A stretch of DNA of 60,685 nt, counting the filler, from Dugesia japonica (Eukaryota), in assembly GCA_001938525.1 (NCBI GenBank). It is 5 parts of 5 records of this genome, joined end to end, with 100 filler letters (N's around TTAATTAATTAA, not from the genome) between each part and the next. Parts side by side here need not be neighbours in the genome. Positions count along the whole stretch, not along the records: positions 49,404 to 60,685 come from MQRL01609362.1; 4 more parts are not named here. One strand, 5' to 3'. Below, piece by piece: positions 1 through 60,685 of this stretch. A program made the position numbers and the translations under genes. The notes under the pieces were generated by a model. It saw only the letters and a program-made list of their open reading frames with translations, did not search any database and was not told where the DNA came from. The stretch's first letter is position 1. Each line of letters opens with the position of its first letter.

Positions 1-32
1 ATAGATTATGAGAACCACAAATATTAACTTAC

Positions 33-3000
33 ATAAGTTAATAATTTTGTAAGATTTTTTTCTTTAAAACTTTCGATAATTGTAGAAACTTTGAAAATTG
101 GACAATATTTTAACAATTTATCAGAACCATTATAAGTACAATTCTTAGAAATTTGTCCAACTACGTCATCCTGTATATTCGATCTAAATTAAAACCATTT
201 GTTCTAAAAAAAATTAAAAATAATATTTAACCTTTCTACGTTTACATGATCGAATACGATTTTATTTTTTATCAAAATAGTGTAATTTGGTATATCTTTT
301 ATTATATTAGTTGATAAGTCTGCATTCTTATCATTTTCTAACGGATACCAATTTATAATTTCACATGTCTTATAATCTGATGTAGCTTGAAGACATGTCC
401 CAGTCATAACTCCTAAAAAAATACATAATTCATTAGAAATATTTAATGTAAATATTCTTTTAATATAATTTAATCAATATCAGGTAAGGATTTTACAATT
501 AAAAAAATGGCAAGAATAATCATTGGACTACTGATCACATTTATAAATTTTAATTAAAAAGATTGGATATAAATGATTTTATTTCTGTTAGCAAGCCTCA
601 TTTTTGACGGAAATCTTCTTCAGTGATTTTTTTTCTCTGCCAATAACAGGGTTGGCGAATCTTTTTCAGATCGCTTTAAAGCAATATAATTTAAATGTAA
701 ATCAATATGACTTTTGTTGTTTTACTGCTTATGATAAAAGTTTTATATCTGGAGAATATTGTGTAATTTTCAAACCTACGCAAGCTGTACTCAAGTCATC
801 AGTCAAACTGTGATTTATGTCCGATTTTATGAAATTCATCGTTGAAAACAACTATTCGCGCGAGTAACAAGATGAGAAAATCGACAAAATTGCCATTGCT
901 TCTTTGTGCCGACAGTTGAAGTCTCATGGAAATCAATCCAGACGCTTATCATCTCATTTTCAAACGAAATTTGTGGTTTAATTTCATTGCAACGATCACG
1001 TTCTTTTTGGCAAGATTAGTTTGAAGTGTTAGGAAACACATACACAACAACAAACCAGATAAATATACAAACACGCAAAGCAATACAAATATTCAAATGT
1101 GTTCATCAGCCAGTCAAACTTCAATTCCTCAATTCAAATTCAACTGCTTATTCTATGATCAGTTTTGTTCATGACATTCATATATGATCAATTTTATTTT
1201 AACAATTTCAATTACATTTTATTTGTGACAATTGTATATCGTTGAATAATCAATTTTATTTTATTCGTGACAATTTATTTTATGCGATGCAATTTTAATT
1301 TTATTCTGTTTCTATTTTTACTGTAATATACTTTGGTGATTTGTTTTTACTAACAATAGGTATGTACAAATTTAATGGTTAATTTTATTGAAAATTTTTT
1401 AAATATTTATTTTAATTTGTAAAATTTTCAATTTCATGTTGGGTTTGTATGTTACGACCGAACGGTCGATTTGATATAAATACGCGCACAAATTTTAGTT
1501 CTGCGCCCTCTTTTTGAAATCATAAGTAGTGTCGAGGTTTACCCGAACCAACACTCTGTGATCAAAATAATATCGCCTTAATTATTAAATAATTGTAAAA
1601 GTTTTTGATTAGAATATATATTTCAAAAGTAAAAATCTTTTTATTTTTTCATATAAGGTCTACTATATAGTCTACGTATAATAATCTTTAAGGTTATATA
1701 GGAAAATATTTAAGTGTAATATATAATTAATTTGATTATTCGATATTTAATTAAACTCGCGCAACTGTTGGTTTGGGTTCGTAATAATACCGAATTCATC
1801 TCACCAGAACTAATCATTGGATCATTAATATCAAAACTCAAATTTATGAAAAATTTATTCACAAACAAATTTAAAAATTCATATTCAAAGCGAAATATAT
1901 CAAATATCAGCATTTTGTAAAATATTCCAATTTAAAATTTCATTAATGTGACATTTTAAAATACAGCAAAATTAATTTCACTCACAATATTTTATTCTCA
2001 ATTTAATTTAGAATTTTATATATTTTATTTAATAATTTTTTTAATATCAAATTTAAAAATACAGTAAAAAAACATTTCACTGACAATATTTTATAGCCTA
2101 TTCTTTTTAAATTTTTATCTTTTATTTTATTTAAAATTTTAATAATTAAAAATACATTAAAAATTATATTTTATTGACAAACCGAAATTTGAAAATTTAA
2201 AGAATATTAACAAAATTACAAAAAGTTCAATACACATTTAATTTTTTTTATAAATAATGAAAAAGAATTTATCTATTTATAAATTATTTTATAATATAAA
2301 TTTAAATATTTAACAAAACTGATTTCAATACATTTCGCTTAAAACACAAAAAATTCAAATCTGCTTTAAAAAACTATCTTACAAAGTCATTTGTGTTTAC
2401 TTAGATAGTGACGTTTAACGGATAATGTTCTACAAACAATGCATTCAGAAAAAATGGCACACCAAGTCTTATTTGGTTTGTTGATTATTCCATATCTCTC
2501 AATATCCTCATATTTCCAATATCCTCAATTCGTCTTCTGAAAGTTCTGTTTTTCAGGTTTTGAACACTACATTTGATTTTACAAATTTATTACTTTAATT
2601 TATTCAAATATGTAAAGAAAAATATTATTGATTTACTGAATAAATTTTATTTTATTAATGACAATTATGTAAACATGGCAATTCAAGCGAGATTTCATTT
2701 AAATTAGCTAGCATTTCATGTTAAAAATTGTTCTGAACTCTTTCCTCGTCTAGTGAAAGAATAATAGAATATAATTTATGAGTTTAATAATAAGAAATAA
2801 AAGGAAATTATATATTGAAATATTGATATTCTGAAATCTAAAATTGACCTATTGCTCAATTACAAGTGAACAGTGTGTAAACTATTTTTACAATGAATTC
2901 ATGCTAAAGTACTAAATCCCAAGAGTATGGTGCGCCATGCGGAATCCACTCGCGTGCCATAGGTTTGCCAGCCCTGTTCTATGATATTTTTCCCATTTGA

Positions 3001-6000
3001 GAGAGTATATCGAATCTTTAACACTTGCCATTTTACTCATTCGATTAAATCTTACGTCACCTTTATCATAATTGAGAATGCAATTTCCTTAGAAGTCAGT
3101 AATTAAAACCTTCGATCTTTTTATTCTATTTTATGAGTTGTACTTTATCGCCACTTCACATCAAATTCGTTTTTGTGTTCAAAAATTTGCACTCATCACA
3201 TAAACATTCTAATAGCATATTAAAACAATATGCAATTCATCATAAAACTCGGAATTTCTTGTAGTTTTCATAGTAATTTTCACAATCTGTTCCACTTCAT
3301 TTGTTTCAATATCATTTTCATTGACTGGACGCCATTTGACTAAAGTCTTTAAAAAGATAGCCACATCTTCAGTTTAGACCCTTTAAATTTAACCAAAACA
3401 AATTAGGTATCGTTCAAACCGCAATGAGTTCATAGACATTTTTGCAATTATTACAAATTTAAATTTAATTTACTATGTCAAATTAGATATCATTCAACCC
3501 GTAAAGAGACAAAAAACCTTTTTATCTGAATACACAACCTTCTGATGTACTCTTATCATTAATTTAATAATAAATATCTAATAAGCCTTTTAATTTTATC
3601 TGACCATATTAAAATTAGTTATCATTCCAGCCAAAATGTGATTACAAACATTTCTAATACGTTTACGTAACCTGGTGACATAACTTTACTATTATTTATT
3701 TAATCAAAACGCTGTAAACCATTTTATTTTATGTTAATCATGTTAAAAATGTATCGTTCAAACCGTAATGAAATGACAGAGATTTATATTACGATTACAC
3801 AAACGTCTGGCGGATCCTTGCCATTCAAAATCTTGTATACCCATTAGAACTTTTAATTTTATGTTAACCATATCAATTAAAGCAACATTCAAAAAATAAA
3901 ATTACGAAAGTTTCATACATAATTATGTAACCAACTAACTTAGCCTTAACCATTTATTAATTAATCAAAACCTAGTAAACTCTTTATTTTAATTTTAACC
4001 ATATCATTTTAGGTTATCTTCCGAATCGAAATTTCTAGGATGTTTACAAAGTTGTATAATGAAACCATAACTATTTAATAGTACTATAAGAAAGAACAGA
4101 TTTAAAATTTTTTCACTTGAAAAACGGAATTTAGTAAAATATAAAGTATATTTAAAATTATATCGAGAAAATAAAATAAACTTTCTGAATAAAAATTTAA
4201 TTAAGGAAAATAAACTGATTAAATTTAATTCTAGAGAACCTTTTTCGTTTCTCTAATAATCGGTAGATATTTAAAATTTAATTAACACTCATAAAAAATA
4301 ATTAGTTATCCAACCATTTCCCAGATATAAAATCCTATCTTTCTGACAATCGGCATCAGTTACACAAGTTGAATTTTTCACGTTTCGATTCTAATATACA
4401 TAATTAAGTTAATCAAATTTAAAAAAATATACTTCCAGAAAAACTCTTTGGTTTTGATTGTAAGTTGCTATGAAATTGGTAGTAATAAATATTCCATTTT
4501 CTTCCTAAAAAGATTTCATTAAAAACAGGCATACACTATGAGTTTCAAAGCATAATAAATACATAAGCACCTCATGAAATTGTGTATCAATAGACGATTT
4601 TTATTGGACAGGTAGCTTTGTAGATTGAGTAAATGGCGAATGTATAGACGTTAATATGAAGAGCTGGAAGAATATTGTAAACGATTTCATTTTAAAGTTG
4701 ATTTTATTGCTGAAGATACGGATAGTATTTCCTTATCATGTATCGGGGTAGATAAAAACAGCTTTTGTCCTGAATGAAATGGTATCATCTGCTAGATAAG
4801 AGCAATTATTCAAAAGATAATTCACTCTATTATAGTAATTTTGTCAATAAAATTGGATTGTTTAAAGATGAAAAGCAAGGTGAATGGGTATTCCTATGTT
4901 CAAAATGTTATAATTTGAAAAAGGAAGATTACAATACAATGATGAAGGTGAAAGAAATCAGTTTAAAACAAATCGATATCAATCATCAAAACTATTTAAA
5001 TATGTGCAATGAAGATAAAGAACAATATAAAAGGATCTAAGCAAGTCTAGTTTCAAAACATCAATAGGATTACACAATAAAGAGTATGAAACGCGTGTTT
5101 TAAAATGATAAGCGTTTTGAAGAGGAAGTAATACTAATATGGTCCATGGCTATTTTAAAGTTATTAATTAAATAATAACTTTATAATAGCTGTTTTAATT
5201 ACATCTGTGGATTCCAATTTTAACAACTTATTAATTATTATGATATTAAAAGTTATTTTTGTTTAACCATATTAATTTAAATGTTTGACAAATCTATAAT
5301 CATTTGTTTAACTGGGTTAATTTATTTACCATTTACAGTTATTTTTCAAAATTTAAATTATAAAGTAAATGTTTATTTTAATTGTTATTTTATTTTACAT
5401 ATTTACTTTTATAGATTTAAATAATATGTCTCATGAAATTTTAACTATGAGAAATGGAATTCAAACAAAACTATTATTGAAACAATGTATAAAAGTAATT
5501 TTTAATGATATCATTAATAATAATTTTACTTAGAATACAAATTATATATTGATTTCATTAATTATACTCAGACGAAGCGTAATTTTACTTAAACATATTT
5601 ATTAAGAATTATTTTCTTCGGGTGAGCAGCTAACATTAATGGAACTGGGAACATATAATGTCAGGAGCATTGAATAGTTTGTTCAAGGAGCATCTAATGT
5701 CGGTTTCAGTCAAGAGTGCGTACCCATAGACATCTAAGTTTGTACCCTGTAAAAACTTATGTTTCCAACAAACATCTCATAGTATGAACCCTGAAACACT
5801 TGATATTTAAGTCATTGAAAGAATATTAATATTGATTAGTTTAGCATTGAATAGTTTTTTCTAGGATCATTTAATATCGGATAGATGAGGCTCCAGCGGT
5901 TTACATCTTAGGACGGGACGTGAATAGTCGGAATAACTGCCGCGCTGTACATCGTCGGAGCAATCAATGTAATGATACGGAAGGAAAACAAGACTGTTAC

Positions 6001-9000
6001 TGGAACAATGCATGAAAATAATTATTAATGATTTGATGATTTAAACTAATTAACTTATAAAAAAATTAATTAATGTGTTATTCTATAGACTCTTTAAAAT
6101 TTCTATAACATAACTATCCTTCAGCTTAAATATTTAGACTGCCCTGAACATATATATTTAGACTGCCCTGAGCATAAATATTTAGGCTGCCCTGAGCATT
6201 TTAGTTAACTCATACAACTAAAATATACTTAACTCATTTTTGCAACACAAAAGCTGCACTACTACAACACACACCCCTAAGAACTTAGACTGTCCGAACA
6301 TTCAACATCTAGACTGCACGAACAAAAAACAGACAATTTGAACAATAATCTAAAAAATCCCTCCCACCGTTAAAAAACCACGATTTTTAAAGATTCACAC
6401 ATACACATACCCGAATTTTCAAACCATATTTTTTCCTTTTCCCCACTCTCCCCTCTAATCTCATAAAAATTATTTTTACCCCTTCTACACAACTTACTAA
6501 CGATTTACCACAAAATATCAATACGCCCAAAACCCCATCACCTTTCTTCACCCTCTTTCCAACAAACCAACTCTTTTCCAAATCCAACAAAAACTTATCA
6601 TTACATACTCCTTTTACCCAAAACGCGTGATAACCCATCATGCTGAACTGATGCGCTCACTATTCTGGAACCCACTACCCATTTTCACCCTTAGTTAACT
6701 TTGGCAACATATATGTTGGGGTTTTATCTAGGTGGGCTGATTTTTTAATAATTAAGTGTAGGGTTTTCGGCCTAGTAAACCCCGCGAAGAATTTAATCTG
6801 GCGCCCCTAAAAATCTAGATCTTCGGAATGTAACCATTGGCTCAGAATCCGAGTACAGACTCGCACTCATTTGGTTTGGGTTTATATTTATATCGCTTGA
6901 TTTTTAAATCATACTTGATTCGTACTATTTATTCTCCTAGTAACTCTTATTTTATTCGTTTCTATTTTAGTGTATTATCTATTTTAATCGTAGTTAATCA
7001 TAATTTTTCTAGTTTATGGTTTAATTAATCAATAAAAATAAAAAGAAACGAGTTTAACAAGTGAAAAATATATTATAAATTTGACTGTCACTTGTACATA
7101 AATTTAACAAAACAACTAACGTGACCTGAATTTTGATCCGGAGCAAGCATAGCATGTGAATTGACATCATTTCAGTAGTCATTAACGATTCAAGAGGTCC
7201 TCCAAAATCTTTCATTTTCGAGTCGAGCCGGAAATCGTTGCACCAGTAATCAAACAGAAAATATAATCTAATTCTGTGATTATTAAAAATTTCCGTTCAA
7301 CTTCAGTATTTTCTTGAAAAAAGATAATTTTTTGGTGAAAATTACATCGGTATTTATACCGGTTTCTCTTCACACCCTCGTTCCTTCTATTGGTTAATAA
7401 TTGTTCTTGGCATTTTTATTGGCCGGTTATTTTAATTTTACCTCATGATTTCTTCTTATTGTGCAGAATTTTGGAATTCAAAAATTATTGGAGTTCTATT
7501 GGTCAACCTTCAGACCCTTATAACTTCTTTATGGATCTTGTTACGATTTTCTAACTTGTAGTTTTGAATTCACAGAATTTTTCTTATCCATAATTTTCTT
7601 ATCTGCCAATTTTAATTCAAGCGAAAACCTTCACTTTTCTTATTTTTTGACAAATAATTTATTTTCTGCTTCAAAATAAATCGTTTTAATTCATGTGAAT
7701 TCTTTTAATTAAATAAATAAATAATTTTATTTTATTCATAAAATTTAATTATATGTTCATTTCTTTGTTCTTCTCATCTAAATTTAATTTAATTTCGCTG
7801 TTTTCTTCTACTAATTAACTCATTTAATTTATTTTCTGTACGTTGATTATTCATTTCCCTCGACTTTCTTTCTTTCAGTTAATGCATTACTTTCTTCCAT
7901 TATTAATTATCCTTTCTTTGTTCTCTCAGTTTGTTTGTGTCTTCCAACATTTCTTTTCTCTTTTTGTGACTCAATAAGTAACAGATCATCCCCCATATTT
8001 AGTTCCTTAATTTCGATTTTTTCTTTAATTATTCCTTTTGGTAACTGGTCTGACTCCTTCTTTTGTCTGTATTCTTCATTTTCCTTCTTGTGACATTCTT
8101 TTGAATTTCGAGTTTACCTATCGCTGGTATATTTTCTATTTTCTGGTGTTTCACCCCAACATATATAAAACTTTCGAGAGCCAGAACAAATTCATTATTA
8201 AACTCCCAAAAATACATACACACATCTACACACACCTTTTGACTTTTTTTCATTTTTTCAACATACTACATTCACACACAACCTTCACCCAAATATACTC
8301 ATCCAAAACCCACAAAAAATACCACCCAACCTCAATACTACCAACACCCACAAAAAAAATATCCAGCCAAAATTTTGTTCAAAAAAATTACCACAAAAAT
8401 TCCCATAAATTAAAAAGGAATGGCATTGAATGCCTTGTCCAAATATTCACGCATATGTCCATAAAACTCAAAAATACAGAATAAAATTATTAATATTTTT
8501 TCAAATAATTATTAATAGTTTTGTATAATTATTAATAACTCTGTAATATCTATATACAAATTCCAGTGGTAGGACAAAGTTCAAACAAGTATATGTCGGC
8601 ACCATGGGGGAGAAATACCATTTCTACTTACAAAGAAATGAAAAATATATCAAAAAGCAACAGGATTATAGACAATAAAAAAACAAATAAAATTCAAACG
8701 TTTACTCAATTTATTTTTTGTTTTTTTTATTGTCATTTTTAATATTCAATTGAAATGGAAATTTATTAAACTCAATGATCTTGATTCAATCGAACAAACT
8801 ATTGCGTATCTAATGAAAGCAAAAACATTTATCAAAAATTGTATGAAAATATGAGCTTTTTATTTTATGCTACGATAATTAAAATTTATTCCCGATTTCA
8901 TTATCCATAAATAATTACATTGATAATGACTTATTTCCTGTATGAAACAAACTAATTCTATATGCATAAGATAATTTAAAAACAAAGCTTAGAACGAGAC

Positions 9001-9617
9001 ATGATTTCGCTTGATGTTTTAAAATTTCACAGTAACAATGGAAAGTCGATTATAATCAAATATATAAACATTTGTTCGTACCTAAAGAAAATTTATTTCA
9101 GCAAACAAAATTCTTCNTGAACAAACAAGAAAATATCATGTGAGAACATTGACTTTGAAAAAAATTTAATCGGATTTTAATTATAACGTTATAATGCTTA
9201 AAACTAAGGGACCTCACTAGTCAAAGGATTATATGAAATTAAATTAGGAACTGACTTATTCTAATATAATTATATAAAATAATAAAAATGTAATAAAATA
9301 TGTAACCAGAGGAGGAACCACAGAATCTACACTATCCCATATTCTTCTTCGCTCATTATTCGTCATCCCAATACCATTGAGTTTAATAACAACACTACTT
9401 GATGTTGTATAAGATTTTTGATGGCTATTAAAAAAATACGCTAAACACCTGAAAAAATAAAAATAATTACTATTTATGAATCTAATAAAATTTACAAAAC
9501 AATGACTGCATAAACAAAAATTTTCAAAATTAGTTCACAGAAGGTCAACCCTTTAATTGGAAGTAGAAGTATTTTATTAACTTGATATTTATACACAAAA
9601 CGTTTACAAAACGACAT
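33..9617 (-). CDS. P2RX: P2X purinoceptor, divergent, 5' part (continues beyond left edge). Exons 9617-9496, 9448-9307, uncertain exon(s) within ~9260-9082, 412-232, 183-33
   Basis: Manual splicing at GT-AG sites keeps frame. The pieces read MSFCKRFVYKYQVNKILLL..TM1; SSSVVIKLNGIG..RIWDSVDSVVPP; GVMTGTC..KTCEIINWYPLE..NYTILIKN; ERSNI..NCTY..YCPIFKV. These match the P2X motifs SSVxxKxKG, WDxADY, GxxTGxC, CExxxWCP, NFTxxIKN and CPIF. Short introns at 9449-9495 and 184-231. Confidence 0.9.
647..2976 (-). mobile_element. Internally deleted hAT (Charlie/GTF2IRD2-like) DNA transposon inside the P2X intron
   Basis: Imperfect TIRs CAGGGTTGGCGAATCT (647) and AGGTTTGCCAGCCCTG (ends 2976). Minus-strand remnants of the hAT C-terminal dimerisation region (LFSTMNFIKS..LTDDLSTACVGLKITQYSPDI..QQKSY, ~700-900) and an N-terminal zinc-finger piece (CIVCRTLSVKRHYLSKH, ~2395-2445). 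No clean TSD seen. Confidence 0.8.
3390..4030. repeat. Degenerate tandem repeat with ~132-bp period
   Basis: The motif aaattagNtatcNttcaaNcc recurs near 3400, 3480, 3612, 3747, 3880 and 4009. Confidence 0.55.
4560..5170 (+). pseudogene. Polinton/Maverick protein-primed DNA polymerase B, C-terminal fragment
   Basis: LIAEDTDS (PolB YxDTDS motif), LDKSNY..KIGLFKDE..EWVFLCSKCY and DKR near the end, with stops and frameshifts. Confidence 0.8.
6128..6325. repeat. Short tandem repeat, ~22-bp unit (atatttagactgccctgaRcat) x3 plus two degenerate copies
   Basis: Directly visible. Confidence 0.75.
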
Positions 9618-9682
9618 CCTAGCAAAATGAATTTAATTNNNNNNNNNNNNNNNNNNNNNNNNNNNNNNNNNNNNNNNNNNNN

Positions 9683-9694
9683 TTAATTAATTAA
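9683..9694. other. Assembly linker TTAATTAATTAA (also ~26064, 30799, ~33479, 39478, 49328)
   Basis: The identical 12-mer with stops in all six frames sits between N runs or at abrupt context switches. Confidence 0.85.
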
Positions 9695-9761
9695 NNNNNN
9701 NNNNNNNNNNNNNNNNNNNNNNNNNNNNNNNNNNNNNNTATATATATAAATGATAAAATAA

Positions 9762-12700
9762 TTAAATTACTTTAACATCTATTACTGATATTTGCTTAAT
9801 GATCAAAGTTACAGCTTTTTCGATAGTCATTTTTGTTAAATTAATATATATTGATCGAACAATGCAGAAACCTAACCAGCCACTAGGTTTATATTTTTTT
9901 TCCACCAATACTGGAATTTGAAGTTTATTTAGTTTGTAGGCATATTGTGCTTCTGAATTATATAGGAAATTATTATACGGTGGTTCAAAAAATATTGCTT
10001 TTTTCAATTTTTATTATAGGTATAACAATAATACAAAAATATAAAAAACTAGTAGAGGGATAGTAGGGCACGGGCACAATTTACACCCCATTTCCTCTCA
10101 TCTCAAGGAAGAAGGGCTCGGCAACCGCTTACGATTGTGCTGGGTTTTTGTAAGATTTTTGGGATCAGAAAAGTTTGATCCTGAAAGTGTGTGTGTATTC
10201 TTAATTTTTAAAATTTGTGTGTGTTTGGAAAAATGTGTGTTAATTTAAAGTATGCCAAGTTGAGTTTGTGTGTGGGTGAGTGAATGTGTGTGAAATAGTG
10301 AAATTAGACTCGAAGGAGGTCTCGAGATCTTAAAAATGTTTTTTTTGGGGTTTTAAGGATTTGAATGTGGTTGGATATAAATTCTGTCTATAAATTGTTT
10401 AAAGAACTAATTAGAAGGGTTTCTCATTTCTCAGTAAATATTTATTCACGGGACACGGGAATGCTAAAATGCGATTCTGTTAATTCCATAAAAATAACGT
10501 TATAATTTTATCGCAAAAAATCTTGCTTTTTTTAGAAAAAGGTAAAAAATCAAATTTTTTCTTAATATATTTATGTTTAAAAACATTTTTTACTGTCAGA
10601 AAACAAAATAAGTTAAAATATGCAGATTAAATATTTTATTTTCGATAAAACAGCTATTTTTTAACAGCTTTTTCTTTTTATAAAGATTTTTAAGCCATAA
10701 AATAGGTATTCATTTTATTTTATTCATATAACTGTAAAAAAATACTTAAATTTCAGAATATCTAAGTTAGTTATAAATTACTGCTAAGGTCCAAAGATAA
10801 ATAATATTTGTGTTTAATACACTCAAGTGTATTTAGTACACCCTCCAATAAATTGTTAAATTTCCCGCCCAAAACATTTTCACTACAAAAATATCAAGAC
10901 TAATCCCTTCCTCTTTAAAAAATATGAAAACCTCCCCTTCCCATACAAAATACTTAAAAATTAATCTATTTTACAAAAATACTATTATTTTCAATTAATT
11001 CTTCATTTTAAGCCAAATACAACATTTTAACCAAAATTAAGCTTACATAACGATAACTTATACACCTGTGTCCGTGCGCTACCTAACTTTTAGGACAAAC
11101 CATCAATTCTACCTCATAATTCCTTTAAACAATTTAAAAACTGAATTTTCATCTAACCAGAGCCATATCCTTAAAACCTCCAAAACAATTTCCAAGATAT
11201 CGAGACCTCCATGGAGTCCAATTTCATTCTTTCACACACACACGCAAACTCTACTTGACCTACTTTGAATTAACAGACACATTTTTCCAACGGACACAAA
11301 TTTTAAAAATTAAAAATAAACACACTTTCATGATCAAAATTATCTGATCTGATAAAAAAATTATCCGATCAGAATTTTAGAAAAAATACCAGCACAATCG
11401 TAAGCAATTTCCGAACCTCCCGGAGAGGAGTAGAGGGGGTGTAAATTTTGCTAGTGCGCTTCCATCCATGAAATAGGAAAATGAATTCATTATCAAAACA
11501 CAAAAGAAAACAAATTTTCATCGATGCTTTTATTTGATTGAAAATAAAAATTTAGTATGATAAAGATTTGACGCCGTTAAATGGTTTTTCTAAAAATCTT
11601 GATTTAAGATTAGTTTTTTTAAATTAGAATAACTACTCAGATTATTATCTATATTTACAGAAATATGGTGTACATGATGTTCTACTTCTAATCCAATTAT
11701 TATATCAATTAATTTAATTTTTTCTAGTATTCTGAAACTAAACATAAAATACATTTAAATAAAAAGTTTAATGAAATAAAAATTGTTAATAAGTGACTGA
11801 TTTGTTGGTTATATTCAGTGCTTGAAAGACTGGTGGATCTACTCATACAGCTTTTGTCAAGCTATCATTGAAATATCAGGTCTGACATTTTCATTAATAA
11901 GGAGTCACTCTTTTCAATGTTCAATAATTTTAGTTAAAATTAAGTAATTTGATTACCGCTATTTATTGCCATAATGTCTTTGTCTGTATTAAGAAAGATA
12001 TCATGTATTAGATTATTAAAATTTAAAATCGAAAATTTGTTCATTCAAAATTTCAATTTTTAACCAAATATTCGTTAATTAAATTTTTCATCTATATTTT
12101 AAATTTTTTAAAAAAATGATCACTAATCACACAAAAATATCAACTCGCATTTCAAAACATACTTACTGTGAATATGTTTTGAAAAGCGAGTTGAAATTAG
12201 TGCTTTTATTGGAAACTGTTTTTTTTTAAATCCTTTTAAAAATAATTAAAAATTACAAATTAATTAAGAAGTTAAAATAATTATTTTGAAAAATAGTTTG
12301 ATTTAAAATTTTGCAATAGAAATTAATTTTAAAAAATCTTTAAAGTATTTGAATGAAAGTTAAAATTTTGAATCTTATAAAAAATAGTTTTTTAACTAGA
12401 GCATGAAGTTTTAATTTGTTTGAATAAACAAATAATGTTGTTACAGTTTTTGTTTGAATAAATTTTGTAATGAATTCGGGTTCTGATATTAATAATCCAA
12501 TGAGTATTCCAAACTCATCTAAGACTCACAATAATAAAATATTTAAATAATAAAAAAGTTCGTTTCGCTTTTAAATCAAAAAATTAAAATCAAATAGGAA
12601 TTTTAAAAATAACTACATTAAAGTATATTCACTAAAATCTAGGTTTCTTAGGGTAAATTATCGAGTTGGGTTTCGGTTGATTTTTTGGATTATCGATTTA

Positions 12701-13129
12701 TTTTTTTGAGGGTTGAATGTTAAAGGTTTGTAAATAGTATAGGTGGAAAAAAAGAATTTTGTTGAGGTGTGCTCTATTTGTCTAAGGAAGAGGAAAGAAA
12801 TTTAAAAGAAAAAGTATGGTTGAGTTTTCTGGTGTGAGTGAATTTTTGGTTAAAATCCTGGTGAAGAGGGGTAAGAGTGTTTATAGACGAAGTTTCGGAT
12901 ATTTTTTTATGTTTTGTCCGAGCTGTCTTAACGTTTATTTCTTAGATAGTTTTGATATTTTGAATGTGCTGGGCAATCTAACATTCTATAGGCAAGTGCT
13001 TTTCTGTTGCATGCANNNNNNNNNNNNNNNNNNNNNNNNNNNNNNNNNNNNNNNNNNNNNNNNNNNNNNNNNNNNNNNNNNNNNNNNNNNNNNNNNNNNN
13101 NNNNNNNNNNNNNNNNNNNNNNNNNNNNN

Positions 13130-13163
<34 letters not shown>

Positions 13164-16100
13164 AATATTTAACAAGTTAATTTATAGTAATCTTTATTAC
13201 ATTGTTAAAAAAGCGACGTTTATTTAATTTTAAACAAAGAGAACACTTTTATTTAATTTTTATAACAAATATAATATTTTCAAGACTTAGCGGGATATTG
13301 AAATCAATGAAGAAGTTTTCATCAATTTCATAGAACGGGATATTAATAAATGTCTTGTGATTTTTTAATAAAAATAAATAACAATAATAAATAAAATTAC
13401 AAATAAAAAAGTGGTAGGTGGAATCAATGGAGTAATGGTTTATCTTAATGACATTCTGATACTTACAAACAATAAAGATAAATATTATGAAGTCATTGAA
13501 AACGTAATGATGGAAATAATGAAGGCTGGTCTAAGAATTAATCCAGAAATTTTCAGTTTCTTCAGAGCGAAATCAAATTTCTTGGACACATAATTAGCAG
13601 GGATGGTGTCAGAACTGATACGTCTAAAATAAAAATAATAAGAACATTTGTCAAACCTAATTGTGTGAAGAAGTTACGAAGTTTATTAGGAATTTGTAAT
13701 TTTTACTGACGGTTTATAGAAAATTACGCGAGGAAATCAAGGATCTTAGAGTAGTTGTGTATCAGACTAAGCAACAAAAATTAGAATGGACAGATGAAAT
13801 AAACGATACTTTTGAGGGTGTGAAGAGATCACTAATGATGGCGCCAATATTGTGTTTTTCAGACATAAAGATAAAATTATATTAGATACAGATGCTAGTT
13901 TTGATACAATTGGAGCAGTACTATCACAGAGAGATAAGAAAAGAAGAGAAAGAGTTGTTGCTTACGGATTACACTCAATGACGAGTCATGATAAAAGATA
14001 TTGCATAACACGAAAAGAATTATTTATTGTTTATTATTTCTGCATGCACTCCAAACATTACTTGTACGGTAGAAGATTTACTCTTAAAACAGATCATAAA
14101 GCTTTAACGTTTATGATTACCACGAAAAGATCAATTACGTCACAATTCAAGACATTAATTAATTATCTGAGTAGTCTAGACATGGTTTTGGAATATAGAA
14201 AAGGAATTCAACATAGTAATGCAGATATGTTATTTAGACCAAAATGTGAGGTATGTCTCTTATGTCAAATGTAAGATGAAGAAGCTAATAAAGGGAAGAT
14301 TAAAACGAGAATACTGAAAATAATTGAAAAGGAAAAAGAAAATCATTTACACATTTCTGAGGAAACAGATTTGATTAAGAAATGAAAATTTTGGATGAAA
14401 AATTACATGAAACAATAGAAGAAATACATAAATTATTATGTCATGCAGGAGTTGAAAAGGTATACGAATATATAGTAACAAATACATTGCAAATAACTTG
14501 TGGAGCCAAATACAGAAAATAGTTTGTAGTTGTGAAATTTTTCAAAAGACCAAAGTTGTGACGTCAACAACCAAATAAAAGACTAAGAGATTAGAAGCTA
14601 TTAATTGGTTTGAAGTGATTTTCACTGATATATATTTTGGCGGGAAACAGGTGGACGAAAAAATACATTCTTGGAATAATCGACCAGTACAGTAAATATC
14701 TGGTTCTTACATCATTGCCTAGACAAGACGAGGAAACAATACGGAAAGCTATTTACGAAAGATGGATTTTGAAATTTGGATGTCCAAGAAAAATAAGACT
14801 CGATTGTAAAAAAGCTTTTGAATCCAGAGTTATGAGAGAGTTTGAACTGAAGATAGATATTAAACTTTGTATTTCGAGTCCCTATCATCAAAATGCAAAC
14901 GACAAATAGAAAGACAGTTCAGGACAATTCGAGATTTAATTAATGCAGCTCTTCAGAAAAAAAGACAGCAGATTGAGCAGATCTTTTACCGGAAATAGAA
15001 TTTACAATGAACGCAACAAAATATAAAAAATAGCCTGTAAAGAGTACTATATTCTACTTATTCATTAGTCATATATATGGTTATTGTTTATTGGGGTTTA
15101 CATACCTGATTGGCAGTTTTTACTGTTTTGATATTCTTTTGACAAAAACATGATAAAAGCTTTAGATTTTACAATTGCCCTTGCTATTGCCTGCATCATA
15201 TTTGGATGATCATTAATGTTATATTCATCAATCCATAACTAAATGTAAATACATTATCAAATTTATAGATCTTAGCCAAATTCGTTGTAAAATTACTTCA
15301 TAAGAAACAAAACTAGCATGTTAAAAAGTCTATTTAAAATTTTCTATATTTTCGAAATGTAAAGAATTAAACTTAAATTGGTGCTTATTTACTTTTTCTT
15401 CGCAATTCTTTTAAAAATTATGATTAATCTCAAATCCACCAACAGCAATTAGTCAGTTAAAAATAGGTTAATGTATTTACTAGATTTTCTTATAGAAATT
15501 TTCATCATTGTTTGCATCGATAGCTGCTTTAAATTTGTTGTAGTTGTCAGCTTTGGTGCATGATAAAACTAGCCGTGTATTAATTTTACAATAGCACGGT
15601 ATTTTGCATATTAACAGACAGTGTAGTAATGGGCATATAATTTTAAATCTAACTGATAAAGAAGCCAGGTAACGATGCAATAAGGTAAGTTGCAGATCTC
15701 AAACTCAACGCACTTAACCTACAGGCAGTTTATCTTATTTATTTATTGCTTGAGCCATGAGCTTACTTTATACGACTTTTGTGAACGGGAGTTAGGTATT
15801 GGTCATACTACTGATTGTGATTAGAATAATTACCTAACAAAAGTCGGCGCCTTTGTGTTAATCAATAATCTGGTAGTAATTTGCGGAATATTTACTACAC
15901 TAGAGATAGATGAAAGCATGTTTATCCGTCAAAAAAACAATGTTGGTCAAGTATTCCGTACTCAATGGGTTTTTGGAGGAATTGGCCGAGAACACTGTTT
16001 TTTATACACAGTACCCAATACATATGCAGCAACATTGTTACCAATTTTATAGAATGCAATACTTCCAGGAACTACTATTATATCGAATATGTAGCTATCC

Positions 16101-19100
16101 TATAATGGTATTCAAAACCTTGGCTACAAAAATCTAACTTTCAACCATTCTCAAAGTTTTGTTGATCCGGTGACAGGTGCTCATACGCAGAATATTGAAG
16201 GCTCATGGAACTACGCCAAAAGTAGGAATATACGACACTTTGGTATAGCTAGAAGTATGTTAGACAGCTAATTGTGTGAGTTCATGTGGCAATCTCATTT
16301 TGCAGTTAAAAATTTGTTTGAACAAATACTGCATGATATAATTATGCCGCTTTAAAAGCAGTTGTACATGAACACTGGTTTTATAATGTTTTATAATAAA
16401 TTTGTGGTCGATATCAATTTTTTATTTCAAAAAAATTGCAGGGAAAAAACGGATAATCACCCTTAAATTATTACACGAATAATGCATATTAAAAGTTTAC
16501 TTATATTTGAAAATTTTATTTAGATATTAGTATTATATGTATTATTATATCACATCACTCTGAATGACTACATCCATGCTCTGTTTAAAATACTCTAAAA
16601 TGAAACTCCCTTGAGGAGTTCCTTAATTTGGATTATTTCGATTAAAAGTAGAGTAAAAATAATACAATAATACGAAATAATTGATTCATAGAATTCTTTA
16701 AAACAATTTTCAACAAACTAAAATAATAATTATAAAATAAATTTATTTAAGCAAAAAAGAGAGTATAAATTATATACGTTTTTAAAATCAAAAAGAAAAA
16801 AATTCGTTTTTAATTAATATACTGTGTGATTAAATTTAGTTATTAATTTTTTTAATTATTTCAAATCGGAAAAAATTATATTAAAAATAAATTATTGCAT
16901 AAAAGAAAATTATAAGTAAACAAATTTATTTAATAATTTGAAATCGTTCTGGAATAAAATATAAAATATAATTTACTAGAATTTCGACTACCTTAAAATA
17001 TATTTTAATTTTTATTGATTAATTTAAAACTTAGATTTAATTTTATCGAGACTCATAAGTGGACGAATTTTTCAGCACTGGATCACCTCCTCCACCGCCG
17101 ACGAAGTGATCTAGCAATTTGAGTGATCCAGAAATGTGGGATTTTGTTTGGTCGTTACGATTACGTAAAAGTAATTTTCGAATTTGGATTGAAACTGTCA
17201 AATTTGACTCGGGAAAGTCGAAAATTCGAATTTTTGGTTCAAATATTCTCAGTCTATTTTTATCATACAGTGTGAAATTTGGTATTGATGAGCTCAGAAT
17301 TAAAAACTGAACATTTCCAGTATATAGTTTGTTATATGAATATGCTTAATTCTCTGAGAAAAGGTATGACAGCACTGGATCAGTTGATATTGATCCATAA
17401 ATTTCTAGACCAAAACTTATTGTAAGGTCATGAAAATGATAGTATTCGGTTCAGAATAAAATTCTGAACATATTTTGAAAAGGGTTCGCTGATAATTATC
17501 CTTTGTTCAGAAGATAGAAAATTATTAGGTGCAATGACTCACCTTGGATTGATACGGTAACACTTGATCTGGCTTGTAAGTTATGTTACGAAATGTTTGT
17601 TTCTTTTCTGTTTCCATTGTTTCAACTCATTCTACTTTTCTATCATACGCAAAATTTTCCCTCTTTAAGAACTTGTATACTTTTCTGTAACTCTTCTGAT
17701 ATCATCCCACTTTTAGAACTCTTGAGGATAATTACTCACTTCATTTAAGAATGGATGGCTCCAACCAATTCCTCTACTAATGAAGTCATGTATTTTGTGT
17801 ACTGCCTTTTGGAATCACTTTTATATACTTCCTTATATCCATCGTTTGTATTGACATCTTTATCTTCAATCGCATATACTCGATTATATTGGTTTCATGA
17901 ATTTTCTGCAGTCCTAAATTTCTCACTTGTTCTTTTCATTTTTAAATTTGTGTAGCACTCTTTTGCTTTATGTCCACCATTATCACATCGTTTACACATC
18001 ACTTCTTGACAAAACATTTTTATATTGCCAACCTTTCCACAATCAAAAATTTTGTTGGCTTTTTATTTGGACAGTCTCGACTGTTTTATAACAACTCCAG
18101 CACTGTAGCACTTTTTTCGGACAATTTTCTTTATATATAAATTATATTTCTGATATTTTGTCACTTGACACTTGTTTTCTTGAACTTCATATTGTTTGTG
18201 GATAGCAAGTATACTGTAGATGACGTACATATCATCACAANCACTGATTTTATGACATAACCATCATTCGATATTTTTGTTTTTCCTTTCTTTAACTAAT
18301 TGTCAATTAATTGGTCGTTATCTCATTCACTTTCATCCGAATAATTTCTAAGAACTATTTCTTCTTCATCCATTTTAACTATAGGTTTATTTTAATTTCT
18401 TTAATTCTTCAATTGCTTAAATACTGTAATTCCACTTTGATTGAAATATCATATCGTAATCCAAGTTCATCTGTACATTGTTGTGTAAAATCCAGAAATA
18501 GATATCCATGTGGAACTACTGTTGCATCATTAGATGAACTCATAAGAAATTTTCTATTATTAGGATAATTCTATCTTGATAGAAAATCAACCACGTTTTA
18601 TCTCTTGAATTTTTAAATAAAACCAGGTATTGTACATTTTATGAAATAGATTTTAAGTTCTGAAAATCACAGTTGCATTACAATGTCTTGGTATTCTTTG
18701 AATAAATTGCTAAGGTCCTTTTACTTGTTTGCTTCCTGATATAGATCATTAACAAAAATTACATCACCATGTTTTCAATCTCTTGCTCAAATTATCATCA
18801 AATACATTTATAATTGTCATTTTTGTTTTTAGAAAACTTGGATGGAGTCAATCCATAATTTTTATTTGCCTTCTATGCCAGTAAATTTTATTGAATTTTG
18901 ATTTAAATAAATTGAATTTCTATAATGTACATACAAACAGGGTTTTCCCACTACTACTGAGACAAACAATTTGATATACAGCATCGTTTCTTAATTTATT
19001 TATTTTAAAAATTTAAAACAGAATAATAATCATAGTATAGAGAGCGACGTGGACAAGAAAACTGCGCTGTTAGCAAAAGTTATAGCTATGTGAAGAGATT

Positions 19101-20132
19101 TCAAGACATTTGTGATCATAAAAAAGAAAGTAAATAATGGATTTGGAAAAAGCGAAAGACTATGATAATATTTTTAGTTAAACATGTAATTTAAAGAATA
19201 GTTAGAATTAGCAGTATTGACTCATCTAAATTTCAGACGTTCTTACCGCAGGACATTGAGTGCAAGAAAAAATTGGCATTGTAGAATTACAAAACAATTT
19301 ATGAAATAAGAAAGTCATAGAAATGCAGTAAGAGAATAAAAACAATTTAAAATAGATGATTAGTAAAACATTCGAATAATAATATTCTCCGATATCCAAA
19401 CATAGTAATAAAACGCATATGAATAAGANNNNNNNNNNNNNNNNNNNNNNNNNNNNNNNNNNNNNNNNNNNNNNNNNNNNNNNNNNNNNNNNNNNNNNNN
19501 NNNNNNNNNNNNTTTTTAGTTTTTCATAAATTTTCATCACAATTTTTTTGTTTGAGTGACTGTAGCTAAGCATAAAATATGATTCTTTCTCACTGGTATC
19601 CTCCACATTTTTACATAATTTCCCAAATTGAGAAATGTTTGGATAATCTTGAAAACATATTATCATTTTATATTATTCACTAATTGTATTCAACAATAAC
19701 TTATATTTCCTTGTAAAATCCATTTCAACCCATCAAGAATATCAAAATAAGATTTTCTATGCATGCGAAATGTTTCAGTTTTACTTTNNNNNNNNNNNNN
19801 NNNNNNNNNNNNNNNNNNNNNNNNNNNNNNNNNNNNNNNNNNNNNNNNNNNNNNNNNNNNNNNNNNNNNNNNNNNNNNNNNNNNNNNNNNNNNNNNNNNN
19901 NNNNNNNGATTATCTTGTGGTAAATTAGAAATAATATCAGCAAATTTTTGATTAATATCTTTTCGATTTTCATCATTAAATGCTAAGTTCCAAAGGATTG
20001 ACAAAGAATATTTTTTAAATATATCTTTATCATATTTTGATTTGTTTTCAATAAGTTCCTTTAGTACATCTAAAAGTCCACAATCTACCAAAGGCTTTTT
20101 GAATTCTTCAAATTTAGAAAGTTTTTCAAAAC
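9762..20132 (-). CDS. ARM-repeat + TIR domain protein, 3' part (5' exons not located). Exons 20132-19701 (contains gap), 19647-<19513, 15238-15106, 9952-9762
   Basis: ARM-like segment LVDCGLLDVLKEL..SILWNLAFNDEN; TIR box1 FMLSYSHSNKKIV; LWIDEYNI..MMQAIARAIVKSKAFIMFLSKEYQNSKNCQS; E-AQYAYKLNKLQIPVLVEKKYKPSGWLG. GT-AG junctions are in phase (19700-19648; donor 15105 / acceptor 9953 rebuilds the Glu codon). Confidence 0.88.
10051..11465. mobile_element. Non-autonomous element with long (~400 bp) imperfect terminal inverted repeats
   Basis: 10065-10460 is an inverted copy of 11065-11460 (shared blocks aatttacacccc, cttacgattgtgctgg, ttaatttttaaaatttgtg, gaggtctcga). The left end starts AGTAGAGGGATAGT. 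Confidence 0.75.
13130..13160. repeat. (TA)n microsatellite next to a gap
   Basis: Directly visible. Confidence 0.9.
13411..15025 (+). mobile_element. Ty3/Gypsy pol remnant (RT end, RNase H, integrase)
   Basis: VYLNDILI (decayed YxDD), LGICNFY, ILDTDAS..IGAVLSQ, RKEL, TDHKAL, YRKG..NAD, HKLLCHAG zinc finger, IIDQYSKY and SPYHQNAN, with many stops and frameshifts. Confidence 0.92.
15600..16462 (+). mobile_element. Merlin / IS1595 (ISXO2-like) DDE transposase remnant
   Basis: LEIDESMF..QWVFGGI, AATLLPIL, LPGTTIIS, NHSQSFVDPVTGAHTQNIEGSW and LCEFMW. Possible right TIR ggataatcaccc at ~16451-16462. Left boundary approximate. Confidence 0.88.
17340..18900 (-). mobile_element. Decayed LTR retrotransposon gag region
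   Basis: Minus-strand tandem zinc-knuckle remnants (..DCGKVGN..C; CKRCDNGGHKAKEC, ~17955-18050). A homologous segment lies at ~30530-30750. Confidence 0.65.
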
Positions 20133-20354
20133 CTAAAATTTTAATTTATTACTTAAAAATATTCATTTGAAATATATTAATGTATTAAACTTTTATTAAT
20201 TAAATAATATAGTATGACACTCAGAAAATAATTAATTAAATGTATTAAATATTTAAATTAATTTTGTTTATATCTTCTATTTATTTGAAATATATACTTT
20301 TCAAATTACTTGGATTCTTTTTATTTCAATATTGTCATTCGATATTGACTACAA

Positions 20355-22450
20355 TGGTATCAAAACCAAAGACAAAAATTAAGTTCAGGTGAAAATTCTA
20401 AATTACTTTCTAAATCCGATCCATTGGTTCACTAGCAAATGCAGTTTTCGAACGTTTCAACATTCCCAATTCCAGGACAAAATATTTCCATCTTCTCAAT
20501 AGCTTGCTTTCAGATATTCTAGAAATCGCTTCTTATGACTTAAATCCACGTGGTAATAGAGATCTTATATAACTTTAAACCAAGCGATGTTAGCTAAAGC
20601 ATCAATCTCAATGATACAGTTCATTGATCAGCGCATAAATTCAAAAGTTTTATCTTTCAAGCGTCCGTCTCAAACTTTATTGGAGCTTACACAAAGCCAA
20701 AAACGTTAAACCTTCTCAGACACAAATTTATGCAGTCAGTGAAAATCAATATTCATCATCAATTGTTACAATACCAAACTACAGCCATTTTGAAACAGAA
20801 TCTCATTCTATCATCTCTATTATCAAGACCTAGGAAGAATGGAATTTAACTTACTCACAACCAGTTAATCCAGAATATTTCAATTCTATTAAAGCATGAA
20901 GAAATCATAATAATGATAATTATTTAAGAGGACTTTGTATTTATCATCAAATATTTAAAAAAAATATGCTGTTATATGCCAACAATCATGCTTTTAATCC
21001 AACAAAACTTACTCGGGTAAAGTACACAGATTTCAGTAGATACATCAGCTTAAACTCAAATCAAAGCAAAGTCGTCAAAATCTATAAACGTAATCTTTAC
21101 AGATACACGTTTGTTGGAGAAGCTAAATTATGAATTAATTGTGGACTCAAGTACTAATATAAGCATTGTTGCTATACATTTATTTCCGCAATATAATGAC
21201 ATAATCAGACATTTTTAAAATACTGCTTACACTGAAGATATCGCTGTTTTGGTAAGGAAAATTAACATTCAAGCATTCAGGGAACATTTACATGGCTATT
21301 CACGGTTGTTGACGTACTTCGACCAATCTTAGGATCCGATTTTCTGTCGAATTTGAGATTATTGAAAGATTGTCACAACAATTGTATATTTAGAACAAAT
21401 AACCTATATTTCTCATTAACCAAAGTTATTAATTTTGAATAAAAGGAAGATCTGAAAGCAAATATTATTCATGAATACCTACTAGTAAAGCAAGGAATGC
21501 ATTTAACTGTTATCAATAAATAGGAGAGCCCATCCTACAAGACAGATGTCGTTACACTATCAAAATGTTAATAGAACTAAAATCCATATTAAAAGGCAAT
21601 ATTTGTACCAAAATTATATAGAAAACAAAGTTTACAACAATATCATAATAGGTTCTTAGAGAACATTTGTCAGCAAGAAAAACAGAAACTAAATAAGACA
21701 AAAACACTATTGGTCAAGAATATCTTAGGGTCTAAAAGATTACGTAGCACATTGTCAGTTATGTGTTTCCAAAAGAAGGACAAGAGAATCAGAAAAACTA
21801 TTAAAACCAATGCCAATAACAGCGAGACTAATAGAAATCATACCAATGACTCTGTTGGATCATTACCCGTAATTATTGATGGAAATTCAAACATTCTAGT
21901 ATGCATGGATTTTTTATCTAAATTCCCTGAAGCCTTTCTTATGAATGATCAGGAAGCCACAACGATAGCCAAAGTCTTTGTAAAAATATTTGCAGCAAAA
22001 ATATAACACCAAAGAAATTACTAGCTAACCAGTAACATTTTCAGAGAAGTCACTAGATATTTCCTAATATCAAAATTGAAAACATCCCCATATCATTCAC
22101 AGACAGATTGCCTAGTAGAGAGGTTTAATAGAACCGTAATATATATGATATCGTGCTATGTTGACAGAAAACAGAAAGACAGAAACCAAAATATTATACT
22201 AATATTTTAAATAAAATATTATACAAATAATATTATACTAAATAATATTATACTAAATAAATATTATACAACTAGTAATATTTAGCGTATAGAACACAAT
22301 TATATATAGCTACTAATTACACTCCATTTTTTTCTTATGTATGGGAGAGAATGTAATTTACATATCAATTTTAAATAGCCTTCAATATCACAATATATAG
22401 AACAAGAAGAAAATGTTACTCAAATGAAATACGAAATACAAGAAATTTGG
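20355..22450 (+). mobile_element. Decayed Gypsy element (PBS-like TGGTATCA, protease, integrase; RT not seen)
   Basis: LIVDSST protease motif ~21135; H..YW..DYVAHCQLC integrase zinc finger ~21660-21765; DSVGSLP..ILVCMDFLSKFPEAF; TSPYHSQTDCLVERFNRT. Confidence 0.8.
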
Positions 22451-22622
22451 AGCAAAACTTGAATAAATATCAAGTACTATCAGAAAAGTNNNNNNNNNNN
22501 NNNNNNNNNNNNNNNNNNNNNNNNNNNNNNNNNNNNNNNNNNNNNNNNNNNNNNNNNNNNNNNNNNNNNNNNNNNNNNNNNNNNNNNNNNNNNNNNNNNN
22601 NNNNNNNNNNNNNNNNNNNNNN

Positions 22623-25600
22623 TGTTAGCAGTTTTATAGAAAAAAATGTGAAAGTCAGATTAATAGATAAGGTACTTTAAAAACCAATATGGATACATTT
22701 CAGTCAATGTAAAGAAATAGTATTAACAAACGCAACAGATAAACACTTGTACATCCTTTCTTGTACATTTGCTGCCTTTTGTGATCTTTTGTCTCATTGT
22801 TTTCGCTTCCTCTTATATAACTAATTATCAGTACATTTTTGGTGAAATAAATCTTTTGACTATAACTTTTACATCATTATATAGTCTCCTTATTAAAAAT
22901 ACGAGTCTTAACATTTGAAGAATATTAGCTTTATTTTTGAAAATAATGGTTTTATTGTGAAATATTTAAATTATGATAATATTTAAATATATCTAAAGTC
23001 AAATTATTGAATATTTAAAATTAAATATTCAAAATATTAAAATGAATTTGATTTGTTTTAATATTGTTATTTTATAAAATATAATTTCAACTTTTTAAAT
23101 ACCTTATTATTTAATATCAAAATTTATATAACATGGCGTCAAATGAGTAGAAACATTTCCTGCAGAAATTTATTTTGAAAGAAAAGGAAGCAAAGTTCAG
23201 AAAGGACAATGAAAGCTCAGTTAATATTTGAAAACATCTAAAAAATGTCAAAGAATTTATAAATTTATTCAATGCTTGTAGCATCACCGCAGAAGAGAGA
23301 ATTACTATATTTAGTAAATATTTTGACGAGAACCTTATGAAAGAAATAAAATGTAATCCAAACTTTGAGAGTACAAAGGTAGATTACGATTACTTGGAAA
23401 AACATCTTATCAATTTACTGGATGTTAAACCATCAAAAATTAACCAAGCTAGGCAGATACTTGAATTAATGCAGTATCGAGGAGAAAACCACGGATTTTG
23501 CTAGGAGTATTTGTATGGAGAGCAATGTTTTATCTGACAAGAAAGAGGAAATCATGATAAAAGCATTTATTAATGGCTTGGGACATAGAAAATTGGCAAA
23601 TGCACTAAAAATATTCAAACCAAAATCATTGGAAGAGACAGTAGAAAGTATGAAAGAAGAAAAGGTGACAGATGACTACGAAACGAATGAAAATGTATTA
23701 TGTTATATGCGATAAGAGAATAAAACGATAAAGAATTTGAAAATTAAAATAGAAAAGCTAAAAAATAAAATTGTCGAACTAAGGAGACACAATGACAAAT
23801 CTCGTGCACCAAATATGTTTAATAAAAATAGGAATAATAATACACAAAGTTCTGAAAAACTCAAAATGGATAACTGTGGGTAGAAAAAAACAAGAACATG
23901 CTTTAAATGTTATAAAAAAAGGCCAAAAAGCTAGAGAATGCATTATCAAAAAGTGTTTTAGGAGTGAGGGTGACTATCTTATAAGAAATTGCCAACAAAC
24001 AAGCCATCTAAGATACTATCATGAAGAAGAACAATCATAATCCATTGTCAATGAGGAACCAGAAGAAGAAAAGTCTGCGAAGTGAATAGGATAAGTAAAA
24101 GTAAACCATCTTGGAACATTCGCAAATCTATTGCACTAATTAAAACGTTTAAACCGTCACTTGAAGATACGTATGTCAGTTGTATCGAAGGAAAAAGAGC
24201 ACAGCCAAGACAAACACTTAAAAAATATGAACCAACACTAATATTAGTGTAAAAGCTAGATAAAGCAAGAAATAAAACAATTGTTGAATGTCAGATTGCA
24301 AGGATACCAGTAAAAATTATATTTGGCACGGGCTCTAATTTGAATGTTATAGAACAGGAATTAGCTGAGCGTATCTGTAAAAAGAACCCGGTGGTAAGAA
24401 TTTTTAAATCTATGACAAAAGTAACATGCGCAAATGGTAAAACAGAAGAATGTTTGGGGATACAATTAAATATGTCAATTGGACCTGTAATGACAGAACA
24501 CGTGTTTAATATTATGCCAAGTTGTAATACTGGATTCGGAAAAATAGAGACTCATGATATTTATAATGATAAAAACTTTTTTAGGATTTTGGTATCTAAA
24601 AACGTAGATGTAAGTGGAATTGACAAATATTTTATCAGAAGCATGATAATGGACGACATAGATCAGAAAATTACTTATGAAACTAGTAAAGAATGGATTT
24701 TTACTGGAGATAAAGAGGAAATGGCTCTGCGGAAACACTTAGTAACAGATGAAATTTCAATAAATAATAATGTAAGTAAGAATATATATGTTAGAAGTTG
24801 GATGTAAAACTCTACACACCGGAACTACACTAGGTTATGTAGAAGAGTTTAATCAAAATGAAGAAGTGTTTGAAAAAGTATCACTTAAACAATTGTCTCT
24901 GAAAAACAAAGAACAGAGGAAGAAATTACAGACAATATACTGCAGAAAATTAAAAATCGTTTGGAAGTTGCAAACAATTACTACGATGTAGTCAAAACAT
25001 TAGCAATCCTTGAAAGGAATAAAGATGTATTTAGTCGACATAAGATGGATATAGGTAAAACTGATATGATTGAACATAAAATAGAAACAACCGATAGCAG
25101 ACCAATTGCTTTCAAGCCGCGAAGAATACCAAATGAACTCGTAGAAGAAGTAGAACATATGGTAAAATATTTGATAGATGTTGGTGTTGTAAAGCCAAGT
25201 ACTTCTCCATGGAACTTTCAAATTGTAGTGGGGGAAAAGTAAAACGGTGATAACCGTATGTGTATTGACTACAGGGCATTGAATGCTAAAAAACTGACCA
25301 ATATTTCCAATAACATCATTAGAGGAAATACTTGACAGTATTGCTGGAGCTAACTATTTTTAATTTCTAGACACCAAGTACCGATAGCTTAAAAAGATCA
25401 GGAAAAACAGCATTCAGCACAAATTTTTGACAATACGAATTTACCAAAATGCGGTTTGGATTATTCTCAGCACTAGCGACATTTCAGTGGCTTATAAATA
25501 TTGTATTGCAAAATGAAAATTAGAAAAAGTGCGTAATATATTTAGACGATGTTTTAATAATTTTTAAAACTGTAGAAGAGCATAATGAAAGACTAGATCA

Positions 25601-26020
25601 AATATAAAGAAGAATAAAAAAAGCTGGACTTAAATAAGAACTAAATAAATGTAAACTTTTACAGGAGAAAATACAATATCTCGGACATATACTAACTAAA
25701 AATGGAATCGCAACATATCCTGATAAGATAATGGCAATCCAAAAATAGGAGATTCCTCAATGTCGAAACGAACTTCAAAGATTTTTGGGGTTTTGTAATT
25801 ATTATAGGCGATTCATAAAGAATTATGCAAATTTATCAGAACCTCTCAGTTCGATGCTAAAGAAAGAAAACAAATTTCAGTGGACAGATGAAAATAAAAA
25901 ATATTTTTACAATCAACGTAAAAAGTTGACAGAACCACCAATGCCAGCTTTGCCAACAAAGGATGGGAAATATATCTTGGATACAGATGCTTTCCACAAC
26001 GCAATTAGTGCTGTACTTAT
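22623..26020 (+). mobile_element. Gypsy retrotransposon: putative 5' LTR 22623-23133 (TG...CA), PBS, gag, protease, RT, RNase H; truncated
   Basis: tgttagc...ataaca followed immediately by PBS-like TGGCGTC at 23134. Then AFINGL gag, a CCHC remnant ~23895-23995, IEHKIET..PRRIP..PSTSPWN, CIDYRALN, YLDD ~25540, GFCNYYRRFI and YILDTDA. Confidence 0.9.
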
Positions 26021-26079
26021 GAGTTTTATCTTGAGAAATACTGGTTTGGTCACAGAAAATACTTAATTAATTAATTAGT

Positions 26080-26900
26080 TACAGTAAACTTCTTTTAAAT
26101 ATACAATCATTTAATCATATCAGTATGCTTAATTTGTCAATTTGTCTGTCATTTTCAACTATTTTTCACCATTTCCTTATTTTCCACTATTTTGTCTATT
26201 TTCCACCATTTCCAGCAATATTAATATTTAGCTAAATTTTTCCAGATTTTTTATTGGGTCTTAATACATACTTTATCTTCTTTATATAGTGTTGCTATAT
26301 GTTCTGGCAAAGATCTAACTTTATTAATCTTTAAATTGAGACATGTAGAGATAGAAAATGTCTGAATTATTGTCAGAGCTAGTATTAAATGCTTCTTATT
26401 TAAATAATATAACTATTGTAATCTAATTTAATCATATGCTTGTTCTTCTACATCCTTGCTTACATATTTGCTTCTCTGCGTGCACCTCGGTTTCCTTGGG
26501 TTTCATTTCCTTTAAATAGCTCTAGGTTCTAGTTATATTAATATAAAATAAGAATTTACNNNNNNNNNNNNNNNNNNNNNNNNNNNNNNNNNNNNNNNNN
26601 NNNTAGAAAATATTGGATTCAATCAATAAAGTGATGATGTTATCATTGAAATCACTGTGTTTATCATAGAAATACAAGTTTTACCATAAAAAATAATACT
26701 TTTGTCTTGCAAAATATATGTTTTAACATGTAAATAAATGTTTTATTATTGAATATAAAACCATTAAACCAGATACATTTAATAAACCATTGTTGACTCA
26801 CTACATTAATTGGTCCTTTATTAGCCGATCATTTTATTATTTTCTATTGAAATTTATCTTTTACTTCACTTTTACTAGGTTTTCTTACTATAATATAGAA
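26080..26900 (-). repeat. Inverted copy of the repeat family also present at ~35690-36330
   Basis: Shared block aaccRaggtgcacgcagaga (26470-26495 reverse complement vs 36107-36126) and similar 10-bp periodic tracts. Confidence 0.6.
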
Positions 26901-27759
26901 AGCGAATAAATAAAAACAAAAAGGAATAAGAATGAGAGAACTAGTAAAGAGGACAAAAACAGACGTGATAGTATTATCTAATCTACTTAACGTCAAATAG
27001 TTATTTCTGAAATTTGCCGTTAAAACTATTTGAAATTTTAAAAAAATCTTCTAAAAAATCTTTAAAAACATAACATAAACGTTTATAAAATCTTTAAAAT
27101 AAAGAAAAGCATCCATCAAAATAAAATGTATTTGTAAAGAAATTCAAATTTTCGACACTTGGCTTCTACAGGAATTCATTCATTTATTTTAATGAAATAT
27201 CAAAAATCGATCAATGGTTAAGGTCAACAATTATTCTCACAATAACTTTAATTATAAAAGTTTATAAAATCATTGAAAATTTACATATACTTTTAAAAAA
27301 TCATTGAAGAATTACATATACATTTTAATCATATTATAATATATGTAATAAAGGCATAATATGATATATTGCATGCATATTATTAATCCGTTACAAGTGC
27401 AAGATTAGTGCAATACGACTACCACTCACGTGGCATTCAAACCTAAAGCAGGAAATGTATATATGAGGAAATAATGGTTTTATACTGAGAAGTTTCATGG
27501 CCTGCTATTAATTTATTCATAGAATTACTTAGTACAACAATGATTTCGAATTCTAATATTCCGAGGAGTAACTAAATTTATTAAATTAATTTAATTATTT
27601 CAATTATATATGCTAATCCACACATTTGACTATTCATTTCAAATAATCCATTTAATTAATTCATCTTTTGCTTAATCGCCTTAAATATATCAGTCTTTCG
27701 CATAATCAGTTTATACTTAATTCCTTCTTTCAACACACATATATAAGCTCAATATTGCT

Positions 27760-28025
27760 TCAAAAAATGCCATTCGGCATAGCAGTAGCCCCAGAAACAT
27801 TCTAAAAACTAATGACGAAAGTATTTGACGGTATAAATGTAGCAATGTTATATATGGATGACATAATGTTATTCTCAGAAGGACTTAAAGAGCATTATTT
27901 AACATAAAGTCAGGTATTAGGGCGAATCTAAAAAGCAGGGCTGCGAGTGAATCCAGAAAAATGTACTCTATTACTCAAAAAAGTGGAATTTCTTAGTCAC
28001 ATAATATATAAAGAAGTAATTCGAA
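27760..28025 (+). mobile_element. Gypsy reverse transcriptase fragment
   Basis: KMPFGIAVAPETF..LYMDDIMLFS..AGLRVNPEKC..VEFLSHII. Confidence 0.85.
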
Positions 28026-29961
28026 TAGAATTCGGTGGAGACTTCAATAATAAGTATCTATTTTTCAATTTATTTCATAAGGGATAAAGATTGACGATTT
28101 TAAGCTGAATTAATAATGATCATTGAAAGATTTTATTAAATATATAGTCCAGTGGTGAAAATATTTCTTACATCTAATCAGTAGACAAGGTTAAATTAGG
28201 TCTACATTTTGGCTCCTTTAGGTGATAATTTACTCAGCACTAATCTTCATTTTCATATATTTGTTTTTCACACTTTACGGGTCTTCACTTTTTCCTAGTT
28301 TTCTCACTAGTCCTCAGACATCAATGGTTTATTCACTGTGCATTGGGATTCAATTATCAAACTACTGTTCACTAATGCTCAGTCACTCTGCTCATTGTGC
28401 ACTTGTATTCAGTCATCACTAGTTTCCACACTCTTTACAAGTCTTTACTCTTTGCTGTTCATTTTTTCAACTATTTGTAGGTCTTTCCTGTCATTTATCG
28501 GTTGTCTTTCACTATTTGATAGTATCCACTCTTCCCTAGTGTTAAATGTACTGTTTTATTATATAACCTGTTCTATATTTTTACTTGTAATTTTGAAATT
28601 AAATTAGATTTCGTTCGTACTTTAATTCGTATTCTATTTTTATCGTAAAAATTTAATTAAAGTTTTATTTACAATAGGATTGATAATTTTGAAATATTTG
28701 CAATTAATTATGAAAAATATATTCTATAATTGATTGAATAAATTAATTATGATGAATTGATTAATTTTCAATGTATAATTTGATTAAAACTATGCTTTTG
28801 TAGGTAAATTGAATAATGTTTTGAATAAAAATTTAATCGTCTTTTGAAAATAAATTAGATTTCATGTATATAATTTTATGATTAAATTTAAAATATTTTA
28901 CGGTTAAATTAAAATTATAATAGAAAATGTTTATTAATTATTGATGAAATTTTGAAATATTTNNNNNNNNNNNNNNNNNNNNNNNNNNNNNNNNNNNNNN
29001 NNNNNNNNNNNNAATTAAAATTATAATAGAAAATGTTTATTAATTATTGATGAAATTTTGAAATATTTCTAAATTAAATTAGATTTTGCAAGTATTTTTT
29101 AATTAATGTTTAATGTTTTACAGAAAAGTTTTATTAAGCACTGATTCATTGAAATAATTTCTAAACAATTATTGGAAATAACCCGTATAATTGATTGAAT
29201 AAATTAAGTATGACGAATTTAAAATTGATTTTAAAAAATTTTCATATTATTTATACAACGTGAATGGTTTCCCAGATTACTATAACAAATTCCCATAAAA
29301 AATTTTCCCATCTTAAAAAGCTTGAAAAAATATTGCTGATTAAAAAGCCTAAAACGTTTTTCGCAACCTAAAAGCCTAAAATTTTAAATTATTCATCGAA
29401 CGTTTCGAAATTCGAATCAAAATTACATAATTTATGTGCAAATTATTTCTGCCAACTAAAATTATTGGAAAAATCACCCCAATTAATCCTTTAACTATCA
29501 AATTTCATATTTTAAATTAATCTAATGACATAATTTGTGTGCAAAAGAATTTTCCAACTAAATACACAGGGAAAAATCACCCCAAATCAACAAATATTTC
29601 CTAATATGATGCAATTTTTAAATTCCAAACTAAATGCATTATGATTAAGTTTTGTTGCATCAGTAATCCTGGTAAGTTACTGAATGTGCGTAATGCAGTA
29701 ACTCACTATCCCTCTACTGCACTACTGCTTAAAAAGCCTAAAAGTATTGCCACTTTAAAATTACATAATAAAATTAATTGAGGGATTAAGTAACGAGTTC
29801 ATCAAATTCTTCAATGAATTCACATGGGGCTGAAATGCAAANNNNNNNNNNNNNNNNNNNNNNNNNNNNNNNNNNNNNNNNNNNNNNNNNNNNNNNNNNN
29901 NNNNNNNNNNNNNNNNNNNNNNNNNNNNNNNNNNNNNNNNNNNNNNNNNNNNNNNNNNNNN

Positions 29962-30200
29962 TGATTCTGAAAGTGAGAATTTAGAAACTGGAAATAATTA
30001 TTAATATGTATTTAAAGTGGATTTAAAATATCCTTATGATATAAAAATAGAAACAAAATATTATCCATTTTTATCAGGAAAAAAAGCTAATACAAATGAA
30101 TTTTGAGAATATCAAAAATCATTAATGCTTCATAATTAGACACAATTAAAATAATGAATTTAATATTGGATAAAGAACAATGTAAATCTAACAATGATAA
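29962..30200 (+). pseudogene. Polinton pPolB internal fragment
   Basis: YVFKVDLKYPYD..KYYPFL resembles the YxxEVDLEYP..DYP segment of Polinton polymerases. Confidence 0.55.
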
Positions 30201-30894
30201 ATTTGAGGATATATTTTTTAAATTATTAAATATTATTATTCTATTTCTCTAATCAAATGTAGTGTCACTTTTTCTGCATCTAAGGAGGTAACATATTTGT
30301 TAACGTCCTTAATATTTAAGCCAGTTTTAAATTTCCGTAAAATTTAACAGCACTCTCGTTTGCTGATAGCAATCTTTCATAGCTCATTTCTAAATGTAGT
30401 TCTCGTAATTTATTTAAAAACTAAAAATAATAACTTTATTTCAAGTCTTTGTATCTAAAAGGCATTCAAATTTATTTCAATGAATTGATACATTAAAACT
30501 TAGTCTGCATTGCAATTTATGGAAAGAATTATTTGTTCTCTATTTTGATTCAATTGTTCTCAGCCATTATATTTTTCTATCATCTTCTGTATATTTTTTC
30601 TGTAAATTTTATGAAAACATCCCACTTTTCGATCCCTTTAGGATAATAACTTACTTCATTTAACAATTTGTGGCTCTAAACAACTCCTCTACTTGTAAAG
30701 CTCTGTCTTTTTGGTACTATTTTTCGAAATCACTTTCATATACTTTATATCGTANNNNNNNNNNNNNNNNNNNNNNNNNNNNNNNNNNNNNNNNNNNNTT
30801 AATTAATTAANNNNNNNNNNNNNNNNNNNNNNNNNNNNNNNNNNNNNNNNNNNNACAAACAATCAATTAAAGTTATGGTTATCGTGAAAACAAC

Positions 30895-31277
30895 CAAAAG
30901 CAAATAAAAAACCAAAGTATAAAGTTGGTGATCATGTGAAAATCTCGAAAATATTAGCTTCACCATTTATCAAGAATTTCCATATTAATTGGACTGTTGA
31001 AGTGTTTTAAATAACAAAAACCAACATGAAACCAAATTCGGTCATGTATGTTATTAAAGATTTTGAAGAAAATATTGTGCAAGGAAAATTTCTATGAGCA
31101 AGAATTACACGTCATTCCACCACCAGAGATATATAGAATAGAATTACAAGTCATTCCACCACCAGAGATATATAGAATAGAATCAATAATCAAATCAAAA
31201 GAATCAGGAAAGAATAAACAATACTATGTAAAGTGGCATTAATACGAATAACCAAGTTGGATATTAACATCACAATA
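30895..31277 (+). pseudogene. Polinton integrase C-terminus with chromodomain
   Basis: KPKYKVGDHVKISK..NWTVEVF..YVIKD..GKFYEQEL..YRIESII..QYYVKW..PSWI. Confidence 0.85.
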
Positions 31278-31285
31278 AGTCAATC

Positions 31286-32804
31286 ATGAAGAAACCTCAG
31301 ATGAAATCGAGTAATTTCTATGCACTGTTACCGAGTAATAGCTGTCCACTTATTCATCCCGAAAATAATGCTAATAAATTCATTGTTGAGCTACAAAATC
31401 CAATTTATATGGATGGTAGTTGGGAAATTGCCATGATGGACTTTACTTTTGTGTATTCACCATTTTCAGTATATAGCAAATCGAAAATTGAATACATGAC
31501 TGCAAAGAATACATTGAATGAAATAACTGTAACAATCAATAACAAGGGAAAAACAATTAGTCTTGATCAAAATAAAAATTTGAAATATTTGAAAATAATC
31601 TCATAAGACTTTATTGTGATTTTTCATATGTTGTCATATTTGAAGATGCAAATATTGCACACTCATTTGAATAAGGATTTAAATCTAAACAATTATGAAA
31701 CAAATTTGGTCATATCTATAGAAACTTTGCAAATGATGAAACAATACAAAATGTAAAAATTAAAGTAGCTTATACAATGGTGAATTATCATACTTTTCAG
31801 TTAAAAGATGATATATACATATCAGAATTGGAACAATTAAGTAAATATTTGACAGAAAATTGTACTCAAATATTTAAGAAATGCCTTATAAATGCAGATA
31901 AATATTATAAATTCGAGGTACAAGATGATATCAAAAAGGTTGTTTTTGATAATGTCTTGACATAAAAACATTGGGATTAAACAAACAACAATATTCTCCT
32001 ATAGATATGAAGGAGGCGAGTTCAAAGCTATTACCAAATCGAAAATAATGAAGTGACATCAGCAAATGTTCATCTATCGTAGCCTTGTTGAACTTATAAT
32101 TGTAGGGGATGTTAGTGTACCTTTGTTGANNNNNNNNNNNNNNNNNNNNNNNNNNNNNNNNNNNNNNNNNNNNNNNNNNAATAAGGATTTAAATCTAAAC
32201 AATTATGAAACAAATTTGGTCATATCTATAGAAACTTTGCAAATGATGAAACAGTACAAAATGTAAAAATTAAAGTAGCTTATGCAATGGTGAATTATCA
32301 TACTTTTCAGTTAAAAGTTGATATATACATATCAGAATTGGAACAATTAAGTAAATATTTGACAGAAAATTGTACTCAAATATTTTAGAAATGCCTTATA
32401 AATGCAGATAAATATTTTAAATTCGAGGTACAAGATGATATCAAAAAGGTTGTATTTGATAATGTCTTGACATAAAAACATTGGGATTAAACAAACAACC
32501 ATATTCTCCTATAGATATTAAGGAGGCGAGTTCAAAGCTATTACCAAATCGAAAATAATGAAGTTACATCAGCAAATGTTCATCTATCGTAGCCTTGTTG
32601 AACTTATAATTGTAGGGGATGTTAGTGTACCTTTGTTGAAATCAATGAAGTAACACAAATAATAGTCGAGAATCTAATATATTTACCTATTGCAACATCA
32701 TGTATAAACATTATAGAAATTTATCTACGCGATGATAACGGAAACTTAATAAAGTTTCCAAGACATTCAAAAACTCATATACTCATAACATTTTAGAAAA
32801 CTAA
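31286..32804 (+). pseudogene. Polinton minor capsid protein (penton, PX); includes a gap-flanking duplicated segment
   Basis: N-terminus FYALLPSNSC..PENNANKFIVELQNPIYMDGSWEIAM; C-terminus MFIYRSLVELIIVGDVSVPLL..YLPI..IEIYLRDDNG..FRK. Confidence 0.8.
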
Positions 32805-32807
32805 GTA

Positions 32808-33238
32808 ATGAATCCTGATATTTTTTCAATGTATAGTACTGGTCAAGTAGGTGGAGAATTAGCTTACTTTCTTGGAAAACAGTATGGATCTGGTTGTTTA
32901 CGAACAATTCGCTATGCCAATTCTTAGACGTATTGGTTATTTTGGTATGTAAAAAGCTCAGGATGTACTAGTAAATAATGAGAAAATACTATCAACATTG
33001 AAATTTAATACAGTAGCTAAGCTTGGAAATGTTCTCTCATCATTATCCTAGTGGAGTAAACAGTTTGATTCTAAAAGTAGCAAACATATTATTGCAAAGT
33101 ATAACTAATAAAATACACTCAGAAATACCTAATCAAATCAAGTCAAAACATCTCAAAATCAAAGAAAACGCAAATAAATCACACTCATCGCGTATAAGCA
33201 AACGAATGAGAGGCCATAAAACCATATTTGATAAATAA
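32808..33238 (+). pseudogene. Small Polinton ORF between penton and major capsid (QxGxG-type, basic C-terminus)
   Basis: GQVGGELAYF..KQYGSG and a basic tail ending TIFDK, in the expected position within the capsid gene block. Confidence 0.55.
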
Positions 33239-33478
33239 TTTGCGGTAAAACTGAATTATGTATTTTTGATCAACAATCTCCTCAAGCTGTAATTGAAAAA
33301 GGTAGTTCCGAAGATGTCTTTGCTATGAATTCAATTTCTGAATCACAAAGTGACGTAGAGGTTTTTATATTTTATACAGAATATTTGGATTTGAATGATA
33401 CTTCATTGTATATTAAAGTGAAGGTTGTTGATAAGACTGGTAAAGATTTGGCTGACACTCATGATGCAGTTCCAAATC
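33236..33478 (+). pseudogene. Polinton major capsid protein (PY/hexon-like) N-terminus, truncated at an assembly linker
   Basis: FDQQSPQAVIEKG..EYLDLNDTSLYIKVKVVDKTG. Confidence 0.75.
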
Positions 33479-33728
33479 TTAATTAATTAATTTGACATTT
33501 TAAAATACACACATACTCGAATTTAATTGGTTAGGTTTGAAAACTTTGGTAAAAGTTATTATTATTCATCACAATTTCAAATTAATTTTAGAAAACCAGT
33601 GAACAATTCAAGAGAGCTTAAAGTAATTTATTATTATTAAAACCATTATTAACTTTTATTTTTAGTTTTATTATGAACAATCATAAACAAAATCAAAGAA
33701 AGGATAATAATTTTACCAACGAAACAGT

Positions 33729-34049
33729 ATGAACTCAGTTATAGGGAAATTTAAAAATGAGAATAAAGAGAAAAAGTATCAAGAATGGGTATTTTTGAGG
33801 CCAAAATGCTATAGCCTGCTCGGTGATAAGAGCAACATGAGAGCAAAAGGCATAACATTGAAGAAAACAGAATTTTCTCACCAGTCTTACCGTGGGTGTT
33901 ATAATGAGAACAAATCTGTCTCGGTGTAACAATTTAGGACAACCACCAAAGATTATCAATTATATAGTAAATATAATAAACACGGACGATAAGCGCGTAT
34001 GGGTAGATAAAAATAAAAGTGTCCTATATGGTTACTATAGTATTAAATA
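33729..34049 (+). pseudogene. Polinton pPolB C-terminal fragment
   Basis: IGKFKNE..EWVFLRPKCYS..RAKGI..DDKRVW..YGYY. Confidence 0.85.
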
Positions 34050-34150
34050 GTTTTTTCCATAAAACCCATAAATCTATCCAGCCTGGTCAAAACCTCAAAC
34101 AATGGTAGATATTTATTTGTTTTTAAATTTTATTTTAATTAATTTTATTT

Positions 34151-34264
34151 AATTCATTTAATATAAAAGCTTAGATCAAAATTATTGATATTGGATAACA
34201 ATTCAATAATGAATTGTTATCCAATATCAATAATTTTGATCTAAGCTTTTATATTAAATGAATT
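34151..34264. repeat. Near-perfect ~114-bp palindrome
   Basis: aattcatttaatataaaagcttagatcaaaattattgatattggataacaattca, loop ataa, then the exact reverse complement. Confidence 0.9.
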
Positions 34265-34802
34265 CTATAAAACGATCAATGGTTAGGTCCAACAATTATT
34301 CTCGTAATAATTGCAATTGTAAAATAATTTTATTTAGATTATTGTCATAAAAGAAAACAAATACATTGTAAACGTATAACCGTCTTCTTTAGGACCAAAA
34401 TCATACATTTTTTTTCGGAGAACAGGAATAACAAGTAAAACAGTAAGGAAATAAATAAATCAATAAGAAATACAAGACCTGGTAAATTTTCAATAAAAAC
34501 AAAAGATTTAAAATTAAATAATGAAATAAAATATCCAATTAATTCGAATTCAAATGGAAAATAGAAGAAATGTAGAGAAGAATGTAATACTCTTCTTCGT
34601 TAACAAAATTCTAAAAATGAGGAATATTAAAATGAAAATAAAGAAATTAATGAAAATTAAGAAGTAACTACTAATGATGAGATTAATGAAAATGATGAGT
34701 GAATAAAGTTTATAAAGCACTTTTTGTTATATGAAACTAAAAACAAAGAATCATGTGAGGGTGAGAGAATAATTGCTTATGTTACTTATAATATGCTTGT
34801 TT

Positions 34803-36788
34803 GTAGATAGATAGTAGGGGGTAAAGAGCAGCACACTACAGCCCTCCCACCGCCGTGACGTAATGACATTTAATACTAATGCATTTAGTTGGGAATTTAA
34901 AAATTGCATCATTAAGTAATTATTACGATACTGTTTTCGTATTTCCCTGCGTAATTAGTTGAGAATATTTTTTAGGCTTTTTAAGCAGTAATAATCCGGG
35001 CAAACTGATCATGTTGTTTAAATAATAATTAAAATTTTTTATAGAAATCTGAGTGAACAATCTAAATTTTTGAAAAAAAATAAAAATATGTTCTATATTT
35101 TAGATTTCAAAGATTTGTATACCAAACTGCTGAGAATTCTACGGCGAACATTTGTCACAAATAAAGGTTTTTTGAAAATGTTTTCCTTCTCAAATAGGTT
35201 AAAACGTGTCTATTTAATATAAATATTTTTGCTGAGTCAAAATAGGTTAACCTAAAACCGTCAAAGTTAACACTCAATTAATTAAATGAGGTTTTCAGAT
35301 GAAAACATCTCAAAAATCCGAGTTTAGCACTCAGAGCTCTGTGCACAGAGAACTGCTATCGACACAAATTTGGTATCATTTTACTCAGGAGGAAAAGGTG
35401 ACTGTACAAAGTTAAAATATCATCTCTGGAAAAATGCTTCATAACGAATATGTACAGCCGCACTCCCCGATTTTTTAACATTTATGAAAATATGAAAAGT
35501 AACTCAAACTTTATTGAAATTTATACTCTTCAATAGGAAATTTTACAGTTAGTACGAATAAAATGGTTAAAAAACAACAAAACTTATACATAAAAAAGTT
35601 ATAAAAAAACAAGTATTTTATTTGTGATTCCCCAAAGTCGATTATAGTTAATGAAGGGTAATTATTGCTTATTTTTTTAGTCTATTTAGCCAGTTTTCAA
35701 CTGGTGGTAAATAATAGGAAAATTTGCTAAATATAGGTAAATAAGAGGTAAATCAGGAAAATAGAGGGTAAATGATAGAAAATGACTAAAGTATGGGAAA
35801 TGGTGATGAAAATTAGTGAAAATCAATAAAACCTAGATAAATTAAGCATGTTAAATGACTGTATGTATAAAATAAATTTAATATAATTGGTGACTAGATA
35901 AACTTTATTAAATATTTTCCATGTCAAAACCCCTATTTTCCAATGGTAAAACTCGTATTGTTTATGATAAATCCATTATTTTCCAATGACGAAACTCATT
36001 TTCCATATCGAAACCGTATAATAATGTTTAAGTTATAGTATAAAATTTGATTTTACTAATAATATAACTGATAATTAGATATTTAAAAGAAAATGAAACC
36101 AATGAGAACCAAGGTGCACGCAGAGATACCAATGAGCAAGCAAAAATGAAGGTAAATAGTGAAGGATTGTATTGAAAGGGATATCTATATTTCATATGAT
36201 GAAACTCATATTTTTCATGTTGAAACCTATATTGAACGCAAATTGTAATGGACTTAATTCTTTATCCAATAAAATAAGTCATGAATTATTATTATCATTT
36301 CAAACTTAATACATAAATATAAAGAAAATATAGAAAAGTCTGACAAAATATGTTAAAATAGGGCAAAACTGGGTCAGATAGGACCAAATAGGGACAAATA
36401 GAGTCAAAAAGGTTAAATAGGTCAAAATACTGCAAAATCAAGTAAAATAGGATAAAACAGGGCAAAATATGGTATTTAGGGGTAAATAGAGAAATAATAA
36501 TAGTTATTCTTGTTATTATTATTAAAAATATATTTAAACGACACGTGGTCTATTACATAATAAGTACACACATATACTATTACGTAACCAACCACGCGAC
36601 AATTAAACTGTTACATAACAGTCACTTGTGTGTATTATATTACATAATCACTAAAGTAATAAGTAACTTATTATGTAGTAATAAATAACTAGTTGCTGTG
36701 TTACGTAATAAATTTAGGGAAAAAAATTATTTAGTTACAATAAATAAACTGCATGTGTGCTGATCTTCCCCCCTAATACCTATCTACT
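34803..36788. mobile_element. Non-autonomous element with Polinton-like (A)GTAGATAG termini
   Basis: Left end gtagatagatagtagggggtaaagagcagcacac; the right end reverse complement is agtagataggtattaggggggaagatcagcacac. Internal 10-bp periodic tracts and TTACRTAA repeats. Confidence 0.6.
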
Positions 36789-37099
36789 TGTTCTCTTTTC
36801 CAAAGTAGTTGATAAAAAACAAATCGAAAATAACTTCTTTAAACATTTAATTGAATCAACAACAACTGCAGATTATAAAAATATCAAAATTTATATTAAT
36901 TTTGTATTAAAAGTAAAATTATGAAAACAGTGACACACTAAGAGTAAATTAGATTTAGTTAATAATTTAGAATTTAATCATGTAATAATCAAAATGATTC
37001 ATTAAAAATATCTACAGGAATAATTTCAAATTTAATAAAAGTATCTGATATTGTTTTTAAATCATTACAATTTTAAATATTTCTAATGCAAAATTTAAT

Positions 37100-39300
37100 C
37101 ATAGAGTATCATTAGATTTTTCAAATGCAACAAAAATGACTTTGGAAAATAATTTATTTCCAAGTTTATTTAAATCAATAAGATTAAAATTTGGATCTAC
37201 AGAAGTAGAATATATTAATAATCCTGAAATAACATCAGCAATAAAAAATAAACGCCATTTAAAATCAAACTTTATTGTTATATATATTCAACGAATCAAT
37301 CGTCATCATCAGACAAAATTGAAATAAATGAGTTTATTTAGTCTGTATTATTCAAACAAAGATTCATGCGATTATACTGAATATAAGACGGCTATAATTC
37401 TTAATTTTTAAAATTTTTAACGACTTTTCAATAAAATTTATTTATATAATAATATTTTATTACTGTTACCTATAAAATCAAAACTTTTTTACCAACGTAT
37501 TTAAATTTTTTAATTTTAGATTATATGAAAAATTTTTAAAACCTATGAAAATTGAAATTTATTTCAAAAATAAAATAAAATAAAAACGTATGAAGTAAAA
37601 AAAAATTTTTAAAATTCACTTTCATAAATAAAATACACAACCTATAAAAATTTTTGAAAATAAATCAATATTTCAATAAAAACTGAAAAATTACTTTATA
37701 TCCAAAAATTTTTTTTAAATTTTAAAATTAATTTAGTCGAGTGAGCTGCCTGTATATTAATGATTGGATTATGAAATCTAATCATTAACGCCTCATAGTA
37801 ATTTTTAAATTGCTTAGACAAAATTTTAAAATTTGAAATTTCAACATTCGCGTTGCAATTACTTTAGGTTAGATTTCATAATCCAAGCATTAATGTACAG
37901 GCAGCTCATTCGACTAAATTAATTAAAATTTTTAAAAATATTTTTTGGATACAAAGTAATTTTTCAGTTTTTATTGAAATATTGATTTATTTGCAATATT
38001 TTATTTTTTTATTTGCAAATTTTTATAGGTTGTGTATTTTATTTATTAAAGTGAATTTTAAAAATTTTACTTACTTCATACGTTTTTATTTTATTTTATT
38101 TTTGGAAATAAATTTCAATTTTCACAGGTTTTAAAAAATTTTAATATTAAACAGTAATAAAATAGTGTTATATAAATAAATTGTATTGAAAAGTCGTTAA
38201 AAATTTAAAAAATTATGATTTTTTTTTAAAAATTAAGAATTATAGCCGCCTCATATTCAGTATAATCGCATTAATCTTTGTTGGAATAATACAGACTGAA
38301 TAAACTCATTTATTTCAATTTTGTCTGATGACGTCATCATATATTAATCCGTCGAAANNNNNNNNNNNNNNNNNNNNNNNNNNNNNNNNNNNNNNNNNNN
38401 NNNNNNNATATAACAATAAAGTTTTATTTTAAATGGCGTTACTTATTTTTTATTAAACATTTGCCATCGTTTTTTGCAAATTTCAACAATGTTAAATTTT
38501 GTATTAACTAAAGATTCAGATGGAAATATTGGTTATTATAAAAGAAAATAAAATAATACATTAAAGTTATAATTCATTATACAAAATTTGACGAATATTT
38601 TGAATTTAAAAGTTTATTTGAATTTATGGAAAGTAATAAAAGATTACTTTATATTGTTTTTATTAAATTAATTTTAATAGATAAAGAGATGATAAATTAC
38701 TTTTTTCTGGATCAATAGGAGATGCAGCTAAAGAACTCTTATAAATTTTGAATTGGGTATTTCTCAATAGACATGAAATCCTAAAATAGAACTTATTTAT
38801 TTAAAAAGAATGTCTTCTAATAAACCAATTTTAGTAAGTTAAGTTGCAAAAAAGGAAACAGGAACTCATTATTCTTTAAAAATAGGTAATTTGGCTTATA
38901 AAACAAGATATATGATAGTAGTAATAAAAGTTCAAGAAGTTTCGTTTTCAAAGAGTAATAATTTATTTCTTCAAAAAACGTCGGAGATAATAATTTAGAA
39001 ATAATTAAAATACAATTAAATAATACATACTATCCGATTAATAATATGGAATTCAGTGTTGAAAATAATGAAATAATATTTCCATAGTTGGCTTATATTA
39101 AATGTCTTAAATATTTTAATCAACCTCTTCAATTGTCATTAAAAGACTTAAAAAAAATTATATCCAATATTCTTTAAAGATGTAAGTGCTAAAACTGATA
39201 ATTTAAATATTAATAATGTGGACATAAAACTTCATAAAACAAATGATACAGATTTTAAAGGAATGATATATTAACTTATTCTTGAAGGAAAACGTATTTG
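37100..39300 (+). pseudogene. Major capsid protein of a second Polinton lineage, heavily decayed and interrupted by a foldback element
   Basis: TLENNLFPSLFKSIRLKFGSTEVEYINNP; a downstream remnant IKIQLNNTYYP follows the insertion. Confidence 0.55.
37240..38455. mobile_element. ~1.2 kb foldback (long inverted repeat) element
   Basis: The arms are reverse complements, e.g. aacgccatttaaaat / attttaaatggcgtt and aatttagtcgagtgagctgcctgta / tacaggcagctcattcgactaaatt. Centre ~37800-37860. Related arm at ~45250-45715. Confidence 0.88.
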
Positions 39301-39539
39301 AACGATAGTAGTAGGCGGTACAATAGCTTTTATAGAAAATATCAGAGGTCAAAATATTAAGTGTTTTCAATTAAAACAAACATAACATTAGAAGTTGAAT
39401 GAATACACACTAGATCAGTTGATAATTATTTTTNNNNNNNNNNNNNNNNNNNNNNNNNNNNNNNNNNNNNNNNNNNNTTAATTAATTAANNNNNNNNNNN
39501 NNNNNNNNNNNNNNNNNNNNNNNNNNNNNNNNNAATTTC

Positions 39540-41493
39540 TAGACTTTCTGCATTAAAAATATTAACAGGAGGACATCTTTTGTCTCAATATACAGATGTT
39601 ACTTCTCGATTTTTTACTATTTGGAAAATATACATTTCCAAATTCACTACATATATTTGATTGGAACAAAGTTTTCTAGAGTTTTTAAGTAAAATATAAA
39701 CGCAATTTTTAAAACAATATACATATATTTCATCGGTTAAGTATACACCTGTTTTTGTGATTAATTGTCATCATCTTTGAAAAAGCTTTATGTAGTCATT
39801 ATCCGAGAATTTATCATCCTTTTGGACTAGATATTGATTCTATTGATTGTTGTAGGCCTCTGAGATTTTGAAATTTTTCGTACTTAGAGAATTATGCACA
39901 GATCAAAATAAATAAAACTTGGAAATTACAAGCTTCAGTGGGTATCAATTTTGTTACTTATTTTTGGAGTTTTAAAGCACGTTTACGCATTTATTTCGTC
40001 TTCTACTCATTGATGGGACATTCTGAAAGCAGCAACTTCCCAAAACCTGAAACGAGTAATGGAAACTCGATGGAGTGCAAGGGTTTAAATTCTTTGGAAG
40101 ATTTCGCTGGCAAAGAGGAAAATACATGCACCTTATTAGAAGTAGGCGTACTACTTGATGCATTGCAATTCTTTTAATTTTTGTGTTTTTTCGGCTTATG
40201 GAAATCAGTTCTTGCAGAAATTAACTTAACTCAGATTTATCTTCAAACTAAAAGAATTAATATACAACATTGCGATATAAAACCTAAGGCTTTAAAGACA
40301 TTTTTATGTTAAATAGGAATAATCTAGTGAACAATGTAATAATATGTGCCAAGGAAATTTTGTTTATTTAGGAATTGTCATGGAGCGTGAGTCAAAGTAA
40401 AAAGTAAAAAAAAAGAATGTTTGATGAAGGATCACATGATTATGAATTTCCATATAAAGTTGAATTACAAAGGAAAATAATTTCTTCTTTAGATAAGGTG
40501 ATTCCAGAAATAAATACGAGATTTTAACAGCTTTATGTTCTTCCGTCTAATTTTTTAAACAAAGATTACAATTGTCAGATACATGAAAATCATGATGACA
40601 TTAATAAGGAAAAGTTTATTGTTGAAGGAAAATTATTCATAAGTTTTGTCGCTGCAGCAACTATGCAAGATAAAGCAGACATATTTGAGGAAGACCCCTT
40701 GAAATTTTAAAAATTATTCAGAACTAAAAACTTGGAAATTCCGTTCCAAATATTGCCATTTTATTACGAATTTCATGACGATTACTCTAAGTGTGGCTAT
40801 TTGTGAAAGACATTTCTCAAATTTAAAATTATTAAAGAATTACTTAAGATCTTCTATGCTCAGTATACGGTTGAGAATATTATCATATTATCAAATATAA
40901 ATTAACAGAGAAAGTAGACTTCTATAACTTTGCTAGACAAAAAGCAAGACGAGTAACCATGTAGATTGTAGAATATAATTGGAGGGTATTAATGTTTTAA
41001 AACAAATAAAAATTATCAGTTGATGATTGTTATATAATATTGTATTAATGGTTATTATTATAAAAAAAACATACATACTTGTATGTATGTATATATACAT
41101 ATACATACATTTTCCATAAAAATGAAAAACATCATAAAAATGAAAAAACTGTGCTATTTTATTTTCATACCAATTGTAAACAAACAACTTTCGCATGTCT
41201 CTTTTATATAGTATATGTTTAGTTCATTTATTTTTGTGACAATGCGTTATTTTATTACATTTTTATTGTATTATAAAAAATCTTGTTTAATTTAGAAAAC
41301 AAATATTACATACAAAATAAATAATATGCATATAATATGTGAAGTAAAAGGAGCCGCCTCTTTCGGAAATTTCTCTTAAATTATTTATTAACCAAGTTAT
41401 ATATTTTTAGGAAGTTCCGATTTTGTCTTTAAAAATGTATGGGGGCGGCAATTTTAAATCGCTCCAAGAGGCACATACTCTAGCTATGCAACT
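39540..41493 (+). mobile_element. Decayed hAT transposon (ZMYM-like clade)
   Basis: LWKSVLAEINLTQIYLQTK; C-terminal dimerisation motif PNIAILLRI..SVAICERHFS..KNYLRSSM; GC-rich terminal segment ~41440-41493. Confidence 0.82.
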
Positions 41494-41779
41494 TTTGGAC
41501 ATATTATATTAATTACATGAAGCTCCAAGATATTGTGTAGTAACATGACAATGATCTCTCATATATTTTATTGATGTCTTCTGGCAGAAGTAACATTCTG
41601 CTGCATTTGTAAAGTTCCTCAATTGTTAAGATGATAGCGGTGACAATGGAACTTTATTATTCCTGAAGAAGACAATAGTTGAAAATTTGGATGACTACCA
41701 GAAAAGAAATAAAAAGAAATCTCAAATGCGATCAATTGTTAAGTCCAACAATTATTCTCGTGTAACTGTAATTGTAAAA

Positions 41780-41960
41780 CATGTCAAAATGTACTTGTAT
41801 ATATTATTAATTCTTGAATGAGAAATTATCTTCATCAAATCCATTTGCCATAAATCATCGATACTAAATGTTTAATATTAGTTTGTTATAAATCCTTTCA
41901 ACATTGCTTTGTTCAGACTGTTTGCTAGTTTACTTCATAACCACTTTTTCGTTTCGCCTT
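41780..41960 (-). pseudogene. Polinton integrase N-terminal core fragment
   Basis: SIDDLWQMDL..NNIYKYILTC matches the DxWQxDL..YKYILT motif. Confidence 0.7.
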
Positions 41961-44370
41961 TTGAATTGTGTGTTACTTTTCACAATTTTTCTACTCCTTG
42001 AATTTCTGATGTATCTATCGGATTTGTACATATCGTGTATGCTTCGTCTATTATAAATTGTGATATAAATTTGAGATTAATTCGTGATAATGATTCCAAG
42101 TTACCCAATATTTATGTAAATTTTGCTATATCCTATGCAACTATTACAATTGGTAGTGATGCAGCTTTAAAACCACAATTTTGTTAATGCAATACCTGTC
42201 TTATTAATATTTTATATCTTGTATGTACAAGTGATAGTAATGTCTTTTTATAATTCTCCAATCCTTGTTTTCTGGCTTTGCTTAAAGTTATATTGCTTTG
42301 ATTAACATTTACAATAATGTCTAGTAAATAATCAATAACAAACCATGGAAATGACTGCAAAATTTNNNNNNNNNNNNNNNNNNNNNNNNNNNNNNNNNNN
42401 NNNNNNNNNNNNNNNNNNNNNNNNNNNNNNNNNNNNNNNNNNNNNNNNNNNNNNNNNNNNNNNNTTTTTTTATGTCAATTGTCTTGTAACTTAACTTTGA
42501 ATGTACTTGTTTGTTATAGAATTGTTGTTTTTCCATTTAATTTGTTATGCATAAGTTTGAATGATTTTTAACTAAGATATTCTTGATCGACAAAAAAAAT
42601 TCCTGAAACAATAAACGTTAAAACTTGTTAAATGTTATAATTTTTAAAAAAATAGAAAATCTCAGTCGTAAATCCTTTTAATGTTGAAAATAAATTTTAA
42701 TTTAGCTTAATAATATTGGAATCTTAATGATCATTACAAACAAAATTAACTGAATAGAAATTCATAGTTTCAAAATTTACCCATAAAGTGAAATAATCTA
42801 TTCTTCTAAAATGAAGACGTCTTTTCGAATATTCTGAATATGAAATCTTAACACTTTACAAGCCAATAATATTTACCAATACAAAAAATAAAAATTACAA
42901 ATGGTATTATATCCAATAAACATAAATATACAAATTATACAACAATAAATAAATTTCTTTATAAAGCACATTAATTATAAAAATTAAAACGTTAAATTTC
43001 TAATTATACTACAATACTACTAAAATAAATGTAACATTTATAAATTATCACAATTCTTATACTAAACTAATTAGCACTAATTAAATAACACATTTTTAAA
43101 GTATTTATTTCCACAAATTAAACTAATTTCTAATTAATTAAATACACATTCAAATTAGGAAAATTCTACATAATTCACAAAATTTATTTCATTTTTAAAA
43201 AAGGGTCTCCTTATTAGCTTTTATTACAATTTTAACAAGTTTAATAATTTCTCACCGGTAGCAGTAGTGTGAATCAATAAAATATCAAAATTGAAAAAAA
43301 TTATAAGGGTTATTAATCAATAAATTTTTGTGAAAATTATAATATATTTAACTACTGACAAATATTAAACAGCTAATTTTGTTTTAATTTTTATTTTTCA
43401 CTATCACGTTTTTATGAATTATATTGTTTTATTTTTTATAATCACATAATGAAATATAAATTTCATTCAGAATTATGTAATAAAGTTTCTGTCTAAACAG
43501 CAAATCAATAAAACCTGTTTAATGAGAATAAAACAAATCAGTATTTTTTAGAATGTAAAAGCATCAAATTTTACATGTTTTAATTTGTATTTTAGTTTCT
43601 TTTACTGAAATCATTTAAATTTNNNNNNNNNNNNNNNNNNNNNNNNNNNNNNNNNNNNNNNNNNNNNNNNNNNNNNNNNNNNNNNNNNNNNNNNNNNNNN
43701 NNNNNNNNNNNNNNNNNNNNNNNNNNNNNNNNNNNNNNNNNNNNNNNNNNNNNNNNNNNNNNNNNNNNNNNNNNNNNNNNNNNNNAAAAAATTGAAAATA
43801 TCTGCCGAGTATTTTTTTAATAAAACAAACATTATTAATTTAGAAATCAATAATCTTTACTGAAATTTCTTTTTAACTTCCAATTTCTTGTAAGATTTAT
43901 AGAAAAAACATTTGTATTTTACATACAGAATTGAATACTTTTAGAAAGCATGATTTTTATGATTTTATCAGTTTTCAAATAGTTAGGATAAGAGCTCAAT
44001 AACTTCAATTTCTTTTAATTTATGAATTATTTTATTAAGTTTTTAATCAAGGGTTCATTACAAATTACACTTCTTTAATTTATTACTCTTTACTTCTTAT
44101 GTCTGTGAACCGCAGCATTGAATTACACAGATAGACATACACACATATGTGCATACTAATATGCACACTAAATTCATGACTAACTATAATTATATTTTAT
44201 ACAATGTTTTTTCAATTATTGACATCTTAATTTTCCTGTTAATACATTATTTATTAATTTTTCCTGTTGTATTTGCTAATGGCATGCATAATAGAATAAA
44301 TTCATATCTTAACCGGTGTAATATATAAAAATAATTCCCAAGTTATAATAATTCATTAAAATAAACACTT

Positions 44371-45190
44371 CAAAATTTTTTTTGATTGAAGCTTTTATTT
44401 TTATGAATTCTGAAAAACGATCAGTGGTTACGTCCAACAATTATTCTCAGAATAATTGCAATTGTAAACTTAATATAATAACTCTATATTATATAATCAT
44501 TCCTAGTTTATAATAAAACAAATTGTGATTGTATTTAAAGTTCAAAAGTACTAAAATTAATACATTTATACTAAGTACTAATAGAATATTTGGTTAATGA
44601 TAACTTCCAAACTCTTTATTGTTGGTGATGTAAAATAGAGAAAACTTGGTTCGTATAGCAATATTTGTAATACAAATGAATTTACAATAGTGAAAATTAA
44701 TAAGAAGTAACATTTTTGTAACAAAGTTTCATCAAGGAAAATTTAAACATCTACAATATTGATATCAATTTTCTTCAATTAGTGTCTTTTTTTTGAATTT
44801 CTTTGGTAATCTCGAAAATGAAAATATTTCTGCCTGCTTAAAACATAACACAAGGTGAGGACACATATTTTCCATATTAAAGTTAGATATTGGATCACCT
44901 TCAATAATAATTTGTTTCATTACACGTTTATATAAAAGTATTTCCTTGAAATAAATATGGGATATTAAAAAATCACGCCTATCATAATTGCAAATAAACT
45001 TCAAATCAACAAGAAAATTTAATTTAATTGAATAATAATTAGTTGATAAATTTTGATCAAAGCTAATATATTAAATGAATAATTAGTTAATTAAAATACT
45101 TACAATTATTGCGAGAATAATTGTTGGACATAGCCATTGATCGTTTTTTAGAATTCATTTAAAATAAAAGCTTCGATCAAAAAAATTTTT
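44371..45190. mobile_element. Element bounded by ~100-bp inverted repeats of a dispersed family
   Basis: 44371-44470 (gaagcttttat..gaattc..aaaaacgatcagtggttacgtccaacaattattctc..aataattg) is inverted at 45095-45190. Confidence 0.65.
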
Positions 45191-46611
45191 TTTATTGTTT
45201 TTTTGAGATTGATTCGATATTTCGACTTTGTCTTCGCTAGGAATTGACTTTTTTAATAACAACCTATAAAAATTTTTCCAATATTTGAAAATATTTTTAA
45301 TGTTAAACGGTATTAAATGTTTTTGNAAACCTATAAAATAATAAAATTGTCAAATTATTTTGAAAATTAAGAAAACATAAAACCTTATGAAATACTATAA
45401 TAACATAAAAATTTGAAAACTTTTTAAATCTAAAATTTTTTAATTAATTTAGTCGAAAAAGCTGTTTGTACATTAATGCTTGGATTATGAAATCCAATCA
45501 TTTTTAGAAAAAAATTATTATTCTATAAAATATTATTTTTTGGAAAATTTTATTTGAATAAAAATTTTTTTATTAGAAAATATTTTACAAATTAAGAATT
45601 ATGATTATAGCGGTCTTATATTAAATGTAATTGATTGAATCTTTGTTTTAATAATACATACTGAATAAACTCATTTTTGTTTGATAATGACTGTTGATCC
45701 GTCGATATATATAACAGTAAAATTAGTTAATTATTTAGTAAATGATCAATAATTTTTATATATAATCCANNNNNNNNNNNNNNNNNNNNNNNNNNNNNNN
45801 NNNNNNNNNNNNNNNNNNNNNNNNNNNNNNNNNNNNNNNNNNNNNNNNNNNNNNNNNNNNNNNNNNNNNNNNNNNNNNNNNNNNNNNNNNNNNNNNNNNN
45901 NNNNNNNNNNNNNNNNNNNNNNNNNNNNNNNNNNATCTACAAAGATCAAATAGAAAATTTATTTGTTCTTGTATTTGTCTATCCATTAAAATCATTATTT
46001 TATTAACTTAAGTTTTCGTAAAAATTAAAGCACTTCTGTTGATATTGGAACAAACTTAAGCAATTAATTAATAATTAATTAATGGTTGATGAATAAGTAA
46101 TTATTATAAAGAAATAAAATCCAATAGGTTGGAAAATTAAAATGTATGTTTAAATAAATTGATAGAGATAAACAACACAGTTGATCAATAAATATAAAAA
46201 TGAAAATCTTTAATTTTGAAGTTGTCAGTTTGAATTTCACTTAATAAAATGTCTAATTGAAAACACAGTAATAAAATATTTATTTAGATAAAAAATTTGA
46301 AATCATATTTAATAGAGTTTACATTCTATTTTCATAAGGTACATTGAAACATTAATCTTGTTACTGTTACAGTAATTAAACGTTTAAATTAATAAGTAGT
46401 GTATAATTAATGATGAACGGTTTTAATGCAAATTAAAAAGTATTATAAAATAAAAAATAATATCAGCCAAAGTGAAAAAGATTACAGTTCAAATGAAAAA
46501 ATGAATAATATAAGTAAAAGTAATCAGAATGTAGTTGGAATGTTACCTTATCCATTCTCTTCTGCAAACCTGGGAAAAATATTAAAAATGTTTTCCTGTT
46601 ATTCTCTAAAA

Positions 46612-46899
46612 CAGTGTTGTCCAAACCGTGTGCCGCGGAATTTTTCAAATAAAGTCCAAAATACCCTGTTTTTTTGACAACTTAATTAAAGGAAGTTGAA
46701 TAAGAGATATTTTGACGGTTGTTTAAATTTTAAATATTAATTGGTCAATTAAGTGCGAAATTTATTTGTTTGCAATAATATTTTAAACCTTTAATAAAAT
46801 TGCAATAAGAAATTGCAATTGAAGCAAAAAATTAGTGTGGCGTGAAAATTTTTAATTCAGACAAATGTGCCGTAGCTCAAAAAAGTTTGGACAACACTG
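46612..46899. mobile_element. hAT-Charlie MITE
   Basis: Perfect 15-bp TIRs CAGTGTTGTCCAAAC / GTTTGGACAACACTG; 8-bp TSD ctctaaaa / ctcttaaa (one mismatch). Confidence 0.92.
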
Positions 46900-48559
46900 C
46901 TCTTAAACTACAGTAGTTACATTACTACTGTGTCCTCTAGAACGCTCTAGATAAAAATTATAGATCGAAGCCTAACAAAGTTTGAAGCCTTGTATAAAAC
47001 TGAACTTTCACATTATGTTTAAATGAAAATGAAATATAAATTAAAATTTTGTTAACTGGAAAATAATCAATGTAAGATATTTCACCAGCTAAAAAGTTTA
47101 ATTCTAATCTATTAACTAAAATATGTGCTACAAACATGTACTATTTTTTTACAAATAATTTCAACAATGATTAAAATCATCGCGATATTAATTCAGAAGG
47201 AATTTGTTATAATTTATAGTATATATTTGATGGATTCAAGAAGTTCTATAAAAGACGTGAAATGTATTTTACAGACGAGAGTATCACGAAAAATCAAAAA
47301 CAAAATTGTCAGCATGTATGATCGAAAAATATCTATTAAAAATGTATGCAAAAATAACAGAAAAATTTTAAAGCAGGCTAGTAATAGCATTTGATTACAA
47401 AAAAGATGTAGTCAAATATTAAAAAAATAATTTGAGTTATTGACAAATAATATTGAAGAGATCAAAGCATTCTTAAAAAAGTGTAAGACTTAGCGAACAG
47501 TTTGTTCGAGGAAAAGGAATCAATCAAAGAAACTTAATTAAAAGAATATTAATAATATGCAGAGAGAATAAGAAATTAGCGAATGAAGTTGTAAAGAATA
47601 TGCATCGATGTACGTAATGCATCTTATCAAATAGATTTGAGCAAAGAATCNNNNNNNNNNNNNNNNNNNNNNNNNNNNNNNNNNNNNNNNNNNNNNNNNN
47701 AAAAGACGTGAAATGTATTTTACAGACGAGAGTATCACGAAAAATCAAAAACAAAATTGTCAGCATGTATGATCGAAAAATATCTATTAAAAATGTATGC
47801 AAAAATAACAGAAAAATTTTAAAGCAGGCTAGTAATAGCATTTGATTACAAAAAAGATGTAGTCAAATATTAAAAAAATAATTTGAGTTATTGACAAATA
47901 ANATTGAAGAGATCAAAGCATTCTTAAAAAAGTGTAAGACTTAGCGAACAGTTTGTTCGAGGAAAAGGAATCAATCAAAGAAACTTAATTAAAAGAATAT
48001 TAATAATATGCAGAGAGAATAAGAAATTAGCGAATGAAGTTGTAAAGAATATGCATCGATGTACGTAATGCATCTTATCAAATAGATTTGAGCAAAGAAT
48101 CGCAGGGGAGACAACAAACTGCTCAACAAAGAACGGACTAGAATTCCAGTTACAATTTGTGCGGCACCGGCTAAAATACGATATTATCAGATCTTGACAG
48201 CCCTAACAAGAAAAAATAAGGAATAAACAATAAAGAGAAATATGTTAAAATAGAAGAAAAACATGTAGAGTTGAAAACTGCAAATTGAAAGATTGGGTTT
48301 TATGGAAAATGTTAAATGATATGATGTCATCAAAGTATGATTTCCAGTAATTAAATATTAAATTATTAATTAAAATGAAAAACAAAAACATTGTTTGTAT
48401 AAATTGTAATAAAAGATTATAAAAAGCTAGACACCAACGAAGTTGCCTTCTAAAGACTTGAAAAGAAGTGAAAGGTGATCTTCAATTTTTTCTTTTGTTA
48501 ATAAAATTTTAAAACCATTTTCTTGGGAAAAGTATTCAGTCGAAAGACTTTTGTTTCAA

Positions 48560-48820
48560 CATACTAATACTAGACTAGGAACTAAATTAGATTTAAGACT
48601 TGATGAAAATAATATTCCTTTTCCAGAAGAAGAATTAATTACCCAAGTAGATTAAACAGCTTTAAGACATGACTTAGCTTACAAAGATAAAGATCTAAGA
48701 TAAAGGCATTTTGCACATGTAACTTTGATTCATGATTTACATAATATGAATAATTCAACTAGAAGTAAAAAGATACAATTTGGTTTAGTAAAATTAGCAA
48801 TGGAAGGAAAAATAATGATA
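48560..48820 (+). pseudogene. Polinton-type phospholipase A2-like (parvovirus VP1u-like) domain remnant
   Basis: GTKLDLRLDEN..VD*TALRHDLAY..RHFAH; the HDxxY catalytic motif is present. Confidence 0.75.
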
Positions 48821-48829
48821 TGAGGAAGT

Positions 48830-49250
48830 TTACAAGATGAATTATATAAAGAATATAAAAAACCTAGGCATTACATTTAAGTACAAATATATGTACAAGA
48901 TGATATTTGGGTTAGCTGAATTAATACTTTTAAATAAAAGGAATGAAGGGAAAAAAAGTGAAGCCAATTCTCCTGTTCCAAATTTTAATAGTATTCTATT
49001 TGTATACAAGATTTGGTTTTATGTACACGTATAAAAAATAAATTTGAGAATATAGAATAAACTAGTGATAGAATTCCTAATAATTTATGGATTGATAAAG
49101 GGAATGAAATCGGTAAATCATTTGAAAGGAAAACAATATGAATAATATAAACTGAAAATGAAGGTAAAGCTCTTTTTATTGAAAGATTTAAAGAAAGAAC
49201 TTTAAAAAATAAATGGGATAAATACTTTCCATCTGTTAGTAATCAGAAAT
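48830..49250 (+). pseudogene. Polinton integrase core remnant
   Basis: DELYKEYKKPR..DDIW..RIPNNLWIDKGNE..TENEGKALFIERF..RTLKNK. Confidence 0.78.
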
Positions 49251-49914
49251 GAGATATAACTTTATTAGGTCATAAAGTAAATGGGTAGATAGATAGTAGC
49301 GGTNNNNNNNNNNNNNNNNNNNNNNNNNNNNNNNNNNNNNNNNNNNNTTAATTAATTAANNNNNNNNNNNNNNNNNNNNNNNNNNNNNNNNNNNNNNNNN
49401 NNNAAACTATTGTCGTCGGCTCCCTTGGATCTTGGTCAACTGAAAATGACAAAATTCTTACAGGAATAGGACTTAGCAGTAACGCCATCAAAAATCTAAC
49501 AGTAGACTGCATCAATTCTAACATTAAGTGGAGCAGAAATAACTGGGACGCGCACAACACAAATTACATGCGGGAAAATAATAGAGAAGATGNNNNNNNN
49601 NNNNNNNNNNNNNNNNNNNNNNNNNNNNNNNNNNNNNNNNNNNNNNNNNNNNNNNNNNNNNNNNNNNNNNNNNNNNNNNACCGCTTTAGGTTTCTGAGGT
49701 AGTGGGCTCCGGCCAGGCAGTATTCATGGCTTCTTCGTAGGCAATCGTATTATAATAGAAGTTGTAAGAACTGTTCTTCTCAGTTTTATCTATGAGGAGT
49801 AAAAAGTTTTTTGCTTTAAAATTTGAGATGAATTTGTCATTGACGGAGTCTCGAGAACTCCTGGAAAACATTGAAATCTCTTTAAATTGAAATTAATTAA
49901 AGTTCAAAACAATT

Positions 49915-50062
49915 TATGGTAACCAATGACCTTGACCTACTTTTTTTTGGAAACGACCTTGACCTAGTTTCCGTTGCTAAGGACGGTTGCCATGGTAACC
50001 AATGACCCAGATACCGTTGCTAACCCGGTTGCCATGGCAAGCTCCCTCCCCCTTTGACCTAC
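49915..50062. promoter_or_regulatory. Cluster of RFX X-box-like and TGACCT (nuclear-receptor half-site-like) motifs
   Basis: GTTGCCATGGTAAC (49986-49999), GTTGCCATGGCAAG (50028-50041), GTTGCTAAGGAC, GACCTTGACCT twice and TGACCT. Confidence 0.5.
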
Positions 50063-50089
50063 TTTGTCCTAGTGTCCTCCTTTCCTACT

Positions 50090-53000
50090 ACTGACTGCAC
50101 TTTCTACTTTATCTTGTTCTTTCAACCCTGTCTATATAAATTCTGGTAGCTTCTGTATTATAGGTTCTAAAATTGCTGAAATTTGTTTGCACTCTGATGA
50201 TAGCACTGTATTTCCAATCCACATCTTTAATTCTGGCTATAATAATAATAGTACTTGATGTAATATCTTTTCCGTTGATAATTCTGATGGTTCGAATCTC
50301 TCCATGATTTCCTGCGATACTGCTGTTAATTGTTTATCATGCGTGAGTTTTCGTCGTGTTTCTCCTTTTATCATAATAGATTCTCTTGGTCGTCCTCGTG
50401 CTTTTCGTTTCATTTATGTCTCCGCATCAACCATTATTCTTTGATATATCTCTTGATCTGTTGTTTCCTCTTGGTTATCTGTAGTTTCGATTACATTATC
50501 AGTTGTAGTTATTTCCTCTTCAAATTCTACTGGTGGACATATATTTTTTCCTTTAAGTTCATATTCTAATGGAGTTGGAATTCTCTTATTTTGCTCAAAT
50601 TCTATCAATGATAGTGATTTCTCTATAAAGAAATTGATTTTTGTCTTGTTAACTCTGGTATTCTCGGTGACACAAATTATTCATCTTCGATATCATAGTT
50701 TACTTCTCTAGGATTAAATTTACTTTTTACTGTCTTCTTCTTTTCATTGGCATTTGCCTCATTGTTGCAGGATCAATTCTCGCTATCTGTAACTCCTCTT
50801 CATCATCATCACTTGGTAATCTAAATACTTGTTCAATAACATCATCTTCTTATGTCGTAATTTCTTTCGATGATATATGTCCTTTTGACTTCATTGATTT
50901 ACTCTTAGTTGATTTTGATGTCGTATTACTCGTACCCTCTTCATTATCAATTACAATTGGTTTTGTATACTTTGTGATCTGTGGTTGAATCTGTTTTCAC
51001 GTTGGCAACGTTTTACGTTTTAATATTTTCTTTTTTATTAATCTCTTTCCAACTTCTGGTTTAATATATAATTAAGCTATCTGCTTCCACCGTACGTTCA
51101 TGGTACCGATTATGTTGTCATTCAAAAATTCTCTGTCATTCAATGTTAAAATATATGGTGGTTTAAACGGTATTTTCTCCTTTATATCTCCAATTGTTTC
51201 GTATGCAAGACCAGCTATCTTAGTTTTGTATCCTTTCGGATCTGTCTTGGTTTGATTTCGTCTATCTCATTGTCCTGCCATCGTTTTAAAATCTATCTGA
51301 ATTGCTTTGGTCTCCACGTGAATCGTTCTTTATATCTTGATATTTTGAATGTCAAATCTCTTAATTCATCTATTGATAAATCTCCTTTTAGTATTTGATC
51401 CATTAAGCTCTGAGCCTCTACTCTTGAAATCTCTTCTTCATTGATTAAAGATATAAATTGAGCTACTGGATCTGACGCATCTTCATTTGTCTTCTTTTTA
51501 TGATTCTTCAGTACTAATATCTCTGCTGATCTGTTCAACTCTTGATTTGATTTGTATTGTCGATTCGATGCTCGTCCGAATTGTAATATTTCAACTTTTT
51601 CTGCTAAGTCAAAATTTAAGTCTTCAGGATGTACCTGTAATCCCCATGGCATCAATGGATTTATATTCTCCACATAATATTATATTGTATTTTGACATAA
51701 ATTCTCTCTGATTTTTCTTCTAGTATACGGATTTCTATCTCCGCCTTCTACTACAAATACATGTATTTGCATCATATGGCCTGGCTATATACCTGATAAT
51801 TTAACTGCATCACCGTAGAGGTCTTCAGTAATCTCTTCATCACAATAAATTACAATATGTTCTCCTTTGACCACTGACATATTTTCTTTATCTATTAACG
51901 ATTGTTTATTCACATATTTTAGTATTAACTTTATCATTTTCTCTCATTTTGTCATCGTTTTCACTTCAAATTCTTTACTCGATTCATCTAGAAAGTTTGC
52001 TGTCACTTTCACTACTTGTTTCGGCGTTTGTGATGTCTGTAAATAAACTATTTCTCTCACTGCTTCATTAAAATGTTCTCCGAATATCAACCCTAGTTGA
52101 TTCATTCGATCAATTAACTCTTTTATTTCTCCAATTTTAATATAATGAAAATTATTTAGTATTAGTAATCCAACTTTTGCAAAATTTCACTTAAACGTTT
52201 TCCACGATTCCACTTCGTTTTCTGTTGTTGCTGTTAATCCGATTTGATCATCATGTACTAACTTTAAATACTCAAGTTGATCTATTTCCTCTTGACACAC
52301 TTTTCTGATCTTTGCTCGAATTTTGCTGAGTGATAATTTCTCAAACTCTCTTGGTTGTCCATCATCATATTCTAATCTTATTTCTGTAATCTCTCCAAAT
52401 CTTAACCTAAACTCAATCAAATGCATTTCTCGGTTATTCAATTTATCTCGTTCAATTATCACATAATCGAAAATAATTCTGTGTCGCTCTAATCCGTATT
52501 CTAACGGTAATTCACTAAGAAAGTCTTTTAATTCACCGACCGTTGTCGTTTCAAATCTTTTAATCACTTTTGTTTGCATTGTTGTCACTAAATCATCATC
52601 TATCGTTGGATAATTAATTTTAATTCCAAAATCTGCTCCCACTATTCCTGTTATTATGCCTTCTGTATACATCTCGATTAGTTCTGGGCGCTTTGTTCCC
52701 CTCATCATAAGTATATAATGTTCATCCCACGCCAAATTCATTATTCTTCAACATGACTGTTTTGGAATTTTGTCCTTTCGAAATAAAGTTTCTATAATGT
52801 TATGTATTATCGTTGCCATATTTTGATAATATTTATTGTCTGAATCGTCTTCTATTACTACCGATGTTTTGCTCAATTCGCTCATACTAATATCAGTTAG
52901 GCTTGTTGGTTCTTTCGGTCTCTTTTTACTTTTACTCAAAAATTGGTTTGAAATTGATCTCATCATAAATAATTTTCCTAGACTCGTACCAGGTTTGTTG

Positions 53001-55436
53001 TATTCTATCTTTGATTCCAAAACTTGGTCATGTTGTTCTTTGAGTTTCAGATTTTTAATTAGCAGCACAATATAACTCATATAAAATTTATACAGCGATT
53101 TTAAAATTTCTTTGGTTCTTTGAAAATCCAAATACGGCTATACCGATTCGTTGAATTTACAAATTCGCTCTCGGTCTAATAAGGTGATGACCACTTTTTT
53201 TACTACGTCTTACTCCATAATCATATATGTGAGTTTCTACATCGTCTAAATGGATTATCATTGTCTCCGAACAGATAATGTATTTGCGAAGTGATCCTCC
53301 CCAACCAAATCTTTTCACTNCTTTAATTAATGCTTTTATTGTGGTGCTTTCCAATGTTAATTTCCGCGGAAAATTCCATCCGGATAATCGTATGATAGAA
53401 TATTAGTCTGAAACTCTCGTGACATAAGCTGCCGTATCTTTAACGGGTTTAGGTGGTATCACTGCAAATATCTCGAAATTATCTACTTTCGCACTTTCTA
53501 ACAATTCAATTTCGTATTCTTGTATTTGGGGCTCCATTGTCGTTTTGTTTCAGCATCTACATGACCAGGTTCAAGTAATTCTCGGAAATGATTCATGATC
53601 TTCTAATATTGTCGTCTATTCAATTTGTCTTTCAATCCCTGTGGTAAAGCCATTACTTTCTAGATAGTATTTGTGGTGGTCGTTCCATATTTATTGGTGC
53701 TCTTTGTTCCTTGCTTGCTCTTTTTACCTTCAGTAAGGCTTCTATTGTCTTGATTTCCTCTTTGATTGTATTATCTGCTTCCTCTTCAGTTTCAGATATA
53801 TCTTTAGTTGTCATCATATTTACTTGTGCGATTAATCTTGGTTTGCTTTGGGGGAACTTTTATCTCTGATCTTGTCTACATTTGTTTGATTTCTCTTTCA
53901 ACGTTTCTATTGTTAGTTATAGCTGATCTGTATGGTGCCAATTTAGCCGGTTCTAAATTAAATTTGGTTACAAATTGTCCATATCGTGTAGCAGTTGTCA
54001 TTGATTTTCGCACTTTGTATATCTGTAGAATTTTTGCTCTAAGGACTTCAAGATTTTCTTCATAGTTCGAATTTGTAAAAATGCTACACCAGTTTCTTTG
54101 TTTTATAAATTTTTGTTAAATCTAAGACTTGTATTATATCCTTACGTCCAGGTCGAATTCCATAATTCGTTATATGCGCATCAGTATCATCTAGTTCGAT
54201 TATTCTCGTCTTGAAACACATTACAGAATCATACAATGGTCTTTTGAGTACGTTTTTATTCTTTATAATGCACAATAGTCCTCCCACCGGATCGCTTTGC
54301 AAGGTGACCTGACAAGGTGCCATTTCTTCAGCCGGTTCTTTGAATTCTTTATATACTTTATTGATAATGATTTTGAAGTTTGCCCGTACTGTCTTGTCTC
54401 GCATTTCACTTTCATACTCCCAGATCATTGTTTGCCATTACTCTTTAGTTCTTGGACTTAGATGACTACATTCTATTAGCTCCATTACATGATTCGTCGA
54501 TTTCCAATAAGGTTTTCTGCCAATCGTTCCTTTAAATTCTTGTATCAAATCGAGCATACTCTCTACTCGTCTTTTTATTGAAGCTTGTTTGCTCTCGTCT
54601 ACTTTTACTTCTTCGTCATTGATCGCTCGCATCATATGCACTTGTCCTTGATCATTATTATTATTTGATGCTCTCTCGTTTAATCTCATTTGCGCTACTC
54701 GTTGTTCCTCGACTTGTAACTGTAAGTATTCTTGTTCTTGTGTGAGTTTATCATATACTCGCTGGTGTGTTGCTTCGTGTTGCTGTACTTTCCGCTACAT
54801 CATATTGACTCTTTGTTTCTGATTACTCTAAAATTTTTGTCTTAGATTTTACAATCAAGACAAGAAAATGCATAAACGAAAACTATATTGCTGTTAACAA
54901 ACTAATCACACAATAGTTTCTTGTACCTCAATAATTTCATCAAATAGCACCAGAATTTGATGAAGCGCAGTCACTATTTTAGCAGTTAATCGCTCCGTCA
55001 TCTTAGTATATTCTTCTGCTTTGATCTGTTTGGAACGTGATTTCTTTATTAGATGTTGTTGATGTTGGTTTAACTCTGTTGATCGAATGAGCAGTAACAC
55101 CAGCTCCTTTTCTCGCTGTTCTTGCTGGGTCATCACGTCCGCGAGTTGACTCTCATATGTCCGTTCTTGTTGTTCTACTCTCTGTAGATAGTCGAGTATC
55201 CCTAGCTTTTGTCGCAGGATCTCCTCTTGCTTATTCAACTGATTCCTCATAGTTAGAAGGTCAAGATCCTTTTGACGAATGCGATCCTGTGTGATCCACC
55301 ATGGATCTATATCAGTTCCATATTCACCAAAGGAATCTCACAGATCCGACATAGTGTTTGCCACGTTTGTCTGGAAGAAGCATTCTTTTGATTTTAATGA
55401 TTTGTTGGTCACTGCTCTGGTAATCGATTTAGACAT
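50090..55436 (-). pseudogene. Decayed ~5.3 kb ORF: coiled-coil N-terminus, about five divergent ubiquitin-like domains, charged C-terminus
   Basis: Neighbouring track ORFs are in frame across single stops (e.g. 54689-54438 into 54428-54084; ATG 55436 into 55250) or joined by frameshifts. Ub-like motifs include IQIDFKTMAGQ, ETIGDIKEKI, TTTVGELKDFL..RHRIIFD, LDDTDAHITNYGI and LDDVETHIYDYGV. Confidence 0.6.
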
Positions 55437-56239
55437 TCTAGATACCAAAATTAACAATTTGCATTACACAAATTTAATAATTCATAATACAACTAATAAT
55501 ATTTAATAATATCTGTTAGTTGGGTTTTAAAAAATTATCGAATCATTAACATCAGAATTCAAATTCATTAAAACGACTAATTACTATAAACAAATTTTAA
55601 CCAACAATATTTGTTAATCAAACAAATTAAAACCCTGTGTTTTATTGGTGATCTTTTTTCTAAAATTAAAAATAAATATTCCAATTTATAAGACTGTTTC
55701 ACAAATCTATCATCGGAATTTTGTGTAAAATAAAAAGTGGATTTTAGCTTTAATTATTTTCTGACCATCCAAATGTTATTATTTGTCGACGTCTCATAGG
55801 ATTAAAAGTTGATTCTGTTAAATAATTAGCCATAACAAATAGAAATTGTTAACGTGTATTGTCTATTGATTTCAATTACGATTTATAATTTCAATTAAAA
55901 AGAAATAAATTGAAATTAGCTGTGGATATTTAAGACTGTATCTCACTAATTTGATGCCAATTTTGAACACATGTTATCAGGGCTCCAGCTTCATCCCTCT
56001 TTACTTTGTGTAATCATTTATTGTAAAAAAGATTTTTTTTTTATCTTTTTGATAAATTTTTACCACATTACAAAAAACCGTATCAATTGTCAAACATTTA
56101 AGTCTAACTTTAAAATTTGTTATTATACGGCAGAAACTAGACAAAAAAGTTTGGTAACCTTAAATCTTGAGTCATTATCCCCATAAGGGATAACTTATCA
56201 ATAAAAGTACGTTAACCTATTAATTGTGATTTACTTCTG

Positions 56240-56357
56240 TAGACGTATTTATGTATATAACATAGTAGCTTCGGGCTAATCTCAAATAATAACAATATAT
56301 ATTGTCATTATTTGAGATTAGCCCGAAGCTACTATGTTATATACATAAATACATCTA
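56240..56357. repeat. Near-perfect ~118-bp palindrome downstream of RanGAP1
   Basis: gtatttatgtatataacatagtagcttcgggctaatctcaaataat ... attatttgagattagcccgaagctactatgttatatacataaatac. Confidence 0.9.
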
Positions 56358-56440
56358 TAATACAGAAAAATAAAAGCATTTTCGCGCCCACAGATTTAAA
56401 AACAGTAATAACATAAATATAACAGTTTATTTCAAAAACA

Positions 56441-58638
56441 TCAAATTTTTAAATCACTGACATAAGATTCTAGTTTTTTCAATAATTCATCTGTGGCATT
56501 ATTAGACTTTTTCATTAAATTTTTTAAGACAACACTCAAATTCGACTTCACCTCTTGAGATATTTCCGACTTCATATCTAATATTTTCTCTAAAACCTAA
56601 AATTTTGAATAAATAAATAATATTAATTAATCGAAATACTTTTATGGGTAATGTTTCATTTTCTTTACAAACCGGGACAAAATGCTTTTCTTCACTTTTG
56701 ATACAACCCATCTCTACAAGAATTGCATTGGTAGCTTTAGACCAAGACGCACTTGATGACAGAACATTATTTATCAATGAAACACCAAAATCGAAAGTTG
56801 ATGTATTTTTGCATAATATTAGTCCAATACGAATTGCGTTCTCAGGTTTATTTTCAGCAAGTGTATATATACTAGAGTCAAATGAATTATTTACTAATTT
56901 CTTATTATTAATCAGAAAAGATTCATTTATATCCATTAAAGAACTCAACTCCAAATTAGTCATAACATATTGTTTTAATTGAATATAATTTTCATCGCAA
57001 ATATCATTTACAGCTTCAATAAATGAAAATGGTTGCGAAAGTTTTGAACCGAATTTAAAATTCAAATCTGTATCTTTAGAAATAAAAATATTTGGTTGGT
57101 TTGTTTTAGCAAATAAATTTGATTTAATTTCACCGACTGAAGATGAAAATAAGTTGCCATGATCAGAATTAGGTAAATTTCTGCTAAACTCAAATGGTTT
57201 GTTTGAACAAGTAGAAGAAAATATATTTTTTTCCTTTGTTTCTACAATTCCGACCNNNNNNNNNNNNNNNNNNNNNNNNNNNNNNNNNNNNNNNNNNNNN
57301 NNNNNNNNNNNNNNNNNNNNNNNNNNNNNNNNNNNNNTGATAGTCAAATATTAAATAACAAAAGAAATCTTACCACTTTCACTGCATTCATCAGAATATT
57401 GTGATTCAGAAGAACTATTTCCTTCACTATCTGTGTCTGTATTGTTATCACTATAGTCTTCATCACTGCCCAGTTCATTTTCCACCAAAGCATGTTCTTT
57501 ATCGTATTCGGCCATAATGTCCTTAATTTCACACCAAGCAGATTTCTTAATTTCATTTTCTGTTAAATCAATTTTTTCCACAGAATGTTTAATTTTAACT
57601 ATAGTGGAAACAAACTAAAGAAAAGTAAAAACAAAGAAATAATTAAAAATATATACATTTCTGGCAGTTCGTCCATTTATTTCATTTCCAGAAATAGATA
57701 ATACTTTTAAATTATCACTCATATCATCAAGAATTTTAGTAAGACAATCCATTCCACTGTTACTTATTAAACAGTCTCCCATATGCAGTTCTTCCAAATT
57801 ATCAAATAATGGAAGAACTTTACTAAGTCGTTTCATTCCATCTGGTTTAATAGTATTATCTGATATGTTTATTACTTTTAGATCTTTATGGTTTTTAATC
57901 GACAATATGAAGTCATCTACTCCTTCAACTCCATGAACACCTATTCCATTCTGTAACAAAACTATTTTTTTCAAGCTTTTCATGCCGTCACCAAATAATT
58001 CCGTTAGCATTTTCATTCCAGCATTTTCTAAACGATTTCTTCCAGCAATAAAAACTTCCAAATTCATTCCTTGTTTATTACTGTCTAACCTAGATTTATT
58101 TAGTGCATCAATTAATTGCCTACAACCCTGGTGACCTAATCCTTGATTATTCATGTTTAAGATCTAAATAATGATTTAGGTAAGGCACATTCTTAGTTAA
58201 TATTTACTTTAAGAGTATAACAACACGGATTAGCAAGCAATTCTGTAACACCAGCAACTCCATTAGGACCAAAAGCATTATCACTTAAATCGACTTCAAC
58301 TAAATGTACTTTTGCTTGAATTAAGCCTAGTGATAAAGATTTCAATGCAACGCTTATTTCAGTTTTAAGTCTTCCTAAAGATACGATTTCATAATTATAA
58401 AAAATTACAAATTGTATTTGCCTGTGAATAAATCATTCCATAGTAACCGTTCAATTTTAGAATGTTTCGATATGGGCTGCGTCAATTTATCGGCTGCATC
58501 AACGCCTAATGTGTTACCGCTTAATTGAAGAGTTGTAATAGAATCTAAATTTGAATCTAAATCGTTTATAACATGTTCAATATCCTCTTCAGTATTCCAT
58601 TGTTTCTGACAACCAGCATAAGATAAAATTGATTCCAT
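56441..58638 (-). CDS. RANGAP1: Ran GTPase-activating protein 1. Exons 58638-58422, 58374-58208, 58163-57657, 57614-57374, (gap)57255-56640, 56596-56441
   Basis: LRR motifs [43 protein letters not shown] and QNGI; an acidic tract; C-terminal domain with MGCIKSEEK (SUMO site psi-K-x-E). All resolved introns are 42-47 nt and in phase. Confidence 0.96.
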
Positions 58639-60685
58639 ATTAAAATAATTAAGTATTTTAAAATACAAAAATATTTTAAGAAATTCGGTGTATACAAACA
58701 AATTTTCATCTGACAAACGTTCTTTTAAATTCTAATAGATAAACTTTTTCTTAATTTGAGTGTTTGAATGTTTTAATTAGAATTAATAAAAACCGGCTTT
58801 CTGGAAACTGTTGAATCTGGTTTTTGAAATCTTAGGAACAAAATATTTTGGTTTTTTTTCAATTCTTATTTTAAAAAATCACAGCCTGAAATTTTATTCT
58901 TTTATTTTTAGTTCATTTTATAAAGATGTTTTTATTTTCTAAACTTTTAAATATTATAACTTTATTTCTTCTAATAAATTTTTTATTATACTAAAAGGAA
59001 TGAATATTTTGTTGTATATTTAAATAAATATATGGATAAATATATGGGAGCACATTATTATATTACTCTTGTTAAATTAAGTTTGGTTATATTTTCTTTT
59101 CTAAAACACTTTTCTAACTCAATTCCTATATTTTCTGAATATACGCTCAATTTATATTTAATCTTGAATTAATTAATTTACTTTTTAAAAAAAAATCTGT
59201 AGAACCCAAAAGTCTGCCAAAGTGCGTGGGAACAATTGGGCTTTATGTTTTCTATTCTGAAATTTAGTCAATTGAAAATTTTGCAATGTCATTTTTCTAG
59301 TAATTTAATTCCTTAACGGTTGCTAGGTTTATTCGATTTGGTTTTATAAATTCTATAGATTATTTCTGAAATTATAGTGATTAATTCAAAATTAATGCGA
59401 TTAAACTTTTTGAAGATATGACAGAGTAAAGTTGTCTTAGTAACTCAAAAAATTAACTAAATTTAAATTGACTGTTATATTTTTTTTTACTCATGGCTTA
59501 ATTAATAATTATATTGAAAGCATTTGAGTACAATTTTCATTAACTTTCACGAAGCAAATTGATAAGAAAGCCAGGAAATGAAAAGAAGATAAAGACCCAA
59601 GATTAAAAAACAAGCAGCATGAAGTGGTTTAAGTAGTTAAAGTATAAAGATAAACGATAATCAATAAGTAGAAGAGAAGGAGAAAAATAGGAACTTGTGT
59701 AATAAAGACAGAAGAAATGTAACAATGGAAAAGAGATTACGGGATAAGAGTAGAGATAAACTGAAAATAGCGAATTCGTTAAATTAATAATTATATATAA
59801 AAGAATTAAATTATTGATGAAATAAAACTCTCAGATAAAATTAATTTTTAGCTTGGAAAAAAAATGATAATTCAATTAAGAAATTACTTTAAAAGAAAAA
59901 AATAAACAATTAATTTATGAAAAATTAAATACAATCCAAATTAATATGATTAAATAAAATTAAAGTAGAAATTATGATACTCGAAAGGGAAAACAGAAGA
60001 AAATAAAGTCTTTCCATTAAGCAAAATTGGCAAACAAGAAAATTATGGTTGAATAAAATCTATAGATTTCAGAAATCCAATCTAGAAAGTTATAGTTTCA
60101 TCAGAAAAGTTACATGGGTTATATTGGATTCAATCAATTGGATTCAATCAGTTTTGAATTTTCGAAAATTAAGTCAATTAGAAGAATTGGCACCACATGT
60201 TAAGAGTATAATTAATAGTATAATCACGATTAAACACTGCAAAACTAAATACAATTAATAAACCGATTCTAAAATTATGTTGGAGTTCCATCTGAGTTGG
60301 AAAAAAGGTGACTGGGGAAAAAACAGTCCTCAGGGGAACCCTTTCAAGAATNNNNNNNNNNNNNNNNNNNNNNNNNNNNNNNNNNNNNNNNNNNNNNNNN
60401 NNGTGCTCACCAATAAACCTTTTGTTCGGGTTCTATATTTTCCCAATAATATTTAAACTATTTCTATTAATTAAACATTTAATATTACGAAAAGAATTAA
60501 ATCATTTCTATAAATTAGACATTTATTATTAAGCAACAACTACATCAGGTTCACGGCCGCAGGGTCTAACCGCTGATCTGGAGATGTGACGACGAGGTTG
60601 AAAGCAGCAAGGTCGTCGTCATCATCCCATTGGGTGGTGTTCGGATTTCCTAATTGCCTCGACAGGTCAGCTATATACTGTTTAA

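Follow-up and report, generated by a model that had tools for sequence, protein, structure and literature searches.

In the 60,685 nucleotides of Dugesia japonica DNA analysed here (the window), the minus-strand sequence from 54848 to 50093 derives from the interior of a multicopy Ty3/gypsy element and has decayed; it is almost certainly the broken accessory region of a Burro-type retroelement. It encodes five predicted ubiquitin-like (UBL) domains, and the whole explanation that we favor, as the probable one, is a Burro-type accessory region whose UBLs likely serve as decoys or docking sites for host proteins. The features of the locus are as follows.

49751–50092, minus strand: last part of an abundant element that ends in an AGTAG-type terminus; its interior points left, away from the array
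50093–54848, minus strand: internal part, decayed, of a Burro-type gag-X-env-pol polyprotein gene; it runs from shortly past the zinc knuckles of gag to within the Bcl-2-like stretch
50093–50323, minus strand: start of the Bcl-2-like stretch, cut off (74% identity to copy L032)
51042–51245, minus strand: module 5, predicted compact ubiquitin-like beta-grasp, first strand damaged in the window copy (model of copy L005)
51725–52033, minus strand: module 4, predicted SUMO-like beta-grasp (L005 model against SUMO2 5tvp)
52355–52819, minus strand: repeat unit 3, predicted three-helix bundle and UBX/ubiquitin-like beta-grasp (model of the 75%-identical L005 unit)
53199–53677, minus strand: repeat unit 2, a divergent variant with one frame change (profile match; fold inferred from unit 3)
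54111–54572, minus strand: repeat unit 1, predicted three-helix bundle and UBL, the latter at about 54380–54111 (profile match and homology to unit 2; fold inferred from unit 3)
54573–54848, minus strand: Gln/Glu-rich post-Gag stretch, probably a coiled coil (66% identity to the stop-free frame of copy L006)
54846–55514, minus strand: piece of a separate repeat with a coiled-coil ORF (55436–54906), outside the polyprotein

A truncated copy of a gag-env-pol retroelement

The first-pass annotation had described a near-intronless minus-strand frame of ~1,700 codons. Most of it stands, as a single decayed, intron-free coding run of 1,585 codons (54848–50093) in which some 22 stops and 7 changes of frame occur, counts that are approximate because the segments were placed by hand. 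The ORF at 55436–54906, previously taken as the N-terminus, does not belong to this run. The DNA matches of other copies have their limits at 54848 and 50093, and all five copies inspected at 54848 continue into gag-side sequence. The ORF is part of a separate repeat (55514–54846) that at least 39 other contigs, among the best 40 scored, match on its own. Several copies of this repeat run on into a second small ORF instead, and it is joined to the array in no other scored copy (among the best 40 of 3,751 candidates). The possible intron at ~54830–54925 is the junction between repeat and element, spanned by none of the 15 listed joints (of 49). Same-strand neighbors (L042, L221, L227, L200 and L033) suggested that the coiled-coil repeat comes from a Burro LTR, but it also adjoins Polinton-like genes, and its parent may be of either kind.

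A search for other copies revealed a repeat family, the best 40 of 3,751 candidates having identities of 70–89%, and a protein search with module 4 returned at least 150 matches. The assembly consists of 648,594 contigs, and in the window's family no one copy has an open frame all the way from gag to pol. Elsewhere, gag lies upstream of the array; downstream come a Bcl-2-like stretch, env in the same frame, then protease, RT, RNase H and integrase. Evidence for gag includes a Retrotrans_gag match (PF03732, E = 3.7e-6, L035), three zf-CCHC stretches (L031) and one stop-free frame from zinc knuckles into unit 1 (L006); the window copy, being truncated, contains no Gag. Closest-family copies match the fusion glycoprotein PF24664 (E = 1e-24), a gB/chuvirus-type env, and other copies match the integrase family rve in Pfam. 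In a sister copy (L051), a stop-free frame of 1,752 aa connects the last modules, by way of env, with protease; env, protease, RT, the start of RNase H and integrase follow in order in a closest-family copy (L056); and PR-RT-RH-IN follows env in a sister-family copy (L052). The whole chain is present on one contig of this sister family, family B (C609115), with BIR (5.8e-12) and RING (9e-13) matches downstream of pol; no BIR was found in the 4.4 kb past the integrase of one family-A copy. The Bcl-2-like stretch matches PF00452 in its family-B counterpart (E = 0.0026–0.0037, below the curated cut-off) and has no such match in family A. The stretches scanned gave no Pfam match to dUTPase, MATH or ankyrin.

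Across 143 loci with a UBL-array match, counted with overlapping loci left unmerged, 29 also matched gag, 43 env and 9 RT or integrase, and 79 of these 81 co-occurrences lie on the strand of the array. A protein product from the window copy itself, truncated at both ends, is very unlikely. In RNA-seq run X3, array depth was 0–2.8x, versus 25–33x for the neighboring host gene; reads at 50302–51234 were mainly antisense, and runs X6 and X2 held almost no array reads.

Five predicted ubiquitin-fold domains

Profile matches place all five modules near the positions originally proposed, at the intervals listed above. The profiles were built from close copies, with window rows included for modules 1 and 3, and their E-values locate the modules rather than test them. 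The motif IQIDFKTMAGQ, with which module 5 was formerly said to begin, comes from another frame of a helical segment; less-decayed copies read through this segment.

Modules 1–3 are repeats of a unit comprising a three-helix bundle and a UBL. Modules 1 and 2 are homologous (blastp E = 2e-13), and both relate to module 3 (E = 8e-4 directly, 4e-9 to 1e-7 via the sister family); the units are 17–30% identical to each other, with helical domains between. Because profile–profile comparison detects no relationship of modules 4 and 5 to the repeat unit or to each other (probability <1%), the supposed five tandem repeats are better described as three repeats and two further UBLs that are either unrelated or very diverged. 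Units 1–3 arose by tandem duplication, and unit number varies (3 or 5): the sister family has five bundle-and-UBL units plus two UBLs, for a predicted 7 UBLs, compared with 5 in the window's family. Unit 2 is 33% identical to its L005 counterpart, versus 68–81% for neighboring parts, and summed contig depth there is 100–170, versus 1,400–5,200 in flanking bins. The array region is under purifying selection (dN/dS of 0.10–0.52, median 0.22, for the 14 unsaturated of 16 pairs).

All five modules are predicted to adopt the ubiquitin fold (beta-grasp), and units 1–3 are each predicted to carry a three-helix partner domain. The proposed check by structure modeling bore this out for modules 3–5, for which AlphaFold models of close copies gave beta-grasp matches with Z of 7–11; for modules 1 and 2, it did so only through their homology to module 3. 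The L005 model of unit 3 (pLDDT 86.9, pTM 0.78) aligns with FAF1-UBX (Z = 8.1, rmsd 2.6, 78 residues aligned), and its best folds are UBX domains and shuttle-factor UBLs, with middling scores (Z of 7–8, Foldseek E of about 1e-3). In the L005 model of modules 4 and 5 (mean pLDDT 61), module 5 (residues 271–342) scored Z = 10.8 with an rmsd of 1.5 over 70 residues, and the match to SUMO2 5tvp (target TM 0.84, rmsd 1.9, E = 3e-4) was assigned to module 4 through 90–92 aligned columns and the SUMO2 sequence match of the module-4 profile (E = 0.077). Matches of the three-helix bundle (CNOT3, Vta1, designed bundles and helical domains of large toxins) are generic, with Z of about 8 to unrelated bundles.

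Because none of 13 window fragments matched a ubiquitin Pfam family, the window's likeness to ubiquitin is at the level of fold. The best Pfam UBL match was Rad60-SLD (PF11976, E = 0.0025) in one sister copy (L053), and 69 unit sequences gave only weak single-member matches, to ULD_2 and UCH_UBL1. Searches of PDB sequences with the modules returned nothing below E = 0.027, the value for the helical part against PRC1. A unit profile found no relatives among 1.84 billion representative proteins, an Atlas search gave no match at 0.9 or above, and a weak search with L005 1957–3462 found none among database proteins of similar or greater length.

As the first-pass annotation had stated, the modules mostly lack a terminal di-Gly: none follows modules 1–4 in any family, and one follows module 5 in 1 of 32 contexts in families A and C. 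The VEGG noted after the fourth module recurs in 0 of 32 other contexts. A di-Gly follows the last UBL of family B in eight of nine contexts. We rejected a conjugatable modifier or polyubiquitin on the basis of this pattern in families A and C, the low identity among units and their helical spacers.

Integral, non-conjugated UBLs are familiar from UBX proteins (FAF1 and UBXD7), shuttle factors (Ddi1/2, Dsk2 and Rad23), SUMO-like Rad60 and the tandem proteins ISG15 and OASL. The modules share with these the predicted beta-grasp and, in the window's family, the near absence of a terminal di-Gly; unlike them, they lie inside a retroelement polyprotein, pair with a three-helix bundle and are only 8–20% identical to host UBLs in fold matches.

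Possible roles of the array

In an intact element, one gag-env-pol polyprotein would carry the five predicted ubiquitin-fold domains, and cleavage by signal peptidase and the element's own aspartic proteases would release the part that lies between Gag and Env. Once released, the array could bind p97/proteasome-type UBL receptors or SUMO-interacting motifs and, together with the Bcl-2-like domain (and the BIR-RING gene in the sister family), might dampen protein clearance and cell death in the particle-making cell. That the UBL modules, themselves non-conjugatable, serve host ubiquitin/SUMO readers as decoys or docking sites is, in our judgment, evenly balanced.

The same element could instead use its UBLs internally, in a structural role without any host target: as spacers in folding, as processing marks, or as scaffolds on which its own Gag, RNA or replication complex assembles, much as the Ubl domains of coronavirus nsp3 may be viewed. 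The low identity to host UBLs, the pairing of UBL and conserved helical bundle in one well-packed model and the position of the array directly behind Gag all suit such a role. The adjacent Bcl-2-like and BIR-RING modules, however, point to host cell-death and ubiquitin pathways, and the variable unit number and swapped unit 2 fit host-driven change; we consider a purely structural role unlikely.

Less plausible still, and improbable overall, is that the array would act as a processing or degradation signal that sets protein ratios in a one-frame element, with host ubiquitin proteases or p97/proteasome cutting or removing the post-Gag part; the ubiquitin insertions of pestiviruses offer an analogy (PMC13517609). 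The family-B di-Gly and the resemblance of unit 3 to UBX and shuttle-factor UBLs would agree with this, but the window's family nearly always lacks the di-Gly at that place and has none elsewhere, and that of family B presumably lies one residue earlier than in ubiquitin (register judged by eye).

The first-pass annotation was right to place a multi-UBL array in a virus-like mobile element, but its choice of a Polinton-like DNA element, with the array as cargo, is hardly credible: the window does hold remnants (48400–49300 and 31268–37324) that we take, from their motifs, to be Polinton-like and whose homologs in L232 match DJR capsid and PLA2 families, an AGTAG-type end adjoins the array, and the coiled-coil repeat occurs near Polinton-like genes in L220, L227 and L232; yet only 1 of 143 array loci matches any of the five Polinton-like window fragments, the flanks of the array in other copies are gag, env and pol, and no other scored copy has the repeat–array junction. 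The AGTAG-like terminus is indeed present, at 50092, but it faces away from the array and belongs to an abundant independent element (49751–50092, presumably Polinton-like). Its 21-mer has 828 exact matches, its upstream flanks are unrelated in 20 of 20 copies, and it cuts the Bcl-2-like stretch.

Relation to known elements

The locus had been put forward as an undescribed system. A layout of this overall kind, with one Ubi2/SUMO-like motif ahead of BCL2, has been published for Burro/GYPSM1, giant gypsy-like LTR retrotransposons of planarians with long LTRs and a total length over 30 kb (PMC6431247). Burro and our family share a three-CCHC Gag, a Ubi2/SUMO-like region (followed in Burro by a BCL2-like motif and here by a stretch whose likeness to Bcl-2 is below the cut-off), an in-frame env related to the mononegavirus type between gag and pol, PR-RT-RH-IN and many decayed copies, and Burro shares the BIR domain with the sister family (PMC6431247). 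Burro's MATH, ankyrin and dUTPase, the last detected with HHpred, have no Pfam match here, and the one Ubi2/SUMO-like motif named in it contrasts with 5 to 7 predicted UBLs here, mostly in bundle-and-UBL units (PMC6431247). Burro1, compared here through its published description, may itself hold an unnoticed array.

The GAG-ENV-POL order is also that of the Platyhelminthes errantiviruses with HSV/gB-type env (Smed_errantivirus_1 and _2, about 14.8 kb), whose printed env rows resemble, by eye, the gB/chuvirus-type env here (PMC13524379). The main text of that report contains no occurrence of 'ubiquitin', 'Bcl' or 'Burro', and the passages compared do not discuss the region between gag and env (PMC13524379). 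The top match in a viral structure library (E = 2.5e-3) was a pestivirus ubiquitin insertion. Such insertions in BVDV likewise place a ubiquitin-fold domain within a viral polyprotein, but they are recent captures of host sequence (PMC13517609), whereas the UBLs here, mostly without di-Gly, are old and duplicated and have diverged greatly. A literature search for an array of 5–7 UBLs in such elements found none, with PMC6431247 the only relevant report; the Troyka report (PMC12440569) gave no hits for Burro, ubiquitin or SUMO. The element class and gene order are already known, and what differs is an array rather than one SUMO-like motif.

A broader proposal, which we offer tentatively and regard as doubtful, is that envelope-bearing planarian-type retroelements have built an array that grows and shrinks by copies of a hitherto undescribed unit of two domains (bundle and UBX/UBL, 3 to 5 copies, with subfamily unit swaps) and use it, together with SUMO-like, Bcl-2-like and IAP modules, as a dedicated counter-defense against host p97/proteasome, SUMO silencing and apoptosis. 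Large DNA viruses carry comparable counter-defense toolkits.

The largely unannotated Gag-Env region of Burro-type elements is filled by a selected, copy-number-variable array of predicted ubiquitin-fold domains. If these modules bind host ubiquitin/SUMO readers, a retrotransposon would be as well equipped as a virus to counter protein clearance and cell death, and the published idea that Burro interferes with these systems would become testable domain by domain.

Coding run and module structure

The array lies on the minus strand of the window from 54848 to 50093, a run of 1,585 codons with ~22 stops and ~7 frame changes (counts are approximate because segments were set by hand). Coding fragments pass from one frame to the next from ~54850 to ~50090, as expected of the single broken long frame claimed in the first-pass annotation, and the window's own copy looks dead. 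That annotation had proposed a genome search for further copies, and many were found, at 70–89% identity (DNA search, 40 scored of 3,751 candidates); the matches start at 54848 and stop at ~50093, and a module-4 protein query gave at least 150 matches. The copies form three families: A (the window's), C (~55% identical) and B, the sister family (~25–30% identical). Values of dN/dS range from 0.10 to 0.52 (median of 0.22; 14 unsaturated of 16 pairs), and the array region was therefore under selection as protein.

Because none of 13 fragments of the coding run matched a ubiquitin-family Pfam entry, the original ubiquitin call required other tests. Profiles built from natural copies placed three homologous units (a predicted three-helix bundle followed by a ubiquitin-like (UBL) domain) and two other predicted UBL modules.

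Features on the window
54572–54111, minus strand: unit 1
53677–53199, minus strand: unit 2
52819–52355, minus strand: unit 3
52033–51725, minus strand: module 4
51245–51042, minus strand: module 5
55436–54906, minus strand: coiled-coil ORF, inside a separate repeat (55514–54846)

The units are 17–30% identical to one another (units 1 versus 2, blastp E of 2e-13), and in family B the same two further modules accompany five units, of which the first was matched in part. Unit 2 of the window (53199–53677) is a minority variant, 33% identical to that of locus L005 and also present, by DNA match, in locus L048, likely reflecting a unit swap between subfamilies.

Unit 3 of L005, the only one of units 1–3 modeled (69 natural sequences as input), is predicted to form three helices and then a beta-grasp (pLDDT of 86.9). 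Ubiquitin-like proteins dominate its Foldseek list, none reaching E 0.001; a wider fold search matched FAF1-UBX (Z of 8.1, r.m.s.d. of 2.6, 78 residues), a score tied by generic helical-bundle matches to the N-terminal part. The model of modules 4–5 is weaker (pLDDT of 61) and resembles SUMO2 (target TM of 0.84, r.m.s.d. of 1.9), with module 5 resembling many UBLs (Z of 10.8, r.m.s.d. of 1.5, 70 aligned). Modeling of L005 thus agrees with the beta-grasp folds anticipated for the modules, and the earlier description of five tandem UBL modules holds in part: UBL folds are predicted for unit 3 and modules 4–5, but profile comparison detected no homology between modules 4 or 5 and the unit. The proposed module-5 start, IQIDFKTMAGQ, is an off-frame look-alike.

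No di-Gly follows modules 1–4, consistent with the earlier remark that most modules lack an obvious one; the VEGG reported after the fourth is absent from all 32 other contexts. A di-Gly follows the last module in 1 of 32 contexts in families A/C and in 8 of 9 in family B. In family B copies (for example, L051:2018–2251), the last UBL differs from all other modules in having this di-Gly behind it, a possible host-protease cut site.

Retroelement genes around the array

Other copies carry a Retrotrans_gag match (E of 3.7e-6) and three CCHC knuckles upstream, and in locus L006 an open frame connects the knuckles with the first module. Downstream lie a Bcl-2-like stretch (PF00452 at E of 0.0026–0.0037 in family B, below the cut-off; no PF00452 match in family A), a PF24664 fusion glycoprotein (env; E of 1e-24) and, beyond it, protease, RT, RNase H and integrase (seen in L056 of family A and L052 of family B). 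Contig C609115 carries the entire chain, and in L051 a single frame without stops covers 1,752 residues, reaching from the last modules across env into protease. Of the 143 loci fetched that match the array (overlapping loci counted unmerged), gag occurs in 29, env in 43 and RT or integrase in 9, all on the array strand where they co-occur, except for two env cases. With a Polinton-like match in only one of these loci and gag, env and pol flanking the array, the proposed Polinton linkage is not supported.

In family B, a BIR-RING gene follows pol: L239 (G000:C609115:1-7000, minus strand) has a separate BIR + RING (IAP-like) ORF, and its integrase bears a long extension with hydrophobic stretches. 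The env–RT interval contains two aspartic-protease matches in family B (L052:3230–6538) and, by eye, zinc-knuckle-like and protease-like stretches in family A. No dUTPase, MATH or ankyrin domain was detected by Pfam in the stretches scanned.

The window's own junctions differ from those first proposed. Gag-side sequence is present at 54848 in all five copies inspected, so the putative intron at ~54830–54925 is a rearrangement point; none of the 15 RNA joints listed (of 49) spans it. The coiled-coil ORF at 55436–54906, taken as the N terminus of the array protein, belongs to the separate repeat, which is abundant (also in L166, L167 and L174), contains two small coiled-coil ORFs and adjoins both Burro-type and Polinton-like pieces. 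At 50092, the Bcl-2-like stretch is interrupted by an abundant element whose end is of the AGTAG type. This element points away from the array, and its end, previously read as the terminus of the array's element, has at least 828 exact genomic matches, with unrelated upstream flanks in 20 of 20. The same very abundant end (49751–50092) has repeated palindromic motifs, which we take to resemble RFX X-boxes. An integrase-like piece (48800–49260) sits beyond N gaps from the array. Decayed Polinton-like pieces at 48400–49303 and 31030–37324, without significant Pfam matches on the window frames, are presumably PLA2-like, integrase, capsid-like and polymerase-tail remnants. The same 300-nt sequence is present as exact copies on both sides of a 50-N gap (47250–47549 and 47701–48000), probably through an assembly artefact.

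Expression and host genes

In RNA run X3, array depth is 0–2.8× versus 25–33× for the neighboring host gene, and reads at 50302–51234 are mostly antisense; runs X6 and X2 gave almost no reads over the array (6–25% of each run read, 80% likeness). In X2, X3 and X6, nothing pointed to sense expression of the array family. An expressed host LRR gene at 56493–58731 (minus strand), which we assume to be RanGAP-like, has 42–47-nt introns visible as RNA joints. Elsewhere in the genome (for example, contigs C12114, C597012 and C640737) are at least 150 ubiquitin-family matches, many of them divergent units ~300 bases apart, which represent either an expansion of UBLs in the host or a further repeat.

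Relation to Burro and proposed role

The element type is already known. Planarian Burro elements encode Gag, a Ubi2/SUMO-like motif, BCL2, in-frame env, PR, dUTPase, RT, RH, IN and BIR (PMC6431247), and have been suggested to interfere with apoptosis and ubiquitination. The layout seen here is of this kind, with a BCL2 likeness below the cut-off and BIR in family B, except that one Ubi2/SUMO-like motif is named there as against an array of 5–7 domains here, and no dUTPase was detected in our element. GAG-ENV-POL gB-type errantiviruses occur in flatworms, and their printed env rows look, by eye, like the env found here (PMC13524379). These parallels point to a host of planarian type. Neither the 5–7-domain array nor its repeated helix-bundle/UBL unit was found in the literature searched, which did not extend to the original Burro paper, and no relatives of the array were found in the protein databases searched; Burro1 may hold the same array, unnoticed.

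The data show the gene order, stretches of continuous frame, selection and the lack of di-Gly, whereas the folds are predicted and both processing and host targets are inferred. The array could serve as an internal scaffold of the element, or as a processing or degradation signal. Most likely, it would act by decoy or docking alongside a delay of cell death. An intact element would be translated as one polyprotein, from which proteases would release the region between Gag and Env. The freed, non-conjugatable UBX-, SUMO- and ubiquitin-like folds may then dock onto or distract host ubiquitin/SUMO readers, while the Bcl-2-like and IAP-like modules would delay cell death.
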